This document shows positions 1 through 64,000 of a stretch of 64,000 nt of DNA, in pieces (position 1 is the stretch's first letter; the number at the start of each line of letters is the position of its first letter). The stretch is from a virus (taxonomy: Duplodnaviria; Caudoviricetes). A model generated the notes under the pieces. It ran no database searches, was not told the DNA's origin, and saw only the letters and a list, made by a program, of their open reading frames with translations. The translations under genes and the position numbers were made by a program. The DNA is taken from IMG/VR virus record IMGVR_UViG_3300017764_000001; one strand, given 5' to 3'.

Positions 1-1
1 T

Positions 2-445
2 GGTGGAAATGGTGGAGGACAAGGATCCACAAGTGAATCTGAAGATAGATATGCAACTAATGGAGGAGAAGGAAGTTCTAGTGAAGGTGCCAATGGTGGT
101 CGGGGTGCAGTAAATTCAGAAGGTAGTGGTAGAGATTCCTCTTCTGGTGGAGGTGGAGGAGGGGGCGGTGGAGTAAACCCCGGTGAAGGTGGTGATGGTA
201 GTGAAGGTGCAGTTGATGGCTCCGAAGGAAAAGATATGGACAATAATAATCCTGGTAACTTTAATGAAAGAGGTGCCGGTGGTGATGGTGGTAAAGGTGA
301 TGCAGAAGGCACAGGACAACAAGAGGGTCCTGGTGGATCTGCTGGACACCATGGAGCAGCTATTGCCAAAGGTTTTTTTGATATAGAAAATATTGTAGGA
401 ACAGGAAGAATCTATGGTGTTCATAATAATGTCACTCCAACATAA
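2..445 (+). CDS. C-terminal part of a Gly-rich tail-fibre-like virion protein (starts upstream of the window)
   Basis: Frame open from nt 2 (GGNGGGQGSTSESEDRYATNGGEG...) to TAA at 443-445. GGxGG-rich low complexity is typical of cyanophage fibre proteins. Confidence 0.6.
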   Translation, partial: GGNGGGQGSTSESEDRYATNGGEGSSSEGANGGRGAVNSEGSGRDSSSGGGGGGGGGVNPGEGGDGSEGAVDGSEGKDMDNNNPGNFNERGAGGDGGKGDAEGTGQQEGPGGSAGHHGAAIAKGFFDIENIVGTGRIYGVHNNVTPT

Positions 446-448
446 ATA
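442..448 (+). promoter_or_regulatory. T4-type late promoter (ATAAATA)
   Basis: ATAAATA about 20 nt upstream of the ATG at 470. Confidence 0.55.
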
Positions 449-469
449 AAAAGAAATGAGTTTTTTATT

Positions 470-1126
470 ATGAATGATGAAATATTACAAGTCACTCAAT
501 TTGAAAATCCCTTTCCTCATTTGATTGTAGATAATTTTTATAATGAGAAAGAATTAGAACTTATATGGGAAGAACTTAAATTTTATACAAAACCAGGTAA
601 ATTGCTTGATGTAAAAGATTATGGTGGTGTAGATGGATATACCAGTGCGAAAGCAATTATGTTGGACTCACTTTACAGGGATAATACTAAAAATAATGGT
701 GTTAACTGGAGAAGTTTATCTAATATTTTGACAGTCAATCGAAAATTATTTACGAGTGGTGTTTTAGATGTATTTGCCGATACACATGATTGTTGCTGTC
801 TGGCAAATAAATCAAATAGTGATACCACAAAAGTCAGATATTATCATAATGGTGATAAGTATGATCCACATACTGATAAAGGATTTCAGTTTTTAGGATT
901 TTCATATTTTTATAAAGAACCTAAAAAATTTGAAGGTGGACAGTTATATTTTCCAAAATATGATTATGAAGTTCCTTGTGATAACAATTCAATGATTATC
1001 TTCCCTGGATGGGTAGAACACGGAGTAAGAGAAATAAGTATTAAAGATTCTGATTACTTTGATGGTTGGGGGAGATATGCCATAACTTCATTCTTTACTT
1101 TTAAGGCAAATGAAATACATAATTGA
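470..1126 (+). CDS. 2OG-Fe(II) oxygenase (prolyl-4-hydroxylase-like)
   Basis: HxD motif (YDPHTD), distal His (WVEHGV), GGQL strand and terminal R-x-x-I-T pattern of the DSBH fold. The family is common in cyanophages. Confidence 0.88.
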   Translation: MNDEILQVTQFENPFPHLIVDNFYNEKELELIWEELKFYTKPGKLLDVKDYGGVDGYTSAKAIMLDSLYRDNTKNNGVNWRSLSNILTVNRKLFTSGVLDVFADTHDCCCLANKSNSDTTKVRYYHNGDKYDPHTDKGFQFLGFSYFYKEPKKFEGGQLYFPKYDYEVPCDNNSMIIFPGWVEHGVREISIKDSDYFDGWGRYAITSFFTFKANEIHN

Positions 1127-1151
1127 CAAAGTATCAAAATATAAGTAGAAT
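1123..1151 (+). promoter_or_regulatory. sigma70-type promoter
   Basis: TTGACA(1123-1128)-17 bp-TAGAAT(1146-1151). Confidence 0.75.
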
Positions 1152-1170
1152 ACCTTTGTTGGGGTTGATG

Positions 1171-1251
1171 AGACAGTTTAAGAACTGTCTACTAGATTTA
1201 AATACTGGTGCTTCATGCCCTATAATATGGAGGTAAACAAGGGACAATCCC
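1171..1251 (+). promoter_or_regulatory. Early-promoter cassette A (palindrome + -10 + RBS)
   Basis: Perfect inverted repeat AGACAGTT-taag-AACTGTCT (1171-1190), 30 bp gap, TATAAT (1221-1226), CAAGGGA before the ATG at 1252. Confidence 0.8.
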
Positions 1252-1392
1252 ATGCTCTGTGAAGTCAAACTTTATGTTGCGGGTCGTACTTTCTATGAGA
1301 CTGTTCGTGCCGCAAACTATGATGAAGCCCGTGAAGTGGCACTGGCAAGAAATCCTAATGCAACTGTCGTGAGTGTAAATGCAAAGTTCTGA
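1252..1392 (+). CDS. small hypothetical early protein (46 aa, MLCEVKLYVAGRTFYETVRAANYDEAREVALARNPNATVVSVNAKF)
   Basis: Read by hand. Directly behind cassette A and its RBS. The stop overlaps the next start (TGATG). Confidence 0.8.
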   Translation: MLCEVKLYVAGRTFYETVRAANYDEAREVALARNPNATVVSVNAKF

Positions 1393-1544
1393 TGTCTAAG
1401 TTTTTTGATGAAAAAATGCAAGTCTGCATTGAACTTGATGGGGAAACTTATTGGAATCTTGTAAAGATGGGTGCAGAAATTAGAACACCCATCAACCAAT
1501 ACATTGAAAATTTATTGCAAAGTCATGTAATGGATTATGAATAA
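1392..1544 (+). CDS. 50-aa protein with a ribbon-helix-helix-like pattern
   Basis: Read by hand: MSKFFDEKMQVCIELDGETYWNLVKMGAEIRTPINQYIENLLQSHVMDYE. Coupled to both neighbours. Confidence 0.65.
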   Translation: MSKFFDEKMQVCIELDGETYWNLVKMGAEIRTPINQYIENLLQSHVMDYE

Positions 1545-1782
1545 GTTTCTAAAACCACATATTCCACAGCCAGGATTACTTGAACCAAACCCAGGTAATC
1601 CTTTAGGTTATGTAACAAATGATGGAATGTGGGCAGCAGTTCCATGTGGCAAAAAGTTTAGCATTATACATAATGGAAGTGTGATTCATCAATCACGCAC
1701 TTACGATTCGGCACTGAACTTTATTAAAAAGGGGGTTAAAAATGAGGGATCAAAACGGAATCGAAGACAACGAACCGGGTGA
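1537..1782 (+). CDS. hypothetical cyanophage protein
   Basis: 81-aa ORF in an overlapping gene chain. Confidence 0.7.
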   Translation: MNKFLKPHIPQPGLLEPNPGNPLGYVTNDGMWAAVPCGKKFSIIHNGSVIHQSRTYDSALNFIKKGVKNEGSKRNRRQRTG

Positions 1783-1960
1783 TGTTAAATGGAATCGAGG
1801 ACTAGACATCTTCATTGAATCTGTTCACAAACCTGATCCCGCATTACGTCAGTGCGCTCATAATCAAAGATGTTATCATGAACTCATGTGGGTTCGTGAG
1901 AACGTGTTAAACTATCTCAAAACACTTAGAAAGCACGATGAATATTCCACGTATCCATGA
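1742..1960 (+). CDS. hypothetical cyanophage protein
   Basis: 72-aa ORF in the chain. The KWNRGLDIFIESVHKPD segment resembles small conserved cyanomyovirus proteins. Confidence 0.7.
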   Translation: MRDQNGIEDNEPGDVKWNRGLDIFIESVHKPDPALRQCAHNQRCYHELMWVRENVLNYLKTLRKHDEYSTYP

Positions 1961-2162
1961 CGGAGATAAAGTAACCTATATTGGTTGCTGTAGGGAGCAA
2001 ATTAACTGGGGAAATAGTGATAATCCCGACAATGTATTAGAGAGAGGAAAAGAATACACAGTAGAGAAAACTGAGGTTCATACTGCACATACAAAATTAA
2101 TGATCAAAGGTTATAATGGCAAATTCAATTCTATTTGTTTTTTAAAAGGAGAGGAACAATGA
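1938..2162 (+). CDS. hypothetical protein
   Basis: 74-aa ORF. The stop overlaps the next ATG (ATGA). Confidence 0.7.
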   Translation: MNIPRIHDGDKVTYIGCCREQINWGNSDNPDNVLERGKEYTVEKTEVHTAHTKLMIKGYNGKFNSICFLKGEEQ

Positions 2163-2377
2163 GTCAATTTGATCCAGCAGAAATAGTATTACAGAGCACT
2201 GCCAAGTTATTTGAATACGAAAAACTATCACGGCAGATTGAAGAATGTAATGATATGGAAATGTTGAGAGACATGGCACGTTGTTGGATCAAATTGTACA
2301 TGAAACAACAAGAAACCATGAGAACCATTGGACTTGATCAACAACCACTTCCCAAAAGAAAGGATGACGAGGGTTAA
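2159..2377 (+). CDS. nblA: NblA-like phycobilisome degradation protein (putative)
   Basis: Likely start at 2159 (RBS GAGG, ATGA overlap). The pattern LQSTAKLFEYEKLSRQIEECNDMEMLRDMARCWIKLYMKQQET fits the two-helix NblA hairpin of marine picocyanobacteria. Confidence 0.6.
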   Translation: MSQFDPAEIVLQSTAKLFEYEKLSRQIEECNDMEMLRDMARCWIKLYMKQQETMRTIGLDQQPLPKRKDDEG

Positions 2378-2379
2378 TT

Positions 2380-2556
2380 ATGTACGAAGAATTAGACTGC
2401 TTTGAAAGAGCACTACAACATTTTGGTACGAGAGTAGAGATTGTCACCGCCATGGAAATGGCAAATAAAATTGCTACTGAAGATGCCTACCAAATGATTA
2501 AGGATGAACTTAAAGAATTGAAAAAATGCCGTAAAGAATTTAAGAAAGATGCCTGA
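2380..2556 (+). CDS. hypothetical protein (58 aa, MYEELDCFERALQHFGTRVEIVTAMEMANK...)
   Basis: Read by hand. Fills the gap between flanking genes and is missing from the ORF track. Confidence 0.75.
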   Translation: MYEELDCFERALQHFGTRVEIVTAMEMANKIATEDAYQMIKDELKELKKCRKEFKKDA

Positions 2557-2710
2557 TGATTCTCTTAAAATTCATGAAAATGATGACGGTTCATTTAGTA
2601 TGGAATGGGATCGAGAGGACCAGAAATGGAACTGGTTAAATGACTTGACAAGTGCCGAGATTGAGACTATGCTACAGGAAGCAATCAGAAACTATGGAGG
2701 AACTCAATGA
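2549..2710 (+). CDS. hypothetical protein (53 aa, MPDDSLKIHENDDGSFSMEWDREDQKWNWLN...)
   Basis: Read by hand. Overlaps both neighbours in a coupled fashion. Confidence 0.75.
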   Translation: MPDDSLKIHENDDGSFSMEWDREDQKWNWLNDLTSAEIETMLQEAIRNYGGTQ

Positions 2711-3042
2711 CAAAACCAGATCTTGAATATAAAAACTATTCACTTGAAAAATTGAGTGAATGGATTAGAGATTCTCTTCATTCTGAAGCGACTCCATTGG
2801 AAATCTATGAGGCAATCATCACAACTCTCAAACAGGAAGTTAGTTATCATGATGTCTGTAAAAGACAGGCAAAAGATATCATAAATTTGATGCAAGGATA
2901 TCAAAAAAATGATTCAATCGATTTAGGACTTGATGAATATCCATATGGAGAAAGTTTCATATCTGCATTAGATGATACCATTTCACCTAAATCACTAGAT
3001 AATAATGATGGTGATGTGATCAATTTTCCAATGCGATACTAA
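2707..3042 (+). CDS. hypothetical protein
   Basis: 111-aa ORF with an ATGA overlap. Confidence 0.7.
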   Translation: MTKPDLEYKNYSLEKLSEWIRDSLHSEATPLEIYEAIITTLKQEVSYHDVCKRQAKDIINLMQGYQKNDSIDLGLDEYPYGESFISALDDTISPKSLDNNDGDVINFPMRY

Positions 3043-3071
3043 TAAATACAATCACAAAAGGACAAACTATA

Positions 3072-3299
3072 ATGGAAAGCGTCGAAAAGCACATTGAAGT
3101 TGATAAAAAGATCCTTGAAGATCCAACAACTTCACCACAACAACGTCGTCACATCGAAGAAGAACTTCATGAACTTGAGGTCTATGTAGAGAATCACAAG
3201 AAAGAAATTGCAGATGGTGATCATCATGATCCTACCGCACTTGAACTATTTTGTGAGGTTGAACCAGATGCAGATGAGTGCCGTATCTATGACGATTGA
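3072..3299 (+). CDS. cp12: CP12 (Calvin cycle inhibitor)
   Basis: C-terminal LELFCEVEPDADECRIYDD with two Cys 8 residues apart is the CP12 signature. The N-terminal HIEEELHELE is typical of the cyanophage form. Confidence 0.9.
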   Translation: MESVEKHIEVDKKILEDPTTSPQQRRHIEEELHELEVYVENHKKEIADGDHHDPTALELFCEVEPDADECRIYDD

Positions 3300-3584
3300 A
3301 TGAAACTTCCTTCATCATTCCCTCATGAACCTCCTGAAGGTTATCATTACGAGGTTGAACAATTCAGACGTAATGTGGTTTCTATCTGGTTACGTCACCC
3401 CGATCATTTCAATTATACTGATGAGCCTGTACGCACTATATGGGGTTTCTTTAATACAAAGAAAGGACTTTACTATTCCCCCGTCAATCATAAGAAAGTT
3501 GGAAAAGAAGTTGATATCACTGACACCAGAAATTACACCTCAATGCAAATACAATACAAGGGACTGGAAAGTTTCTTTGTGTGA
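3300..3584 (+). CDS. conserved hypothetical cyanophage protein
   Basis: 94-aa ORF (FPHEPPEGYHYEVEQFRRNVVSIWL...). Confidence 0.75.
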   Translation: MKLPSSFPHEPPEGYHYEVEQFRRNVVSIWLRHPDHFNYTDEPVRTIWGFFNTKKGLYYSPVNHKKVGKEVDITDTRNYTSMQIQYKGLESFFV

Positions 3585-3661
3585 CAGTTATTGAACTGTC
3601 TACCACCTCTTGACGAGGTGGTTTTTTCATGGCATAATATATTCATATTCATCAGACATCT
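3582..3661 (+). promoter_or_regulatory. Early-promoter cassette B with terminator-like hairpin
   Basis: TGACAGTT-attg-AACTGTCT (3582-3601). Hairpin ACCACCTC-ttgac-GAGGTGGT followed by a T-run. TTGACG(3610)-17-CATAAT(3633). Confidence 0.75.
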
Positions 3662-4852
3662 GTGACCGTCACTCTTCGTCCGCATCAACAACGTGGCATC
3701 AATCGTATGGAAGAGTATGCCAAAGGTCAACTGATTTTCCCCACCGGAGCAGGCAAAACTCTCACGGCAATCATGGATGCCAAGAGAGTATTTGAGACTG
3801 CAACATCACACAAAACCATTGTGATTGTTGCTCCTCGTATTCTCCTTGCTGAGCAACTTTGTAGTGAGTTTCTGGAAGTTATTCAACGCAATGATGTGCA
3901 TGTGATGCACGTTCACAGTGGTGAGACTTCTTTCTTCGGCACCACTAAAGTCAAGCAGATTCAGATGCACGACTCCATCTGCAAAACTGCCGGTGAGCAT
4001 CAACTTATCTTCACCACTTACAACTCTCTGGGTCGTATTGTGGATGCAGAAGTTGAGGTAGATACTATCTACTTTGATGAGGCACATAACAGTGTCAAAC
4101 GTAACTTTTTCCCTGCCACCGAGCACTACAGTCAAGAGGCAAATCGTTGCTATTTCTTCACTGCCACTCGTAAGACTTCGGTCACTATTGCCAAACCAGG
4201 CATGAATGATCGTGCCGTCTATGGTGATGTAATCTGCCGAGTTTCTGCACCTGAACTTGTGGAGGGTGGTTATATTCTTCCTCCCAAGGTTAAGGTGATT
4301 GAAATGGATAAGGTTGATCGTAAATCTATCACCCCTCACCTTGAGAGCAACAACATTCTCACCACGATTGATGAGATCAGCATCAAGAAAGTTCTGGTCT
4401 GTTCTAACACTACCAAACAACTGACCACTATCTTCCAGACTGATTTTGCCTATCAGTTGCAGAAACGTGGTTATTCTTATTTGTATATCACTGCCAAGAC
4501 TGGTGCTGTTATTGATGGTAAGAAAGTATCCCGTGAGAAGTTCTTTGAAACTTTGAACACCTGGGGTAAAGATTCCAACAAAAAGTTTGTTGTTCTTCAC
4601 CGTTCGATTCTGTCTGAAGGTATCAATGTCAGTCAACTGGAAGCAGTCATCTTCATGCGTAACATGGATGTGATTGAAATGACTCAAACTGTGGGTCGTG
4701 TGCTTCGTAAAGGTGGCAATGATAAGACCTACGGATTCTGTGTCGTCCCTGTTTATTCTAAGGTTGGTATCTCTACTCAACGTGGATTGCAGACGGTGAT
4801 TGATACCGTCTTTGAGAAGGGTGAGATGCTTGATAGTGTGGTGCGTCGTTGA
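3662..4852 (+). CDS. SF2 (DEAH-box) helicase-like ATPase
   Basis: Walker A PTGAGKT, DEAH, FTAT (motif III), LSEGINV (V), QTVGRVLR (VI). GTG start. Confidence 0.9.
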   Translation: MTVTLRPHQQRGINRMEEYAKGQLIFPTGAGKTLTAIMDAKRVFETATSHKTIVIVAPRILLAEQLCSEFLEVIQRNDVHVMHVHSGETSFFGTTKVKQIQMHDSICKTAGEHQLIFTTYNSLGRIVDAEVEVDTIYFDEAHNSVKRNFFPATEHYSQEANRCYFFTATRKTSVTIAKPGMNDRAVYGDVICRVSAPELVEGGYILPPKVKVIEMDKVDRKSITPHLESNNILTTIDEISIKKVLVCSNTTKQLTTIFQTDFAYQLQKRGYSYLYITAKTGAVIDGKKVSREKFFETLNTWGKDSNKKFVVLHRSILSEGINVSQLEAVIFMRNMDVIEMTQTVGRVLRKGGNDKTYGFCVVPVYSKVGISTQRGLQTVIDTVFEKGEMLDSVVRR

Positions 4853-4854
4853 TG

Positions 4855-4933
4855 CACCAGTCTATGAACTGTCCACCAGTCGTTGCCAGGGCACCAGGAT
4901 GCCCTATAATACAAAGGTAGTCAAGGGAGAGCA
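4855..4933 (+). promoter_or_regulatory. Early-promoter cassette C
   Basis: CACCAGTC-tatg-AACTGTCC (4855-4874). TTGCCA-GGGCACCAGGATGCCC-TATAAT(4905). CAAGGGA RBS. Confidence 0.8.
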
Positions 4934-5101
4934 ATGATCACCAACAAACGGCAAATGCTCAAAGTGATGTCACGATGCACCGATGCAGACACACTCACCC
5001 GTGAACAAAAATTTGAGGTCTTCTGTAGAGTTTGTGACAACATGCTCAAGGAAGGTAGAATCACTAGAGTAAATCACAGACGCTGGACTGAAATCTGGTA
5101 A
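4934..5101 (+). CDS. hypothetical protein (55 aa, MITNKRQMLKVMSRCTDADTLTREQKFEVFCRVCDNMLKEGRIT...)
   Basis: Read by hand. First gene after cassette C. Confidence 0.75.
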   Translation: MITNKRQMLKVMSRCTDADTLTREQKFEVFCRVCDNMLKEGRITRVNHRRWTEIW

Positions 5102-5142
5102 ATCACTAAAGTTCATTCTTCAACCTTTTTTTCTTCATCATC

Positions 5143-5544
5143 ATGGCAACCCGAGCACGAATTGGTCTTCAAGTTGGAAATGCAATCATTTCTGTTTATC
5201 ATCACTGGGATGGTTATCCTCAGTGGTTGGGTCGCATCCTGAGCACACATTACATCACAAAGAGTCAAGTTATTGACCTGATTGACGGTGGTGATATGTC
5301 TTCCTGCTGGACTAATTGTGGTTGGCAGAATGAAACCCGTCCCGAAACTGGTCCAATGTATTATTCTGAGCGTGGAGAAGATTGTCCTCCTCGTTTGGAT
5401 GAATCTATCACTGAGTTTATTAACAACGGTGAAGAGTTTGGTTATATCTTCAAGGATGGTGAATGGTTCTGTTATGATACTAAGACCTGGAGTGATACTT
5501 TCGCACAGGTTATAGATATTCCAGAGGGAGCCCTGGTAGCATGA
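5143..5544 (+). CDS. conserved hypothetical phage protein (MATRARIG...YHHWDGYP family)
   Basis: 133-aa ORF with a conserved-looking YxHWDGYP motif. Confidence 0.8.
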   Translation: MATRARIGLQVGNAIISVYHHWDGYPQWLGRILSTHYITKSQVIDLIDGGDMSSCWTNCGWQNETRPETGPMYYSERGEDCPPRLDESITEFINNGEEFGYIFKDGEWFCYDTKTWSDTFAQVIDIPEGALVA

Positions 5545-5723
5545 TCGATTTAGAAAAACTTTCTCATGAAGAGAAAGAAGCACTGGCAGAAGATTGTGAA
5601 GACTTTCTTCTGCACAGAAACATACCATTAAGGTCACATTCATACGATAACATCATTCTTCATGCAATGAGAGAAGGTTATCGCATCGAAGGATTCGACC
5701 GACCCATCCGTAGGACAGCATAA
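5541..5723 (+). CDS. hypothetical protein
   Basis: 60-aa ORF with an ATGA overlap. Confidence 0.7.
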   Translation: MIDLEKLSHEEKEALAEDCEDFLLHRNIPLRSHSYDNIILHAMREGYRIEGFDRPIRRTA

Positions 5724-5793
5724 CAACTGTCCACAACCTCTTCACAGGGCACCAGGATGCCCTATAATACATTTGTAATCAAGGGACGACCCC
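5713..5793 (+). promoter_or_regulatory. Early-promoter cassette D
   Basis: GGACAGCA-taac-AACTGTCC (5713-5732). TTCACA-GGGCACCAGGATGCCC-TATAAT(5763). CAAGGGA RBS. Confidence 0.8.
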
Positions 5794-6162
5794 ATGACAA
5801 CCTCCTTCGCAGACTACGTTGCTCAGCAGGATGCACGGAACGACATTCAGTTGAACGTTCGCAAGTGGACTTTGATGTTGTGTGATGCTCTGGTTGACAA
5901 TTTCAAGCAGTCTCACCCTAACTCTGATCCTTACACATTCTCCGTTGAGAGTGGTCGTAAGTATCACAAGATTATGATGGAGACTGAATCTCAGTCTAGG
6001 AGTGTTCATGCCTTCGTTGATAAGAAGACTGGAGAAGTTTACAAGCCTGCTTCATTCAAGGCACCCGCAAAGATTGTCCGTTTCAATCTCTGTTTGATTA
6101 AAGACCGTGAGTGGTTGCTGGAGAACTGTGACTGGGCTGGGAGCTACCTTTATGTGCGATAA
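5794..6162 (+). CDS. conserved hypothetical phage protein
   Basis: 122-aa ORF with GRKYHKI...VHAFVDKKTGEVYKPASFKAPAK, a motif familiar from T4-like phage early regions. Confidence 0.8.
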   Translation: MTTSFADYVAQQDARNDIQLNVRKWTLMLCDALVDNFKQSHPNSDPYTFSVESGRKYHKIMMETESQSRSVHAFVDKKTGEVYKPASFKAPAKIVRFNLCLIKDREWLLENCDWAGSYLYVR

Positions 6163-6171
6163 TATGATATA

Positions 6172-6360
6172 ATGAACACATTCAATTCGGAGGTTACAAT
6201 GAACGATGAACGACATTATCACACCGAAAGTGAACGTCGTCAACTTGACGGTGTTGTCACTGATTCTGATAAAAATGGATGGAACGTATCCAAACTGAAT
6301 CGAATGAAGTCCAGAGCAAACAATCTACCTGATGATTCTCTGATTATTGATGACGACTAA
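6172..6360 (+). CDS. hypothetical protein
   Basis: 62-aa ORF. The start may be the second Met, which follows a GGAGG RBS. Confidence 0.6.
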   Translation: MNTFNSEVTMNDERHYHTESERRQLDGVVTDSDKNGWNVSKLNRMKSRANNLPDDSLIIDDD

Positions 6361-6411
6361 AGAAAAGTTCCTGTTCACTGCATCATTCATCTGGTTTCTT
6401 CACTGGGGCAC

Positions 6412-6888
6412 ATGTCTAGCATCTACCATTCTGGATACGGTTATTCTAAGAAACTCTGTGAGGATGTTACCTCTTGGTTTCTGAACAAGTATTATCCACG
6501 TCATAAGATTGATGTGGAGATTGTTCACCGGGGATTGAAACGTGAGGGTGTCTATGGTTATTGTGACGTGATCGGTCGATCTCATCGGCCACGTCACTTC
6601 CTGATTGAACTTCAGACCGAAATGTCCAAGGAGTTGTATACAAAAATCCTTTTTCATGAATTGAAGCACCTGGCACAGTGGGTAGACGGTTCTCTGCGGT
6701 TTCGGCATGGAAAAATGTGTTATTGTCAAGAACCGGTCGAAAAATACGACTATGTGGATCAACCACATGAAATTGAAGCACGGGAGTGGGAAGAAATCCT
6801 ATATGATCTGCATCTAAATGACAAACAAGGTATGCCGGTGAAACAAGTGGCACAGCAGTCGTTCCCAAACCGTCTGATGGCTATATAA
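6412..6888 (+). CDS. zincin-like metallopeptidase domain protein
   Basis: HExxH (LFHELKHLAQ) plus downstream PHEIEA providing the third ligand Glu. Confidence 0.75.
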   Translation: MSSIYHSGYGYSKKLCEDVTSWFLNKYYPRHKIDVEIVHRGLKREGVYGYCDVIGRSHRPRHFLIELQTEMSKELYTKILFHELKHLAQWVDGSLRFRHGKMCYCQEPVEKYDYVDQPHEIEAREWEEILYDLHLNDKQGMPVKQVAQQSFPNRLMAI

Positions 6889-6916
6889 TAACCATGTAAA
6901 CAAGGGAGGACCACTG
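6833..6916 (+). promoter_or_regulatory. Early-promoter cassette E (overlaps the 3' end of the upstream CDS)
   Basis: TGCCGGTG-aaac-AAGTGGCA (6833-6852), 31 bp gap, TATAAT (6884), CAAGGGAGG RBS. Confidence 0.7.
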
Positions 6917-7072
6917 ATGACCCCAGAAGTTGAGAAGCACCTGGCAGATCCTTACAATCGGATTCGTTATGCTTATGAGTTCCTGGACAGTGAGATCGGT
7001 GATTCTGCCAAGTGTATGGATCGAATCTATTATTGGTTATCTCAGGATATTGATTGTGAGGTACACTACTAA
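6917..7072 (+). CDS. hypothetical protein (51 aa, MTPEVEKHLADPYNRIRYAYEFLDSEIG...)
   Basis: Read by hand. First gene after cassette E. Confidence 0.7.
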   Translation: MTPEVEKHLADPYNRIRYAYEFLDSEIGDSAKCMDRIYYWLSQDIDCEVHY

Positions 7073-7251
7073 TGAACAATGTAGACAGTATCAACAAACA
7101 AATTCTTGAACTGAACCATCGAAAACAAAAACTTGAGATTGAGATTGATGGTATCGAATCTGCAATCAAGTTTCTAAGACAACAGAAAGAACTGTTGGAA
7201 GGTGCAAAGGGCACCACAAAAGACTTTTACGACGATCTTCTTTCTGACTGA
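7072..7251 (+). CDS. coiled-coil hypothetical protein (59 aa, MNNVDSINKQILELNHRKQKLEIEIDGIESAIKFLRQQKELLE...)
   Basis: Read by hand. TAATG coupling and a heptad pattern. Confidence 0.7.
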   Translation: MNNVDSINKQILELNHRKQKLEIEIDGIESAIKFLRQQKELLEGAKGTTKDFYDDLLSD

Positions 7252-7252
7252 C

Positions 7253-8167
7253 ATGCTGACTCACATTGAACACATCGAAGATTCTATTCTGACTGGTGAT
7301 CTTCGACCCCTGGATGTTTTCACCGAATGGCATCATCTTTCGGTCAAAATGGACGGTGCTCCTGCGATTGTCTGGGGCACACATCCTGAGACTGATAAGT
7401 TTTTTGTCGGCACCAAGAGTGTATTCAACAAGAAAAAGATCAAAATCAATTATACTCATGATGACATCAACAACAATCATGAGGGTAATGTAGCTCTGAT
7501 TCTTCATGCCTGTCTGGCAAATCTGCCAAGGACAAATGGTATTATTCAGGGTGATTTTCTTGGATTCGGTGGTGATGATACCTATTGTCCGAATACTGTG
7601 ACTTATGTGTTCGATGATATTATTCAGGAGACGATTGTCGTCGCACCACACACCTGGCACGAACCCGATCAGTGGTATGATGGTGATGGTAATTGTTTGC
7701 GTGAGTGTATGGCACTGCCACTGAATCATGGTGATGTAGAGAGCACGGATGAGTGTCTGTTTGTGAGACCCAAGACCTGGAAGATTGTGGATGACGACTT
7801 CAGTTCTGATGTCGCATTTGCCCGTCAGATGGCACAAATGGTGAGGTTTGTTGATGATAAGCAGGCGGCAAAGTTGAAGCAGGTTCTTAACTCTTTCATT
7901 CGTGAGGGTATTGAACTGGATGAAGAATTGATTGCCTATAGTGCAGATTGTGATGTGAATTTGATTCGGTTGTGGAAACTGGTGCGATCAATGAAGCATG
8001 AGTATTTGTTTGCCTGTCGTAATAATGGACCGAAGGCATATTTGAACAATCGTAGGTGTCACGGTGAGGGTTATGTCGTCTTCCATGATTATGGCACGTT
8101 CAAGTTTGTCAAACGTGAGAATTTTAGTCGATTGAACTTCACAATGCAAAAGGCATGGGACAGTTGA
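7253..8167 (+). CDS. DUF6267-like protein with a KxDG ligase/nucleotidyltransferase motif
   Basis: Likely start MLTHIEHIED at 7253. SVKMDGAPAIVWG and FFVGTKSVFNKK match a T4-like phage family with ligase motif I. Confidence 0.7.
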   Translation: MLTHIEHIEDSILTGDLRPLDVFTEWHHLSVKMDGAPAIVWGTHPETDKFFVGTKSVFNKKKIKINYTHDDINNNHEGNVALILHACLANLPRTNGIIQGDFLGFGGDDTYCPNTVTYVFDDIIQETIVVAPHTWHEPDQWYDGDGNCLRECMALPLNHGDVESTDECLFVRPKTWKIVDDDFSSDVAFARQMAQMVRFVDDKQAAKLKQVLNSFIREGIELDEELIAYSADCDVNLIRLWKLVRSMKHEYLFACRNNGPKAYLNNRRCHGEGYVVFHDYGTFKFVKRENFSRLNFTMQKAWDS

Positions 8168-8238
8168 GGTAGTGGCACAGGACAGGGTGTCCGTGCTCTG
8201 TCCTGCCCTATAATACAGAGGTAATCAAGGGACACACC
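8158..8238 (+). promoter_or_regulatory. Early-promoter cassette F
   Basis: GGACAGTT-gagg-TAGTGGCA (8158-8177). Hairpin CAGGACAG...CTGTCCTG. TATAAT(8209). CAAGGGA RBS. Confidence 0.8.
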
Positions 8239-8478
8239 ATGACCGACTTCATCTGTGCCTACTTTGGTTCTGACTGGACTATCACTGCTCGTGGGTTCTC
8301 CAGTGCCCGCCAGGCGGAGAAGCACGGACTCTACATGATGCCCACAGCCGGTGTCTTCGGGTTTGCGGTGATTCATGAGTCTGAGAACGGATGGGAGGTC
8401 TGTGATGACCGCAGCATCCTGTCACCTAACAATAAGGTGACTCAGACTGATCTTAACACGTTTGACGTTTCAGTCTAA
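8239..8478 (+). CDS. hypothetical protein
   Basis: 79-aa ORF after cassette F. Confidence 0.75.
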   Translation: MTDFICAYFGSDWTITARGFSSARQAEKHGLYMMPTAGVFGFAVIHESENGWEVCDDRSILSPNNKVTQTDLNTFDVSV

Positions 8479-8479
8479 A

Positions 8480-8562
8480 AACCAGTTGAGAAGGTGGCAC
8501 ACACCACCTTCACAGGGCACTCGGATGCCCTATAATAAGAACATCAACAAGGGACACACCCC
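8480..8562 (+). promoter_or_regulatory. Early-promoter cassette G
   Basis: AACCAGTT-gaga-AGGTGGCA (8480-8499). TTCACA-GGGCACTCGGATGCCC-TATAAT(8531). CAAGGGA RBS. Confidence 0.8.
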
Positions 8563-8829
8563 ATGCAACTGACCAACTCTGCCACCATCGTTGATTTCTT
8601 CCCTGAGGCATTTATTGCCGAGGCAGATGAGAAGAAAGGAATGAAAGTTGTGATCAAACGTTTCCACAAGAGAGTCACATTTCGTGCCAATGGTATGAAG
8701 TCCTATAGCACGGTGACTATGATTGATGCAAAAAACGAGTGGATGTCACGTATTGCCAAGGGTGCGGAAGTGACCAACTATAATACCGAAAAGATGCCTT
8801 CTTCTGAGTATATGCCCCTGTACTGCTGA
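8563..8829 (+). CDS. hypothetical protein
   Basis: 88-aa ORF after cassette G. Confidence 0.78.
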   Translation: MQLTNSATIVDFFPEAFIAEADEKKGMKVVIKRFHKRVTFRANGMKSYSTVTMIDAKNEWMSRIAKGAEVTNYNTEKMPSSEYMPLYC

Positions 8830-8879
8830 TGTTCTACGTTCTGCCCATCGTTCTTTTCATCTATTCTCTTCTCTCATGA
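8829..8879 (+). CDS. putative 16-aa hydrophobic micropeptide (MFYVLPIVLFIYSLLS)
   Basis: The ATG overlaps the upstream TGA, and its own TGA overlaps the downstream ATG. It fills the gap exactly. Confidence 0.45.
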   Translation: MFYVLPIVLFIYSLLS

Positions 8880-9154
8880 ACTACACTCTTCAACAACTGA
8901 AAGATCGAGTCAACACTCTCATCGAACAACAGGGGGAAACTGCATACTGTGCGGCATGGATTTATACCAAGGAAGATTGTTCTATGCGGGACAATGAGGG
9001 ATTGGATGTGTATCCGTGCGAAGAACATCCTGAGTTGGTTGAACGTATCTTCAACGATATTGGCAACATTGATTACATCTACACTACCATTCAGGATTGT
9101 GTAGATGAAGTTACAGAAGAACAATATATGGCACTTCAGCAGGAACTGGTCTGA
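8876..9154 (+). CDS. hypothetical protein
   Basis: 92-aa acidic ORF in a coupled chain. Confidence 0.75.
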   Translation: MNYTLQQLKDRVNTLIEQQGETAYCAAWIYTKEDCSMRDNEGLDVYPCEEHPELVERIFNDIGNIDYIYTTIQDCVDEVTEEQYMALQQELV

Positions 9155-9396
9155 TGTTTATTGATACCGATCGTCAACTTCGCAAACTTTCTATTTTCAA
9201 ACCAATGAACTTTCGTATTGTTGAGATTGACTTTGACTTTGATGATGAAATGACCAATGATGATCAACAGGAGATTGTCGATGAAGTTATGGCGACGACC
9301 TGGAGTGCGATTGATGGTGATGACCTTGTAGAAGAGATTACATCTGCGACGGGTTGGTGTATTAACTCCATTGATTATTGTTATGTCCTGTCCTAA
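9154..9396 (+). CDS. hypothetical protein
   Basis: 80-aa acidic ORF (DDLVEEITSATGWCINSIDY). Start uncertain. Confidence 0.7.
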   Translation: MFIDTDRQLRKLSIFKPMNFRIVEIDFDFDDEMTNDDQQEIVDEVMATTWSAIDGDDLVEEITSATGWCINSIDYCYVLS

Positions 9397-9447
9397 AAAA
9401 ACCTTGTCTGTGTTATAATCATAGATAAGGAAAATGCACTGAAAACT

Positions 9448-9678
9448 ATGACAGTCGATTGTTCAAGAACAGAAACTAATGTCTTTCTAAATGTTCAGGA
9501 ACTGGGTGTTATCCTAAGTGCCCTTCAACTTTTAGATCACAGTGATGAACATCTCATTGCCAGACAATATGGACCTGCTCCTGTCTTATACAATCGATTG
9601 GTGGAAATTTATGAAACACTGGACCGGTCACAAATTTATACTCATCATGAGTATCAACGACATGAACACAGTTATTGA
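9448..9678 (+). CDS. hypothetical protein
   Basis: 76-aa ORF preceded by an extended -10 (TGtTATAAT at 9411-9419). Confidence 0.65.
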   Translation: MTVDCSRTETNVFLNVQELGVILSALQLLDHSDEHLIARQYGPAPVLYNRLVEIYETLDRSQIYTHHEYQRHEHSY

Positions 9679-10043
9679 TGGAACAATTTGGATGGGATAC
9701 CAATGATGAGTTTCCAATCGAAAGAACGGAACATCCATCATCACCAGTTAAAAGAACTCTTTATCTTCATTCATTAAATGAACACTCTTGTATCAGTCAT
9801 GATGGTTACATTCAACTCGGTATCTTTGATCATTCTGTTGAGAGACACATGGAATTGAATCCGACACTACACTGGGTTGAAACTTATTGGTGTCCTGATG
9901 TCTTCAGTAAACGTTATAAACGTGCGACATTCCAAAAGACTGCCAGAGTTAATGAAGGTAGTCCAAAGACTGATAATCAGGGACAGGGTATTGATTATGA
10001 TAAGGTAAAACCTAAAGGATGCACTAAATTAGAGGACAAGTAA
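9675..10043 (+). CDS. hypothetical protein
   Basis: 122-aa ORF. Confidence 0.7.
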   Translation: MMEQFGWDTNDEFPIERTEHPSSPVKRTLYLHSLNEHSCISHDGYIQLGIFDHSVERHMELNPTLHWVETYWCPDVFSKRYKRATFQKTARVNEGSPKTDNQGQGIDYDKVKPKGCTKLEDK

Positions 10044-10044
10044 A

Positions 10045-10224
10045 ATGACACAAAAAACATACAAAATTGAAGAAGAAGGGACAAATGGTTGGGCACTCAT
10101 TGATCCTGAGTACCAGCATCTTACAAAGGAAAGATGCTCTGAACTCCTAGAACATCTTATTGAAAAAGGTGTCAATCCAAACTATCTTCGTGCCGTAAGA
10201 GATGACGTACAAACCTCAAGTTGA
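10045..10224 (+). CDS. hypothetical protein (59 aa, MTQKTYKIEEEGTNGWALIDPEYQHLTKERCSELLEHLIEKGVNPNYLRAVRD...)
   Basis: Read by hand. GAGG RBS. Fills the gap. Confidence 0.75.
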   Translation: MTQKTYKIEEEGTNGWALIDPEYQHLTKERCSELLEHLIEKGVNPNYLRAVRDDVQTSS

Positions 10225-10435
10225 TGATTATGTCAAGTGGAGAAATGTAGAGGGATGGGTTTACTTTGTAGACCATGAATATTTTACCATTGAGATAGGA
10301 GTTAAAAACAAGAGCGAAGAATCTTATAAGGATTCACCTCTTCATCGGAAAGTTCATTGTCTGATTGTCTGTCACAACTATTATTGGGATGATGTAGAGT
10401 ATGTCAAACACCGAAGAAAAGAAAATGCCCAATGA
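10202..10435 (+). CDS. hypothetical protein
   Basis: 77-aa ORF (YKPQVDDYVKWRNVEGWVYF...). Confidence 0.72.
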   Translation: MTYKPQVDDYVKWRNVEGWVYFVDHEYFTIEIGVKNKSEESYKDSPLHRKVHCLIVCHNYYWDDVEYVKHRRKENAQ

Positions 10436-11126
10436 TGTTATTGTCAAGGGTAAGGTCAAGAGTGTGATTCAGGGTATTGATGATGATCAGGTTCTGATTC
10501 ATTATCATGATACTGTGACTGCCGGTAATGGTAAGAAGAAAGATCATCCGAAAGGTAAGGGTGAAATCAATGCAAAGATATCATCCCTTATCTTTGAACA
10601 ATTAGAACGTGCCACAATTAAAACTCATTTCATACAATCGGCAGGTCCTGGTATTATGAGATGTAAGAAGGTGGATATTATTCCGATTGAGGTTGTTGTT
10701 CGTAATGTCGCTGATGGTTCGATTGTAAGAGACACGACTATTCCAAAGGATACCGTATTCAATCCACCACTGGTTGAGTTCTATCTCAAGGATGATGATA
10801 AGAATGATCCTTTACTTACGGAGGATAGATTAACACTTATGGGGTATACTAATCTAAGAAGAATCAAACAGTATGCAAAGGAGACTAATGCCGTGGTATC
10901 TGATTTGTTTAAAAGAATTGGTATTATATTGATTGATTTTAAACTTGAGTTTGGTACGACTGTCAATGGAGAGATTGTTGTTGCCGATGAGATTAGTCCT
11001 GATGGATGTAGGTTGAGAAATAAGGAGACAAATCAAAGTATGGACAAAGATTTATTCCGTAAGGGTACAGGTGATATTATTGGTGCCTACACTGAAATTA
11101 TGAACAAATTGATTGAAATATGCTGA
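10425..11126 (+). CDS. purC: SAICAR synthase (phosphoribosylaminoimidazole-succinocarboxamide synthase)
   Basis: Motifs TAGNGKK, IPIEVVVRNVADGS, LIDFKLEFG, VADEISPDGCRL, DKDLFR. The start is 10425 or 10401. Confidence 0.93.
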   Translation: MPNDVIVKGKVKSVIQGIDDDQVLIHYHDTVTAGNGKKKDHPKGKGEINAKISSLIFEQLERATIKTHFIQSAGPGIMRCKKVDIIPIEVVVRNVADGSIVRDTTIPKDTVFNPPLVEFYLKDDDKNDPLLTEDRLTLMGYTNLRRIKQYAKETNAVVSDLFKRIGIILIDFKLEFGTTVNGEIVVADEISPDGCRLRNKETNQSMDKDLFRKGTGDIIGAYTEIMNKLIEIC

Positions 11127-11302
11127 AATATGATTAAAAAACAATTAAAAAGGTATTTTTAAATATAAAAGTGTTGTTTGTATGCTATTGAGAATCATTA
11201 GCAATAAGGTGTTAGTAACTCCGTGGATACTGTGTGAATACTGTGTAGAAACTCCTGAGTAACTTCACAGAAACCTCTCATCCTTATGTGAGTTTAGTCC
11301 GC

Positions 11303-11331
11303 ACGTTATCACACTCGAAGGTTTTTGTCAA
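11303..11331 (-). promoter_or_regulatory. leftward sigma70-type promoter
   Basis: Reverse complement reads TTGACA-aaaaccttcgagtgtga(17)-TAACGT. Confidence 0.55.
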
Positions 11332-11380
11332 CAGGGACGGCAGAAAAACTCTGAGATCCACACATTTCTCGTCGAGATTG

Positions 11381-11388
11381 TATAAATA
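11381..11388 (+). promoter_or_regulatory. T4-type late promoter motif
   Basis: Exact TATAAATA between repeat boxes 1 and 2. Confidence 0.5.
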
Positions 11389-11417
11389 CATCTTATGAAT
11401 CTCGTCGAGACATACAC

Positions 11418-11446
11418 TTGACAACTCGACGAGATCATAGTATCAT
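11418..11446 (+). promoter_or_regulatory. rightward sigma70-type promoter with a repeat box in its spacer
   Basis: TTGACA(11418)-actcgacgagatcatag(17)-TATCAT(11441). Confidence 0.75.
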
Positions 11447-11476
11447 AATCACAGTTCATCAATCTCGACGAGAACC

Positions 11477-11680
11477 ATGTACGACGATTACGATCTCGAC
11501 TATACATTCAATAATGATCATGCATCATCATATGATCTCGACGAGATGTGCGAAGGACACGTATCATATAACATGATACAAGATAGCACATCATATAATG
11601 ACGAGATGACCGCATATGATGATGACGAACATCGTGACGAGCAAGACTATCAAACGCTTGCATATATGCACTACGCATGA
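11477..11680 (+). CDS. highly acidic Tyr/Asp-rich small protein
   Basis: 67-aa ORF MYDDYDLDY...YDLDEM, directly downstream of the promoter. Confidence 0.7.
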   Translation: MYDDYDLDYTFNNDHASSYDLDEMCEGHVSYNMIQDSTSYNDEMTAYDDDEHRDEQDYQTLAYMHYA

Positions 11681-11709
11681 TAGAATAGTCCGAGAATCAC
11701 CTAACCACA

Positions 11710-11862
11710 ATGATTGCACAGAAACGCACAATCCGTGTTATTCTAGACATCGAATGTTACGATGATCTTGATATCGAGGATCAGGATTGGCGTGAGATTC
11801 TGCAGCTCGAAGGTGATGAAGACGTTCATGCTACCATCAAAGATCTGGCAGATATCTTCTAG
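11710..11862 (+). CDS. hypothetical protein (50 aa, MIAQKRTIRVILDIECYDDLDIEDQDWREILQLEGDEDVHATIKDLADIF)
   Basis: Read by hand. Confidence 0.7.
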   Translation: MIAQKRTIRVILDIECYDDLDIEDQDWREILQLEGDEDVHATIKDLADIF

Positions 11863-11890
11863 TTTGTGCCAGTTCGTAGATTGGTTTTTT

Positions 11891-11919
11891 ATTCTCAATA
11901 GTGAGTCCTTATTGAGAAT
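11891..11919. repeat. inverted repeat ATTCTCAATA-N9-TATTGAGAAT (copy 1)
   Basis: Perfect 10-bp arms with a 9-bp spacer, intergenic. Confidence 0.85.
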
Positions 11920-11934
11920 AGAAGTCTTTAAAAA

Positions 11935-12016
11935 AACCAGTTGGAGAACTGGCACAGAACCCCTTGTGGATTCGTCCGTGAGGGGTTATGTTGTATCTGT
12001 CGTTAGGAAATTCTCC
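11935..12016 (+). promoter_or_regulatory. Early-promoter cassette I
   Basis: AACCAGTT-ggag-AACTGGCA (11935-11954). Hairpin AACCCCT...GGA-TTCG-TCC...AGGGGTT. -10-like TATGTT (11987). AGGA RBS. Confidence 0.7.
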
Positions 12017-12151
12017 ATGTTTGATGAACTCTGGTCTGAGATTGCTGATGCTCCCGGTGAGATCTTCGATGTCATCGAATACAAGGAAGAATGGGAGAAG
12101 GAAGAGAAATTCGATGTTGAGAAGTACATCAACGGAGACACTGATTACTGA
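12017..12151 (+). CDS. small acidic hypothetical protein (44 aa, MFDELWSEIADAPGEIFDV...)
   Basis: True start is probably the ATG at 12017 after cassette I. The ORF-track extension to 11762 runs through the promoter. Confidence 0.72.
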   Translation: MFDELWSEIADAPGEIFDVIEYKEEWEKEEKFDVEKYINGDTDY

Positions 12152-12426
12152 TGTCCTTCATTTCAAACTTCATCAATCAAACTATGAACGAATCTGATCT
12201 TTTCACTCTCAAAGAAAACTATGCCAACATGATTATCGATGACATGGATATTGATACGTTGGCACAATTTGCCTACGATTCAATCATGGACAATCTGAAA
12301 GATTATGAAGAGACAGATTTGGAGGCAGAAATCACCGATCTTTATGGTGAAGAAACTTACAATGATTTGGCAGACGTTGATACCATCAACGTTTCGTATG
12401 GTGATACGCTGAGACCCGCAAGTTAG
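12151..12426 (+). CDS. acidic hypothetical protein
   Basis: 91-aa ORF with TGATG coupling. Confidence 0.72.
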   Translation: MSFISNFINQTMNESDLFTLKENYANMIIDDMDIDTLAQFAYDSIMDNLKDYEETDLEAEITDLYGEETYNDLADVDTINVSYGDTLRPAS

Positions 12427-12428
12427 TC

Positions 12429-12457
12429 ATTCTCAATATACATTTATTATTGAGAAT
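12429..12457. repeat. inverted repeat ATTCTCAATA-N9-TATTGAGAAT (copy 2)
   Basis: Same arms and the same 9-bp spacer length as copy 1. Confidence 0.85.
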
Positions 12458-12470
12458 CGCAGCTGCCGGT

Positions 12471-12532
12471 GGACAGTTGAACAACCTACACACAAAATGG
12501 GCACAGACCCCAAAATCGTGTATTGTGGATAC
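12471..12532 (+). promoter_or_regulatory. Early-promoter cassette J (degenerate)
   Basis: GGACAGTT-gaac-AACCTACA (12471-12490), 30 bp gap, -10-like TATTGT (12521). Confidence 0.6.
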
Positions 12533-12712
12533 ATGAACAAAACACAACTCTTTTCTGACTCAAATCTCTCCGAACTTCAGGGTTTCATGTTTGACACAAT
12601 GGCATCATCAGAAATGGCAGTCGATTGGTTCTGCGATCGTTTCAATGTTAATGCAGATGATGATATCATTGATTTCGTCCTTGATGCACACTTTGCGTTC
12701 TTCGGAGAGTAA
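12533..12712 (+). CDS. hypothetical protein (59 aa)
   Basis: Start MNKTQLFSD after cassette J. Confidence 0.7.
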   Translation: MNKTQLFSDSNLSELQGFMFDTMASSEMAVDWFCDRFNVNADDDIIDFVLDAHFAFFGE

Positions 12713-12747
12713 CACTAACTCCTTTCGTTCTTCATTCACACTTTCTC

Positions 12748-12879
12748 ATGCGTATCTTCCTTGCTTCGATTGTCATCATCCTGGGTGCCAATCTTCTCAT
12801 CGATCTGTTGGATTCCGACCTGGTGGATGTAATGCAGGAGCGTCGGGAAACTATAGAGAAACAAATGGATCGGATGTGA
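12748..12879 (+). CDS. small protein with an N-terminal hydrophobic segment (43 aa, MRIFLASIVIILGANLLIDLLDSDLVDVMQERRETIEKQMDRM)
   Basis: Read by hand. Confidence 0.6.
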   Translation: MRIFLASIVIILGANLLIDLLDSDLVDVMQERRETIEKQMDRM

Positions 12880-12932
12880 CAGTCGGCAAGGTGTCCACTT
12901 TTTTGGCACAGCACCCCGTTTCCGTGTATCTT
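12877..12932 (+). promoter_or_regulatory. Early-promoter cassette K (degenerate)
   Basis: TGACAGTC-ggca-AGGTGTCC (12877-12896), 30 bp gap, -10-like TATCTT (12927). Confidence 0.6.
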
Positions 12933-12989
12933 AGAGAAGTGGAGGGGAGCACACCCCACCACGACCCCAGTCCTTTCACTTCAATTTCA

Positions 12990-13313
12990 ATGCGTAAGAT
13001 CGAAAAGCAAATGAACGACGCAGTTGCAAACAATGAGAATTGGACATCTGCAAACACGACTGTTACTTTCGATTCCGAAACTAATGAGTCTACCGTGTAT
13101 CTCCACGGTAATAAAATTGCAGAGGTTGGTGATGACTTCCTTCGTGTTTTTGACGGTGGATGGCAAACAAACACAACAAAGTCCCGTCTCAATGCACTGA
13201 TCGAACGTTTTTGTGATGCGTTCACTGACAGCGTTTATCAGCACAAATTTGAGTGGTTCATCACTGATGACAAGAACATTTACAAGTTCGTTAACGGTTA
13301 CACGTTCTCCTGA
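12990..13313 (+). CDS. conserved hypothetical cyanophage protein (107 aa, MRKIEKQMNDAV...)
   Basis: Likely start at 12990. The upstream in-frame extension crosses another ORF and a promoter. Confidence 0.75.
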   Translation: MRKIEKQMNDAVANNENWTSANTTVTFDSETNESTVYLHGNKIAEVGDDFLRVFDGGWQTNTTKSRLNALIERFCDAFTDSVYQHKFEWFITDDKNIYKFVNGYTFS

Positions 13314-13340
13314 GGGGTTCATTCCCCTCCTGTTCTTTTC
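13312..13340 (+). terminator. putative intrinsic terminator
   Basis: GAGGGG-ttcatt-CCCCTC followed by a pyrimidine/T-rich tract. Confidence 0.5.
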
Positions 13341-13352
13341 TCACTGATTAAC

Positions 13353-13523
13353 ATGTTTCGCATCGCATCTTCGTTAACAACCCGTCGCAAACTTTGGGTC
13401 TCCGATGATAACGTGGCACTGCCTGCTTATCTACATGCCGGGGCAAATTCCAAATACAAAGGAAGCAACCCCGGTAAGTATTGGTGCAACTCAGAGGCAC
13501 CGAACATTTCCTTCTCTATCTGA
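13353..13523 (+). CDS. hypothetical protein (56 aa, MFRIASSLTTRRKLWVSDDNVALPAYLHAG...)
   Basis: Read by hand. Confidence 0.6.
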   Translation: MFRIASSLTTRRKLWVSDDNVALPAYLHAGANSKYKGSNPGKYWCNSEAPNISFSI

Positions 13524-13529
13524 TACATT

Positions 13530-13667
13530 ATGAAAATCGTTCGGCGCACTGACTTCGGAAAGTTTCACACCATTTGTGTTCACACAGACAAAAAATGGAT
13601 CAAAGTGATTGATGACGGCATCATAAAGATTGTTCGCAATCCTTACACAGTGCCATGCGTTCGTTAA
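13530..13667 (+). CDS. hypothetical protein (45 aa, MKIVRRTDFGKFHTICVHTDKKWIKVIDDG...)
   Basis: Read by hand. Confidence 0.55.
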   Translation: MKIVRRTDFGKFHTICVHTDKKWIKVIDDGIIKIVRNPYTVPCVR

Positions 13668-13804
13668 CAGCAGTTCGGGGGTATTATGCCCCCTTATTGC
13701 CGCGGTGCGTGGCTAAAAACGCATCACTTCCCTAAGCTATAAACGACCCAAATCGACCTTTCAATTTCCCTCTCTTAAAAAAATTCTGAGCATATATAAA
13801 ATCA

Positions 13805-13996
13805 ATGGCAGAGTTCAAAGAAATGCAAAAAAATCCCCAGGAAAATTTTACGACTGTAGAGATCGATCCAGTCACTGGAGAGCACTATCTGACAATTCCT
13901 GAATGGATCTGTGATGAAAACGGATGGTACGAGGGCACAGAAGTAAATATCGAGGTTGATGGAGATTCGATAGTGATCAGGGACGTTGACAGGTAA
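13805..13996 (+). CDS. AbrB/MazE/SpoVT-like DNA-binding domain protein
   Basis: Pattern YLTIPEWICDENGWYEGTEVNIEVDGDSIVIR is the swapped-hairpin signature. Confidence 0.75.
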   Translation: MAEFKEMQKNPQENFTTVEIDPVTGEHYLTIPEWICDENGWYEGTEVNIEVDGDSIVIRDVDR

Positions 13997-14014
13997 CTAT
14001 ATACCTGGTATGAT
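13986..14014 (+). promoter_or_regulatory. sigma70-type (middle) promoter
   Basis: TTGACA(13986)-17 bp-TATGAT(14009). Confidence 0.8.
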
Positions 14015-14036
14015 ACTGAAGTAGTTTTATTCTATT

Positions 14037-14795
14037 ATGGCTAAAGGATTTACTGTAAAGGCAAAGACACCGAAACCATCAGAGTCCGGACCCGAATGGG
14101 ACTTTGATAAGGCAAAAGAAATGGTCAGAGGAAAGACAATTGTTTTTTGTCTTCCAGGTAGGGGAGTTTCGTATACATATCTGAAAAATTTCGTACAACT
14201 TTGTTTTGATCTAGTACAGGCAGGAGCAAGCATTCAGATCTCGCAGGACTATTCATCAATGGTGAATTTTGCTCGTTGCAAGTGTCTGGGTGCGAATGTA
14301 CTGCGAGGACCGGATCAGATTCCCTGGGACGGCAAGTTGGAGTATGATTATCAGTTATGGATTGATAGTGATATTGTATTCAATACTGAGAAGTTCTGGC
14401 AACTGATTCTGATGGACAAAGACATTGCCGGAGGATGGTACTGTACAGAGGACGGTCGCACCACATCAGTCGCTCATTGGTTGGAGGAGGATGACTTCCG
14501 AAACAATGGAGGTGTGATGAACCACGAAACTCTGGAAAGTATTTCTAAACGTAAGAAACCATTCACCGTGGACTATACAGGTTTCGGATGGTTACTTATC
14601 AAGAACGGAGTCTTTGAGAACGAAGGCATCAAGTATCCATGGTTTGCCCCGAAGATGCAAGTCTTTGAATCAGGAGAAGTGCAGGACATGTGTGGAGAGG
14701 ATGTCTCTTTCTGTCTCGATGCAATTGAGAGTGGTTTTGAGATTTGGTGTGATCCTCGGATTCGTGTCGGACATGAAAAAACCCGTGTCATCTGA
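14037..14795 (+). CDS. glycosyltransferase family 2-like (GT-A fold) protein
   Basis: VFCLPGRG first strand, LWIDSDIVF (DxD), VDYTGFGWLLIK and GEDVSFC motifs. Confidence 0.75.
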   Translation: MAKGFTVKAKTPKPSESGPEWDFDKAKEMVRGKTIVFCLPGRGVSYTYLKNFVQLCFDLVQAGASIQISQDYSSMVNFARCKCLGANVLRGPDQIPWDGKLEYDYQLWIDSDIVFNTEKFWQLILMDKDIAGGWYCTEDGRTTSVAHWLEEDDFRNNGGVMNHETLESISKRKKPFTVDYTGFGWLLIKNGVFENEGIKYPWFAPKMQVFESGEVQDMCGEDVSFCLDAIESGFEIWCDPRIRVGHEKTRVI

Positions 14796-14982
14796 TCTTT
14801 ATACGATCCTTCGTAAGAATAAGAGATTATTCACAAATCTTACCGAGGACGAATATCTGGAGATCATGCAGGATCTGGCAATTGAATTTTACGAAACCGG
14901 ATCACCAAAACCGGAACACTTACAGACTATTATTACCAACGACCACGGAGGATCTAAATGGCTAAATCAAAAACAGGACTGA
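14773..14982 (+). CDS. hypothetical protein (69 aa)
   Basis: Likely start MKKPVSSDLYTIL at 14773 or later. Start uncertain. Confidence 0.6.
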   Translation: MKKPVSSDLYTILRKNKRLFTNLTEDEYLEIMQDLAIEFYETGSPKPEHLQTIITNDHGGSKWLNQKQD

Positions 14983-15104
14983 TCAAGGACTCATATTCAC
15001 TCGGAACCCCGAAGAAGACTCGTCAGGGTGCGGGCAAAGGGACTAAGTGTACCGCGACTTCTCGTAATAATGCAAAGAAGGCATATAGGGGTCAGGGACG
15101 GTAA
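14958..15104 (+). CDS. small basic Gly/Lys/Arg-rich protein (48 aa, MAKSKTGL...KKAYRGQGR)
   Basis: Read by hand. GGAG RBS. The YRGQGR end is typical of a small conserved T4-like marine phage protein. Confidence 0.75.
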   Translation: MAKSKTGLIKDSYSLGTPKKTRQGAGKGTKCTATSRNNAKKAYRGQGR

Positions 15105-15130
15105 TACATAGTGTAGATATGTAAATTACC

Positions 15131-15820
15131 ATGGCATGTTTGATAACTAATCTTCCGTCACAGGAAGTATGGGTTCGTAAAGAGTATCTGACAGATCATC
15201 AAAGTGGACATGGGGAGTTTGTAAAGGGCGTCTGGGTATCGGCAAAGTCGATTCCTGGACGTGCTTTTTATTTTGAGACATATTTACCAGAATATGCCGC
15301 AATGTATGATAAACTCCCCATCAGTGCCTTTCTGAGTGAACCAAAGACACCAGATCCGGACATGACCCTACATAATCTACAGTTCTGGAACTGTATGGAC
15401 TACGGTGTAGTGGCAGTACAGAAGCAGTTTATTGGTTCGATGCACTATGAGGTCTATACAAGGGATTACGGACCTCAGACGGGCACGTACATATGTACTC
15501 TGGACAACTATCATCAAGATCCAGACTCAATTGACTATGCGACGAGTGAAAATCCGTCCGAACACAAGTCACATAACCTGATTGAACTTGATAATGGACA
15601 GTTTTGTCTGTATCCGAACAACAGAACTCGTATCTATGACAACAGTTTGACACCAGAAGAACCGAAAGTACCCGATTTTAAGGTTTCGACGGTCTATTAT
15701 CAGGTCGAAAACGGTCATGACCGTGATGGATTAGGAAATGATGAGAATTATTTCTGGAAAACGGCAAAAGAACGTCAAAATAGTGAAGAAAATGTTGAAA
15801 ATGACGGTATAAATAAATAA
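15131..15820 (+). CDS. conserved hypothetical T4-like phage protein
   Basis: 229-aa ORF (MACLITNLP...QFWNCMDY...YPNNR) in the usual position upstream of gp25. Confidence 0.85.
   Translation: MACLITNLPSQEVWVRKEYLTDHQSGHGEFVKGVWVSAKSIPGRAFYFETYLPEYAAMYDKLPISAFLSEPKTPDPDMTLHNLQFWNCMDYGVVAVQKQFIGSMHYEVYTRDYGPQTGTYICTLDNYHQDPDSIDYATSENPSEHKSHNLIELDNGQFCLYPNNRTRIYDNSLTPEEPKVPDFKVSTVYYQVENGHDRDGLGNDENYFWKTAKERQNSEENVENDGINK
15808..15815 (+). promoter_or_regulatory. late promoter
   Basis: TATAAATA upstream of gp25. Confidence 0.75.
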
Positions 15821-15832
15821 AAACTCTGTCTG

Positions 15833-16234
15833 ATGGCGGTAACACGGATATCTAGAGTATTCAAGGACATTAGTTTGTCCTTTGAACCTCATCCAATCAC
15901 TAATGATCTACCAATTTTAAAGAATGAATCGGCAATTCGTCGTTCTGTAAGGAATGTCGTACAGACAATACCTACTGAAAAGTTTTTTAATAGTGTATTT
16001 GGGTCTGATGTCTATAAAAGTCTGTTTGATTTTGTAGATTTTGGTACTGCTGCGATCATTAAAGACCAAATTATCACTGCAATTAAAAATTTTGAACCTA
16101 GAGTAGAGAATGTCAGGGTCATAGTGGACCCATCACCAGATGAAAACTCATTTGAGGTTACAATATTTTTTGATATCATAGGACAAGAGTTCCCAACACA
16201 AGAATATTCATTCATATTAGAGGCAACGAGATAA
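15833..16234 (+). CDS. gp25: baseplate wedge subunit gp25
   Basis: DISLSFEPHP...AIRRSVRNVVQTIPTEKFFN...AIKNFEPRV, the GPW/gp25 pattern. Confidence 0.92.
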   Translation: MAVTRISRVFKDISLSFEPHPITNDLPILKNESAIRRSVRNVVQTIPTEKFFNSVFGSDVYKSLFDFVDFGTAAIIKDQIITAIKNFEPRVENVRVIVDPSPDENSFEVTIFFDIIGQEFPTQEYSFILEATR

Positions 16235-16238
16235 TAAA

Positions 16239-18206
16239 ATGCCTTTTACTAAGTTTACAAACCTAGATTTCGATCAAATCAAGACATCCATTAAGGATTA
16301 TCTTCGTGCAAACTCCGATTTTACAGATTTTGACTTTGAGGGGTCTAATTTTTCGGCACTGATCGATACACTAGCATATAATACTTACATTACTGCATTC
16401 AATTCTAATATGATTGTGAACGAATCCTTCTTGGATTCGGCAACAGTTAGACAGAATGTAGTTTCTCTTGCCGGAAATATTGGTTATGTTCCAAGATCAA
16501 AGACTGCATCAAAAACAACCGTCTCTCTTAGGACAGTTTTAACTACTGATGAAAATGATACGAATATTGAGACTGTCACATTGAATAGTGGTGTTTTTTC
16601 AACCGGAAGTTCAAATGATACATCTTTCGTTTTTTCCACAATAGAGGACATAGAGGGAAAAATAGAAAAAGAAAGTGGTGTTGGTAGAGTTGCATATTTT
16701 GATAATATTACCATCTATCAGGGAACATTATTAAGAAAGAACTTTATATATGATGGATCTTTAGATCAAAAATTTATTTTAAATAACTCAGATATAGATA
16801 CGACTAGTGTATCGGTTTATATTAGTGATTCTGAAACTGAAAAAGGATTTAAATATGTTCCTGTAGAAAATATCCTGAATGTAACAAAAGATTCAAGAAT
16901 ATATTTTATAAGAGAAATACAAGATGAAAAATATGAAATAAGATTTGGTGATGGTATATTTGGAAAGAAACTCGGTGATGAAGGTGGTACTGACGGCAAA
17001 TATATTACCGTAGAATATTTAATTACTGACGGTAAGGTTGGTAATGGAGTTAATAAATTTACTTATGCAGGATCACTTAAAAATCAAAATGGTGCAATAT
17101 TAACACCAACAGAGGTTGATGCAATAAAAGGTGAAAAGGTCAGTGATGAAGTATATAATGAAATTGTAAAATCTCAAAATGGTAATGATATTGAAGGAAT
17201 TGATTCGGTTCGTTATTTTGCTCCAATTACGTATTCTGCACAAAATCGTGCCGTTACCCCAAGAGATTATGAGGCAATTATTAAAAGAATATATCCAGAC
17301 GCAGAGTCGATGTCTATTGTTGGAGGAGAAGAATTAGATCCTCCAGAATTTGGAAATGTAATTATTAGTATTAAACCAAAAGGTGGTACATTTGTTAGTG
17401 ACTTTAATAAAAAACAAATACTATCTAAACTTAGACAGTATTCTGTTTCTGGTATCAATCAAAGGATAATTGATCTTAAGATACTTTATGTCGAACTAGA
17501 TTCAAGTGTTTATTTTAATGAATCTTATACTTCAACAGTGTCGGCATTACAATCTCAAGTATTGAATAAACTTACTGAATATTCCAAATCAACAAACTTT
17601 AATAAATTTGGGGGTAGATTTAAATATAGTAAATTGCAAAATATAATTGATGAAACTGATAGAAATGCAATTACATCAAATATTACTAAAATAAAAATTA
17701 GAAGAAATTTAAAAGCTTCAATTAATCAGGTTGCACAATATGAATTGTGTTTTGGAAATGAATTTCATGTAAGAAAAGAAGGTCGTAATATAAAATCTAC
17801 AGGATTTAATGTTTTTGGAGAATCATCGACCGTTTATTTTACAGATGTTCCAAATGAAGATGAAAAAACAGGAATACTTCAAATTGTGAAATTAGTTGGT
17901 AATGATCAGAAAAGAATTGTAAAGTCTTCTGCCGGTACAATTGATTATATTAAAGGTGAAATAATAGTTGATACTGTAAATATTACTTCTACCATAAAAC
18001 CAGACAATATTATTGAAATTGAATCTGTTCCTGAATCTAATGATGTTGTTGGACTGAAAGATTTATATCTATCTCTTGATGTTTCAAAAAGTAGAATAAA
18101 TATGTTAAGAGATTTAATTTCTTCTGGGGATGAAATATCTGGAGTGAAATTTATCGAAGATTCATTCACCTCAAGTTATTCAAACGGAAGCATAATAAGA
18201 AACTAA
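16239..18206 (+). CDS. gp6: baseplate wedge subunit gp6
   Basis: LDFDQIKTSIKDYLR, DFDFEGSNFSALIDTLAYNT, AQNRAVTPRDYE. Confidence 0.95.
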   Translation: MPFTKFTNLDFDQIKTSIKDYLRANSDFTDFDFEGSNFSALIDTLAYNTYITAFNSNMIVNESFLDSATVRQNVVSLAGNIGYVPRSKTASKTTVSLRTVLTTDENDTNIETVTLNSGVFSTGSSNDTSFVFSTIEDIEGKIEKESGVGRVAYFDNITIYQGTLLRKNFIYDGSLDQKFILNNSDIDTTSVSVYISDSETEKGFKYVPVENILNVTKDSRIYFIREIQDEKYEIRFGDGIFGKKLGDEGGTDGKYITVEYLITDGKVGNGVNKFTYAGSLKNQNGAILTPTEVDAIKGEKVSDEVYNEIVKSQNGNDIEGIDSVRYFAPITYSAQNRAVTPRDYEAIIKRIYPDAESMSIVGGEELDPPEFGNVIISIKPKGGTFVSDFNKKQILSKLRQYSVSGINQRIIDLKILYVELDSSVYFNESYTSTVSALQSQVLNKLTEYSKSTNFNKFGGRFKYSKLQNIIDETDRNAITSNITKIKIRRNLKASINQVAQYELCFGNEFHVRKEGRNIKSTGFNVFGESSTVYFTDVPNEDEKTGILQIVKLVGNDQKRIVKSSAGTIDYIKGEIIVDTVNITSTIKPDNIIEIESVPESNDVVGLKDLYLSLDVSKSRINMLRDLISSGDEISGVKFIEDSFTSSYSNGSIIRN

Positions 18207-18207
18207 T

Positions 18208-21200
18208 ATGATACAGACAGGATTTGAAACACGGATAAAGATACAAAACATTGTATCAAGTCAACTCCCTAATTTTATATTAGATGAAAGTCCTAAAACA
18301 GTAGACTTTCTGAAACAATATTATATTTCACAAGAGTATCAAAGTGGACCTATTGATTTATCGACTAATCTAGATCAATATCTGGATTTAGATAATCTTA
18401 TTCCTGAAGTTGTAGTTGATAGTACAACTATCACTGGAGATGTAACATCTAGTGATTCTATAATAAATGTATCCAACACTAAAGGATTTCCTCAAGAATA
18501 TGGATTATTAAAAATTGGTAATGAAATTATTTCATATACAGGAATAACAACAAATTCTTTTACTGGTTGTATTCGTGGATTTAGTGGAATTAGTTCATAT
18601 AGAACAGATTCTGATAATGAAGAAATAGTTTTTACAAAAGCATCTGCAGAATCTCATAGTTCAAATTCCTCTGTTCAAAATTTAAGTAGTTTATTTTTAA
18701 AAGAGTTTTATAAAAAATTCAAAACAACTTTTGCTCCAGGATTAGAAAATAATAATTTTGTATCAACACTGAATGTTGGTAATTTTCTCAAAGAAATAAA
18801 ATCCTTCTATCAGAGTAAAGGAACGGATGAATCATTTAGAATTTTATTTGAAATTTTATACGGAGATTCACCAACAGTAATAAATTTAGAAGAAAATTTA
18901 ATTAAACCATCTTTTGCAGAATATAGAAGAAGAGAAGTTGCCATAGCAAAGGTTATCTCAGGAGAAGCATCTTTTCTTAAAGGACAGGGGTTATTTAAAG
19001 AAAATTCAAATATAGTAGCATCGATTTCAGATATATCTCCATTTTCAATTGATAATGAAATTTTTTATAAGTTATTTCTTTTTGTTGGATATGATGAGGA
19101 TTCTGATATCCAAGGAAGATTTTTATCGACTCCAAATTCAAAATGTACAGAAGATGTTCAGACTAATGCATCAATTATAAATGTCGATTCTACAATTGGA
19201 TTTGGAGCTACAGGATCTTTAAGATCAGGATCTAATGTCATTTCATATACTGATAAGACTGTAAATCAATTTTTAAACTGTGAAGGAGTTACAACTTCCA
19301 TATCTCAAGGAGATTTGGTTCATGATAAGCAAATTTATTATGGATATGAAAATGGGGATATTAATAAAAAAGTAGAATTGATATTTTTTACTACTTTAAG
19401 TAATTTTATTCCAGATGGGAATGTAAATATCAATGAAAATGATCCCATTGGAATAAAAAATCTCGGTGATAAAGTAATTAATCCTTTACAGAATAAATCT
19501 CCAAAACAAATATTAGCAAATTCTTGGATTTATAATACCAATTCTTCTTATTTTATTAGTAATTATGATACCGGCACTCTTGAACTTTTTTCAAAAATTG
19601 ATAAGTCTAGTTTAAAATTAGGTGATTTTGTTGAAATTGTTGAAAGAGATACTGGAAAGGTAATATTTCCTGATGATAGTAATAATCCTTTTGTAGCACT
19701 TAATGGACAAGAAATTCAAGAAAAGAAAAGTGTAACTTTAGATGGTGGTTTTAATCAAGATAAATTGGGTATTACCACTGACTTTAATTTAAGAAAAATA
19801 TTAAATAAAGCTAACATTGGATCTCAAAGTAATGTATCATTTAAATATGGAAACAAAAGTTTAATATCAGATATTCAAAATGTTTATTTTGATGATGAAT
19901 ATGCTTATGTTGCATCAAACTCATTACCATCAGCTAAAACAAGAAAAGGAACGACAGGATTTCCTTTTTCGGAAGATATTGATATAAAAATTAAAAAATT
20001 AGTAATAGATCTTGATAATCAAATTGGTGGAATTTTAACTTCATTCAATGAATTAACTCAAGAGTTTAGTGCCATAGAGATAAGAGATAATCTTGGTAAA
20101 TCTGTATTTAAAACTGGTGACAAGATTTTTTATCAACCACAGGGAGATGTTTTAGTTGGATTAGAAACCGGAAACTATTTTGTTGAAGTAATTGATGGTG
20201 CTGGTTTTAATGATCAAATAAAATTATATGGATCTAATTATCTTATTGGAACTGAAAATCATTTGACTTTATCTGGTGCAGGAACACATACAATTACATT
20301 AGAGTCTCAAAAGTCTGGAATAATTGGACCACAAAAATTACTTAAAAAGTTTCCAATTAAACAACAGTTAGTAGATGGAAATAAAGAAGAAACTATTCCT
20401 GGTGGAATAGGTTTATTGATAAATGGGGTTGAAATAACAAACTATAAATCTGTAGATAAAGTATATTATGGACCTTTAAAGAAAATTAATGTCTTGAATG
20501 GTGGAGAAAATTTTGATGTTATTAATCCACCAAAAATTGTCATTGAATCTGGATTAGGAAACACTGCTCTTGCTCAACCGGTTGTTTCTGGATCTATAGA
20601 GGAAGTTCTTATAGATTTTGATACTTATAATTTTAATATTGATAAAGTTATATCGATAAGTGTAACAGGAGGAAATGGATCTGGGTGTGTTCTTGAACCA
20701 TCTATTTTAAATACTTTTAGGGAAGTTGAATTTGATGCTAGGATAGCAGATGTTGGAGGAGGAATCAATACTATTACAAATCAAATTATATTTGATGTAG
20801 AACATGGTTTTATTAGTGGACAAGAAGTTATCTATGATTCTAATTTAGGCGTTCAAGTTGGAATTCAAACTATAGGTAGTGGTGGTAAATCTAATTTGGT
20901 AAATAAATCAACATATGTTGTAGATGTAACCAATAATGTCTCTATAAGATTGCATGAAAATTTTGATGATTATAGTGCTGGTATTAATACAGTTAGTTTT
21001 ACCGGAGCAACAGGATCTGGAATTCAAAAAATAAAGATAGGTCCATTGAATGTACTAAAAGATATTGTTGTAATTAATCCTGGTGAAAGATATACTAATA
21101 AAAAATTAATTGTCACATCATCGGGAATATCTACAGAGTATGATTGGATTCAATTTGAAAATCATGGATTTAATAATGGTGACTTAATAGATTATTCTAT

Positions 21201-24200
21201 TGCATCTGGTGATGGAACATCATCTCCACAGGTTATATCCGGATTATCAACTAATAAAAAATATCAAGTACTTAAAATTGATAACAATAAATTTAGACTA
21301 TGTGATGCTGGTATTGGTGGAACTATAACTGATAATTTTATCAGAAAAAATTATGTTAAAATAAATGAATCTTCTGGAACCGGATATCAGCAATTTAGTT
21401 ATCCTCCAATCAATGTAGATTTTAGATTTTCTACTGTTGGATTGGGTACAACTAGCGAACAATCTATAACACTTACTCCAATAGTGAAAGGATCTATAAC
21501 TTCTGTAGATTTATATGATAAAGGAGCAGGATATGGATCTTCTATCATAAATTATGAAGATAAACCAACAATTTCTATTCAAAACGGAAAAGATGCAAGA
21601 GTTCTTCCCATTATATCAAATGGAAGAATAGATTTTATCAATGTTGAATATGGTGGAGAAGATTATTATTCAGTTCCAGATGTTGTTATTACAGATTCTT
21701 CTAAATCTGGTTCTGGATGTGTTTTGAGAGCCATAATAAAAAATAATAAATTAGATTCTGTTAAAGTTATCAAATCTGGGATTGGTTATTCTTCTGCGGA
21801 TACTTCTATTTCCATAGTATCCTCTGGAATTAATCAGGTTTTAGATTCTGAAATAAGAGATTTAACAATTATAACCAACGAAATTTTTGAATCAAACAAA
21901 CTTTTGATTGATAATGATGATAATGAGTTAAAATATTCTGTATGTGGATATGATGTAGATCTATTCTCAGATAGTAACGATTCTATATCAGGAATTATTG
22001 GATGGGCATATGATGGAAATCCCATATATGGTCCATATGGATCAAAAGATCCTAATGAATTTACTACTCCTAGCACATTAGTTTCTGGATACACAAAGAG
22101 TGCAGCATCTGTTATTGATAGACCTTCAACAGATGATTTTGCAGAAGGATTTTTTGTAGAGGATTATCAATATGATGGAACAAATGCAGATTTAGATGAA
22201 CATAATGGTAGATATGAAAAAAATAAAGATTTTCCAAACGGTGTCTATGCATATCATGCAGTAGTTGATATAAAATCAAAAGGTAATGCACCATTGTTTC
22301 CATTCTTTATTGGTAACTCATTTAGATCCAAAAAAATAGCAGAAAACTTCCAGTTTGATTTTGATCAATCATATGATTTTAATAATTCAACTTTACAGAG
22401 AAATACTTTACCATATAACACGAATGAACCTTTTGCAGATAATTTTTTCATAAAAATTAAAAAAAATCAAAAAATAAACGTAGATAAAACAACATCTGGA
22501 AATATAAACAACATATCCATAGTTAATGGTGGAGAAAATTTTAAAATAAATGACATTATTAAATTTGATAATAGGGAAACTAATGGAAGTGGTTTAAATG
22601 TAAAGGTTTCTTCTTTGAAAGGAAAAGAGATAACAAAAATAGATACGGTAGGCATAACTAACAATGCTGTTTTAACATGGGGAGGAAGTAAGATAAAAGT
22701 TACGATTGACACTGAACATGATTTTAAGAATGGTGATTATATATCGTTATCGGGAATATCTACAGATTCTTTAAAAAGATTAGAAAAATATCATAGAATA
22801 ACAGTTCAAGATAATTCTACATCTAGAACAATATCCTCAATTTCTGCGGGGGCAGCATCAACTGAAATATTTGTATCATTCATTCCAAATTATGTTTCTA
22901 CAGGGTCTACAATTGGTATTGGAGATGAGCAATTAACAGTATTAAATGTATTTGAAAATTTAAACGTTTTAAGAGTATTAAGAGGATCTCCGGGAGTATC
23001 TCATACCGAATCCTCTTTAGTGAACTATAATACAAAATTATTTACAGTTGATGGAGAGTTCCCTTTCTTTGATTCAAAAAATAATAATCAAGTGCGTTTC
23101 AATGCCGCAGAGTCTGTAGGATTAGGAACTACATCGGGAACGGGATTTTCTACATCATTTATATTTGGTTCATCTACGGTCTCTAGAGAAATCCCAACAA
23201 GAGGTATATACTTAGAAAATCATCCATTTAAAACAAATCAATTAATAAGATTAACAAATCCTACACTTAGAAAACTTATTGTTTATTCTTCTGGTCCTGA
23301 TGGTGTTTTATCAGATCTTATCAATGGAAATTATTATGCTGTAAATAAATCCAAAAATGTCATAGGAATTAAAACTGGTATAGGTAGTAGTGAAGTATAT
23401 TTCAGAGGATTTTCAGCATCTGGAGATACTGGAAATGATGATAGATATCTTTTTGAATCTATATTTGATCAAGTAACTTCCAATGTAAAATCTATTAAAA
23501 CAACCATTTCAGTATCTACATCTCATGATCTTAAAAAGAATGATATAGTCAAATTAAATATTGTTCCAAATCTTTCTGTTGGAATTGGAACAACAGCATC
23601 ATCTGTGGTTGTTAAGGTAGATAATATAACGAAACAAATTCTAATAAATCCTGTTGGGTTTAATTCTTCAAGTATTAACACTACAACAAATCAAATATCT
23701 TTAATAAATCATGAGTTCAAAACTGGAGATAAAGTAAGATATACAGCACCTGAGGTTGCATCTGGATTAGATACCGGAGGATATTTTATTTTAAAGGTTG
23801 ATGATGATAATATTAAACTTGGAAAAGTATATTCTGATGTAATATCAATTAATCCAAAAATTGTTAGTATAGGGGCAAGTGGAGGAGAACTTCATACATT
23901 ATCATTGATTAATCCTGAACTGAAAGTAACCAAAAATAATAATCTTTCTTTTAATCTATCAGATTCTTCATTAAGTGGATATGAATTTAAGATTTATCAT
24001 GATCAAGATTTTAAAAATGAATTTGTATCTACAGGAAATACAACATTATTTACTATTTTAAGCAGTGGAATAAATGGAACAGTAGGAGCATCTCTGACAG
24101 TTTATTCTGATAATAATTCTCCAACTTCTTTGACTTATAATATAGAAAAATCTGGATATATTAGTACTTCTGATAAAGAGGTTAAAAATTATTCTACTAT

Positions 24201-27200
24201 TATTTTTGAAAATAGTAAATATAATAAAGAATTTAAAGTTTCTTCCGGAGTTGGAGTAACTACTTTTAATTTATATCTAGAAGATGATCCAGAAAGATTT
24301 TCATATCTTCCTTCAGAATGTGAAATACTTGAATATTCCACTACATCTAAAAATGCAAAAGGGGGTATAGATTCTTTAAATATTATATCCTCAGGAAGTG
24401 GTTATAAAAAACTTCCATCTGTTGTTGGATCTTCATCGACAATAGCAGAAAATGAACTAATTACTATCTCTTCTAATAAAGTTGGAAATATCAGAGATAT
24501 TGATATTATCAATGATGAATTTAAATATTACACTGACAATACATTAAGACCAACAGCTTCACTTCCAAGTATTTTGGAAGTGAAGAATGGAAATACTATT
24601 AATTCTATTTTAGTAGAAGATCCTGGTGAGGGCTACTTTAGTGCTCCTAGTTTAGTATTAGTTGATAAAGTCACGGGAGAAAAACTTAATACTGGTTTCT
24701 TAGAAGCTAATTTTGATGGAGCCATATCAAGTGTATCTATCTTAGAGGAACCAAAGGGACTTCCAGATAATGGTGTTGTTGTAAAATCAATATTTAATAC
24801 AAATGGATTTACAATTGATACAATTGATTCTACTGTTGGAACTGGTATCACATGTACTTTAGTTACACCAATTTCTGGATTTAGTACGGCACCATTTAAA
24901 GTTGGTGATGAAATATATGTTGAGGGAATATTAAAAAGTAGCAATGATGGAACAGGACATAATTCTGAAGATTATGGATATAGATTCTTTAAAATAAAAT
25001 CTATACCGGATCCTTTAGCTAATCCAAATCCAAATCCATTTAAGGTTGAATTTGATGTAGTTGGATTGACAACCAATACAGGAATAGCAGTTACTATATC
25101 GAATGGATTTGGTAGAATAATACCTAAAAGTAAATATCCATCTTTTGAAGTAGTTTTAAACTCATCTCCATTCGTACCTGGAGAGAAAGTTAATGTTAAT
25201 GGGACACAAAAAAATATAGAAGTTGTTAGATCAACTGAAGGTGAACTTGTTCTGTTTGGTTCTGATAGTGAAATATTAAAAATAGGTGATAAAATTACAG
25301 GAAGAGGATCCTTAACTTCTGCAGAAATTAATAAGATAAATGAAAATAATGGAACTTTTGATGTAGATTTTTCATATAAAACTAATATAGGATGGGAGGA
25401 CTCAGTAGGGAAATTAAGTGTTGATCATCAGGTTATTCCAGATAATGATTATTACCAAAATTTATCATATTCTGTACGAAGTAATCAAACTTGGAAAGAA
25501 ATAAAATCACCCGTTGGCAGACTTGTTCATACTTCAGGATTGAAAAATTTCTCCGATACTCAAATTATATCGGATGCAAAAACTAGTGTTGGTTCTTCAG
25601 AACAATCAATTTCAATTAGTGACACTATTGATGAATCTAGAGTTGATATTCTTAGAGGGATAGATCTTGCTAGAGATGATGAATCTAATGGAGAAGTTTC
25701 AAATTTCTTACAATTCAACAAAACTAGATTTGTTAACTTTGTTGACTGCAAAACAAATAATGTTCTTCCTATTGATAACATAAATCAACAATTTTCTAAT
25801 TTAGAATCTGATCCCGATAGATTTTTGAATCTTGATATTCTCGACACATCAGTAAGATATGATAATTATCTAATTAGAATTGAAAGTTTTGCACATGATG
25901 AAAAGCAATTGCAACTTTCGGAGTTTGTACTGTTATCTAATGGAATAGATCAAACTTTGTTTAGTAAATCAGAATTAACTAACTCTGGAATAGCTTTTAC
26001 TACTTTTGCTGAAGATAAATTTGGAGAATATGTAATAGAGACAAATACTGAAGAGGATCTTTCTTATCTTAGGTTTGTACCAAATGATCCAAATAATATT
26101 GACTATGATTTAAAATTTATTAAAACAAGTACCATTAGTGGCACTGGTATAGGAACACAAAGTTTTGGATTTATTGATTTAGTATCATCAAATAAAACTG
26201 CCAATACAGGAATAACAACAACGATATTTTCAAAAAATATAGATGAAATAGAATCTGCATATATTGTCACCAAGGTTATCAACTCCTCTACAAAAGAAAT
26301 GAATTTTGTGGAAACATATGTGACTCATGATGGAACTGATACTTATATTTCTGAATATTTTGTTGATGCTGGAGGTGAAACTCTTAATAATAGAATAGGT
26401 CTCTCAACTGCTTCTATTAGTAATAATCAATTAGTATTTTTATATGAAAATGATACTAGTGATACTATACAAATTAGATCTAAGATAGTTGGATTTGGTA
26501 CAACTAGTTCTGGAAATGGTGAATATAGATATTTGGTTGATGGTCAAACTGCTGAAACTGAGAGAACAGCAAAATATGAGGCATCTTTTAAAGTTGGTGT
26601 TGGAACAACTGCAATATTCTCAGGTTATCCTTTAACTTTTGATGCTGTTAAATGTAATGTTGAAGTAAGTAGTGCAGGAACTTCAAAGGCACTTCATCAA
26701 ATAACTGCTATACATGATGGAACCAATGCATATTTACAGCAATCTCAATTCCTTGCAAATAATTATGATTCCACATTGGGATTAGGAACATTTAGTGCAA
26801 CATATAGTGCAAGTAACTTTATTGTTAATTTCCATCCTGAAGATACTACAGGTATTACAACCGTTAAAACTTTCAATCAAGTTTTTTACAAAAATATAGA
26901 TGAAAATAATGATCCAAATGATTTAATTTATGGAAATATAATTGAAAGTGCGGAATTTAAATTCTATAATGCGATTAATGGAAACAGAATAAACAGAAAA
27001 CAGTTTGACTTAAAAAATAATAATATTGATATATTTAAAAAGACTTTTAATCCTTCAGTTGCAATTACTTCGTCCATAGTAGATGTTGGAATTGCATATA
27101 GTGCATTTAACATCAAGAATCATTTCTTTAGAACTGGTGAGGAATTAATTTATACTCCCAAATCTACATTTGTTGGAGTTGGATCAACACCAATGCAGTA

Positions 27201-30200
27201 TACTATAGATGGTTCTGCGATTGGGATATTAACATCTAGAGTTTTTGCAATAAGGCATGATGATAATGAATTTGGTATTGCAACAACTAAAGCACATGCT
27301 AATTCTGGAATAGGTATCACAGTTAAATCTTTTGGAAAGGGAAATGCTCATACATTTGAAATGGTTAAGTCAAATGAAAAAGCATTAATGGCAATTGACG
27401 GTATTGTTCAAACTCCAATAGCCAATACAAACATTACACATACTGTAAATAATAATCCTGTTTCTGGAATATCAACAGTTCAAACTACTTTTGCTTTAAG
27501 TGGAATTTCTTCCATAAGTGTCATCAACATTCTTAAAGTTGAAGAAGAATATATGAGAGTTGAAAATGTTGGTATTGGAACCTCTTCTATAGGACCTATC
27601 ACACCAGGAATAGGAACATTCAATCTGGTAACTGTTGAAAGAGGTGCAGTCGGTAGTTCTGCTACTTCTCATGCAAATGGATCAGTTGTTGAACTCTATA
27701 AAGGAAATTATAATATAGTTGATAGTAAAGTTCATTTTATTGAAGCACCTAGAGGAAATCCTCAGGGTCAAGATAAAAATGGATTACCATTCTCAAGATC
27801 TGTATTTAACGGTAGAGTTTATCTAAGAAATAATTATACCGGTAACTTCTTATATGATGATATATCAGATCAATTTACAGGAATAACATCAGAATTTAAT
27901 TTAACTGTTAATGGAGAAAATGTTACCGGTATAGGGACTAGTGGTGGACAAGGTGTATTATTCATTAACGGAATATTCCAGACACCAGAAACTGATAATA
28001 ATCCTCAACAAAATTATCAAATTATTGAAGATTTAACAGCAGGTATAACGACAGTTAAATTTACTGGAATGTATGTAAATGATATTGAACAAGATTTTAT
28101 TAGTGAATCTGATGTAAACGTAAATCAAATTCCTAGAGGTGGACTACCAATTAGTATTGGATCTACTGAAGGACTTGGATATGCTCCTTTGATAGGTGCA
28201 AAACTTCGTCCTGTAGTTGTAGGAGGTGTCATAACCGATGTTGTTGGTGTTGCTACAACAGGTTCATCTTTTGGAATTACAACAGCAGCATATAACAAGA
28301 CAACGGGTATTTTATCAGTTACCACTAATACAGATCATGGATTAGTATTTGGAAATCAAAGTAAAGATGAAGTGAGATTAGTTGGTTTAGAGTTTGATTG
28401 TCCACCAGGATCTGGAATTACAACAACAATATATCCGGAGAATGGTCCTAGAAATTATCAACTTGTTGGTGTTTCTTCTGCACAGACATTCCAAATAAAT
28501 GTTGGAACTAGTACAATTACACATAATTATGTTGGAAGTGGAACTGTGACACAGTTTTTCCCAGATCTAAGTTTTGGTTCTGGTTATAATGGAATTGTTT
28601 CTGTTTCAGTTGCGGTTACAGAATCTGGGCATTCGGGGACTGCTGCCGTAATAACTGGAGCACCTGTTGGATTTAACACACATAGATTTGTCAGTGCCAC
28701 AGCAGGAATTCAAAAATCTGGAAGTCCTGCAATTCAACCTGGAGATGGAACATCTTATGATCCTAGAGTTGGAATTCTAACAGTTGCAGCTGCATCTCAC
28801 GGACTTTCTACTAATGATTTGGTAACAATTGAAGATGGATCTTTAATATTCTCCTGTGCTCAAGATAGTTTCCAAACTTTACATGCATATCCAAGAAGCA
28901 CTGATTACATATCAGGAGTTTCCACTGCTATCACTAAAGTAAATAATGATAAATTTACAGTATTTGTTGGAACATCTCCAGCACATGGTGGAGGAGCACT
29001 AAAATTCACTATTTCCAATGGTGGAACAGGTTATAGTGATCCTGAAATATTTGTCTCCGAACCATCGTATGAAAATCTTTCTGTAGTAGGTATTTCTAGA
29101 AGAGGAATTGGTTCTACTACTGATACTGGAGTTGGATTGAAAATTGATGTCATACCAACTCCAAGTTCAGATTATACTGGAATAGGATCAGAATTATTTG
29201 AAGTATCTCAATTTAAAGTTAGCACTCCTGGATATGGATTCTTACCTGGAGATGAATTTAAAGCAGTTGGATTAGTTACTTCTAGATTTATAGAGTCCTT
29301 GATAAAAGAATTTAAAATGGAGGTCACAGAAGCATTCAGTGATGCATTCTCACTTTGGCAGTTTGGTGAATTTGATTACATTGACTCCATTAAACCATTA
29401 CAAAATGGCAGAAGAACTAGATTCCCATTAAAATATGAAAATGAAATAATTAGTGTTGAAGCTAATGATGCTTTTGATGTTGAATTAAATCCAATTTTAT
29501 TAATCTTTAGAAATAGAGTTATTCAAGAACCAGGAAAAACTTATGAATTTGTTGGAGGAACAACGGTCAATTTCAAAATTGCTCCAAGAATTGAAGATGA
29601 CATACACATTTTCTTCTATAAAGGAACCGATGGTGAAGATTCTGTTATAGTTGATGCTCCACCCAAACCAATTGAACTTGGTGATGAAGTGAAAGTTATG
29701 TCAAAACCAAATCAAGATGACCGATTAGTATCTGACTTTACTCAATCAGATACCATTAGAACAAATTCATATAGAGGTTTAGGTATAACAACAGAGTTTA
29801 AACCAGTCGAAGTTACAAGACAAAAAGATGATTTAATTCTTGATGGTAGATTAATTAGTAAATCTAGAGAGTTATTGGAACCTAAAATTTTCCCAACGGC
29901 AAAAATAATTTATGACGTTAATTCTACTGATGGACAGTTTTTTATAGATAATGTTGGTAGGTTATTCCATTATGAAAATGATTCATCGTCTTATGATGTA
30001 AGAATTGTTTCTGGAGAATCTAACCCAGTAGCATCTGCAGTAACAGCGACTGTTTCTGCAGCAGGAACGATAACAAATTTAACTATCGTAAGTGGTGGAT
30101 CTGGATATGAATCTATTCCTACATTAAAAATACAGGCACCTCCTACACAGATAGGTGTTGGTGTTGGAACCACAGCAACTGGTACAGTTACAATTAGTAA

Positions 30201-30852
30201 TGGTTCGGTTAATGGATTTACAATTACAAATCCTGGACTTGGATATTCTCAATTAAATCCACCTCAAGTTCTTGTATCTCTACCTGACTCTTTGAATGTA
30301 GAACTTGTTACTGGAATAACATCAATTAAGGGAGGTGATGGTGTTATTACTGGAATAGGAACTACAATTGTTGGTGGTAATTTGGGAATTGCATTTACTG
30401 CCGTCAATCAAATTAGTTTTGATGAAAACGTTTTTGTACCTGGCAATCCAATTTATATTTACAATACTGAAGTTGGAAATGGTGTTACATCTATCGATGG
30501 AAGTGATTCCGAAGTTGTTGGTATAGGAACTACATGTCTTGATAATGTTTACATTATAAAAGAGTTTAGCAGCACTGGAGTCCCACCAAATGATGTTATA
30601 GGAATAATTACATGTAGAATCGATTCTGGAACTGATACTACCCAGATTCCAACTACCGTTGGTTTTACGACAGATCCTATCGGTAAATTCTCTGTTGGTA
30701 TTGTGACTGGTGCTAACGTTACAAGATCATCAAATCCATTGTCTATTGGTGTTACTGGATTTACAATTAATTCTGGATTAAGCACATTCCCAACTCTTCA
30801 AAGATTTGGTGGAGGTCAAACTTTATTCAACACCGGAGCAATTTCCAAATAG
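18208..30852 (+). CDS. gp7: giant baseplate wedge initiator (gp7-like), 4214 aa
   Basis: Between gp6 and gp8. N-terminal SQLPNFI...FLKQYYISQE and FYQSKGTDESFRILF. Ser/Thr/Gly-rich beta repeats and an internal YHYH-type domain. Confidence 0.82.
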   Translation: MIQTGFETRIKIQNIVSSQLPNFILDESPKTVDFLKQYYISQEYQSGPIDLSTNLDQYLDLDNLIPEVVVDSTTITGDVTSSDSIINVSNTKGFPQEYGLLKIGNEIISYTGITTNSFTGCIRGFSGISSYRTDSDNEEIVFTKASAESHSSNSSVQNLSSLFLKEFYKKFKTTFAPGLENNNFVSTLNVGNFLKEIKSFYQSKGTDESFRILFEILYGDSPTVINLEENLIKPSFAEYRRREVAIAKVISGEASFLKGQGLFKENSNIVASISDISPFSIDNEIFYKLFLFVGYDEDSDIQGRFLSTPNSKCTEDVQTNASIINVDSTIGFGATGSLRSGSNVISYTDKTVNQFLNCEGVTTSISQGDLVHDKQIYYGYENGDINKKVELIFFTTLSNFIPDGNVNINENDPIGIKNLGDKVINPLQNKSPKQILANSWIYNTNSSYFISNYDTGTLELFSKIDKSSLKLGDFVEIVERDTGKVIFPDDSNNPFVALNGQEIQEKKSVTLDGGFNQDKLGITTDFNLRKILNKANIGSQSNVSFKYGNKSLISDIQNVYFDDEYAYVASNSLPSAKTRKGTTGFPFSEDIDIKIKKLVIDLDNQIGGILTSFNELTQEFSAIEIRDNLGKSVFKTGDKIFYQPQGDVLVGLETGNYFVEVIDGAGFNDQIKLYGSNYLIGTENHLTLSGAGTHTITLESQKSGIIGPQKLLKKFPIKQQLVDGNKEETIPGGIGLLINGVEITNYKSVDKVYYGPLKKINVLNGGENFDVINPPKIVIESGLGNTALAQPVVSGSIEEVLIDFDTYNFNIDKVISISVTGGNGSGCVLEPSILNTFREVEFDARIADVGGGINTITNQIIFDVEHGFISGQEVIYDSNLGVQVGIQTIGSGGKSNLVNKSTYVVDVTNNVSIRLHENFDDYSAGINTVSFTGATGSGIQKIKIGPLNVLKDIVVINPGERYTNKKLIVTSSGISTEYDWIQFENHGFNNGDLIDYSIASGDGTSSPQVISGLSTNKKYQVLKIDNNKFRLCDAGIGGTITDNFIRKNYVKINESSGTGYQQFSYPPINVDFRFSTVGLGTTSEQSITLTPIVKGSITSVDLYDKGAGYGSSIINYEDKPTISIQNGKDARVLPIISNGRIDFINVEYGGEDYYSVPDVVITDSSKSGSGCVLRAIIKNNKLDSVKVIKSGIGYSSADTSISIVSSGINQVLDSEIRDLTIITNEIFESNKLLIDNDDNELKYSVCGYDVDLFSDSNDSISGIIGWAYDGNPIYGPYGSKDPNEFTTPSTLVSGYTKSAASVIDRPSTDDFAEGFFVEDYQYDGTNADLDEHNGRYEKNKDFPNGVYAYHAVVDIKSKGNAPLFPFFIGNSFRSKKIAENFQFDFDQSYDFNNSTLQRNTLPYNTNEPFADNFFIKIKKNQKINVDKTTSGNINNISIVNGGENFKINDIIKFDNRETNGSGLNVKVSSLKGKEITKIDTVGITNNAVLTWGGSKIKVTIDTEHDFKNGDYISLSGISTDSLKRLEKYHRITVQDNSTSRTISSISAGAASTEIFVSFIPNYVSTGSTIGIGDEQLTVLNVFENLNVLRVLRGSPGVSHTESSLVNYNTKLFTVDGEFPFFDSKNNNQVRFNAAESVGLGTTSGTGFSTSFIFGSSTVSREIPTRGIYLENHPFKTNQLIRLTNPTLRKLIVYSSGPDGVLSDLINGNYYAVNKSKNVIGIKTGIGSSEVYFRGFSASGDTGNDDRYLFESIFDQVTSNVKSIKTTISVSTSHDLKKNDIVKLNIVPNLSVGIGTTASSVVVKVDNITKQILINPVGFNSSSINTTTNQISLINHEFKTGDKVRYTAPEVASGLDTGGYFILKVDDDNIKLGKVYSDVISINPKIVSIGASGGELHTLSLINPELKVTKNNNLSFNLSDSSLSGYEFKIYHDQDFKNEFVSTGNTTLFTILSSGINGTVGASLTVYSDNNSPTSLTYNIEKSGYISTSDKEVKNYSTIIFENSKYNKEFKVSSGVGVTTFNLYLEDDPERFSYLPSECEILEYSTTSKNAKGGIDSLNIISSGSGYKKLPSVVGSSSTIAENELITISSNKVGNIRDIDIINDEFKYYTDNTLRPTASLPSILEVKNGNTINSILVEDPGEGYFSAPSLVLVDKVTGEKLNTGFLEANFDGAISSVSILEEPKGLPDNGVVVKSIFNTNGFTIDTIDSTVGTGITCTLVTPISGFSTAPFKVGDEIYVEGILKSSNDGTGHNSEDYGYRFFKIKSIPDPLANPNPNPFKVEFDVVGLTTNTGIAVTISNGFGRIIPKSKYPSFEVVLNSSPFVPGEKVNVNGTQKNIEVVRSTEGELVLFGSDSEILKIGDKITGRGSLTSAEINKINENNGTFDVDFSYKTNIGWEDSVGKLSVDHQVIPDNDYYQNLSYSVRSNQTWKEIKSPVGRLVHTSGLKNFSDTQIISDAKTSVGSSEQSISISDTIDESRVDILRGIDLARDDESNGEVSNFLQFNKTRFVNFVDCKTNNVLPIDNINQQFSNLESDPDRFLNLDILDTSVRYDNYLIRIESFAHDEKQLQLSEFVLLSNGIDQTLFSKSELTNSGIAFTTFAEDKFGEYVIETNTEEDLSYLRFVPNDPNNIDYDLKFIKTSTISGTGIGTQSFGFIDLVSSNKTANTGITTTIFSKNIDEIESAYIVTKVINSSTKEMNFVETYVTHDGTDTYISEYFVDAGGETLNNRIGLSTASISNNQLVFLYENDTSDTIQIRSKIVGFGTTSSGNGEYRYLVDGQTAETERTAKYEASFKVGVGTTAIFSGYPLTFDAVKCNVEVSSAGTSKALHQITAIHDGTNAYLQQSQFLANNYDSTLGLGTFSATYSASNFIVNFHPEDTTGITTVKTFNQVFYKNIDENNDPNDLIYGNIIESAEFKFYNAINGNRINRKQFDLKNNNIDIFKKTFNPSVAITSSIVDVGIAYSAFNIKNHFFRTGEELIYTPKSTFVGVGSTPMQYTIDGSAIGILTSRVFAIRHDDNEFGIATTKAHANSGIGITVKSFGKGNAHTFEMVKSNEKALMAIDGIVQTPIANTNITHTVNNNPVSGISTVQTTFALSGISSISVINILKVEEEYMRVENVGIGTSSIGPITPGIGTFNLVTVERGAVGSSATSHANGSVVELYKGNYNIVDSKVHFIEAPRGNPQGQDKNGLPFSRSVFNGRVYLRNNYTGNFLYDDISDQFTGITSEFNLTVNGENVTGIGTSGGQGVLFINGIFQTPETDNNPQQNYQIIEDLTAGITTVKFTGMYVNDIEQDFISESDVNVNQIPRGGLPISIGSTEGLGYAPLIGAKLRPVVVGGVITDVVGVATTGSSFGITTAAYNKTTGILSVTTNTDHGLVFGNQSKDEVRLVGLEFDCPPGSGITTTIYPENGPRNYQLVGVSSAQTFQINVGTSTITHNYVGSGTVTQFFPDLSFGSGYNGIVSVSVAVTESGHSGTAAVITGAPVGFNTHRFVSATAGIQKSGSPAIQPGDGTSYDPRVGILTVAAASHGLSTNDLVTIEDGSLIFSCAQDSFQTLHAYPRSTDYISGVSTAITKVNNDKFTVFVGTSPAHGGGALKFTISNGGTGYSDPEIFVSEPSYENLSVVGISRRGIGSTTDTGVGLKIDVIPTPSSDYTGIGSELFEVSQFKVSTPGYGFLPGDEFKAVGLVTSRFIESLIKEFKMEVTEAFSDAFSLWQFGEFDYIDSIKPLQNGRRTRFPLKYENEIISVEANDAFDVELNPILLIFRNRVIQEPGKTYEFVGGTTVNFKIAPRIEDDIHIFFYKGTDGEDSVIVDAPPKPIELGDEVKVMSKPNQDDRLVSDFTQSDTIRTNSYRGLGITTEFKPVEVTRQKDDLILDGRLISKSRELLEPKIFPTAKIIYDVNSTDGQFFIDNVGRLFHYENDSSSYDVRIVSGESNPVASAVTATVSAAGTITNLTIVSGGSGYESIPTLKIQAPPTQIGVGVGTTATGTVTISNGSVNGFTITNPGLGYSQLNPPQVLVSLPDSLNVELVTGITSIKGGDGVITGIGTTIVGGNLGIAFTAVNQISFDENVFVPGNPIYIYNTEVGNGVTSIDGSDSEVVGIGTTCLDNVYIIKEFSSTGVPPNDVIGIITCRIDSGTDTTQIPTTVGFTTDPIGKFSVGIVTGANVTRSSNPLSIGVTGFTINSGLSTFPTLQRFGGGQTLFNTGAISK

Positions 30853-30856
30853 TCTT

Positions 30857-30864
30857 TATAAATA
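30857..30864 (+). promoter_or_regulatory. late promoter
   Basis: TATAAATA upstream of gp8. Confidence 0.8.
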
Positions 30865-30881
30865 TCTAAAAAACTATCGAT

Positions 30882-32495
30882 ATGTCCGCCGTAGTAACAG
30901 ATCAATTTAGAATTGCTAATGCCACTAGTTTTATAGAATCCGTTTTAAACGATAATAATTCTTATTACGTTTTTTTGGGATTACCTAATCCCACTGTGGC
31001 AGGATTTGGTAGAACTACAACATCTAACGATTGGCCTTTGGCACCTGTCGATAATTTGAGTTATCAAACACATTATAGAGACTCTATGTTGTTTGGTAAA
31101 AGGATAAATAGCGCTAATATTAGAAGAGTTGTAAAAAAGCATACTTGGGTTAAAAATAATCGTTATGACATGTATCGACATGATTATAGTGCCACTAATT
31201 TAGCACCTAATTCAAAAACTACTAATTTATACAGATCAAATTACTATGTAATGAATAGTGATTTTGAAGTTTATATTTGTATTGATAATGGATCAAGTGG
31301 ACTTCCAGCAGAATCTACTGCAAAAGGTAATAGATCCCTGATTGAACCAAATTTTAATGATGTAGAACCGATAACTCAATCTGATGGATATACCTGGAAA
31401 TATTTGTTTACCATTGCACCTAGTGATATTATAAAATTTGATTCTACCGAATATATTGTCTTACCAAATGATTGGTCTACAACAACAGATTCTCAAATAA
31501 AAACCATTCGTGAATCTGGCAATTCTGATACGAGTAAAAATCAAATAAAAAAAGTATATATCAAAAATCGAGGAAAAACCGGTGGATATGTATCTTCAGT
31601 GTCTTCAGGACCTCATACATTAAACATTTTTGGAGATGGCACAGGAGGAAAGGTTAGTGTAACAGTCACATCTACAGGTAAAATAGACACAGTAAAAGTA
31701 ATATCCGGGGGATCTGGATATACGTATGGTATTGTTGATTTAGGACCAATACAAACATCTGATGATAATAGTGATGCTTTGGGAGAATTAGTCCCTATTA
31801 TACCCCCATCAAAGGGACATGGGCATGATATTTATAAAGAACTTGGAGCTGATAAAGTTTTAATATATGCCAGATTTGACGATTCTTCTAAAGATTTTCC
31901 TGTAGACTCTACTTTTGCTCAGGTTGGAATTATTAAAAATCCTGAAAAATTTGCTTCAACGGATACATATAAAGCAAATGAATTTTCATCTTTAGATTCA
32001 TTTAAAGTTAGCACTTCATTATCAGAAAATACCGACGATTATGCAGGAGTAAAAATTACACAAGATCTTGGTGATGGTAAGGGAATAGCTAGAGGATACA
32101 TTGCATCATATGATATAGATACAAGAATAGTGAAGTATTTTCAGGATAGATCATTATTTTTTGCTTCCGCAACTGGTGGCACAGGAGGTGGTGATAGTCA
32201 TCTTGATACAATTGATGTTTCTGAAAGATCTAAAGTTTTAAAATTTGAAGGAACTAATGATATAACAATCAATGCTCCTGGTAATATACAAACAAGAAAT
32301 ATTGACACTTCATTAACTGGAATTACATCAACTGTTAATAATAAAATTATTAATCTTGGAGTTGAATATGCAAATGGGGTTGCTGAACCAGAGATAAATA
32401 AAAAGACGGGAGACATAATTTACATCACAAATCGATCTGCTGTTCAGAGAGATTTGAGACAAAAAGAAGACATTAAAATTGTCCTTGAATTCTAA
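30882..32495 (+). CDS. gp8: baseplate wedge subunit gp8
   Basis: MSAVVTDQFRI, YDMYRHDY, YVMNSDFEVYICIDNG, DGYTWKYLFTI, IIPPSKGHG. Confidence 0.92.
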   Translation: MSAVVTDQFRIANATSFIESVLNDNNSYYVFLGLPNPTVAGFGRTTTSNDWPLAPVDNLSYQTHYRDSMLFGKRINSANIRRVVKKHTWVKNNRYDMYRHDYSATNLAPNSKTTNLYRSNYYVMNSDFEVYICIDNGSSGLPAESTAKGNRSLIEPNFNDVEPITQSDGYTWKYLFTIAPSDIIKFDSTEYIVLPNDWSTTTDSQIKTIRESGNSDTSKNQIKKVYIKNRGKTGGYVSSVSSGPHTLNIFGDGTGGKVSVTVTSTGKIDTVKVISGGSGYTYGIVDLGPIQTSDDNSDALGELVPIIPPSKGHGHDIYKELGADKVLIYARFDDSSKDFPVDSTFAQVGIIKNPEKFASTDTYKANEFSSLDSFKVSTSLSENTDDYAGVKITQDLGDGKGIARGYIASYDIDTRIVKYFQDRSLFFASATGGTGGGDSHLDTIDVSERSKVLKFEGTNDITINAPGNIQTRNIDTSLTGITSTVNNKIINLGVEYANGVAEPEINKKTGDIIYITNRSAVQRDLRQKEDIKIVLEF

Positions 32496-32504
32496 TAAAA
32501 AAAG

Positions 32505-35500
32505 ATGGCACAAAAAACTAACTTAAATATAAATCCATATTATGATGATTTTGATTCTGCAAAGAATTATCAAAAAGTTTTATATAAACCAGGATTTCCA
32601 GTACAGGCAAGAGAACTAACAACTTCTCAATCAATTCTCCAAAATCAATTAGAATCTTTTGGCACTAATATATTCAAGGATGGATCAATTGTTGTTCCAG
32701 GATCTATTGCATATGATAATAATTATTATTCGGTTAAATTAAAACCGTCTAATTTTGGTATTGATATATCTCTTTATATAAAGAATTTCATAGGAAAAAA
32801 AATAATAGGACAGACTTCTGGTGTAGAAGGTAAAGTAAGATTTGTTCTTTTACCAGAGGAGGATAGTAGAGTAGATGATGTCACAATATATGTGAGTTAT
32901 GATACCAGTGGAAATGATTTTAGTCAAACATTTTTTGCTGATGGTGAAGAAATTATTTGTACTGAAAATATTACATATGGTCTTACAACCATTAATGCAG
33001 GAGAAGTTTTTGCATCTTTATCCACGTCAGATGCAACTTCTATTGGCAGTGCCGCATTTATAACAAAAGGTGTGTATTTTGTTAGAGGATACTTTGTAAA
33101 CGTCAGTGAGCAAAAAATAGTATTAGATCCTTATACAAATAATTCTTCTTATAGAGTTGGATTAAAAGTTGATGAAAATATCATTACAGCAAAAGATGAT
33201 GAAACTTTATTCGACAATGCAAAAGGTTTTAGTAATTTTGCAGCACCAGGTGCTGATCGATTCCAAATTTTATTAACTCTTATAAAAAAAGATATAACTG
33301 ACGGTGATGATACCGACTTTATCGAATTAATGCGTATCGATAGAGGCCAAATTAAAAAAATTCAAACAAAGAGTGAATATAATAAAATCAGAGATTATAT
33401 TGCTGATAGAACGTTTGATGAATCGGGTAATTATGCTGTCAATCCATTTACCGTTTCTGTATTTAACTCATTAAATAATGGATTAGGTAATGGTGGATTA
33501 TATTACCCACAAGAACTTACAGAACAACAAAATACTCCAGATGATGATTTGATGTGTGTCAAAATATCAAGTGGTAGAGCATATGTTGGTGGATATGATG
33601 TAGATAAAATTGGAACAACTGTTTTAGATATTGAAAAACCAAGAGATGTTGGAATTCGTAGTGACATTTCTCTTGGATATGAGTTGGGTAATATACTTAA
33701 AGTAAATACAGTTTCTGGTTTACCTGGACAAGCATCAGTTATACAAATATATAATAATTTTAATGGAACCGGAGATATTATTGGAAGTGCTAGAGTTTAC
33801 AGTTTTAATCTTGAAGATGCAAACTATGAAAATGATGCCACAATATGGGATCTGAGACTATTTGATCTTCAAACTTACACTAGTATTACTTTAAATCAGG
33901 CTGTTAGTGATTCTGAGGTAAGAGAAGGATCTCTTATAAAGGGAAAAAATAGTGGAGCAAAGGGATTTGCTGTAGGTGCAGGTGGAAATTCTACTTCAGT
34001 TAACGTTGTTCAAACATCTGGAACCTTCCATAAAGGAGAGCAAATTGAAATAGATGGATCAAGTGATATTCCTAGAACGATTGGTGTTGCGACAGCATAT
34101 AATACACAAAACATCAAATCTGTTAAGGAAGGAAGCACATTTAGTGCTAATAGTGTTTTAGAAAGATTTGGAATTCCAAATGGAATTAGAGAGGTAACCA
34201 TTAATGATAATGTCGTCCGTGCAGGTGGAAACAAGGCATTTACAGGATTAAGAGTTGGTTCTATTGTTCGATATCAAAGAGCAGGAATTAATACGGAAAC
34301 ATATAATAAGGTTGATAGTATTGCCTCTGATGGTTTATCAATGACTCTTGCAGCTATTGCTACTGATATTCCAGGTGTTTATGATGGAAATTTACCTGGA
34401 GTTGGTACGACTATATCGACAGTAATGTTTGCTGGTGCTCCTATTGTAAGAGGTTCTGGGCAATTATTTGTACCTCTTGCCAATAGAAATGTATCTTCAG
34501 TTGATTTATCTAATTCAGAATTTAAAATGTCCAGAATTATATCTGGAGTAGATGGGTCTTCTGGACAAATTACTTTAGGTAATGCAGATATTAGTGATCT
34601 TCCTAATGCTAGTTATGAAACTTTTGATGCTGAAAGATATTCAATTGCAAACAGTAGTAATGATATTATTCCTATTACTGCAAGTACCAGAAATGCAGAT
34701 GGATCACAAATTATCCTTAATGCTGCAGCGGGTAGTGGTGCCAAAGTATCAGTATCTTTAAGTAAAAAAGGTCTTCTTAGTAAAGAAAAATCTTTCTCCA
34801 GAAGCACAAAAGTTACAGTATCCAAATCTAAAAATCAAAGTTCTGGTTCTAATAATGATGGGAATAGTTCCATTGCAAATGGATTAACATATGATAGTAA
34901 TCATATATATGGAACTAGAGTAGAAGATGAGGAAATATGTATAAATTATCCAGATGCTGTTAAACTCATAGCAGTTTTTGAATCTACAGATTCATCTGCT
35001 CCAACTTTTGATACTTTATCATTTGATAGTGCATTAGATGTTAATAATAATGCAATAGTCGGTGAAAATATAAAATCTTTGGATGGAAAAATTATATCTA
35101 GAATTGTCGGAAAAACTACAGATAAAGTAGATGTAGTGTATCTTTCGTCAAATAGATTTGATCAATTTGATGATGTAGTATTTGAAGATTCAAATATAGA
35201 GGGTGAAATTAAAGCACAAACGGAAGGGAGATATAAAGATATAACGAGTTCTTTTACTTTGGATAAAGGACAAAGAGAAGAATATTATGATTATTCTAGA
35301 ATTGTTAGAAATAGGGGGGTATCATCTCCATCTAGACAAATAACAATTGTTTTTGATCATTATGAAGTGCCTGCAGGAGATAATGGAGATGCTTTTACAG
35401 TATTAAGTTATGATCAAGATAGATTTAGAACTGATGTGCCTTCAATAGGTGTGGATCTATTCAGAGCTTCTGATACAATTGATTTTAGACCAAGAGTCCC

Positions 35501-38500
35501 TACATATGATCCAAGTAGTGCAACTGTTTCTCCATTCCATTTCTCTTCGAGAACATTTAACGATTCAACCATTACTAGATTCTTAGTTCCTGAAGAAACT
35601 TTAAGAGTTGGATATGAATTTTATTTACCCAGAATTGATAAACTTTTATTGAATAAACATGGAAAATTTGTTTATAAAAAAGGTATTTCTGCAGAATCAC
35701 CAAAATCTCCCATAACAGGAGATGATAAAATAATGGAAATAGCAACAATTAGTTTGCCCCCATTTCTTTATACACCACAAAGTGCGTTTATTTCTGAGAG
35801 AGATAATAGAAGATATACAATGAGAGATATTGGTAGACTTGATAATAGACTTACCAATTTAGAAGAAACGACATCTCTTTCTTTATTGGAATTAGATGCC
35901 AAGAGTTTGCAAATACGTGATAGTAATAATCTAGATAGATTTAAAACCGGATTTTTCGTAGATGCATTTAGAGATTATAATTTTATTAATCCAGTTCTTT
36001 CTAGTATTGATGTAAATCCAGAAGAAAATTATATCACCCCATTTTTAACAAGAGATACATTGACCATGCAGATAGCTCCTGCAAATAATATAACACCAGA
36101 ACTATTAGATTTTGCAACTGATTTTGAATTACTTGATTCTAATGTTAAAAAAACAGGAAATGCTATCACCTTAAATTATGAGGAGGTTTCTTGGATTGAA
36201 CAACCTAAAGCCACTGAAACTGAAAATGTCAATCCTTTTGAGCAACCTGCTTTATCTGGAAGTGTTGAATTAACTCCTCAAACGGATTATTGGAGTAGAA
36301 CAGAACAATTGGACGGTGGAATCACACAAGTAACAGGGAAAGACACATCAAGAAAATTAAAAAATAAAATAGATCTGGGTGAAAAAACACTTGATTTGGG
36401 TAATGTTATTACTTCTCAAACAGAGTCTACAACAACTGAAAGAATACAAGGATCTGGTAATGATACTCGTACTTCAGAAACAACTATAACAGATCTTGAT
36501 ACTATTAGTGATAGCATCAAATTAAAAGGAAAATCAAAAGATTCTGTGACTTTTAGTAATACAGATACCTGGTTCAGAAATGAATTAATTTCTTCTGGTG
36601 ATGAAGATTTTATGAGATCCAGAAATACTGAATTTAAAGGTTATGGTTTTGGGGCATTTACACAAGTATATGGATTTTTGGATTCACAAAAACCAATTAT
36701 TGTTCCAAAACTTATAGAAATATCTACATCTAAAGGTGGAGAAACTGATGGTTCTGTAGGATCTTTCACTAAAGGAGAAACTGTCCTTGTGTATGATCCT
36801 GTAGACACAAATAGAGTTATAGGAAAATTTAGATTATGTTCACCAGATCATAAAAATGGTCCTTTCGCAAATCCTACCGAAACTTATTTGTCAAATCCAT
36901 CTAGTCATGGTAACATTGAACTTGGAGAAAATTATACTTCCTCCACACCAGTAATAAATGTCGATACAAGAGCTCTTTCAGAAAGAGCACAAGGTAGTTA
37001 TTTTGGATATGTAAAGAAAAATTCCTTAATTAAAGGTGAATCAAGTGGTGCATCAGCATTTGTTAAAGGTGATATAAGATTACTTACAGATGTTTTTGGA
37101 GATATAACTGGAACTTTCTTTATTGAAGATCCATATGGTACACCACCACCTGAAATTAGATTCAGAACTGGATCTACAGAATTTACAATTACTACTAGTG
37201 AAAATAATGGTCAAGCTTTACCAGGTCAACAAATTTTTGAAGATGAAAATGGAAACAAAAAACCATTAGTAAGAGCTTCATCAACATATGAAACTGGAGG
37301 AACACTTGATCAGTGGGAAGAGCAAGAATTTATCAGACAAGATACTACAACAATTAATTCTGTAGTTAAAGTTACGGGTAGAGTTAATGCTACATTAACC
37401 ACACAAAGTCAACATACACACATTGAAGAGACAGAATATTTTGATCCTGTAGCACAAACATTTGTTGTTGGTGGTAATGTTGAAGCACCCTCTGCGGTTA
37501 ATCAAAACGATGATACTGATGGAGCATTTATAACTGCTGTTGAAGTATTTTTTGCAACTGTCGATGAATCAGAATCTGTAACATGTCAGATAAGAACTGT
37601 AACTGGTGACGACAGACCTTCAAGATTAGTTTTAGCAGAAAAAACACTAAGACCAAAAATTGCAAAAGGTGGTGTAATAGTTGATAACATATTAACCTCT
37701 GACGATGCTTCTGTGGGAACAAAATTCACTTTTGATGAACCAGTATATCTTGCACCTGGCACTGCTTATGCTGTTGTTTTAGTTGCAGCAAAATCTATAA
37801 ATTATACAGTTTGGTTAGCAAATCAGGGAGATAAAATTGTTAATCCAGAAGCTTCTAGTGCTGCACTTACCGAAAACTTTAGTGTATCTGGTAATGAAGT
37901 AGTTGAACAAGCACAGTATACAACACAATATGCATTAGGTGCTTTCTTCAGATCACAAAATGGTGGTTTGTGGACAGAGAATCAAAGACAAGATCTTACA
38001 TTTAGACTTTACAAGGCAAAATTTACTTCTCAGACCGGAAGTGCATTATTTAACAATCCAGAATTGGATGAAAGTAATGATTATGTCAAGAGATTAAATA
38101 ATAATCCTGTTAGAACATTGTCAAAAACAGGAAAAATTGGTATTACAACATCTGGTAGTTTATCTTCGACACTTGTTGCCGGAAGAAAGATTGCATCTCC
38201 AGACACAAATAAAGTTGGAAGTGCCGTAATTACTGGTTCTGGAGGAGAAGCAACAACTCCATCGGTTGTGTCTGGACTAGGTGGAAAAAATTATGTTACT
38301 GATAGTGAAGTGGAAACTTTCACCATTGCAGGAAAAGGAACAGGATTAAAATTAAATATCTCTTCCGTAGATTCCAATGGTGCAATTACCGGAGTCTCTG
38401 TTGTAGCAGATTCTGAGGGTTTTGGATATCAAGTCGGTGATGTGGTTGGTATTGTGACAAGTACAGTTACTGGTGCCACCGGATCTGGAGCACAGATAAA

Positions 38501-40031
38501 AATTGGAGGAGTTAATCAACGTAATATGATATTTGTAGATAATATACAAGGTGATACACAGTTTTCAAATCAACTTGGACAAAATCTATTTTATTATGCT
38601 AATGATGGAACTATTACAGATGCGTCTCTGGATATTTTATCAGTGTCTTTTGATGGTGGGGTAAATAGTGGAAATTATTTAAAAGTTGATCATTTCAATC
38701 ATGGAATGTATTCTTCAACTAATAAAGTTAAGTTGATTGGTATAAAACCAAATACAAATTCAACTACAATTACTACTGATTTACTTGATACTACGACTGG
38801 TTCAGTTGCTGTTGCTTCAACTGATGGATTTGGTAACTTTGAAGGATTATCAGTTAGTGGCACTAATCCAGGATATGCCATTATCAATAATGAAATTGTC
38901 AAATATACCGCTGTCGCAACAAATGCAATAATTATTGCTTCAGATGGTAGGGGGGAAGAAAATACGAGTTCCTCTGGACATGATTCTGGTGATGTCATTA
39001 GAAAATATGAATTAAATGGAATTTCATTAAGAAGAATAAACAATGTAACTCATACAGTTTCTTCATTAGGTCTAGAACCTGATAGTTATCATGTTGAAAT
39101 TGATAGAACAAGCACTTATGGTGTTGCTAGAAATGCAGATACGGCAGATTTGTCTCAGGTGTCATTTACATCCGACGAATTTGCCGGTGGAGATAATGTA
39201 TTATCATCCGAAAATATCTTATTTAATGCGATAACTCCATCTTTTGATATTCTCACTCCTACTGGAGGAAATGAAAGTGTATTTACTAGTGCATCTGCAT
39301 CTGTAAGAACAACAACCGGAACAAGTATCAGTGGAAATGAAGGATCATTCGTTGATAGTGGTTATGAAGATATATCTATAAACAGATATAATACATTAAG
39401 AAGTGTTAGAATGGTTGCTTCTAAGGTAAATGAAGATCAGTATTTAACAAACCTACCTAGAAATAAATCTTTTTCTACTAATATAGTTTTATCATCCAAT
39501 AGTGAAAATTTATCTCCTATAATTTATTTAAATGATGGTTCAAAGGTAGAATTTATTAATCATAGATTAAATCGACCACTTGATTTGGATGGTTATAGTT
39601 CAAGTTCTATTATTAAATCAGTAAGTGAAAAAGATCCCCATGCTTCAGTATATGTTTCTCAAGATGTATTTCTTAGACAACCATCAACATCATTAAAACT
39701 TATCATTGCGGCTTATCGTCATGAGTCTTCGGACTTTAGAGTTGCTTATAAATTAATCAGAAAGGATTCAACTTCTGTAGAGCAAACGTTTGAATTATTC
39801 CCCGGATTCAAAAACTTAACTAGTAGTGGAACTGTTATTGATCCTACAAAAAATGATGGAAGACCTGATACTTTTGTTCCACCAAATTCTGATGGGGAAT
39901 TTAGTGAATATATATTTACCGCAAATGATTTAGATGAATTTGTCGGATATTCTATAAAGATAATGATGAATGGAACAAATCAGGCATATTATCCAAAGAT
40001 CAAAGATTTGAGAACCATTGCACTAGCTTGA
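32505..40031 (+). CDS. large virion structural protein, DUF4815/VrlC-like, 2508 aa
   Basis: N-terminal NLNINPYYDDFD...VLYKPGFPVQARELTTSQSILQNQ, APGADRF, RTFDESGNY, RRYTMRDIG. Confidence 0.85.
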   Translation: MAQKTNLNINPYYDDFDSAKNYQKVLYKPGFPVQARELTTSQSILQNQLESFGTNIFKDGSIVVPGSIAYDNNYYSVKLKPSNFGIDISLYIKNFIGKKIIGQTSGVEGKVRFVLLPEEDSRVDDVTIYVSYDTSGNDFSQTFFADGEEIICTENITYGLTTINAGEVFASLSTSDATSIGSAAFITKGVYFVRGYFVNVSEQKIVLDPYTNNSSYRVGLKVDENIITAKDDETLFDNAKGFSNFAAPGADRFQILLTLIKKDITDGDDTDFIELMRIDRGQIKKIQTKSEYNKIRDYIADRTFDESGNYAVNPFTVSVFNSLNNGLGNGGLYYPQELTEQQNTPDDDLMCVKISSGRAYVGGYDVDKIGTTVLDIEKPRDVGIRSDISLGYELGNILKVNTVSGLPGQASVIQIYNNFNGTGDIIGSARVYSFNLEDANYENDATIWDLRLFDLQTYTSITLNQAVSDSEVREGSLIKGKNSGAKGFAVGAGGNSTSVNVVQTSGTFHKGEQIEIDGSSDIPRTIGVATAYNTQNIKSVKEGSTFSANSVLERFGIPNGIREVTINDNVVRAGGNKAFTGLRVGSIVRYQRAGINTETYNKVDSIASDGLSMTLAAIATDIPGVYDGNLPGVGTTISTVMFAGAPIVRGSGQLFVPLANRNVSSVDLSNSEFKMSRIISGVDGSSGQITLGNADISDLPNASYETFDAERYSIANSSNDIIPITASTRNADGSQIILNAAAGSGAKVSVSLSKKGLLSKEKSFSRSTKVTVSKSKNQSSGSNNDGNSSIANGLTYDSNHIYGTRVEDEEICINYPDAVKLIAVFESTDSSAPTFDTLSFDSALDVNNNAIVGENIKSLDGKIISRIVGKTTDKVDVVYLSSNRFDQFDDVVFEDSNIEGEIKAQTEGRYKDITSSFTLDKGQREEYYDYSRIVRNRGVSSPSRQITIVFDHYEVPAGDNGDAFTVLSYDQDRFRTDVPSIGVDLFRASDTIDFRPRVPTYDPSSATVSPFHFSSRTFNDSTITRFLVPEETLRVGYEFYLPRIDKLLLNKHGKFVYKKGISAESPKSPITGDDKIMEIATISLPPFLYTPQSAFISERDNRRYTMRDIGRLDNRLTNLEETTSLSLLELDAKSLQIRDSNNLDRFKTGFFVDAFRDYNFINPVLSSIDVNPEENYITPFLTRDTLTMQIAPANNITPELLDFATDFELLDSNVKKTGNAITLNYEEVSWIEQPKATETENVNPFEQPALSGSVELTPQTDYWSRTEQLDGGITQVTGKDTSRKLKNKIDLGEKTLDLGNVITSQTESTTTERIQGSGNDTRTSETTITDLDTISDSIKLKGKSKDSVTFSNTDTWFRNELISSGDEDFMRSRNTEFKGYGFGAFTQVYGFLDSQKPIIVPKLIEISTSKGGETDGSVGSFTKGETVLVYDPVDTNRVIGKFRLCSPDHKNGPFANPTETYLSNPSSHGNIELGENYTSSTPVINVDTRALSERAQGSYFGYVKKNSLIKGESSGASAFVKGDIRLLTDVFGDITGTFFIEDPYGTPPPEIRFRTGSTEFTITTSENNGQALPGQQIFEDENGNKKPLVRASSTYETGGTLDQWEEQEFIRQDTTTINSVVKVTGRVNATLTTQSQHTHIEETEYFDPVAQTFVVGGNVEAPSAVNQNDDTDGAFITAVEVFFATVDESESVTCQIRTVTGDDRPSRLVLAEKTLRPKIAKGGVIVDNILTSDDASVGTKFTFDEPVYLAPGTAYAVVLVAAKSINYTVWLANQGDKIVNPEASSAALTENFSVSGNEVVEQAQYTTQYALGAFFRSQNGGLWTENQRQDLTFRLYKAKFTSQTGSALFNNPELDESNDYVKRLNNNPVRTLSKTGKIGITTSGSLSSTLVAGRKIASPDTNKVGSAVITGSGGEATTPSVVSGLGGKNYVTDSEVETFTIAGKGTGLKLNISSVDSNGAITGVSVVADSEGFGYQVGDVVGIVTSTVTGATGSGAQIKIGGVNQRNMIFVDNIQGDTQFSNQLGQNLFYYANDGTITDASLDILSVSFDGGVNSGNYLKVDHFNHGMYSSTNKVKLIGIKPNTNSTTITTDLLDTTTGSVAVASTDGFGNFEGLSVSGTNPGYAIINNEIVKYTAVATNAIIIASDGRGEENTSSSGHDSGDVIRKYELNGISLRRINNVTHTVSSLGLEPDSYHVEIDRTSTYGVARNADTADLSQVSFTSDEFAGGDNVLSSENILFNAITPSFDILTPTGGNESVFTSASASVRTTTGTSISGNEGSFVDSGYEDISINRYNTLRSVRMVASKVNEDQYLTNLPRNKSFSTNIVLSSNSENLSPIIYLNDGSKVEFINHRLNRPLDLDGYSSSSIIKSVSEKDPHASVYVSQDVFLRQPSTSLKLIIAAYRHESSDFRVAYKLIRKDSTSVEQTFELFPGFKNLTSSGTVIDPTKNDGRPDTFVPPNSDGEFSEYIFTANDLDEFVGYSIKIMMNGTNQAYYPKIKDLRTIALA

Positions 40032-40032
40032 T

Positions 40033-40233
40033 ATGATTAGAGTAGAAGGACATTCAAATTTATATCGTGATGAAAAAACAGGAGCCATAGTTAATATGGA
40101 TACTGTTGGATATCAAAATTATTTGAATTCTTCTAAAATTGCTAAACAAGAAAAAAAAGATATTGATAATATGAAAAAAGATATTGAAGATATTAAAGGT
40201 GCTCTAAAGGAAATTTTGAATAGACTTACATAA
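40033..40233 (+). CDS. small conserved coiled-coil protein
   Basis: MIRVEGHSNLYRDEKTGAIVN plus C-terminal heptads. Confidence 0.8.
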   Translation: MIRVEGHSNLYRDEKTGAIVNMDTVGYQNYLNSSKIAKQEKKDIDNMKKDIEDIKGALKEILNRLT

Positions 40234-40276
40234 ATACATCCCTAAATACTAATTAGATAACAATATATTGAAGTAA

Positions 40277-40624
40277 ATGGCTGCTGTATATGTTAGTAAT
40301 ATTGTAATTAACCAAGGAGCTGATTTTTCTCAAGTTTTTAATCTGGCTGATGCCTCAAATGATAGTATTGATTTAACGAATTATGCGCTCACGGCACAAA
40401 TGAGGAAACACGCTGGTAGCAGTGTAAGTCATAATCTCAATCCAACGGTAGTGCAACCACCAACAAGTGGTGGAGTTAGAATAACTCTGACTGATGTTCA
40501 AACAGCTGCATTAAAACCTGGTAGATATGTTTATGATGTTTTAATTGCAGATGATAGTGGATCTGGAACTAAAACGAGAGTTGTTGAAGGTTCTGCAATC
40601 GTCCGGGAGGGAGTAACCAGATAA
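40277..40624 (+). CDS. virion structural protein (BppU-like beta-sandwich)
   Basis: NIVINQGADFSQVF...LTDVQTAALKPGRYVYDVLI...RVVEG. Late-promoter-like TAAATA boxes upstream. Confidence 0.75.
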   Translation: MAAVYVSNIVINQGADFSQVFNLADASNDSIDLTNYALTAQMRKHAGSSVSHNLNPTVVQPPTSGGVRITLTDVQTAALKPGRYVYDVLIADDSGSGTKTRVVEGSAIVREGVTR

Positions 40625-41742
40625 TGGCAGATATAAAAGTTCGTATTGGACAATCAGATGCTATTAAGGTAACCTCTACTGGACTCCAGAGGGGTGATAT
40701 CGCATTTAGTGTTAGTGGTGGTACTGCTAATGTAACTCAGTTAGATGTTTCTGGTCAGAGTGGTTTAAATAATTTAAGTTTAACTGGTATAGCAACTTTT
40801 AAACCAGACACCTTTGGTGCCACTGGAATTATTATTGATGGGATAAATGAGCAATTAAATATTGGAACCGGAGTAACAATTACTTCAAATTCTTTATTAA
40901 TTGGTGGTCCGGTAAGTTTTGATTCATTACTTGTTACTGGAATATCAACAATTAACTCTAGTGGTGGAATTACAACCACTGGTGGTGATTTATTTGTAGG
41001 TAGTGATTTATTTGTAAAAGATAATTTAAAAGTAGAAGGAACATCAGAACTTATTGGTGTCACTACTTTAAGAGGAGGAACAATAACTCTCGGTGATGCT
41101 GATACCGATAATATTAATGTTGGTGGTGAATTTATATCCAATTTAATTCCAAATTCAAATAACATATATTCTTTAGGATCTGCAACTAAGCAGTGGTCAG
41201 ATCTTAGAGTAGTTAGTTTAAACGTAAGTGGTTCAACATCATTAGTTGGTAATGTAACACTTCAAAATAATTTAGTTATAAATCAAAATGCATCCATTGG
41301 AGGAATAACAACATTTTCAAATATCCAAGATAATACTCTTGGAAATGTAGATAGTGGTGCTGTTCAACTTGATGGTGGATTAGGTGTTGCTAAAAATGTA
41401 ACTGTAGGTGGTGGATTATCTGTAACAGGTAATTCATTTTTTATTGGTGAGGTTACATTTTCTTCCGGAACCAATGGAACTATCAGCATTGGTGATAGTA
41501 TTGGAGATAATGTTGTATTTAATGCTGATGTAAATTCTAGTTTCATACCCAATATAAATGATACATATGATTTGGGGTCAAGTTCTCAAAAATGGAAAAA
41601 TTTATTTTTATCAAGTAATGCCGGAATAGGAAGTTTACATGTTGCCGGAGTGTCTACATATGTTGGAGTGGCAACTTTCCAAAGTAATGTATTTGTTGAT
41701 GGAACATTAACTGCCGGACTCATAGATGGAGGTTCATTCTGA
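40624..41742 (+). CDS. fibre-like virion protein upstream of the neck genes
   Basis: 372 aa, Gly/Ser/Thr/Val-rich, ending IDGGSF. Position analogous to T4 wac. Confidence 0.7.
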   Translation: MADIKVRIGQSDAIKVTSTGLQRGDIAFSVSGGTANVTQLDVSGQSGLNNLSLTGIATFKPDTFGATGIIIDGINEQLNIGTGVTITSNSLLIGGPVSFDSLLVTGISTINSSGGITTTGGDLFVGSDLFVKDNLKVEGTSELIGVTTLRGGTITLGDADTDNINVGGEFISNLIPNSNNIYSLGSATKQWSDLRVVSLNVSGSTSLVGNVTLQNNLVINQNASIGGITTFSNIQDNTLGNVDSGAVQLDGGLGVAKNVTVGGGLSVTGNSFFIGEVTFSSGTNGTISIGDSIGDNVVFNADVNSSFIPNINDTYDLGSSSQKWKNLFLSSNAGIGSLHVAGVSTYVGVATFQSNVFVDGTLTAGLIDGGSF

Positions 41743-42581
41743 TGGCAAAACCAAGTACCAGACAAGAGTTAATTGATTATTCTCTCAGGAGACTTGGTGC
41801 TCCAATATTAGAAATCAATGTTGATGATGATCAAATAGATGATTTAGTAGATGATGCCATACAATTTTATAATGAGAGACATTATGATGGTGTCGAAAGA
41901 ATGTATCTCAAATATAAAATTACCCAGGAAGATATTGATAGGGGAAGAGCAGGTGGTGCTGGTGGAGTTGGTATAGCAACAACCTCTGCTACTTCTACTA
42001 TTGTTGGATCGGCAACTACGTTTAGTTTTTACGAAAATTCAAATTATCTTCAAGTTCCAGATTCAGTAGTTGGTGTCGAAAAAATATTTAAATTTGATAC
42101 TAGTTCCATTTCTGGTGGAATGTTTAGTATTAAATATCAGTTATTTTTAAACGATTTATATTATTTCAATTCTGTTGAATTACTGCAATATTCTATGGTC
42201 AAAACTTATCTCGAAGATATTGATTTTCTTTTAACTACGGATAAGCAAGTTAGATTTAATAAAAGACAAGATAGATTGTACTTAGATTTTGACTGGAGTG
42301 CTCAAGAAAAAGATACATATTTGGTAATTGATTGTTATCGAGCACTTGATCCAGCAAACTTTAATCAAGTTTATAATGATAGTTTTGTAAAGCAATATCT
42401 TACAGCACTCATTAAGAGGCAGTGGGGTCAAAACTTAATTAAATTCAGAGGTGTTAAACTTCCAGGAGGAATTGAACTAAATGGTAGAGAAATTTATGAG
42501 GATGCTGAAAGAGAGATAGATACTCTTAGATCCAGAATGATGCAAGATTATGAATTACCACCTTACGACTTTATTGGATAA
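41742..42581 (+). CDS. gp13: neck protein gp13
   Basis: RQELIDYSLRRLGAPILEINV, KRQWGQNLIKF, LPGGIELNG. Confidence 0.95.
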   Translation: MAKPSTRQELIDYSLRRLGAPILEINVDDDQIDDLVDDAIQFYNERHYDGVERMYLKYKITQEDIDRGRAGGAGGVGIATTSATSTIVGSATTFSFYENSNYLQVPDSVVGVEKIFKFDTSSISGGMFSIKYQLFLNDLYYFNSVELLQYSMVKTYLEDIDFLLTTDKQVRFNKRQDRLYLDFDWSAQEKDTYLVIDCYRALDPANFNQVYNDSFVKQYLTALIKRQWGQNLIKFRGVKLPGGIELNGREIYEDAEREIDTLRSRMMQDYELPPYDFIG

Positions 42582-44527
42582 TGGCACTTAATCCCTTTTT
42601 CCTACAAGGTTCACAGAGTGAACAAAGACTCATTCAAGAGTTAATTAATGAGCAACTTACAATTTATGGTGTCGAAGTAATTTACTTGCCTCGTAAGATA
42701 GTAAATCAAGATACAGTTTTAAATGAGATACAATCATCGAAATTTGATGATAATTTTGCTATCGAGGCATATGTAAACACCTATGAGGGATATGGTGGAG
42801 CCGGAGATATCATGACAAAATTTGGAATGAGTTTAAAAGATGAACTTACCGTAACCATTTCAAAAGAAAGATATGAAGATTTTATTGCTCCATTTTTGGG
42901 AGAATTAGATGTAAGTAATGATGATGAAATTAATGTTATTGGTAGACCGAGAGAAGGTGATTTAATATATTTCCCATTAGGTAGAAGATTATTTGAGGTA
43001 AAATTTGTTGAGCACGAACAACCTTTTTATCAGTTAGGAAAAAATTATGTTTATCAATTGAAGTGTGAACTCTTTGAATACTCTGATGAACTTGGTGGAT
43101 GGGATCAACTCAGCACCACTACAGAAGAAATTGATAGCGTTCTTGAAGATCAGGGATACATTACTTCCATATTAATGATTGGAGCAGGAACAACTGCACA
43201 GACTATCGGACACACAGCAACTGGATATGTAAGACAGATATTTTTAAATGATGATGGATATGGATATACATCTACTCCAACTGTTTCTATTTCAACTTCT
43301 CCGAATGGAAATCCTTTAGCTAATGCAGAAGCAATTGCCATTACGACCACATCAGGGAATATTCAGTCAGTAAAAGAAATTGTATTAACAAATGCAGGAT
43401 TTGGATATACTGAAGCACCTACAATATCAATTGTAGGAGGTGGTGGAACTGACGCAATGGCAACATGTTCTGTAGAAACCACAGAATTTGGTATAGTCAG
43501 ATTTACTATTTCTGAACCAGGATCAGGATATCCAATATCACCAGTTGTTGCAATAGGAACTCCTACAAGTGCTGGAGCAGCTGCAACATCTACAGTCGGT
43601 TCTGGTGGAACTATTACTGGATTTACCATATCTACTGGTGGAAAGTTTTACGGAACTTCTCCAAATGTTACAATCGCAGATCCATCAACAAGAGTAGGTG
43701 TTGCTAGTATAATACAAGTATCTAATTCTGCAGGTAATTCAGTTAGTCTCCCTTATGGATCTGGATACTCCGATGGAACTTTTGAAACTTCAGGTGGATC
43801 TGGAAATGCATTAAAAGTTGACGTACAGGTCAATACTGGCACAGATCAGATAGGAAACACTCCATCAATTGTTTATGGTGGACATGGATATTCTGTAAAT
43901 GATGTCGTCCAAATTGTTGGTGGTAATAATGATGCTTACTTAAAGATAACTGCAGTCACGACAGGAACTGGTTCTACGGCAACCGCAAATTCTATTATAA
44001 CAAATGGTGTAGTTACTGGATTTACAATTACAAATCCTGGTAGTGGATACACGACACCACCAACAGTAAGTATTGCAAATACTTTTGGAGATAAACTTTA
44101 TTCATCCTCAGGATTAACAACGGCCGTTGTAAGAGCAAATGTTTCTGCTGCAAATACAGTAACTTCAATTCATATTGTAAATCCAGGACTTGGTTATGAT
44201 CCATCACAACCAGTGACAATAGCAGATCCTCCTACTACAGGAATTGGAACATTTACCTTTAATGAACTTGTTACGGGTTCTATTTCTGGTGCAAAAGCTA
44301 GAGTTAAAACATGGGATAAAACCAATAAAGTTCTTAAAGTTGGAACAACTAATGGGACATTTGTTCCTGGAGATGTTATTGTCGGATCTGCATCATCTGC
44401 AAAATATTCTGTCGATCTTATTCAATCTGCAGAATTTTCTGATAAATACGATAAAGGTGATGAAATAGAAACATCAGCAGATACCTTTTTGGACTTTACA
44501 GAAACTAATCCGTTTGGTACATATTAA
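42581..44527 (+). CDS. gp14: neck protein gp14 with a long inserted repeat region
   Basis: MALNPFF, EQLTIYGVEVIYLPR, IEAYVNTYEGY, RPREGDLIYFPL, YQLKCELFEYS. C-terminal FTETNPFG. Confidence 0.92.
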   Translation: MALNPFFLQGSQSEQRLIQELINEQLTIYGVEVIYLPRKIVNQDTVLNEIQSSKFDDNFAIEAYVNTYEGYGGAGDIMTKFGMSLKDELTVTISKERYEDFIAPFLGELDVSNDDEINVIGRPREGDLIYFPLGRRLFEVKFVEHEQPFYQLGKNYVYQLKCELFEYSDELGGWDQLSTTTEEIDSVLEDQGYITSILMIGAGTTAQTIGHTATGYVRQIFLNDDGYGYTSTPTVSISTSPNGNPLANAEAIAITTTSGNIQSVKEIVLTNAGFGYTEAPTISIVGGGGTDAMATCSVETTEFGIVRFTISEPGSGYPISPVVAIGTPTSAGAAATSTVGSGGTITGFTISTGGKFYGTSPNVTIADPSTRVGVASIIQVSNSAGNSVSLPYGSGYSDGTFETSGGSGNALKVDVQVNTGTDQIGNTPSIVYGGHGYSVNDVVQIVGGNNDAYLKITAVTTGTGSTATANSIITNGVVTGFTITNPGSGYTTPPTVSIANTFGDKLYSSSGLTTAVVRANVSAANTVTSIHIVNPGLGYDPSQPVTIADPPTTGIGTFTFNELVTGSISGAKARVKTWDKTNKVLKVGTTNGTFVPGDVIVGSASSAKYSVDLIQSAEFSDKYDKGDEIETSADTFLDFTETNPFGTY

Positions 44528-45375
44528 TGTTAGGGACTTATTACTATCATGAAATAATGAGAAAAACAATTGTTGCCTTTGGCACGTTGTTTAATCAAAT
44601 TTATATTCGTCATGATGATAGATCAGGAAATACTTACAGTGATTTAAAAGTTCCTTTGGCATATGGACCATCTCAAAAATTCCTTGCCAGGTTGGAGCAA
44701 CAGGAAGATTTGAACAAACCAGTTCAGATCACTTTGCCAAGAATGTCGTTTGAGATGAATAATATTCAATATGATTCTACAAGAAAGGTTGGAATAACTC
44801 AAACATTCAAAGCTGTTGATAAAAGTAATGCGAATGTTAAAAAAGTTTTTATGCCTGTTCCATACAATGTTGGATTTGAACTTAATATTCTCACAAAATT
44901 AAATGATGACGCCCTTCAAATAGTAGAACAAATACTTCCATATTTTCAACCATCATTTAACGTTACGATTGATTTAATTAGTTCTATTGGAGAAAAAAGA
45001 GATGTTCCTATTGTTTTGGATAGTATATCTTTCCAAGATGACTATGAGGGAGACTTTTCAACAAGGAGAGCATTAATTTATACTCTTAGATTTACCGCAA
45101 AAACTTATCTGTTCGGTCCTGTTGCCGATAGTTCTGATGGTCTCATTAAAAAAGTTCAGGTGGATTACTATACAGATACTAATACACAAACTGCCAAACG
45201 TGAAATGAGGTATACTGCGACACCTAAGGCATTAACAGATCAAAATAATGATGGTGTCGTTGATACAGCAGACGATGCCCTACTTGGACCAGATGATGAT
45301 TTTGGATTTAATGAAACAACTACTTTCTTCTCAGATTCTAAGACTTATAGTCCAACACAACAAAAAGATATTTGA
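44527..45375 (+). CDS. gp15: tail terminator/sheath stabiliser gp15
   Basis: YYYHEIMRKTIVAFGTLFN, VPLAYGPSQKFLARL, LPRMSFEM. Confidence 0.95.
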   Translation: MLGTYYYHEIMRKTIVAFGTLFNQIYIRHDDRSGNTYSDLKVPLAYGPSQKFLARLEQQEDLNKPVQITLPRMSFEMNNIQYDSTRKVGITQTFKAVDKSNANVKKVFMPVPYNVGFELNILTKLNDDALQIVEQILPYFQPSFNVTIDLISSIGEKRDVPIVLDSISFQDDYEGDFSTRRALIYTLRFTAKTYLFGPVADSSDGLIKKVQVDYYTDTNTQTAKREMRYTATPKALTDQNNDGVVDTADDALLGPDDDFGFNETTTFFSDSKTYSPTQQKDI

Positions 45376-45381
45376 TAAATC

Positions 45382-45768
45382 ATGACTGATAATGATATTA
45401 ATGACATTGTACCAGTTTCTGGAGAAATTGTCCCAGAAAATAAAGATATTCAAAAAGATTATGAATATACAAGAGCAAATTTGTATTCTTTAATTGAAAA
45501 GGGTCAAGAAGCTATTAATGGTATCATGGAACTTGCCGGGGAAGGAGGAAGTCCAAGAGCATATGAAGTTGCCGGTCAACTTATCAAAAGTGTTGCAGAT
45601 ACAACAGATAAACTGGCAGATCTTCAGAAAAAAATAAAAGATCTTGAAGAGGACAGTAAAAAGACCACAAGTAATGTTACCAATAATGCCGTGTTTGTTG
45701 GTTCTACATCTGAACTTCAGAAAATGTTAAAACAAGGTTTTCTAAATAATAATATGGATCCAAAATAA
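45382..45768 (+). CDS. gp16: terminase small subunit gp16
   Basis: DYEYTRANLYSLIEKG, PRAYEVAGQLIK, NNAVFVGSTSELQKML. Confidence 0.93.
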   Translation: MTDNDINDIVPVSGEIVPENKDIQKDYEYTRANLYSLIEKGQEAINGIMELAGEGGSPRAYEVAGQLIKSVADTTDKLADLQKKIKDLEEDSKKTTSNVTNNAVFVGSTSELQKMLKQGFLNNNMDPK

Positions 45769-45771
45769 AAG

Positions 45772-47004
45772 ATGTCGAAGTGTAAGACAGGTTACTATTA
45801 CTGTTATACAGACAAAAAATGTAAACCAATCTCTAAGGGTTTAAAAGTAACTGCCAGATTTTCTGGTGGTGGAAAAGAACCCGAAGAAGTTGGTATTGAT
45901 AAACCGCTAAATGGAAATGGAAATCACTCAAATGGCAATGGAAATGGGAGCGGGATCTCTAATGGTGGCTCTAATGGAGGCGTCAGTGAAGGATCGCTTC
46001 ATAAATGGTTTAAAGGATCCAAATCAAAGGATGGTAAAGGTGGTTGGGTTAATGTCGTCACAGGTGGGACTTGCGCCAGTGATAAACCAGGAGAAGGAAC
46101 ACCAAAGTGTGTTTCTTCGGCAAAACGAGCAAGCATGAGTAAGGCAGAAAGACTTTCTGCTCAGAGAAGAAAGAAAAAAGCAGATCCAGGACAACAACAA
46201 AAATCTGGTGCCGCAAAACCAACATATGTCTCTACAGATTCTAAAAAGAAAATGAAAAAAGAAGAAGTTGAAGTAACAGAAGCAAAGGACAAGAAGGGTA
46301 AAGGTAGTGGTACAAAAGATGCCTGCTATCATAAGGTAAAGTCTAGATATAGTGTTTGGCCCTCTGCATATGCCTCAGGTGCCCTTGTAAAGTGCCGTAA
46401 GGTTGGTGCTGCTAATTGGGGCAATAAGTCTGAGTCTGTGGACTACTCTAACTGGAGAGACGATTTTAAGGCAATAAATTACGAGTTCATTGATCTTATT
46501 AAACCAGAACCTTTAACGGGTGAAAAAATTAATGAAGGGCAGAAATGTTGGAAAGGTTATGAGAAGAAAGGAACCAAAAAAATGTTTGGTAAAACCTACA
46601 ATAACTGTGTAAAGAAAGAAGAAACTGAAATTAAAGAAAAGAAAGATCCTTGCTGGGATACTCATAAACAAGTGGGTATGAAGAAAAAGAATGGTAGAAT
46701 GGTTCCTAACTGTGTTCCTAAAGAAGAATTTTCTGATTGGAGATCTGAAATTGAAGAGGGGGCTGCCTGGACAAAAAAGTCCGGTAAGAACCCTTCAGGT
46801 GGATTAAATGAGAAGGGTCGTAAGTCTTATGAAAGAGAAAATCCTGGTTCAGATTTAAAGGCACCATCTAAGAAAGTTGGTAATAAAAGAAGATCATCAT
46901 TCTGTGCTAGAATGAAAGGAATGAAGAAGAAACTTACTTCTTCCAAAACTGCAAATGATCCAGATAGCAGAATCAATAAGTCATTGAGGGCTTGGAACTG
47001 CTGA
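45772..47004 (+). CDS. modular Lys/Cys-rich late protein (candidate prohead-protease-processed polyprotein)
   Basis: 410 aa. Six basic Cys-containing modules separated by acidic linkers ending in [VI]-x-E. CTAAATA late promoter at 45742. Confidence 0.8.
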   Translation: MSKCKTGYYYCYTDKKCKPISKGLKVTARFSGGGKEPEEVGIDKPLNGNGNHSNGNGNGSGISNGGSNGGVSEGSLHKWFKGSKSKDGKGGWVNVVTGGTCASDKPGEGTPKCVSSAKRASMSKAERLSAQRRKKKADPGQQQKSGAAKPTYVSTDSKKKMKKEEVEVTEAKDKKGKGSGTKDACYHKVKSRYSVWPSAYASGALVKCRKVGAANWGNKSESVDYSNWRDDFKAINYEFIDLIKPEPLTGEKINEGQKCWKGYEKKGTKKMFGKTYNNCVKKEETEIKEKKDPCWDTHKQVGMKKKNGRMVPNCVPKEEFSDWRSEIEEGAAWTKKSGKNPSGGLNEKGRKSYERENPGSDLKAPSKKVGNKRRSSFCARMKGMKKKLTSSKTANDPDSRINKSLRAWNC

Positions 47005-47013
47005 GGTTAATGT

Positions 47014-48657
47014 ATGAGTGAAGTATATCTTGGTAATCCTAATCTAAAAAAAGCAAATACATCAATTGAATTTACAGAAGAGAATGTTATTGAATTTCTC
47101 AAATGTAAAGAAGATCCAGTATATTTTGCCAATAATTATATTAAAATCGTCTCTTTGGATGAAGGACTGACTCAGTTTCATCCATATGATTTTCAAGAAA
47201 AGTTAATTAATAATTTTCATAATAACAGATTTAATATCTGTAAGATGCCACGGCAAACTGGTAAATCCACTACAGTCGTATCTTATCTTTTGCATTATGC
47301 TGTATTCAATGACAGTGTAAACATTGGCATCCTTGCAAACAAAGCGGCAACTGCAAGAGAATTACTACAAAGGCTACAAACTGCCTATGAGAACTTGCCT
47401 AAGTGGATGCAACAGGGTATTCTGTCATGGAACAAAGGTTCAATGGAGTTAGAAAATGGCAGTAAGATATTGGCAGCTTCTACGTCTGCAAGTGCTGTCC
47501 GAGGTATGTCGTTCAACATCCTCTTTCTCGACGAGTTCGCATTCGTCCCGAATCACGTTGCTGACTCGTTCTTTGCATCTGTTTATCCTACTATTACTTC
47601 TGGTAAAAACACCAAAGTAATTATTGTATCTACACCACACGGCATGAATCACTTCTACCGTATGTGGCACGATGCGGAAAGAAGTAAAAATGAATATATT
47701 CCTACGGACGTTCACTGGTCAGAAGTTCCTGGTAGGGATGAAAAATGGAAGGCAACGACAATTGCAAATACCTCCGAACAACAGTTTAAAGTTGAGTTTG
47801 AGTGTGAATTTTTAGGATCCGTTAATACTCTTATTAATCCAGCAAAATTAAAAAACCTTGTATACGAGAATCCCATAAAAAGAAATGCAGGCTTAGATAT
47901 CTATGAAGATCCTCAGGAGGATCGTAATTATTTGATGACGGTTGACGTGGCAAGAGGAATAGGAAATGATTATTCTGCATTTATCGTATTTGATATAACT
48001 GAGTTTCCATATAAGGTTGTAGCAAAATATAGGAATAATGAAATTAAACCAATGCTATTTCCAAGTATCATAAACGATGTAGGAAGAGGTTATAATGGTG
48101 CATGGTTATTAACAGAGGTTAATGATATTGGTGATCAAGTTGCTTCGATTCTTCATTATGATTTAGAATATGATAATATTCTCATGGCATCGATGAGAGG
48201 GCGTGCCGGTCAAGTTGTAGGGACGGGATTTAGTGGTAAAAAATCACAACTTGGTGTCAGAATGACTGCGGCAGTCAAGAAACTTGGATGCTCTAATTTA
48301 AAAACAATGATGGAGGATGATAAGTTACTGACTACAGATTATGAAATTATATCAGAACTTACAACTTTTGCACAAAAGGGAAATTCATTTGAAGCAGAAG
48401 AAGGATGTAATGATGACTTGGCAATGTGCCTTGTCATATTCTCTTGGTTGGTGGCACAGGACTATTTTAAGGAGATGACAGAAAATGATGTTCGTAAAAG
48501 GATATATGAAGAGCAAAGAAACCAAATAGAACAGGACATGGCACCTTTTGGTTTTATAGAAACAGGTTTTGAAAATAATAATTTTGTAGATTCTGATGGA
48601 GATAGATGGTATACTGATGAATATGGTGATAGATCTTATATGTGGGATTATATGTAA
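47014..48657 (+). CDS. gp17: terminase large subunit gp17
   Basis: YLGNPNLKK, MPRQTGKST (Walker A), LFLDEFAFV (Walker B), VDVARG and NDDLAM nuclease motifs. Confidence 0.97.
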   Translation: MSEVYLGNPNLKKANTSIEFTEENVIEFLKCKEDPVYFANNYIKIVSLDEGLTQFHPYDFQEKLINNFHNNRFNICKMPRQTGKSTTVVSYLLHYAVFNDSVNIGILANKAATARELLQRLQTAYENLPKWMQQGILSWNKGSMELENGSKILAASTSASAVRGMSFNILFLDEFAFVPNHVADSFFASVYPTITSGKNTKVIIVSTPHGMNHFYRMWHDAERSKNEYIPTDVHWSEVPGRDEKWKATTIANTSEQQFKVEFECEFLGSVNTLINPAKLKNLVYENPIKRNAGLDIYEDPQEDRNYLMTVDVARGIGNDYSAFIVFDITEFPYKVVAKYRNNEIKPMLFPSIINDVGRGYNGAWLLTEVNDIGDQVASILHYDLEYDNILMASMRGRAGQVVGTGFSGKKSQLGVRMTAAVKKLGCSNLKTMMEDDKLLTTDYEIISELTTFAQKGNSFEAEEGCNDDLAMCLVIFSWLVAQDYFKEMTENDVRKRIYEEQRNQIEQDMAPFGFIETGFENNNFVDSDGDRWYTDEYGDRSYMWDYM

Positions 48658-48923
48658 TGATTAAATTTTTAAAATTTTTATTAAAACCTTTAATTTGGTT
48701 AAAAAATATACTTGACCCGAATTGGTGGACAGAAGTAATAGGCAATAAATCTGGAGCATACGCTTGGGCAAGTAAACCAAATAAATTTAAAAAATGGAAA
48801 TTAAAACAACCTTTATGGAAACAAGCATTTATTGAAATTTTGATGTTTACTCTTCTAGCACTAGCATTTGAACCACTATTAAATATGTTGGGTTATTCGA
48901 TGCTTCCGTGGAGATGGTTCTAG
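48657..48923 (+). CDS. small Trp/Lys-rich membrane protein (88 aa)
   Basis: TAATG coupling to gp17. C-terminal hydrophobic segment AFIEILMFTLLALAFEPLL. Confidence 0.7.
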   Translation: MIKFLKFLLKPLIWLKNILDPNWWTEVIGNKSGAYAWASKPNKFKKWKLKQPLWKQAFIEILMFTLLALAFEPLLNMLGYSMLPWRWF

Positions 48924-49144
48924 TGGATTTTGATAGTCAGATAAATTTAGAACATCTGCTTTTTTATGATAGAGAATGTAGAACTTGCCACAAGACAAAA
49001 AATTTATTGGAGGACTTTTACCTCATAAGAAAAAATAGAGGAGCACTACCATCCTCATATTCATATGAATGTAAAGAGTGTACTATTGATAGAGTAAAGA
49101 GTAATAAAAAGTGTAGTAATGTTTGGGAATATCCTGATTGGTAG
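48923..49144 (+). CDS. small zinc-finger protein (CxxC...CxxC)
   Basis: ECRTC...YECKEC. Likely GTG start overlapping the upstream TAG (ATG at 48908 is an alternative). Confidence 0.72.
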   Translation: MDFDSQINLEHLLFYDRECRTCHKTKNLLEDFYLIRKNRGALPSSYSYECKECTIDRVKSNKKCSNVWEYPDW

Positions 49145-49223
49145 TTCATGCACTGTTTCCCCACTGAAAATACCCCTTTTCCTAAATATTTTTAGGTAAA
49201 TTTGGATTGCGAGGAAAAGCAAG

Positions 49224-51455
49224 ATGCCATTAAATTTAGCATCTCCTGGAATTCTGATAAGAGAAGTTGACCTCACTCAAGGTAGAGTTGATCCAACTTC
49301 CGATAAGATCGGCGGTATTGTCGGTCCTTTTGCTAAAGGTCCAGTAGGTACAGTAACTAGAATTAATACAGAGAATGATTTGGTTGATACGTTTGGACAA
49401 CCATATGACACAGATAAGCAGTATGAGACCTGGATGGTAGCATCCTCATACTTGGCTTATGGTGGCATTATGAATGTTGTCAGAGCAGATGACACCAATC
49501 TTAAAAATGCAAATGATGCTGGTGCCACACTTAAAATTAAGAGTGTTGAGCATTATGAGGAATTAAATTATCCAACGACACCTAAGAGTGGTGCCACAGT
49601 AATTGCCAAAAACCCCGGTTCTTGGGCAAACGACATTAGAGTTGCCATTATTGATGCTCAGGCAGATCAGAGATTAGGAATTGACACTACTGCCATCAAT
49701 GGTGGAACAGATATTCTTGTCGGAATGGGAATTACTCAGACAGTTCCACCCGGAACAGTAGTTTCTAATACTGGTACTGGTGCAGGAACAACTTCATTAC
49801 TTGATGGACATCTTAAAGGAATTATTACAAAGGTTAATACCGGAACTGTAGATGTAAAAGTTGTTTCTCATGTATCTGCTGCAGGAACTCATACTGCTGT
49901 TGATTATAACAACGTTTATAAATTTGTAATTGGATCGGGATCAACTGCGGTTGCTATTCACACTGCCGGAAATTCAGTTGCCTATGGAACAACCGAAGTA
50001 TCATCTGCTATTGATTGGTTCGGAGAGCAAACACTCGCAGTAAGTTCTGAAACTGTCGGTGGAACTGAAACTGTATCCACAGTTAAATGGAACGAATTGG
50101 CAGATGCTCCAGGAACTTCCGCATATGCAGCTGCAAGAGGAGCAAGAAACGATGAAATTCATGTTGTTGTAATTGATGGTAAGGGGGAAATTACCGGAAA
50201 TGCCGGAACAATTCTTGAGAAACATCTCAGTCTTTCTAAGGCATCTGATGCAGAATTCTCCGTTGGTTCTCCATCTTATTGGAACAAGTATTTGGAAGTT
50301 AATTCTGAATATGTATTTGCAGGAAGTGGATCTAATCAAACTCTGGTAAAAACTGGTTTTGATGGTGTAGGATTTACTACATTTACGGATGGTGGATGGA
50401 ATCAAAAGGCAGAAGATGCCGATGGTCCAAACATTTTTAATGCTGCTGGTCCTCTTGATCTTACTTTGAGTGGTGGTAAGAATTATGATGGTCAAACAGA
50501 TAAATCTGCTGCTGGAGCACTTGACTCTGATCTTGGTGATTTAATCACCGGTTATTCACTCTTTGAAAATGAATCAGAAGTAGATGTTGATTTCCTTCTG
50601 ATGGGTTCTGGAAAATATGGAAAAGATAAGACCAGAGCACTTGCAACGAAATTGATTACCATTGCAGAAGCAAGGAAAGATGCCGTTGCATTTATTTCAC
50701 CACATAGATCTGCAATTTTAACTGATACATCAGATGATACAGCAGTAACTGTAAATTCTGTAGAAACTGCAACCACAAATGTAATTGATTTCTTTGATCC
50801 AATCACATCTTCGTCTTATGCCGTATTTGATAGTGGTTATAAGTACATGTATGATAGATTTAATGATGTGTTTAGATACATTCCTTTGAATGGAGATATT
50901 GCCGGTACTTGTGCTAGAAATGACATCAATAATTTCCCATGGTTCTCACCTGCCGGAACTTCTAGAGGAACTATTCTCAATGCTGTAAAACTGGCATATA
51001 ACCCAGGAAAAACACAAAGAGATAGACTTTATTCTAATGAAATAAATCCAGTCATCTTTTCACCAGGATCTGGAATCATTCTATTTGGTGATAAGACAGG
51101 ACTTTCTAAGGCATCTGCATTTGATCGCATCAATGTTCGTCGTCTCTTTATCTTCCTTGAAGATGCCATTGCTGCTGCAGCAAGAGATCAACTCTTTGAA
51201 TTCAATGATGAAATTACAAGAGCAAACTTTGTAAATATTGTCGAACCTTTCCTTCGTGATGTTCAAGCAAAGAGAGGTATTCAAGATTTCATTGTTATTT
51301 GTGATGAAACAAATAACACTGCGGCAATTATTGACAGTAACGAATTTGTTGCTGATATATACATCAAGCCAGCAAGATCGATTAACTTCATCGGTCTGAA
51401 TTTTATTGCTACCAGAACTGGTGTGGCATTTGAAGAAGTCATCGGTTCCGTTTAA
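49224..51455 (+). CDS. gp18: tail sheath protein gp18
   Basis: LASPGILIREVDLT, GPFAKGP, PWFSPAG, RINVRRLF, KPARSINFI. Confidence 0.97.
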   Translation: MPLNLASPGILIREVDLTQGRVDPTSDKIGGIVGPFAKGPVGTVTRINTENDLVDTFGQPYDTDKQYETWMVASSYLAYGGIMNVVRADDTNLKNANDAGATLKIKSVEHYEELNYPTTPKSGATVIAKNPGSWANDIRVAIIDAQADQRLGIDTTAINGGTDILVGMGITQTVPPGTVVSNTGTGAGTTSLLDGHLKGIITKVNTGTVDVKVVSHVSAAGTHTAVDYNNVYKFVIGSGSTAVAIHTAGNSVAYGTTEVSSAIDWFGEQTLAVSSETVGGTETVSTVKWNELADAPGTSAYAAARGARNDEIHVVVIDGKGEITGNAGTILEKHLSLSKASDAEFSVGSPSYWNKYLEVNSEYVFAGSGSNQTLVKTGFDGVGFTTFTDGGWNQKAEDADGPNIFNAAGPLDLTLSGGKNYDGQTDKSAAGALDSDLGDLITGYSLFENESEVDVDFLLMGSGKYGKDKTRALATKLITIAEARKDAVAFISPHRSAILTDTSDDTAVTVNSVETATTNVIDFFDPITSSSYAVFDSGYKYMYDRFNDVFRYIPLNGDIAGTCARNDINNFPWFSPAGTSRGTILNAVKLAYNPGKTQRDRLYSNEINPVIFSPGSGIILFGDKTGLSKASAFDRINVRRLFIFLEDAIAAAARDQLFEFNDEITRANFVNIVEPFLRDVQAKRGIQDFIVICDETNNTAAIIDSNEFVADIYIKPARSINFIGLNFIATRTGVAFEEVIGSV

Positions 51456-51472
51456 TTTAGAGGTTTCCAACA

Positions 51473-52072
51473 ATGGCAGAACGTTTACAACAAGAAACAA
51501 TTCCTTTAAGGAAGATTAGTGATTTTAAATCTAAACTGACTGGTGGTGGTGCTAGACCCAATCTATTTGAAGTGGTCTTAGCATTTCCTACATTAGTTTC
51601 ACCAGTTAATGAAAATGAAGTTTTACAAAAATCAAGATTTTTGGTCAAGGCAGCAGCTCTGCCTGCATCAACTATCGCACCTGTAGAAATTCCATTTAGA
51701 GGTCGTATTTTGAAGGTTGCTGGAGACAGAACCTTTGAAACTTGGACAATCACAGTCATCAATGATACTGATTTCATGATCAGATCTGCGATGGAAAAAT
51801 GGATGAATACCATCAATAAGTTAGAAGATGCTTCAGGAGTCACAAATCCTGTTGATTATCAATCTGATGCAGTAGTTCATCAACTTGATCGTGATGGGTC
51901 TACTCTCAGGTCTTATAAGTTTAAGTCCATCTTTCCAACTAATATTTCAACAATTGATCTTAGTTACGAAACTACTGATACAATTGAAGAATTTACTGTA
52001 GAAATGCAGGTTCATTATTGGGAAGCATTTAAAGGATCATCTGCTTCAGCTAATGGAGAGGACGTTTCTTAA
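51473..52072 (+). CDS. gp19: tail tube protein gp19
   Basis: GGGARPNLFEV, PFRGRILKVAGDRTFETWTITVIND. Confidence 0.97.
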   Translation: MAERLQQETIPLRKISDFKSKLTGGGARPNLFEVVLAFPTLVSPVNENEVLQKSRFLVKAAALPASTIAPVEIPFRGRILKVAGDRTFETWTITVINDTDFMIRSAMEKWMNTINKLEDASGVTNPVDYQSDAVVHQLDRDGSTLRSYKFKSIFPTNISTIDLSYETTDTIEEFTVEMQVHYWEAFKGSSASANGEDVS

Positions 52073-52112
52073 GGATAAATAGTAAGACAACAGACTAAAA
52101 TAAAATTATAAT

Positions 52113-53768
52113 ATGGCCAGACTTTTTGGTTTTTCAGTAAGTGACACCGAGAAAAAATCACCATCAGTAGTTTCCCCCGTTCCTCAGAATAATGAGGACG
52201 GGGTTGACAACTATATTTCTAGTGGTTTTTATGGTCAATATCTTGATATTGAAGGTGTATATAGAACTGAATTTGATTTAATTAAAAGATATCGTGAAAT
52301 GGCACTTCATCCAGAAGCGGATAGTGCCATTGAAGATGTTGTTAATGAAGCAATTGTTAGTGATCTTTATGATTCTCCCATTGAGATTGAACTTTCAAAT
52401 GTTAATGCCAGTGACAAATTAAAAAGTATTATTAGAGAAGAATTTAAAAGAATTAAAGACATCATGGACTTTGACAAAAAGTCTCATGAAATTTTTAGAA
52501 ACTGGTACGTGGATGGAAGAGTTTTTTATTTAAAGGTCATTGACCAAAAGAAACCTGAGGAAGGCATACAAGATTTAAGATATATTGATCCATTGAAAAT
52601 TCGACACATTAGGCAGGAAAAGAAAAAGAATAAAGCAAAATTAGGTCCAGATTTGGGACCAAGAGATAAAGATAAGTTTCAATCACCAGAATTAGAAGAA
52701 TATTTTGTCTATACTCCTAAACCAAGTTATCCAACCGGAACCATGGTTGGTGGTGGAGGAACAAAAGGTATTAAGATTGCTAAAGATTCTATCACATATT
52801 GCACATCTGGTTTAGTTGATAGAAATAAGGGCAATGTTCTTTCATATCTTCATAAGGCAATCAAGTCACTTAATCAACTTAGAATGATTGAGGATTCACT
52901 GGTTATCTATCGATTAAGTAGAGCACCAGAAAGAAGAATTTTTTATATTGATGTTGGTAATCTTCCCAAAGTAAAGGCAGAACAATACCTTAAAGAGGTA
53001 ATGAGTCGTTATAGAAATAAGCAAGTCTATAATGCTCAGACTGGAGAAATTCGTGATGACCGCAAATATATGAGTATGTTGGAAGATTTCTGGCTTCCTA
53101 GAAGAGAGGGTGGTAGAGGAACTGAAATCTCCACTCTTCCTGGTGGTCAAAATCTAGGTGAACTTTCTGATATTGAATATTTTCAGAAAAAACTTTATCG
53201 TTCTTTAGGAGTTCCTGAGTCTAGAATTGCTGCAGATGGTGGATTTAATCTTGGCCGTTCTTCTGAGATTCTTCGTGACGAACTTAAGTTTGCTAAGTTT
53301 GTTGGTAGATTGAGAAAAAGATTTGCCAACATGTTTAGTGACATGTTGAGAACTCAACTTATTCTAAAGAATATTGTCACTCCAGAAGATTGGGAACAAA
53401 TCAGTGAGCATATTCAGTATGATTTCTTGTATGATAATCAGTTTGCAGAATTAAAAGAATCTGAATTAATGAACGAAAGATTGGGATTACTTGCAACTAT
53501 TGAACCTTATATTGGAAAGTATTACTCTAATGATTACGTTCGTAGAAGAATTTTAAGACAAACTGATACAGAAATTTTGGAAATTGATGAACAAATTGAG
53601 CAAGAAATTAAGGATGGAATTATTCCAGATCCAAATGCTGTTGATCCTATTACCGGAGAACCATTACCTGGAGGAGATAATGGAATGATGGGTGATGTTC
53701 CTATGGAACCAGATTTAGAAATTCAGGGTGGAATAACTCAAATTGATGGTAAGAGTGCTGAAATATAA
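52113..53768 (+). CDS. gp20: portal protein gp20
   Basis: WYVDGR, YRLSRAPERRIFYIDVGNLPK, EDFWLPRREGGRGTEI. Confidence 0.98.
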   Translation: MARLFGFSVSDTEKKSPSVVSPVPQNNEDGVDNYISSGFYGQYLDIEGVYRTEFDLIKRYREMALHPEADSAIEDVVNEAIVSDLYDSPIEIELSNVNASDKLKSIIREEFKRIKDIMDFDKKSHEIFRNWYVDGRVFYLKVIDQKKPEEGIQDLRYIDPLKIRHIRQEKKKNKAKLGPDLGPRDKDKFQSPELEEYFVYTPKPSYPTGTMVGGGGTKGIKIAKDSITYCTSGLVDRNKGNVLSYLHKAIKSLNQLRMIEDSLVIYRLSRAPERRIFYIDVGNLPKVKAEQYLKEVMSRYRNKQVYNAQTGEIRDDRKYMSMLEDFWLPRREGGRGTEISTLPGGQNLGELSDIEYFQKKLYRSLGVPESRIAADGGFNLGRSSEILRDELKFAKFVGRLRKRFANMFSDMLRTQLILKNIVTPEDWEQISEHIQYDFLYDNQFAELKESELMNERLGLLATIEPYIGKYYSNDYVRRRILRQTDTEILEIDEQIEQEIKDGIIPDPNAVDPITGEPLPGGDNGMMGDVPMEPDLEIQGGITQIDGKSAEI

Positions 53769-53771
53769 ATA
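53764..53771 (+). promoter_or_regulatory. late promoter
   Basis: TATAAATA at the end of gp20. Confidence 0.8.
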
Positions 53772-53795
53772 ACTTATATTGTAATAATATTTTAA

Positions 53796-53963
53796 ATGGA
53801 AGACGTATTAGATTTAATTGTCACGGATGCTCCCGCATCTGAGATTAGTGATAAAATTAAAGATGTTTTATATGATAGAGCATCTTCAAAAATTGATGGT
53901 ATTCGTGCAGATGTCGGTGCCTCCATGTTTGATCAACCAGAAGAAACACAAGAGGAAGAATAA
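53796..53963 (+). CDS. small acidic prohead core protein (gp67 position), 55 aa
   Basis: Read by hand: MEDVLDLIVTDAPASEISDKIKDVLYDRASSKIDGIRADVGASMF...EEE. Sits between gp20 and gp21. Confidence 0.75.
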   Translation: MEDVLDLIVTDAPASEISDKIKDVLYDRASSKIDGIRADVGASMFDQPEETQEEE

Positions 53964-54232
53964 TGGCAAGAACTTTATGTAAAGGTGCTGAGGCAGCTCT
54001 ACCTACAACAACTGGTGCTGCGGTTAGTTTTTCTGAGGCAACTGTTGTCCGTCTAGTTAATAGTCACAGTAGCGCACATCTTGTTACCGTTGTGGAAACA
54101 AGAAGTGGTGACGTTGTTGGTTCTTTTACAATGCCCGCAGGATCTGTAGAATATCTCGAAAAAAATCCCACTCAGTGTGTGTTTGCTGCAAATGCTGGTG
54201 TATTGGGTGCAAAAGTAGGATTTACCGCATAA
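53963..54232 (+). CDS. conserved hypothetical protein in the prohead cluster
   Basis: 89-aa ORF coupled by TAATG. Confidence 0.75.
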   Translation: MARTLCKGAEAALPTTTGAAVSFSEATVVRLVNSHSSAHLVTVVETRSGDVVGSFTMPAGSVEYLEKNPTQCVFAANAGVLGAKVGFTA

Positions 54233-54236
54233 AAAA

Positions 54237-54887
54237 ATGAAACTTATCACAGAAGAAATTTCAAATGTAAAAATTATTACCGAGGGCAAAGGTTCTGGTA
54301 AAAAATTATATATTGAAGGAGTATTTCTCCAAGGAAACATCAAAAATCGTAATGGTAGAATGTATCCTATGGAAACTCTTGCCCGTGAGGTAAAGAGATA
54401 TAATGAAACTTTTGTGAATAAAGGTCGTGCTCTTGGAGAACTTGGTCATCCTGACGGACCAACTGTAAATCTTGATAGAGTTTCTCATAAAATTACTTCT
54501 CTTTCAGAAGACGGAAATAATTTTAAAGGAAAAGCACAAATTCTTAATACCCCAATGGGTAAGATTGCATCCTCTCTTCTTGATGAAGGTGTAATGCTTG
54601 GTGTTTCTTCTCGTGGTGTTGGTTCACTTAAAACAACTAGTGAAGGTCATAAAGTTGTAGGTGAAGATTTTATGTTAGCAACTGCTGCTGACATTGTTGC
54701 CGACCCTTCTGCACCTGATGCTTTTGTTTCGGGAATTATGGAAGGAAAAGAGTGGGTATGGGAAGGAGGAATTCTTCGTGAGCAACTCGCAGAAAAGACC
54801 CAGAAGAGAATTAATACTCTTGTTGACCAAAAAAGACTTGAAGAGCATAAGTTGAACTTATTCAATGAATTTTTATCAAATCTTTAA
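54237..54887 (+). CDS. gp21: prohead protease gp21
   Basis: MKLITE, NRNGRMYP, ALGELGHP, GVSSRGVGSL, DIVADPSAPDAFV. Confidence 0.97.
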   Translation: MKLITEEISNVKIITEGKGSGKKLYIEGVFLQGNIKNRNGRMYPMETLAREVKRYNETFVNKGRALGELGHPDGPTVNLDRVSHKITSLSEDGNNFKGKAQILNTPMGKIASSLLDEGVMLGVSSRGVGSLKTTSEGHKVVGEDFMLATAADIVADPSAPDAFVSGIMEGKEWVWEGGILREQLAEKTQKRINTLVDQKRLEEHKLNLFNEFLSNL

Positions 54888-54889
54888 AT

Positions 54890-54897
54890 TATAAATA
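54890..54897 (+). promoter_or_regulatory. late promoter
   Basis: TATAAATA upstream of gp22. Confidence 0.8.
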
Positions 54898-54928
54898 AAT
54901 ATAGATTAATACAATCATATCTAGTCAA

Positions 54929-56035
54929 ATGTCCGTTGGTAACGATTTACAAGAAATGGAAAACGTAGTAACTAAAGGTGCTGCCAAAGCTGATCCGATG
55001 CCAAAGATGGCCGATCCTGGAACTCAATTGGGTTCTGTGGAAGATCTTGGTGGTCCTACCCCAGAAAATTACAAGACCGATGACGATTCTGCGAAACTCA
55101 AGGAACCTAAAATTGCAACTGTCAAAGACATTGTAAATAAAGGTGCCGGTAAAGCAGATCCTATGCCTTCAGGAATGAAGGAAGAGGAAGAAGTCGAAGG
55201 TGAAGTAGTTGCTGAAGAGGAAGAAGAAACTTCTAATGAAGTAGTTGCTGAACAAGAAACTACAGAAGAGGAAGTTGTAGAAGAAGAGACCGTCGAAGAC
55301 GATGCTCCTTCTATCGAAGAGGATATCGAAGCACTTATTGCTGGTGAAGAACTCTCCGAAGAATTCCAAGAAAAGGCACGTACAATTTTTGAAGCAGCCA
55401 TTAAGACTAAGGTTGCTGAAATGAAAGAAGAGGTACAGAAGCAATACGAAGTATCTCTGACTGAAGAAGTTGCCAACCTCAAGTCCGAGTTAACCGAAAG
55501 AGTTGATTCTTATCTTGAGTATGTTGCCCAAGAGTGGTTGACCGAAAATCAACTTGCTGTTGAGCACGGACTTAAAACTGAAATGACCGAATCATTCCTT
55601 ACCGGAATGAAGAGTCTTTTTGAAGAACATTATGTAACTATCCCTGAAGAGAAATATGATGTACTTAACAGTATGGTAGAAAAACTTGATGAGATGGAAG
55701 ATAAACTCAACGAGCAAATTAATAAAAATATTGCTTTAAACAAAAGATTGGCTGAGTCGGTTGCAGATGTAATTCTTGCAGATGTGTCCGAGGGTCTTGC
55801 TGTATCCCAAAAGGATAAGCTCGCTTCTCTTGCCGAAAATGTTGAGTTTGATGGTGAGCAATCCTATCGTGAAAAACTGGTAACTCTTAGAGAAGCATAT
55901 TTCTCCTCTAATACTGGTGTTCAAGAGAACAAGTCGGAAACAATTTCTGAAGAAACCGAAGTTACTTCTCAACAAGAAGTATCTACTATGATGGAATCAT
56001 ATCTTCAGACATTGAACAGAGTTTCCAAGAAGTGA
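54929..56035 (+). CDS. gp22: prohead core scaffold protein gp22
   Basis: Glu-rich coiled coil with LSEEFQEKARTIFEAA and VDSYLEYVAQEW. Lies between gp21 and gp23. Confidence 0.94.
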   Translation: MSVGNDLQEMENVVTKGAAKADPMPKMADPGTQLGSVEDLGGPTPENYKTDDDSAKLKEPKIATVKDIVNKGAGKADPMPSGMKEEEEVEGEVVAEEEEETSNEVVAEQETTEEEVVEEETVEDDAPSIEEDIEALIAGEELSEEFQEKARTIFEAAIKTKVAEMKEEVQKQYEVSLTEEVANLKSELTERVDSYLEYVAQEWLTENQLAVEHGLKTEMTESFLTGMKSLFEEHYVTIPEEKYDVLNSMVEKLDEMEDKLNEQINKNIALNKRLAESVADVILADVSEGLAVSQKDKLASLAENVEFDGEQSYREKLVTLREAYFSSNTGVQENKSETISEETEVTSQQEVSTMMESYLQTLNRVSKK

Positions 56036-56085
56036 ACCTTCATTATAACATAGTCAAACTAACTTTTTTAAATAGGTAAAAACAA

Positions 56086-57456
56086 ATGCTGCAAATGCCT
56101 TCCCAAGAGGCTCTGCAGGAGAAGTGGGCACCTATCCTCCAACACGAGGGTATGGATGCAATCAAGGATAACCATCGTGCTATGGTTACCGCTCAGCTCC
56201 TGGAGAACCAAGAACAGATGCTCAAGGAAGAAAGAGAATTTCTTTCTGAAGCCCCAACCAATGCTACTGGTGCCAACATCAGTAACTTCGATCCCGTTCT
56301 GATCTCCCTGATCAGACGTTCTATGCCTAACCTGGTCGCATATGACCTGGCTGGTGTTCAACCAATGAACGGTCCTACCGGACTGATCTTTGCAATGCGT
56401 TCTCGTTTCACCTCTCAGAGTGGAACCGAAGCATTCTTCAATGAGCCAGATACCGGATTCTCTGCACAGAGAGAAGGTAATGATGCTACTCAAGGACCTT
56501 ACACCACTGGATCTGACGATGATACCGTTGGTTTCGGTACTATTGGTCAGACTGGTACTAATCCTTCTGCTCTGAACCCAGAGTCTGATGCTAACCAGGG
56601 TGCATATACAGTTGGTCAGGGTATGACCACTGCTAATTCTGAAGGTCTCGGTGAATCTGGTAATGCTTTCAACGAGATGGCATTCTCGATTGAGAAAGTC
56701 ACCGTTACTGCCATGAGCAGAGCACTGAAAGCAGAGTATTCACTGGAACTGGCACAAGACCTCAAGGCTATTCATGGACTGAATGCTGAGGCTGAACTCG
56801 CAAATATTCTCTCTACTGAGATTCTTGCTGAGATCAACCGTGAAGTCATCAGAACCATCTATAAGTCTGCTGAAGTCGGTGCTACTCTGAATACCGCAAC
56901 TTCTGGTACTTTCGACCTCGACGTTGACTCTAACGGACGTTGGAGTGTTGAGAAGTTTAAGGGTCTTATTTTCCAAATGGAAAGAGATGCTAACCAGATT
57001 GCACAGAGAACTCGTAGAGGAAAAGGCAACATGATCCTCTGCTCTGCAGACGTTGCTTCCGCACTCACCATGGCTGGTGTACTTGATTACACCCCTGCTC
57101 TGAATGCTAACCTCAACGTAGATGACACTGGTAACACCTTTGCTGGTGTACTCGGTGGTAAGTTCCGTGTCTACATCGATCCTTATGCTGCTAATAATGC
57201 TGCTAACCAGTATTACGTAGCAGGTTATAAGGGTTCCTCTCCTTATGACGCAGGACTCTTCTATTGTCCTTATGTTCCTCTCCAAATGGTTCGTGCCGTT
57301 GGTGAGAACACCTTCCAACCAAAAATCGGGTTCAAGACTCGTTATGGTATGGTTGCTAACCCATTTGCTGAAGGCACCAATACAACCAACACTGGTCGTA
57401 TTACTGCTAGCAGCAACCGTTACTATCGTCGTGTTAAGGTTGCTAACCTTATGTGA
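56086..57456 (+). CDS. gp23: major capsid protein gp23
   Basis: EKWAPIL, FDPVLISLIRRSMPNL, GVQPMNGPTGLIFAMR, FQPKIGFKTRYG. Probable maturation site LSE|A. Confidence 0.99.
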   Translation: MLQMPSQEALQEKWAPILQHEGMDAIKDNHRAMVTAQLLENQEQMLKEEREFLSEAPTNATGANISNFDPVLISLIRRSMPNLVAYDLAGVQPMNGPTGLIFAMRSRFTSQSGTEAFFNEPDTGFSAQREGNDATQGPYTTGSDDDTVGFGTIGQTGTNPSALNPESDANQGAYTVGQGMTTANSEGLGESGNAFNEMAFSIEKVTVTAMSRALKAEYSLELAQDLKAIHGLNAEAELANILSTEILAEINREVIRTIYKSAEVGATLNTATSGTFDLDVDSNGRWSVEKFKGLIFQMERDANQIAQRTRRGKGNMILCSADVASALTMAGVLDYTPALNANLNVDDTGNTFAGVLGGKFRVYIDPYAANNAANQYYVAGYKGSSPYDAGLFYCPYVPLQMVRAVGENTFQPKIGFKTRYGMVANPFAEGTNTTNTGRITASSNRYYRRVKVANLM

Positions 57457-57486
57457 TCTAAATACCTTCAGTGTGAAGGAAGTGCG

Positions 57487-57512
57487 AGAGGGTCTTCGGA
57501 CCCTCTTTTTTT
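57487..57512 (+). terminator. intrinsic terminator after gp23
   Basis: AGAGGGTC-TTCG-GACCCTCT plus a T-run (cUUCGg tetraloop). Confidence 0.93.
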
Positions 57513-57533
57513 ATCTAAATACAAATAAAAACA

Positions 57534-58082
57534 ATGGCAAGTGGATTTCCAAAACAGTTAGCAAATAGAAATTTTCTTGCTCCTGTTGGATTTAAATTTA
57601 CTTTGGCAAAAGAACCCAAAGTTGACTTTTTTTCAAACTCATGTAGAATACCTGAGATTAGTCTCGGAACTGCTATTCAACCAACATATCTGAAAGATAT
57701 TGATGTTCCTGGAGATAAGTTGTCTTATGGTGATTTTTCTTTTAGATTTCTTGTTGATGAAAATCTGGAAAATTACATGAAGATTCATAATTGGTTAACT
57801 GGATTAGGGTATCCGGAAACAACACAACAATATAAAGATTTGACAACTAATGTTGATGGTGTTAGAGATCCTAAAGAAGCATTTAGTGATGGAAATCTCC
57901 ACATCTTGAATAGTAATTATAGAGATATTGCTATTGTAAAATTTAATGATTTGTTCCCAGTATTTCTCACACCTTTAGAGTTTACCGCAACAGAAACTGA
58001 CATAAACTACTTTACAGCAGAGGTCACTTTCAAGTATACTGTGTACAATGTAGTATCTGCTGATGGTAGAACACCCTTATGA
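57534..58082 (+). CDS. gp3: tail tube terminator/completion protein gp3
   Basis: NRNFLAPVGFKF, FRFLVDENLENY, F.YTVY end. Position after gp23. Confidence 0.9.
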   Translation: MASGFPKQLANRNFLAPVGFKFTLAKEPKVDFFSNSCRIPEISLGTAIQPTYLKDIDVPGDKLSYGDFSFRFLVDENLENYMKIHNWLTGLGYPETTQQYKDLTTNVDGVRDPKEAFSDGNLHILNSNYRDIAIVKFNDLFPVFLTPLEFTATETDINYFTAEVTFKYTVYNVVSADGRTPL

Positions 58083-58510
58083 ATCTTGAACAAATACAGG
58101 AGATGTGGCAAAGAGATTCTGTCATTGATCCTGATAATCTACATGATGAATCATTAAAAGTTCCTCAACTTCACTCAAAATATTACACAATTTATAATAC
58201 TATAACTCTCCTTCGTGAAAAATCTAGAGATAGTTATAAACGTGTAAAGTTGGAAAGGTATAACTATTATACAGGCAAAGCACCTGCAGAGGTATATGTA
58301 GAAGACCCTTTCCCATATAAAGTAAGAGAAAAAGATGCAATACAAAGATATCTTGACGCTGACGATAAATTAACTACAATTGATTTAAAGATTAGGTATT
58401 ACGATGTAATGCTTAAGTTCTTAGAAGAAGTAATTAAAACTATTTCAAGTAGAACTTACCAAATTAAAAATGCAATCGATTGGCATAAATTTCAGGCAGG
58501 ATTCAACTAA
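58079..58510 (+). CDS. uvsY: recombination mediator UvsY
   Basis: DNLHDESLKVPQLHSKY, RTYQIKNAIDWHKF. Confidence 0.93.
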   Translation: MNLEQIQEMWQRDSVIDPDNLHDESLKVPQLHSKYYTIYNTITLLREKSRDSYKRVKLERYNYYTGKAPAEVYVEDPFPYKVREKDAIQRYLDADDKLTTIDLKIRYYDVMLKFLEEVIKTISSRTYQIKNAIDWHKFQAGFN

Positions 58511-58511
58511 T

Positions 58512-58745
58512 ATGGACTCATTTCCACATCCAGAAGATCATGATCCAAATGAAGATGTTTATAATCAATGGCACGTTGAAGTAACAATGGGTATTGATGA
58601 ACTTAGAGCCATGTATGGAGTATTTAATTATGCTTATGAAACTTGGCCGGGTGCTCCTAAAAGACCATATGAAGAGCAAGAGTATTTGAGATATATGAAA
58701 AATAAATTATTTGCAATGATTCTTGAATATAATTTAGATCGTTAA
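58512..58745 (+). CDS. hypothetical protein (77 aa)
   Basis: Start MDSFPHPED right after the uvsY stop. Confidence 0.65.
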   Translation: MDSFPHPEDHDPNEDVYNQWHVEVTMGIDELRAMYGVFNYAYETWPGAPKRPYEEQEYLRYMKNKLFAMILEYNLDR

Positions 58746-58781
58746 TGGGGCAATAAATAGATATAGGATTAACCTATATGC

Positions 58782-60245
58782 ATGTCTCATTTGATTATTT
58801 CTAAAAAGAACGAGGTATATTTACAGGTAAAGGCAGAACCACACGTCTACTACGAGTTAGCAGATCAGTTTACCTTCGATGTTCCTGGTGCCAAATTCAT
58901 GCCACAGTATCGTAGTAAATACTGGGATGGCAAAATTCGTTTATTTAATACGCAGACTGGTGAGATCTATGTTGGTTTGTTAGATAAAATTATAAGTTTT
59001 TGTGAGTCTCATGAGTACAGTTATGAATTTGTAGATAATAAATTTTATGGTACACCTTTTGAAGTCAACGAAATGATTTCAAAAGAGGGTGTGAGAGATT
59101 ATATGACTGCTGCAAGTAAATATTCCCCTAGAGAATATCAAATTGATGGAGTATACGACGCCTTAAGACATAATAGAAGACTGCTGATATCTCCAACTGC
59201 CTCTGGAAAGTCTCTGATGATATACTCGATTGTGAGATATCACGTTGAACGCGGACAAAATACTCTGATAGTTGTTCCGACGACTTCGCTAGTAGAGCAG
59301 ATGTATAAAGACTTTGCAGACTATGGTTGGGATGTAGGTTCATTTTGCCACAAAATCTATGCTGGAAGAGAAAGAGAAACAGATTCTCAGGTTATTATCA
59401 CTACCTGGCAATCTATTTACAAACTTCCCCGAAAATACTTTGCAAGATTTAATGTTGTTGTCGGAGATGAGGCACATCAATTTAAAAGTAAGTCACTAAT
59501 ATCTATAATGACAAAACTTGCTGATGCTAAGTATCGTTATGGATTCACTGGAACACTTGACGGAACACAAACTCATAAATGGGTTTTGGAAGGTTTATTT
59601 GGTCCTTCATATAAAATCATCAGAACTGAAGAACTGATGAAAAAAGGTCATGTTGCTAAACTTGATATTAATGTTCTTTTATTGAAGCATCCTTCACATA
59701 AGTTTGAAAATTTTGAAGAAGAGGTTCAGTATATTATTGGACATGAAAAAAGAAATAAATTTATTAGAAATCTTGCACTCGATCTTAAAGGGAATACATT
59801 AATCCTCTTTGCTAGAGTAGAAGGACATGGACAACCATTATATGAAATGATAAATAATGGAAAGGTTGATAATCGTCATGTCTTTTTTGTTCATGGTGGA
59901 GTGGAAACCGAGGAACGTGAACGAGTCAGAGAAATTACTGAAAAAGAAAATGATGCTATTATCATTGCCTCGTATGGGACATTCTCTACCGGAATCAATA
60001 TTAAAAACCTCCATAATATAATATTTGCCTCTCCTTCTAAATCAAGAATCAGAAACCTTCAATCTATTGGTAGAGTTTTGCGGAAGGGGAATAATAAAAC
60101 CAAGGCAACTTTATATGACATTGCTGACGATATCAGTTATAAGTCAAGAAAAAATTATACACTTAATCACTTAATAGAAAGGATAAAAATTTATAACGAA
60201 GAAAACTTTAACTATGATATTGTAAACATACCACTAAGAGGATAA
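58782..60245 (+). CDS. uvsW: DNA helicase UvsW
   Basis: YWDGKIRLF, SPTASGKS, GDEAHQF, GFTGTL, LQSIGRVLRK. Confidence 0.97.
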   Translation: MSHLIISKKNEVYLQVKAEPHVYYELADQFTFDVPGAKFMPQYRSKYWDGKIRLFNTQTGEIYVGLLDKIISFCESHEYSYEFVDNKFYGTPFEVNEMISKEGVRDYMTAASKYSPREYQIDGVYDALRHNRRLLISPTASGKSLMIYSIVRYHVERGQNTLIVVPTTSLVEQMYKDFADYGWDVGSFCHKIYAGRERETDSQVIITTWQSIYKLPRKYFARFNVVVGDEAHQFKSKSLISIMTKLADAKYRYGFTGTLDGTQTHKWVLEGLFGPSYKIIRTEELMKKGHVAKLDINVLLLKHPSHKFENFEEEVQYIIGHEKRNKFIRNLALDLKGNTLILFARVEGHGQPLYEMINNGKVDNRHVFFVHGGVETEERERVREITEKENDAIIIASYGTFSTGINIKNLHNIIFASPSKSRIRNLQSIGRVLRKGNNKTKATLYDIADDISYKSRKNYTLNHLIERIKIYNEENFNYDIVNIPLRG

Positions 60246-60658
60246 TGGGAGAAGAATTTTACGCAATTATTAAATTAGTATCAGGTGAAGAAGTATTTTC
60301 TCTCATTATGGTCGATGATGAACAAGAAAATCCAATTATTATTATGCAAAATCCTGTGATCATTAAAATGCTTCACTCACCTCAGGGAAGTTTTATTAAG
60401 GTTAAACCATGGATGGAACTCAGTGAAGAAGATTTTTTTATGATTCGTTTAGATAAAGTTTTAACCATGACAGAATCGACTAATGAAAAACTTATTGAGG
60501 TATACAATAATTATATTTCTGATGATGAACAAGAAATAGAGATGAATAACAATGGAAAAGTTAAACCCGATTCTAAAATGGGATATGTATCAACAGTAGA
60601 AGATGCTCGAAAGCATCTAGAGACACTGTATAAACTTAAAGATACTAAAGAAAGCTAA
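60245..60658 (+). CDS. conserved hypothetical protein (Sm-like beta fold) between uvsW and gp55
   Basis: YAIIKLVSGEEV...KPWM. Position is conserved in T4-like phages. Confidence 0.8.
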   Translation: MGEEFYAIIKLVSGEEVFSLIMVDDEQENPIIIMQNPVIIKMLHSPQGSFIKVKPWMELSEEDFFMIRLDKVLTMTESTNEKLIEVYNNYISDDEQEIEMNNNGKVKPDSKMGYVSTVEDARKHLETLYKLKDTKES

Positions 60659-60684
60659 TATTACCCATCAAACCTAACAAAGGT

Positions 60685-60726
60685 ATTCTACTCATGGTTT
60701 GCTAGTTTGTCAAGTCATGCTATAAT
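60685..60726. promoter_or_regulatory. overlapping bidirectional sigma70-type promoters upstream of gp55
   Basis: + strand: TTGCTA(60699)-16-TATAAT(60721) with a TG extension. - strand: TTGACA(60713-60708)-17-TAGAAT(60690-60685). Confidence 0.7.
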
Positions 60727-60756
60727 GTAGTTACTTAGACTTATATTAAAAATGTC

Positions 60757-61287
60757 ATGCCTAAAAAGAAACCGGAACATTATGTAAACAATAAAGAACT
60801 ACTAGAAGCAATGGTTGTTTATCGTCTTAAAGTTGAAAAATCATACAAAGTTGCATTTGGAAAAGATTTAACAGAACAACCTAAAAAAGAAAGAGCAAGA
60901 AGATGGGAAGGTAAACCACCAATTCCAAATTATCTTGGAGAGTCTTTTTTAAAAATTGCCACTCATCTTTCTTACAAACCAAACTTTGTTAATTACATGT
61001 TCCGTGAGGACATGATATCTGATGGTATTGAAAACTGTGTTCAATACATTCATAATTTTGATCCAGATAAATCAAAAAATCCTTTTGCATATTTTACTCA
61101 AGTTATTCATTATGCATTTTTGAGAAGAATTCAAAAAGAAAAGAAACAACTGGATATTAAAACAAAGATTATTGAAAAAACCGGATATGATGAGGTCATG
61201 ATGGTTGACGATAGCTTGCTTTCTGGGGATAGTTCAGAGTATAATAGCATCAAGGACGCCATTCAATACCGAAATAATAATCGATGA
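60757..61287 (+). CDS. gp55: late-transcription sigma factor gp55
   Basis: HYVNNKEL, IATHLSYKPNFVNY, DMISDGIENC, NPFAYFTQ. Confidence 0.97.
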   Translation: MPKKKPEHYVNNKELLEAMVVYRLKVEKSYKVAFGKDLTEQPKKERARRWEGKPPIPNYLGESFLKIATHLSYKPNFVNYMFREDMISDGIENCVQYIHNFDPDKSKNPFAYFTQVIHYAFLRRIQKEKKQLDIKTKIIEKTGYDEVMMVDDSLLSGDSSEYNSIKDAIQYRNNNR

Positions 61288-62318
61288 AAGTTGCCATCAT
61301 TACTGACACTCATTATGGAGCACGTAAGGGTTCTAAGTATCTTCACGACTATTTTGAACTCTTCTATAAGAATGTGTTTTTTCCTGCACTGGAGGAGCAT
61401 GGGATTGACACTGTGATTCATATGGGTGATGCTTTTGATAGTCGTAAGTCGATTGACTATCAAAGTTTTGAATGGGCAAAGAGAGTCGTGTTTGAACCAT
61501 TGAAAAAATATAAGGTTCATATGATTATTGGTAATCATGATTGTTATTATAAAAATACTAATAACACGAATTCTCCACAATTATTACTTCAATCGTATCC
61601 TAATATTACAACCTATCAAGAAGTAACTGAAGCACAGATAGGTAATTTAAATATTTTGTTTATTCCTTGGATCAATGCAGAAAATTTTGAAAACAGTATC
61701 GTATCTGTTAAAAATACAAATAGCAAGTGCGCGATGGGGCACCTTGAGCTCAACGGATTTAGAGCGCATAGAGGTCACACCATGGAAGAAGGTATGGACA
61801 GCGCACTATTTGAGAAGTTCGAGCGGACATTTTCGGGTCATTACCATACACGATCAGACAATGGAAAAATCTTCTACTTAGGAAATCCATATGAGATGTT
61901 CTGGAATGATGTAAATGATACGAGAGGATTTACAATTTTCGATACGGAAACTTTAGAACATTTTCATATAAACAATCCATATCGTCTTTTTTATAATATC
62001 TATTATGAAGATACTCCATATCAGACATTTGATTTTTCAGAATATGAAAACAAAATTGTAAAAGTCATTGTTCGGAAAAAAACAAAACTAAAATCATTTG
62101 AAAAATTTATTGATAAACTTTATTCTATTGGAGTTCAAGATCTTAAAATTGTAGAAAATTTTGATATTAATGAAAGTGAAAATTTTGAAATTACTGAAGA
62201 AGAAAGTACAATATCTATTTTAAATAGATACATTGATGAATCTGAATTTGAAATTGATAAAAATATAATTAAAGGCATATTTCAAAACCTATATAAACAG
62301 GCTTGCGAAGTAGAATGA
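61284..62318 (+). CDS. gp47: recombination endonuclease gp47 (Mre11/SbcD-like)
   Basis: ITDTHYG, HMGDAFD, GNHD, GHLE and SGHYH phosphoesterase motifs. Confidence 0.96.
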   Translation: MKVAIITDTHYGARKGSKYLHDYFELFYKNVFFPALEEHGIDTVIHMGDAFDSRKSIDYQSFEWAKRVVFEPLKKYKVHMIIGNHDCYYKNTNNTNSPQLLLQSYPNITTYQEVTEAQIGNLNILFIPWINAENFENSIVSVKNTNSKCAMGHLELNGFRAHRGHTMEEGMDSALFEKFERTFSGHYHTRSDNGKIFYLGNPYEMFWNDVNDTRGFTIFDTETLEHFHINNPYRLFYNIYYEDTPYQTFDFSEYENKIVKVIVRKKTKLKSFEKFIDKLYSIGVQDLKIVENFDINESENFEITEEESTISILNRYIDESEFEIDKNIIKGIFQNLYKQACEVE

Positions 62319-62319
62319 T

Positions 62320-62586
62320 ATGTTTGTGCTTACACTAAAAAATCAGGAGGATGATGGTGCATATGCCGTTCAAGATAGGTATGGACATAAAGTCTTATTC
62401 TTATTTCAAGAAGAAGACGATGCTGAAAGATATGCTATGATGTTAGAAGATCAGGAAGATCAGGAAATGGCAATTGTTGAAGTTGATGATGATCTTGCTA
62501 TAAAAACTTGTAAACTGCATGATTATAAGTATGCGGTTATTACACCAAATGATATTGTGATCCCACCTAAGTCTAAAAATGATTGA
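62320..62586 (+). CDS. hypothetical protein (DUF3110-like)
   Basis: LFLFQEEDDAERYAMMLEDQ resembles a cyanobacterial family. Confidence 0.7.
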   Translation: MFVLTLKNQEDDGAYAVQDRYGHKVLFLFQEEDDAERYAMMLEDQEDQEMAIVEVDDDLAIKTCKLHDYKYAVITPNDIVIPPKSKND

Positions 62587-64000
62587 GTTTAAAAAAATTC
62601 GTTGGAAAAATTTTCTATCTACTGGGAATCAGTTTACAGAAATATCTTTAAATAGTAATAACACCAATCTAGTTATTGGTACAAATGGTGCCGGAAAATC
62701 TACTTTATTGGATGCATTAACATTTGGTCTTTTTAATAAACCTTTTCGTAAAATCAATAAACCTCAACTTGTAAATACGATTAATGAGAAAGATTGTCTC
62801 GTTGAAGTTGAATTTGTTGTTAATAGTAGAGAATATATTGTAAGAAGAGGAATTAAACCAAATATATTTGATATTGAGGTAAATGGTAAAGTCCTTCACA
62901 AAGAAGCAGATGATCGTGCCAATCAAAAAATTCTCGAAGAGAACGTTTTAAAATTAAACTATAAGTCATTCACTCAAATTGTTATTCTTGGCAGTAGCAC
63001 ATTTGTTCCTTTCATGCAGTTGACTACTGCTAATCGTAGAGAGGTCATTGAGGATCTTTTAGATATTCGTATTTTTTCTGCCATGAGTAATCTTTTGAAA
63101 GATAACATGAGAGAAAGAAAAGATCAAATAAAATCTTTGGAATTAAAAAAATCTAATCTTAAAGATAAGATTGATATGCAACAGAAATTTATTGAAGAAC
63201 TCGAAAATCGTGGAAATGCTAATATAAACAGTAATAAAGAAAAGGTTACAAAACTTGATAGAGAAGTTGTTGTCTATATGAGAGAGAATTCCTTTCTTGA
63301 AGAGGATATCTTTAAGTATACGAAGGAGCAAGAAGAGGTTACTGGTGCTGCTAAAAAATTATCAAAGCTAAACACACTTCGAGGAAAATTATCCCAAAAA
63401 GTAAGCACGATTACCAAAGAGCATAAGTTTTTTACAGAGAATACGGTTTGTCCTACTTGCCAACAGGATATTGAAGAAGAGTTTCGTGTAAATAGAATTA
63501 GTGATGCTCAAAACAAAGCAAAGGAACTCAAAAAGGGTTACGAAGAACTTGAACAAACAATTAAGTTTGAGCAAGAAAGAGAGCGTCAATTTATTGCACT
63601 TTCTCAGGAGATTACAAAACTAACACATGGTATTTCTAAAAACAATACTAAAATTGGTCTCAACCAAAGACAAATCAGAGATCTTGAACACGAAATTCAA
63701 ACTATTGCCAGCAACCTCCAGAATAGAAATACTGAACATGAAAAGTTAGAAGAGTTTAGAGAAAGTCTTCAAAGAGTATTTGAAAATTTATCAACTAGAA
63801 GAGAAGAATTGGTGCATTATGATTTTGCATATTCTCTCTTAAAGGATGATGGTGTCAAAACAAAGATTATTAAAAAGTATCTTCCGTTTATTAACCAACA
63901 GATAAACAGATATTTACAGATGATGGACTTCTACATCAACTTTAAACTTGATGGTGAATTCAATGAAACTGTGGAGTCACCAATACATGAAAAGTTTTCA
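62579..64000 (+). CDS. gp46: recombination ATPase gp46 (Rad50/SbcC-like), truncated by the window end
   Basis: Read by hand from ATG 62579: MIEFKKIRWKNFLSTGN, Walker A GTNGAGKS, zinc hook CPTC. No stop before 64000. Confidence 0.96.
   Translation, partial: MIEFKKIRWKNFLSTGNQFTEISLNSNNTNLVIGTNGAGKSTLLDALTFGLFNKPFRKINKPQLVNTINEKDCLVEVEFVVNSREYIVRRGIKPNIFDIEVNGKVLHKEADDRANQKILEENVLKLNYKSFTQIVILGSSTFVPFMQLTTANRREVIEDLLDIRIFSAMSNLLKDNMRERKDQIKSLELKKSNLKDKIDMQQKFIEELENRGNANINSNKEKVTKLDREVVVYMRENSFLEEDIFKYTKEQEEVTGAAKKLSKLNTLRGKLSQKVSTITKEHKFFTENTVCPTCQQDIEEEFRVNRISDAQNKAKELKKGYEELEQTIKFEQERERQFIALSQEITKLTHGISKNNTKIGLNQRQIRDLEHEIQTIASNLQNRNTEHEKLEEFRESLQRVFENLSTRREELVHYDFAYSLLKDDGVKTKIIKKYLPFINQQINRYLQMMDFYINFKLDGEFNETVESPIHEKFS

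Follow-up and report, generated by a model that had tools for sequence, protein, structure and literature searches.

A large fraction of the picocyanobacteria in the ocean falls victim to T4-like cyanophages, which, to our knowledge, are without the T4 genes alt, modA/B, motA and asiA, which time early and middle transcription. The window analysed here, a stretch of viral DNA of 64,000 nucleotides (64 kb), comes from a T4-like cyanomyovirus (Kyanoviridae-like), of which it represents the early, hyperplastic region, and it raises the question of what a palindromic box, repeated ten times before promoters, does in such a region. The answer to which we lean, and which we regard as fairly probable, is that the box is a predicted dimer site phased to a host-type promoter, through which a phage-supplied factor would control the early class.

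Promoter-early stem-loop (PeSL) cassettes are known from T4-like phages (Arbiol 2010, PMC2839356; Comeau 2014, PMC4122927), and few PeSLs have been found in cyanophage S-PM2 (Puxty 2015, PMC4503421). The cassettes of the window resemble them as repeated intergenic units of a hyperplastic region, in which an element is followed by a sigma-70-type promoter, an SD and a start codon, a putative terminator hairpin is joined with a promoter, and indels and gene permutation occur between relatives. The order within a cassette is the stop of the previous gene, the box, a variable GC-rich hairpin with the -35, the -10, an SD leader and the start codon; the box, of 20–22 bp, has the consensus (G/A)(A/C)CAGTT-N4-AA(C/G)TG(T/G)C, then CAC or ACA. 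Each cassette is thus read as a PeSL-like combination of terminator and promoter, together with a putative dimeric-protein site centred at about -53. The sites are as follows:

1171..1254 (+): cassette 1; box 1171–1190, a perfect 8-bp dyad; TATAAT at 1221; CAAGGGA leader; ATG at 1252
3582..3664 (+): cassette 2, 5' of the helicase gene; box 3582–3601, overlapping the TGA of the preceding ORF; predicted intrinsic-terminator hairpin plus T6 at 3602–3627, with TTGACG in the loop; CATAAT at 3633; GTG start at 3662
4855..4936 (+): cassette 3; box 4855–4874; -35 TTGCCA; spacer hairpin GGGCA-N6-TGCCC; TATAAT at 4905; ATG at 4934
5713..5796 (+): cassette 4; box 5713–5732; -35 TTCACA; hairpin in the spacer; TATAAT at 5763; ATG at 5794
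6833..6919 (+): cassette 5; box 6833–6852 with imperfect arms; -35 TTCCCA; TATAAT at 6884; ATG at 6917
8158..8241 (+): cassette 6; box 8158–8177, MFE 0 and no hairpin; then a second hairpin of -17.7 kcal/mol; TATAAT at 8209; ATG at 8239
8480..8565 (+): cassette 7, 5' of a highly conserved homologue of Syn9 gp73; box 8480–8499; -35 TTCACA; TATAAT at 8531; ATG at 8563
11865..11886 (-): orphan box in inverse orientation, 70 bp 5' of cassette 8; 22 bits; no -10-like hexamer at the expected distance
11935..12019 (+): cassette 8; box 11935–11954; 13-pair hairpin 11958–11987; -10 TATGTT at 11987; ATG at 12017
12471..12538 (+): cassette 9, Syn9-like subtype, CCCC-N6-CGTGTATTGT; box 12471–12490; -10 TATTGT at 12521; ATG at 12536
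12877..12990 (+): cassette 10, Syn9-like subtype, 5' of a Kyano_Gp96-domain gene; box 12877–12896; -10 TATCTT at 12927

All ten boxes start where a preliminary description of this DNA had placed them, and the ten -10 hexamers also lie at the positions it gave, with gaps between box and hexamer of 30, 31, 30, 30, 31, 31, 31, 32, 30 and 30 bp. Its view that the -35 elements are mostly poor does not hold, since TTGCCA, TTCACA and TTGACG each match 5 of 6 positions. The cassette promoters score 10–11 of 12 consensus positions and rank near the top within the first 16 kb; as in PeSLs, these strong sigma-70-like promoters are followed by an SD and a start, and six of them have the CAAGGGA leader before an ATG, the number given in the same description. 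The hairpin of cassette 2 folds at -12.9 kcal/mol and is also called as a terminator by a scan. The mRNA of cassette 9 would be nearly leaderless because its ATG lies just 9 nt past the -10 hexamer.

A 22-nt matrix was derived from sites in other phage contigs, with the closest relative (L002) left out; at a threshold of 12 bits it returned exactly the ten + strand sites and none besides in the 64-kb window, against a mean of 0.45 and a maximum of 4 matches in block shuffles of the window, although test and site set involve some circularity: the matrix used for the initial selection of training sites had itself been seeded on the window and Syn9. Such a scan of the phage DNA had been proposed earlier. 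The preliminary description had not noticed the motif past 13 kb, and the + strand holds zero sites there. The matches on the minus strand are mirror images of the palindrome, the orphan, and two weak ones in structural genes (32301 and 40583). By itself, the loose core pattern is weakly above chance (9 matches versus 2.55 expected); the signal is the full box plus fixed spacing rather than this core.

The cassettes are real and widespread among related phages. Syn9 has about eight boxes at 44.7–53 kb (44777, 46293, 47207, 48561, 49081, 51003, 51214 and 52999), each followed by a -10 and leader; they precede gp61, gp63, gp68, gp73, gp75, gp78, gp79 and gp90, and all of them lie before small genes and helicase. 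Exact pattern matches in Syn9 are restricted to 48.5–53 kb, with near-matches at 44.8, 46.3, 47.2 and 51.2 kb, and a control pattern with wrong spacing gave noise alone in that genome. Composite matches (box plus -10) number 5 in P-SSM2, 6 in P-HM2 and 2 in S-PM2, with 0 control matches in each; T4 has 0 composite matches and P-TIM40 0 strict ones. Across 80 metagenomic IMG/VR cyanophage loci, 94 boxes lie on the + strand versus 29 on the - strand, and the best -10-like hexamer is found 29–32 bp 3' of the box in 76 of the 94 sites (mode 31), while minus-strand matches in these loci show no peak of -10-like hexamers at any such distance. Marine RNA-library contigs containing the phage run through the cassettes and are hence uninformative on start sites.

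Doron et al. reportedly described in 2016 a novel regulatory element of Syn9 early genes that is conserved and abundant among T4-like cyanophages, and P-TIM40 is said to behave like Syn9. The box is probably this element, given that the same cassette of box and -10 is found at about eight Syn9 sites and is abundant in metagenomic T4-like cyanophage contigs. The suggestion of the preliminary description that the two may be the same is strengthened by the presence of the box in Syn9, which makes identity plausible; the published motif may be this box or the -10/leader part of the cassette.

The position of the box, right after stop codons and right before a promoter, is that of the stem-loop in PeSLs (PMC4122927), and it could accordingly be read as the stem-loop of the preceding gene, a terminator or RNA-stabilising hairpin acting as RNA or as a cruciform; four boxes (1171, 3582, 5713 and 11935) do fold at -7.6 to -9.2 kcal/mol, and in a lineage including L049, L058 and L077 the right arm of the box doubles as the 5' arm of a downstream terminator hairpin. 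However, the two half-sites share the consensus GMCA(G/S)TT but vary independently of each other, with no covariation between the arms in 86 sites (score 0.123 versus 0.124 in shuffles), and 72.1% of the box cells are paired versus 72.3% in shuffles, a complementarity fully accounted for by the column consensus. Of the 86 sites, 56 (65%) lack the central pair 6-15 and 40 lack pair 3-18; the mean MFE of the box is -3.1 kcal/mol, and 46% of boxes have an MFE no lower than -2 kcal/mol; the box is not followed by a T-run and does not qualify as an intrinsic terminator (stable GC-rich hairpin plus U-tract); and conservation across phages is of sequence, not structure. A selected hairpin was rejected on the shuffle-level pairing and the mostly broken central pair, the stem-loop reading is highly improbable, and these sequence statistics show the box to be a putative double-stranded DNA site for a symmetric-dimer protein rather than a hairpin in RNA or DNA. 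Secondary structure is instead found 3' of the box, in a hairpin of its own that often has a T-run: the 32 nt there fold at -8.3 kcal/mol versus -3.5 kcal/mol for shuffles, its stem carries, at cassette 2, a compensatory change between the window and L002, and this second GC hairpin, which varies in sequence and lies between box and -10, is a predicted structural, terminator-like element. It had been missed in the preliminary description, and with it the PeSL-like composite nature of the cassettes. Unlike PeSLs, the cassettes have two upstream elements, of which the terminator-like hairpin overlaps the -35 and spacer and the further-upstream box is conserved in sequence without selected pairing, whereas the PeSL papers describe stem-loops alone. 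In another reading, the main role of the box is in recombination, as a site or a patch of homology; the cassettes would be mobile junctions in PeSL-type modular shuffling, perhaps with a site-specific enzyme, and the spacing would result from common descent. Compared with L002, a synteny breakpoint falls exactly at the box start of cassette 1 (window 1170/1182) and an 842-bp insertion in L002 ends exactly at the box of cassette 3 (window 4853/4856); the blocks in common with L003 have a permuted order and begin at the ATG after a cassette, so that synteny blocks relative to both begin or end at cassettes. Clustering in a hyperplastic region with adjoining indels or exchanges (L002 breakpoints at 1171 and 4855; L003 permuted) is also a PeSL trait, and inverted arms around a short spacer are the layout of a recombinase core site. 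Nevertheless, none of the L002 insertions has a box at both ends, the box is always co-directional with the promoter, and the sequence between box and -10 is unrelated among cassettes while the distance is constrained across many phages, at 31 ± 1 bp, which argues for selection on promoter phase and against mere descent. As the main function, recombination is thus very unlikely; as a role it is compatible with the dimer-site explanation and not exclusive of it, and the breakpoints suggest that the cassettes are likely, in a secondary role, junctions for insertion and permutation of gene modules between related phages.

The protein that would bind the box might also be a pre-existing dimeric factor of marine Synechococcus or Prochlorococcus, hijacked to activate the early promoters, in which case no phage protein would be required at time zero. 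The same box is present in Prochlorococcus phages (P-HM2, P-SSM2) and Synechococcus phages (Syn9, S-PM2), the CAG-N8-CTG half-site geometry is that of CRP/FNR/NtcA-type sites, and a cassette strikingly like those of the phages lies amid small orphan ORFs in one Cyanobiaceae-type genome. In addition, another cyanobacterial family, which includes a Thermostichus MAG, gave 18 matches of box plus -10 versus 5 control matches, with sites conserved at two orthologous loci in 3–5 genomes, one of them just 3' of a cyAbrB gene, so cyanobacterial proteins of this specificity may exist. However, the host-genome scan proposed in the preliminary description, which had offered a host regulator as one option, found 3 matches versus 14 control matches and hence no enrichment of the strict pattern (box plus -10) in 81 Cyanobiaceae-type genomes (1.0–3.9 Mb) of the putative host family, that of a 1.7-Mb, 33% GC genome (GC taken at single loci of five genomes), a pattern strict enough to miss a host factor with one or few degenerate sites. 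Genomes under 3 Mb seldom contain perfect palindromes (~7 in ~100), and five host-family genomes show no conservation of the Thermostichus-type site that lies 5' of an mrp-like gene. A hijacked host regulon is therefore unsupported by the 81 genomes, and a host regulator is an unlikely explanation, so a phage-supplied factor is preferred because the host family is without a matching regulon. Among the early ORFs no DNA-binding domain was found, the sole AbrB/MazE-like one has a net charge of -12, and the model of the gp73-like protein is of low confidence; these results count against the main explanation.

The phage-supplied factor would enter with the injected DNA or be produced at a very early stage, and would boost the promoters and/or later shut them off. 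By our estimate the box would span about -63 to -44, with its centre at about -53.5, ending ~8 bp before the -35 and lying ~two helical turns from the -35 centre; a dimer bound there would touch host RNA polymerase-SigA, probably via the alpha C-terminal domain, and this contact would give the early class distinct control, while the GC-rich hairpin carrying the -35 would act as a terminator or insulator. The dimeric activator of the preliminary description stands only as to its dimeric site, which fits the shared half-site consensus; the promoters already have good -35 and -10 hexamers, which leaves no obvious need for an activator, and a shut-off operator fits them just as well. The classical class I position is -61.5 for CRP, from which the centre of the box departs, and this counts against the main explanation. 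Ogr/Delta sites of P2/P4 (TGT-N12-ACA) are centred near -55 at late promoters with a poor -35 and have known phage-encoded activators. Like these and class I CRP sites, the box is a two-fold-symmetric site ~50–60 bp before the start, in fixed phase and presumably acting via RNA polymerase alpha; unlike the Ogr/Delta promoters, the cassettes are early and have good -35 hexamers, and their factor is putative. The NtcA site of cyanobacteria and cyanophages, GTA-N8-TAC at -41.5, shares the triplet-N8-triplet spacing of the half-sites. It was rejected, in agreement with the preliminary description, as the box has the bases CAG-N8-CTG, is centred at -53.5 instead of -41.5 and ends 30–32 bp before the -10.

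A wider proposal, which we put forward only tentatively, is that the box may be the operator of a phage-supplied dimer, delivered together with the genome or produced within minutes, that defines the early class of T4-like cyanophages, and also a crossover point for early-gene modules, that the factor may be the functional counterpart of T4 takeover functions of the Alt/MotA type, and that a host genomic-island gene with the same cassette (L199) would then be induced upon infection. With the cis element delimited as two half-sites phased at 31 ± 1 bp from the -10, apart from the terminator-like hairpin and with no host-family enrichment, the missing factor comes within reach of DNA-affinity purification, and genetics in marine Synechococcus gains a compact early-promoter part. 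The idea, known from PeSLs, that regulatory cassettes serve as recombination junctions is thereby extended to cyanophages. As to individual genes, that of cassette 7 has its orthologue in Syn9 gp73, which has its own box at about 48560.

The ten boxes, two-fold-symmetric elements of 20–22 bp with a core of about CAGTT-N4-AACTG, start at 1171, 3582, 4855, 5713, 6833, 8158, 8480, 11935, 12471 and 12877, and both they and the ten −10 hexamers that follow lie where the preliminary description had placed them; the fixed distance claimed there also holds, with 30–32 bp from the end of the 20-bp box to the hexamer in all ten. A 22-nt weight matrix built from sites in other phage contigs, the closest relative being excluded, was applied to the 64 kb at a threshold of at least 12 bits and matched these ten sites and no others on the + strand, against an average of 0.45 matches in block shuffles, which bears out the earlier remark that the motif was not seen past 13 kb. 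An eleventh box, inverted, lies at 11865–11886, 70 bp upstream of cassette 8 and within a small ORF or at its end, and no −10 hexamer was found at the expected distance from it. The CAAGGGA leader is indeed common to six cassettes; the −35 elements had been called poor, a judgement that fails, since the cassette promoters match 10–11 of 12 consensus positions and are among the best sigma-70-like sites of the early region. Neither the window nor the host loci matched any Rfam family.

The symmetry of the box could reflect a selected stem or a protein site. Pairing was scored over seven symmetric pairs in 86 aligned boxes, with 3′ partners shuffled among sequences as the null; Watson–Crick/GU cells made up 72.1% in the boxes and 72.3 ± 0.9% in the shuffles, and the covariation scores were 0.123 and 0.124, respectively. 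The central pair 6–15 is unpaired in 56 of the 86 boxes and pair 3–18 in 40, and the predicted stability is low (mean −3.1 kcal/mol, with 46% at or above −2). With pairing and covariation equal to those of shuffles and such low stability, a selected stem was rejected. The half-sites have a common consensus, GMCA(G/S)TT, which each half samples independently, and this pattern, as judged from the sequence, is the signature expected where a symmetric dimer recognises both half-sites in double-stranded DNA.

The 32 nt past the box fold at −8.3 kcal/mol compared with −3.5 for shuffles, and 51% of these segments, compared with 8% of shuffles, reach −8 kcal/mol or below; TTGAC is often part of the loop or of the 5′ arm, and a T-run is often found at the end, just ahead of the −10 hexamer. 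The terminator scan of the window predicted two terminators:
3602–3627, predicted terminator
11958–11987, predicted terminator
One compensatory pair separates the stem at 3602 from its orthologue in L002, the closest relative. The stable second hairpin, TTGAC, the T-run and the compensatory pair together argue that the cassette is a composite of a putative terminator and a promoter. Such a composite has been described for the promoter-early stem-loops (PeSLs) of other T4-like phages (PMC4122927); the cassettes of the window appear likewise composite but add the upstream box, which is best described as a DNA site of the dimer type, separate from the predicted terminator hairpin.

The cassettes also coincide with breaks in gene order. 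Colinearity with L002 is interrupted precisely where the boxes at 1171 and 4855 lie, and there L002 carries insertions of ~570 bp and 842 bp, the second bearing its own cassette, and the blocks common to the window and L003, a further relative, are permuted and start at ATGs behind cassettes. These breakpoints are consistent with modular shuffling of the PeSL type.

The box and its spacing recur in other phages. On the + strand of Syn9 (NC_008296), exact matches to MCAGT-N5-ARSTGKC occur at 48.5–53 kb only and near-matches at 44.8, 46.3, 47.2 and 51.2 kb; a −10 hexamer and a conserved leader follow in all, and the boxes precede gp61, gp63, gp68, gp73, the gp75 helicase, gp78, gp79 and gp90, while a control pattern with a spacer one base too long gave background matches only. 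A composite pattern (box, 30–33 nt, TANNNT) matched 5 times in P-SSM2, 6 in P-HM2 and 2 in S-PM2, with 0 control matches in each, and had 0 matches in T4 and 0 in P-TIM40. In 80 IMG/VR loci retrieved via the helicase gene, 94 boxes were found on the + strand and 29 on the − strand; the best −10-like hexamer begins 29–32 nt past the box in 76 of the 94 (mode 31), and the minus-strand matches show no such peak. Because the intervening sequence is entirely different among cassettes, the distance appears to be selected and not merely inherited; the value kept is 31 ± 1 bp. The abstract of Doron et al. (2016) is reported to describe a novel element that regulates the early genes of Syn9 and is conserved among T4-like cyanophages. 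The Syn9 sites make it likely that the box is that element. No description of the box motif was found in the further literature searched; what is added here is the dimer-type site apart from the putative terminator hairpin, the phase of 31 ± 1 bp and the finding of no host-family enrichment.

If transcription started 7 nt past the −10 hexamer, the box would span about −63 to −44, centred at −53.5, with its end about 8 bp ahead of the −35 element and the box about two turns away from it, a position that would suit contact with the alpha C-terminal domain. The CAG-N8-CTG half-site spacing is that of CRP/FNR/NtcA-type sites; the box had earlier been set apart from the NtcA site, and bases and position both exclude NtcA. 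Since the core hexamers are good, basal recognition would not seem to require the box, whose role may be to strengthen early firing or to serve in the later silencing of early promoters.

A host regulator had been proposed as one possible binder. The putative host family, that of a 1.7-Mb genome, comprises 81 genomes of 1.0–3.9 Mb; single-locus GC in five of them is 33% (the 1.7-Mb genome) and 61–71% (four of 2.4–2.9 Mb), and we infer from GC and size range that the family is consistent with Prochlorococcus/Synechococcus/Cyanobium. The composite pattern has 3 matches in these 81 genomes compared with 14 control matches, so a host regulon is not supported. Across 401 cyanobacterial genomes, perfect palindromes number ~85 compared with ~45 for the reversed control; most of them belong to large genomes, and the ~100 genomes below 3 Mb contain ~7. 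The family containing a Thermostichus MAG has 18 composite matches compared with 5 control matches, and a box with a −10-like hexamer 31–32 bp downstream is kept there at two orthologous loci, one site lying 28 bp past the gene of an AbrB-like cyAbrB (PF14250) regulator and the other between divergent mrp/NUBPL-like and DUF6464 genes. The sites in cyanobacterial loci are as follows:
L194:1498–1560, L196 and L197, conserved site, Thermostichus-MAG family
L195:2083–2099 and L198, conserved site, Thermostichus-MAG family
L192, 1535–1552, perfect box directly past the kaiC stop codon, followed after 32 bp by TATCAT and then by the gene of an AMP-binding enzyme (2.5-Mb genome)
L199, 2498–2514, − strand of the locus, cassette in a putative host-family genome (2.9 Mb): box with GTGGCACA, TTGCCG, 17 bp, TATAGT, leader with AAAAGGGG
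The enrichment and the conserved sites suggest that cyanobacterial proteins recognising the box may exist. In the five host-family genomes examined, the site upstream of mrp is not kept, and the box after kaiC was set aside as a host lead, its genome belonging to the Thermostichus-containing family and not to a host. The L199 cassette is fully phage-style and lies where local GC is 49%, with small orphan ORFs around it. Its island resembles neither known phages nor Pfam entries, and the cassette may belong to an island gene that derives from a phage or responds to infection.

On the phage side, ~40 early ORFs were scanned against Pfam and PHROG, and none showed an HTH or any other DNA-binding domain. 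One small protein was weighed as a candidate:
13805–13996, SpoVT/AbrB (MazE/PrlF)-like protein, 63 aa, phrog_661
It has relatives at 70–95% identity in marine metagenomes and is conserved in Syn9, P-SSM2, S-PM2 and P-TIM40, the Syn9 copy lying at the same early-region boundary. It is strongly acidic, with a net charge of about −12 that makes DNA binding unlikely, so it was rejected as the box binder; a role as protein binder or DNA mimic is more likely. Three basic early proteins fell only into viral hypothetical clusters in ESM-Atlas, and for the gp73-like protein AF2 gave a beta-sheet plus helix at a confidence (pLDDT 64) that does not allow a fold search. The balance leans weakly towards a phage-supplied box-binding factor.

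A different 36-bp promoter-like motif, with a consensus of about GTTAGTnACCTCCAAAGTGCCCCTnTAGTGTAAG, is present in many related metagenomic contigs (L003–L081, e.g., L027:77–120 in the helicase-upstream set). It has 300 matches in the 80 loci, on the + strand only, and upstream of the helicase it often stands in place of the box cassette or in tandem behind it; it includes a box-like half-site, AAAGTGYCC, abutting the −10 hexamer. Its 36-nt matrix had no match in the window or in Syn9 30–70 kb, and its 15-nt core, allowing one mismatch, had no credible match in the whole of Syn9, P-TIM40, S-PM2, P-SSM2 or P-HM2.

Small + strand ORFs in series make up the first 13–16 kb of the window, and the recognisable genes are:
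first 13–16 kb, + strand, early genes: 2OG-Fe(II) oxygenase, CP12, helicase, DUF6267, gp73-like, purC, Kyano_Gp96
after the early region, baseplate gp25 and gp6, then giant structural genes
GC is 40–43% in the early region (1–16000) compared with 29–36% in the structural module (16001–64000), and, among known phages, only T4-like Synechococcus myoviruses, e.g., S-CAM22 and Syn9, show nucleotide similarity to the window, and this in patches. The marine RNA libraries X1, X4 and X7 contain the phage at at least 99% identity, with DNA carry-over possible; their contigs, short and of low depth, span the cassettes at 3582, 5713, 6833 and 8158 and are uninformative on transcript starts and ends. In cassette 9 (12521–12538), the ATG lies 9 nt past the −10 hexamer, so its transcript would be leaderless or almost so. 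The phage-borne purC (SAICAR synthetase; 10401–11126) has its best genomic relatives in Bacillota, at 40–47% identity, and not in cyanobacteria. The most conserved early gene encodes the gp73-like basic protein of 88 aa (8563–8829), for which identity is 80–93% across the 120 top-scoring relatives out of 1359 and, at the nucleotide level, ~80% to Syn9 and S-CAM22.

Follow-up and report, generated by a model that had tools for sequence, protein, structure and literature searches.

The window analysed here is a 64,000-nt stretch of viral DNA (Duplodnaviria; Caudoviricetes; IMG/VR record IMGVR_UViG_3300017764_000001) from a T4-like marine cyanophage, and the ORF of interest is sited in it between the terminase genes gp16 and gp17 (Table 1). 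The encoded 410-aa protein is ~45 kDa with a pI of 9.77, and contains 73 Lys, 17 Arg and 13 Cys residues. A late promoter had been read into the heptamer CTAAATA upstream of the ORF during the first-pass annotation, and the heptamer is present there. Five copies occur in the window, all five on the + strand, and a copy lies just 5′ of each of the three ORFs checked (45772; 49224, presumed to be gp18; and 57534, after gp23). It is a putative late promoter.

Table 1. The 410-aa ORF, its parts, and associated genes in the window. A slash marks the predicted cut; AF2, AlphaFold2.
Feature	Position	Strand	Basis
gp16, small terminase, neighbour 5′ of the ORF	45382..45768	+	profile matches
CTAAATA, heptamer of late-promoter type, 24 nt 5′ of the ATG	45742..45748	+	putative function
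410-aa ORF P0001, candidate head-internal polyprotein	45772..47004	+	ATG start, open frame
Module 1, aa 1-30, Cys-triple unit MSKCKTGYYYCYTDKKCKPI	45772..45861	+	Cys positions, homologue N-termini
Linker, aa 31-73, Gly/Asn-rich, disordered, ending VSE73/G	45862..45990	+	pLDDT <50 for 41-72
Module 2 (aa 74-135) and linker 136-170 ending VTE170/A	45991..46281	+	
Module 3, aa 171-220	46282..46431	+	stand-alone ORF in phage CRP-901
Acidic linker, aa 221-255, ending INE255/G	46432..46536	+	
Targeting-leader-like YSNWRDDF, aa 225-232	46444..46467	+	inside acidic linker 221-255
Module 4, aa 256-289, acidic tail ending IKE289/K	46537..46638	+	AF2 beta-hairpin C259-C279
Module 5 (aa 290-319) and junction	46639..46758	+	AF2 beta-hairpin C294-C314
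Targeting-leader-like junction FSDWRSEIEE329/G, aa 320-329, after module 5	46729..46758	+	
Module 6, aa 330-410, DUF6321, C378 and C-terminal C410	46759..47001	+	Pfam E 5e-23
gp17, large terminase, neighbour 3′ of the ORF	47014..48657	+	profile match
gp21 prohead protease, Peptidase_S77, proposed processing enzyme	54237..54887	+	E 5e-37
LSE55/A in gp23 (FLSE55/A), expected capsid-protein propeptide site	56242..56250	+	T4 gp23 analogy, PMC5694885

The protein is a bona fide member of DUF6321 (PF19846), phrog_727 and T4-GC119, and the records of these families propose no function, processing or modular polyprotein nature. Its DUF6321 match scored 82 bits against a cut-off of 28.5 and spans aa 338–408, covering model positions 1–72 of 72, while the phrog_727 profile matched with E 2e-127. 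Using tblastn, the protein retrieved ORFs annotated as T4-GC119 in P-SSM2 (PSSM2_123) and S-SM1 (SSM1_115). All PHROG matches, whether of the whole protein or of single modules, are of 'unknown function', and an ESM Atlas feature search returned only viral clusters of DUF6321, DUF5872, DUF5661 and DUF5824. Searching all solved structures by sequence with the 410-aa protein gave nothing at E up to 1, and Pfam searches with single modules returned only DUF5872, for module 3 and below the threshold (E 0.04).

The 13 Cys residues (positions 4, 11, 17, 101, 113, 185, 208, 259, 279, 294, 314, 378 and 410) form one triple and five pairs, one set for each of six modules, in agreement with the initial description of about six Lys/Arg-rich units with Cys near both ends. 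Long family members usually begin with module 1, which is no targeting leader of the T4 kind. Module 2 (M2; GSLHKWF...C101...C113 with a helical tail) matches phrog_3477 and phrog_12753, and module 3 (M3; AKDKKGKGSG..DAC185YHKVKSRYSVWPSAYASGALVKC208RKVGAANWG) is a stand-alone unannotated ORF in Roseobacter phage CRP-901. Modules 4 and 5 (M4, M5) had been called paralogues, and 12 of 26 residues are identical between them (E 1e-07, from a single comparison); the two linker motifs of SxWR type pointed out at the same stage, YSNWRDDF and FSDWRSEI, were found at residues 225–232 and 320–327. The K-[ES]-E ending ascribed to modules 2–5 is a looser pattern. Module 6 (M6) is predicted to be helical with a net charge of +16. 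The AlphaFold2 model, built from an alignment of 76 sequences, is weak (mean pLDDT 52.6): only the hairpins and DUF6321 are moderately confident, and short strands are predicted at low confidence in module 1. In outline, the predicted Cys-to-Cys β-hairpins of M4 and M5 are similar to cationic hairpin peptides. VIA-align of ~48,000 PDB chains returned only generic helical-hairpin matches to residues 363–409 (best Z 4.5), and no fold was assigned from it. Zinc binding by the Cys pairs was set aside, as two ligands per module better fit a candidate intramodule disulfide.

There are exactly six [ILV]xE triplets in the protein, as opposed to ~2.8 expected from composition (arithmetic on residue counts), and five of them are found at module starts: VSE73/G, VTE170/A, INE255/G, IKE289/K and IEE329/G. 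The first-pass annotation had claimed such a triplet right before each next module, and it was located at five of five junctions. All five sites lie in stretches with pLDDT <50, and the sixth triplet, LNE347, is inside DUF6321. Across the family, a hydrophobic-x-Glu triplet falls within two residues of where the module is projected to begin in 90/122 instances of M2, 107/113 of M3, 93/94 of M4 and 103/119 of M6, so that the motif precedes four unrelated module types in 74–99% of instances compared with a 9% background. At the family level, then, the junction motif exceeds chance. Glu occupies P1 in 65–84% of distinct contexts and V/I/L/M/F occupies P3 in 62–77% (three module types), with P2 and P4–P8 variable, and extra modules in close homologues are likewise bounded (MSE/G...VKE/G). 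Alignment of homologues had been suggested as a check, and it came out in favour of the cassette idea: module number and order vary while Glu at the junction and a hydrophobic residue at P3 stay conserved. Since the motif travels with the downstream module, it is possible that this conservation is partly due to shared ancestry or to a structural N-cap.

Both the prohead protease gene and an LSE/A site in gp23 had been noted previously, and both were recovered here (Table 1). The junction type of site recurs in these two proteins of the same phage, as LSE/A in gp23 and as ITE/G in gp21, whose own N-terminus contains IITE16/GKGSGKK. If the 410-aa protein were cut at its five junctions, all of the predicted fragments would be basic, with net charges of +1 to +16 and pI values of 8.0–10.6.

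Clustered at 50% identity, the family yields 7,380 or more clusters, with modules shuffled among members, and over 500 records of sequenced marine phages contain it, among them cyanophages, pelagiphages, and Methylophilales and Roseobacter phages. Public records label its members hypothetical or DUF6321, and a literature search for 'DUF6321' found no earlier description. M6, M3, M2 and the GLYANIHAKRKR module exist as stand-alone genes in podoviruses and CRP-901; M6, M3 and M2 also occur as independent units, as segments of a polyprotein would. Peptidase_S77 was found in five of five myoviruses with multi-module proteins and in none of five small phages, where the modules are separate genes of 50–90 aa.

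The T4 internal proteins IPI, IPII, IPIII and Alt carry a capsid targeting sequence, MKTYQEFIAE, in which residues 4 and 7 serve targeting and residues 8 and 10 serve processing (Mullaney and Black 1996; PMC9026906, PMC8442874). In T4, Asp in place of the Glu at the processing site prevents processing (PMC9026906). A similar leader was seen in the family, where the pattern M-[KRI]-x-[FY]-x-[EQ]-[FL]...hydrophobic-x-E opens 42 of 120 short DUF6321 proteins. These leaders (e.g., MKSFNEFVSE and MKTFNQFQAE, both close to the T4 sequence) stand before at least 10 different modules in short relatives, and the N-terminus of S-SCSM1 ORF30 is MKTFKQFMSE. The relatives' leaders are 9–13 residues long and match the T4 sequence at the aromatic residue 4 and Phe/Leu 7, and the processing positions also match (hydrophobic at −3, Glu at −1). 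Internal copies such as KTFDQFVSE/S, GISFQQFQE/KCW and FSDWRSEIEE/G precede ~10% of M4 and M6 instances versus a 1% background. Judged by this resemblance the family carries a T4-like leader, though the 410-aa ORF has none at its N-terminus, which starts with the Cys-triple module (MSKCKTGYYYC). Two internal motifs of the ORF, FSDWRSEIEE/G and YSNWRDDF, fit the pattern aromatic-x-acidic-aromatic...hydrophobic-x-E, and a scan of the window's ORFs gave no other convincing targeting-leader candidate. A literature search combining capsid targeting sequence and cyanophage found no paper linking the two.

Homologues have been found by mass spectrometry in mature CsCl-purified virions of three phages, S-SM1, S-SCSM1 and S-CREM2, the last two analysed on a Q Exactive. 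In S-SM1 the T4-GC119 homologue, a 'structural protein', was detected with 13 peptide counts in gel-slice data searched without enzyme specificity (Sullivan et al. 2010). S-SCSM1 ORF29, which is 70% identical to the 410-aa protein, is annotated as a virion protein, and the supplement of the S-SCSM1 paper holds no per-protein peptide data for it. S-CREM2 ORF137 was represented by 4 peptides (4.1% coverage), and no peptides of the homologue were detected in virions of S-PM2, which has the gene.

Taken together, comparative sequence evidence leads us to favour, with a probability of roughly 0.6, the reading that the 410-aa ORF encodes a precursor of small basic mini-proteins that are packed into the head and cut apart by gp21, which is also the core of the first-pass reading (a cassette of basic, Cys-paired peptides separated by gp21-type sites). 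In this precursor at least five small basic mini-domains, each with a conserved Cys pair closing it, would be fused through acidic linkers that are predicted to be disordered. It would be expressed late and enter the prohead core, probably aided by the internal motifs of FSDWRSEIEE and YSNWRDDF type, given their likeness to the T4 capsid targeting sequence. There gp21 would cut after the Glu of VSE73, VTE170, INE255, IKE289 and IEE329, giving fragments of ~4–10 kDa, with new N-termini at GSLHKW, AKDKKG, GQKCW, KKDPCW and GAAWTK, that each remain net positive and stay with the packaged DNA. A position inside the head, as opposed to elsewhere in the virion, is suggested by gene position and by analogy. 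The fragments most likely serve generic charge neutralisation or genome binding, DNA binding being proposed from their charge, and they may also be co-ejected into the host. A host-specific effector role is less likely, since phages that infect unrelated marine hosts carry highly conserved versions of the modules. The first-pass suggestions that the peptides are host-takeover or anti-defence effectors, or that they act at the early palindromes, are speculative. We regard as doubtful the further idea that marine T4-like phages have fused many leader-tagged internal-protein genes into combinatorial polyproteins, which load heads with a mixture of disulfide-stapled cationic mini-proteins, some of which are ejected as effectors; such mini-proteins (e.g., the M4 and M5 hairpins) would act on the host envelope, nucleic acids or defence systems and do more than neutralise the charge of DNA.

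Another explanation is that the multi-domain product stays in the virion uncleaved or trimmed at its ends only, in which case hydrophobic-x-Glu-Gly/Ala is a structural cap at the start of each mini-domain or a recombination-friendly linker and the modules act jointly, as in a multivalent strap that binds DNA or the capsid. Cleavage in family members is a prediction from sequence, the motif always goes with the module that follows it, and the shotgun proteomes list the whole ORF without size information, all of which would suit such a protein. The podoviral versions also work without the protease, suggesting that cleavage is not intrinsic to module function. However, four unrelated folds (helical M2/M6, helical M3 and hairpin M4/5) would have to share one three-residue cap, and the podoviral stand-alone DUF6321 proteins are without it. 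The residue-for-residue match of the relatives' leaders to the T4 targeting-and-cleavage sequence, and the finding of multi-module forms only alongside gp21, also argue against an uncleaved protein, and we consider it unlikely.

The many sites could instead mark a prohead-core or scaffold-like factor that gp21 cuts as it does T4 gp22, gp67 and gp68, with most fragments leaving the head and assembly, not peptide delivery, as the purpose. These T4 core proteins are likewise single precursors cut at several hydrophobic-x-Glu sites in the prohead. The short pieces that result leave the head (PMC5694885), and the sites and acidic linkers of the 410-aa protein resemble gp22 of the same phage, which has 30 hydrophobic-x-Glu triplets. 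The T4 proteins are, however, largely acidic scaffold whose fragments mostly leave, whereas the modules here are predicted to be folded, are strongly basic and are conserved as units, and basic internal proteins of T4 stay in the head after leader removal (PMC8442874). The low peptide coverage in S-CREM2 would fit the loss of fragments, but it is also expected for Lys-rich sequences after trypsin, and the homologues were found in mature virions. A scaffold-like factor is thus quite improbable to us. More improbable still is a DNA-packaging accessory or a neck or tail component unrelated to the head interior, for which the placement beside terminase genes would be functional (gp16–gp17 here and in S-SM1, gp15–gp16 in P-SSM2), as unrelated genes, petE and PTOX among them, likewise lie in the gp16–gp17 interval of S-SM1, the module genes of four T7-like podoviruses sit in the scaffold/capsid cluster, between scaffold and capsid genes, and the targeting-like leaders suggest the prohead core as destination.

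For the preferred reading, a precursor cut apart by gp21, the closest parallel is with the T4 internal proteins, which are also basic and non-enzymatic, come from a T4-like phage with gp21, and form a hypervariable repertoire shuffled among phages. The mature parts of the 410-aa ORF are without detectable sequence homology to IPI, IPII and IPIII (Pfam, PHROGs and tblastn). By analogy we take the ORF to be a functional analogue and not a homologue of these proteins, because Pfam and PHROGs give only families of unknown function and the tblastn matches are confined to phages from marine and freshwater habitats. Each T4 internal protein has a gene of its own and is cut once, whereas in this family up to ~10 modules are fused with a cut predicted at every junction, and leader-like motifs are internal in the 410-aa ORF instead of N-terminal. 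A conserved Cys pair in every module of the family is a further difference, and we know of no such feature in T4 internal proteins. In adenovirus, the viral protease cleaves the core precursors pVII and pX (mu), and the products are basic peptides that condense DNA. The likeness is that basic precursors are matured within the capsid, by a protease of the virion, to small peptides bound to DNA, but virus, protease and sequence are unrelated and the comparison is one of analogy only. Inner-body or ejection proteins of the giant phages phiKZ, 201phi2-1 and SPN3US are cut after Glu at x-x-E by a gp21-related protease (Thomas et al. 2010, 2012; PMC5694885). As would be the case here, some are cut more than once, and their propeptides help in targeting, but they have Ala/Ser/Gly at P3, are large with long propeptides, are not concatenated mini-domains and share no homology with the family.

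If this reading is true, it would give the family its first functional frame, by casting its members as the 'internal proteins' so far missing in T4-like cyanophages, and would identify a T4-like capsid targeting sequence in cyanophages. The leader could then serve for packaging foreign proteins and for testing which cargo reaches Prochlorococcus and Synechococcus. Through the predicted N-termini, the cleavage idea can be tested on existing virion mass-spectrometry data. It would also represent a new organisation of internal proteins, in which many units are fused and then released by the head protease, and, should the effector reading also be true, a class of injected phage effectors that is widespread in the ocean and has gone unrecognised.

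The first-pass annotation had proposed that the 410-aa polyprotein ORF between the terminase genes is a cassette precursor of basic, Cys-paired peptides cut by the prohead protease gp21 in the head. Our best reading, to which we give a probability of roughly 0.6, is that it encodes a fused array of internal-head-protein units. The ORF proved genuine, in a T4-like cyanomyovirus with portal gp20, gp21, scaffold gp22 and capsid protein gp23 in the same window. Its product is Lys-rich (73 Lys, pI 9.77), and its 13 Cys form one triple and five pairs. All six modules (M1-M6), both SxWR motifs and each of the five junction triplets (VSE73/G, VTE170/A, INE255/G, IKE289/K and IEE329/G, the slash marking the proposed cut after Glu) were all found as claimed, and sequence comparison bore out the paralogy of M4 and M5. 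The CTAAATA element does stand 24 nt ahead of the ATG; it occurs five times in the window vs ~15 expected, and three copies lie shortly upstream of late-gene starts (the polyprotein ORF, the 49224 ORF and the ORF after gp23), a distribution consistent with a late-promoter element selected against elsewhere.

AlphaFold2 gave a beads-on-a-string layout with low overall confidence (mean pLDDT 52.6), and all five junction triplets fall in low-confidence linkers. A sixth [ILV]xE, LNE347, lies inside DUF6321 (PF19846), which is M6; in four of five small phages the stand-alone DUF6321 protein lacks that Glu.

Positions of the features discussed, with AlphaFold2 predictions for the modules and the frequency of hydrophobic-x-Glu at module starts
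Feature	Position	Description	Match or basis	Motif at start
gp16, small terminase	45382-45768	upstream neighbour of polyprotein ORF	PF11053, phrog_445	
Polyprotein ORF	45772-47004 (+)	ATG start, 410 aa	phrog_727	
gp17, large terminase	47014-48657	downstream neighbour of polyprotein ORF	Terminase_6N/6C	
gp21	54237-54887	protease	Peptidase_S77, E 5e-37	
CTAAATA	40242, 45742, 49182, 57458, 57515	all on + (coding) strand	whole window	
M2	aa 74-135	short helical unit	AlphaFold2	90/122
M3	aa 182-214	short helical unit	AlphaFold2	107/113
M4	aa 263-281	beta-hairpin exactly between own Cys pair	AlphaFold2	93/94
M5	aa 298-316	beta-hairpin exactly between own Cys pair	AlphaFold2	
M6 (DUF6321)	aa 347-407	helical, pLDDT 75-81	AlphaFold2	103/119
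pLDDT <50	aa 28-35, 41-72, 136-181, 212-255, 284-292, 318-343		AlphaFold2	
S-SCSM1 ORF30	L001 (S-SCSM1) 4542-4862	gene adjoining ORF29 homologue		
PSSM2_125 (T4-GC121)	L002 (P-SSM2) 4234-6225	663 aa		
Melnitz-2 gene 18	L006 (Melnitz-2) 1487-3439	650 aa		
CRP-901 gap	L005 (CRP-901) ~2470-2990	annotated gene-free		

The junctions were scanned in 151 diverse family representatives across four unrelated module types (M2, M3, M4/5 and M6). Module starts came from projection of phmmer alignments, and the motif was counted if it lay at most 2 residues from the start. Hydrophobic-x-Glu almost always occupies the three residues ahead of each module type, regardless of the sequence further upstream, compared with a background of 9% at random positions in the same proteins. 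Over 76-84 distinct contexts, P1 is Glu in 65-84% and P3 is V, I, L, M or F in 62-77%. P2 varies, P4-P8 show no relationship, and mainly Gly, Ala or Glu stands at P1'. Extra modules inserted in close homologues are likewise bounded (MSE/G...VKE/G). Since each module takes the motif ahead of it along from protein to protein, part of the conservation within any one module type is inherited, and we take the presence of the motif ahead of four unrelated module types to be the independent evidence. The gp21 of this phage itself has KIITE16/GKGSGKK close to its N-terminus (aa 12-22), and the string GKGSG recurs downstream of junction 2 in the polyprotein (VTE/AKDKKGKGSG). By analogy with LIE-9 of T4 gp21, IITE16 may be an autocleavage site.

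Pfam recognises only DUF6321 (aa 338-408) in the polyprotein, and its PHROGs matches are to phrog_727 and relatives of it, none with an assigned function. Relatives number at least 8,000 in a 90%-identity collection (all 8,000 candidates scored matched) and at least 7,380 representatives at 50% identity, the best 150 of which span 205 to 961 aa. The family occurs in 500-550 phage records. Cyanomyoviruses make up the majority, and isolated modules turn up in T7-like cyanopodoviruses and in phages that infect Pelagibacter, Methylophilales, Roseobacter, Microcystis and Planktothrix. The number and order of modules vary among homologues: PSSM2_123 of P-SSM2 runs M2-M4/5-M3-M6 over 271 aa, the homologue in ACG-2014f reaches 939 aa, and S-SCSM1 ORF29 has additional Cys-rich modules. 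In Methylophilales phage Melnitz-2, gene 18 joins a nucleotidyltransferase-like N-terminal domain (FGRFNPPTTGHEKLM) to a module-5 hairpin (DPCWDTHKQVG...NCVPKEE) and to other small domains. Because of this fusion, and because cytidylyltransferase- and NMNAT-like proteins recur in cyanophage virion proteomes (PMC9602691, PMC10665884), family modules may tag enzymes for packaging.

A DUF6321-only query brought up short proteins of 85-142 aa, and 42 of 120 short DUF6321 proteins start with a leader M-[KRI]-x-[FY]-x-[EQ]-[FL]...hydrophobic-x-E, for example MKSFNEFVSE/GKKRGLWDNIH, MKTFNQFQAE/CWKTH, MKSFKQYISE/K, MKTFREFKELAE/AKRGLYANIH and, in cyanophage S-RIM32, MKNYKEIKQLAE/E. Such leaders precede at least 10 different modules. 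The T4 capsid targeting sequence is MKTYQEFIAE (PMC8442874), with targeting by residues 4 and 7 and gp21 processing by residues 8 and 10 (PMC9026906); the cyanophage leaders agree with it at exactly these four residues and often in length too. S-SCSM1 ORF30 starts with MKTFKQFMSE, which by sequence appears to be a near-perfect T4-type capsid targeting sequence. The body of ORF30 is paralogous to one module within ORF29. Leader motifs also occur internally at junctions (KTFDQFVSE/S, GITFSQFMSE/A, GISFQQFQE/KCW, FSDWRSEIEE/G), ahead of ~10% of M4 and M6 instances vs 1% background, and look like the outcome of fusing leader-tagged genes. The polyprotein ORF has one full internal copy (FSDWRSEIEE329/G) and one partial copy (YSNWRDDF); its N-terminus has no leader and begins with a Cys-triple module, as is typical for long family members. 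The neighbouring P-SSM2 protein PSSM2_125, which begins LNNWREEFSINE and ends HYSWRDELDLQE/MGAYRGGG, has the SxWR-acidic-hydrophobic-x-E junction motif in common with the family and may be another gp21 substrate.

Peptidase_S77 was present in all five myoviruses with multi-module proteins and in none of five small phages whose modules are encoded singly, a small sample in both cases; the latter are four T7-like podoviruses and Roseobacter phage CRP-901, which may have a protease of another type. Each of the four podoviruses has a stand-alone DUF6321 gene of 72-86 aa within its head gene cluster. In HTVC201P the scaffold and capsid genes flank it; KBS-P-1A and S-CBP4 have it after the head-assembly (scaffold) gene and one that is high-light-inducible, and P-SCSP1i has it directly behind the capsid gene. 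None of these four proteins has an acidic or hydrophobic leader. A small basic gene (GLYANIHAKRKRI...) lies before or after the DUF6321 gene in each, and in myoviruses the same sequence is a module fused behind an MKxF leader. This adjoining gene (GLYANIHAKRKRI.AGSGEKMRKPG...) is conserved and 48-63 aa long, and the two form a tiny basic pair in the head module of pelagi- and cyanopodoviruses. In pelagiphage Skadi-4 a 94-aa DUF6321 gene stands alone amid small hypothetical genes; the stretch examined contained no capsid gene. CRP-901 (OQ401623.1) has stand-alone M3 and M2 reading frames, both without annotation: in the gap, a 54-aa ORF is module 3 (MPAKKPKRDACYRKVKARY...) and an overlapping frame is module 2 (SLRKWF...GWVNCKTGGPC...), an overlap that could reflect separate starts, a frameshift or a sequencing error.

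Homologues are present in virions. Sullivan et al. 2010 (Table S8) give T4-GC119 as a 'Structural protein', with 13 peptide counts in S-SM1 virions; in that study the Syn9 genome lacks it, and S-PM2 has the gene with the protein undetected in virions. S-SCSM1 ORF29 (70% identity over 85% of the polyprotein query) is annotated 'virion protein' in GenBank, a label that we take to derive from the S-SCSM1 paper, in which mass spectrometry of CsCl-purified particles identified 45 virion proteins. In S-CREM2, virion mass spectrometry recovered 4 unique peptides from ORF137, which has DUF6321 at its C-terminus. The data from these three phages speak to presence of the protein only, without fragment size or non-tryptic termini.

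In mechanism the proposed array resembles the T4 set of targeting leader, gp21 and internal proteins, and in multi-site processing it resembles T4 core proteins and giant-phage inner-body proteins (PMC5694885); its mature parts are homologous to none of these. Our literature search found no paper linking a capsid targeting sequence to cyanophages and none naming DUF6321; new here are the organisation as a polyprotein, the mini-domains with their Cys pairs and the recognition that cyanophages have T4-like targeting leaders. For the fused array, gp21 would separate the units by cutting after each junction Glu, and the resulting basic fragments would be ~4-10 kDa. Conserved Cys pairs flank the predicted hairpins, the last DUF6321 residue is Cys, and the podoviral proteins keep a Cys at or next to the C-terminus; we suggest that intramodule disulfides may form after the particle reaches oxidising sea water. 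Some modules may act as effectors. Identity in DUF6321 runs at 75-94% among most cyanomyoviruses and at 42-47% against pelagiphage and cyanopodovirus proteins, and such high conservation favours a generic partner for the predicted fragments, such as packaged DNA, over host-specific targets.
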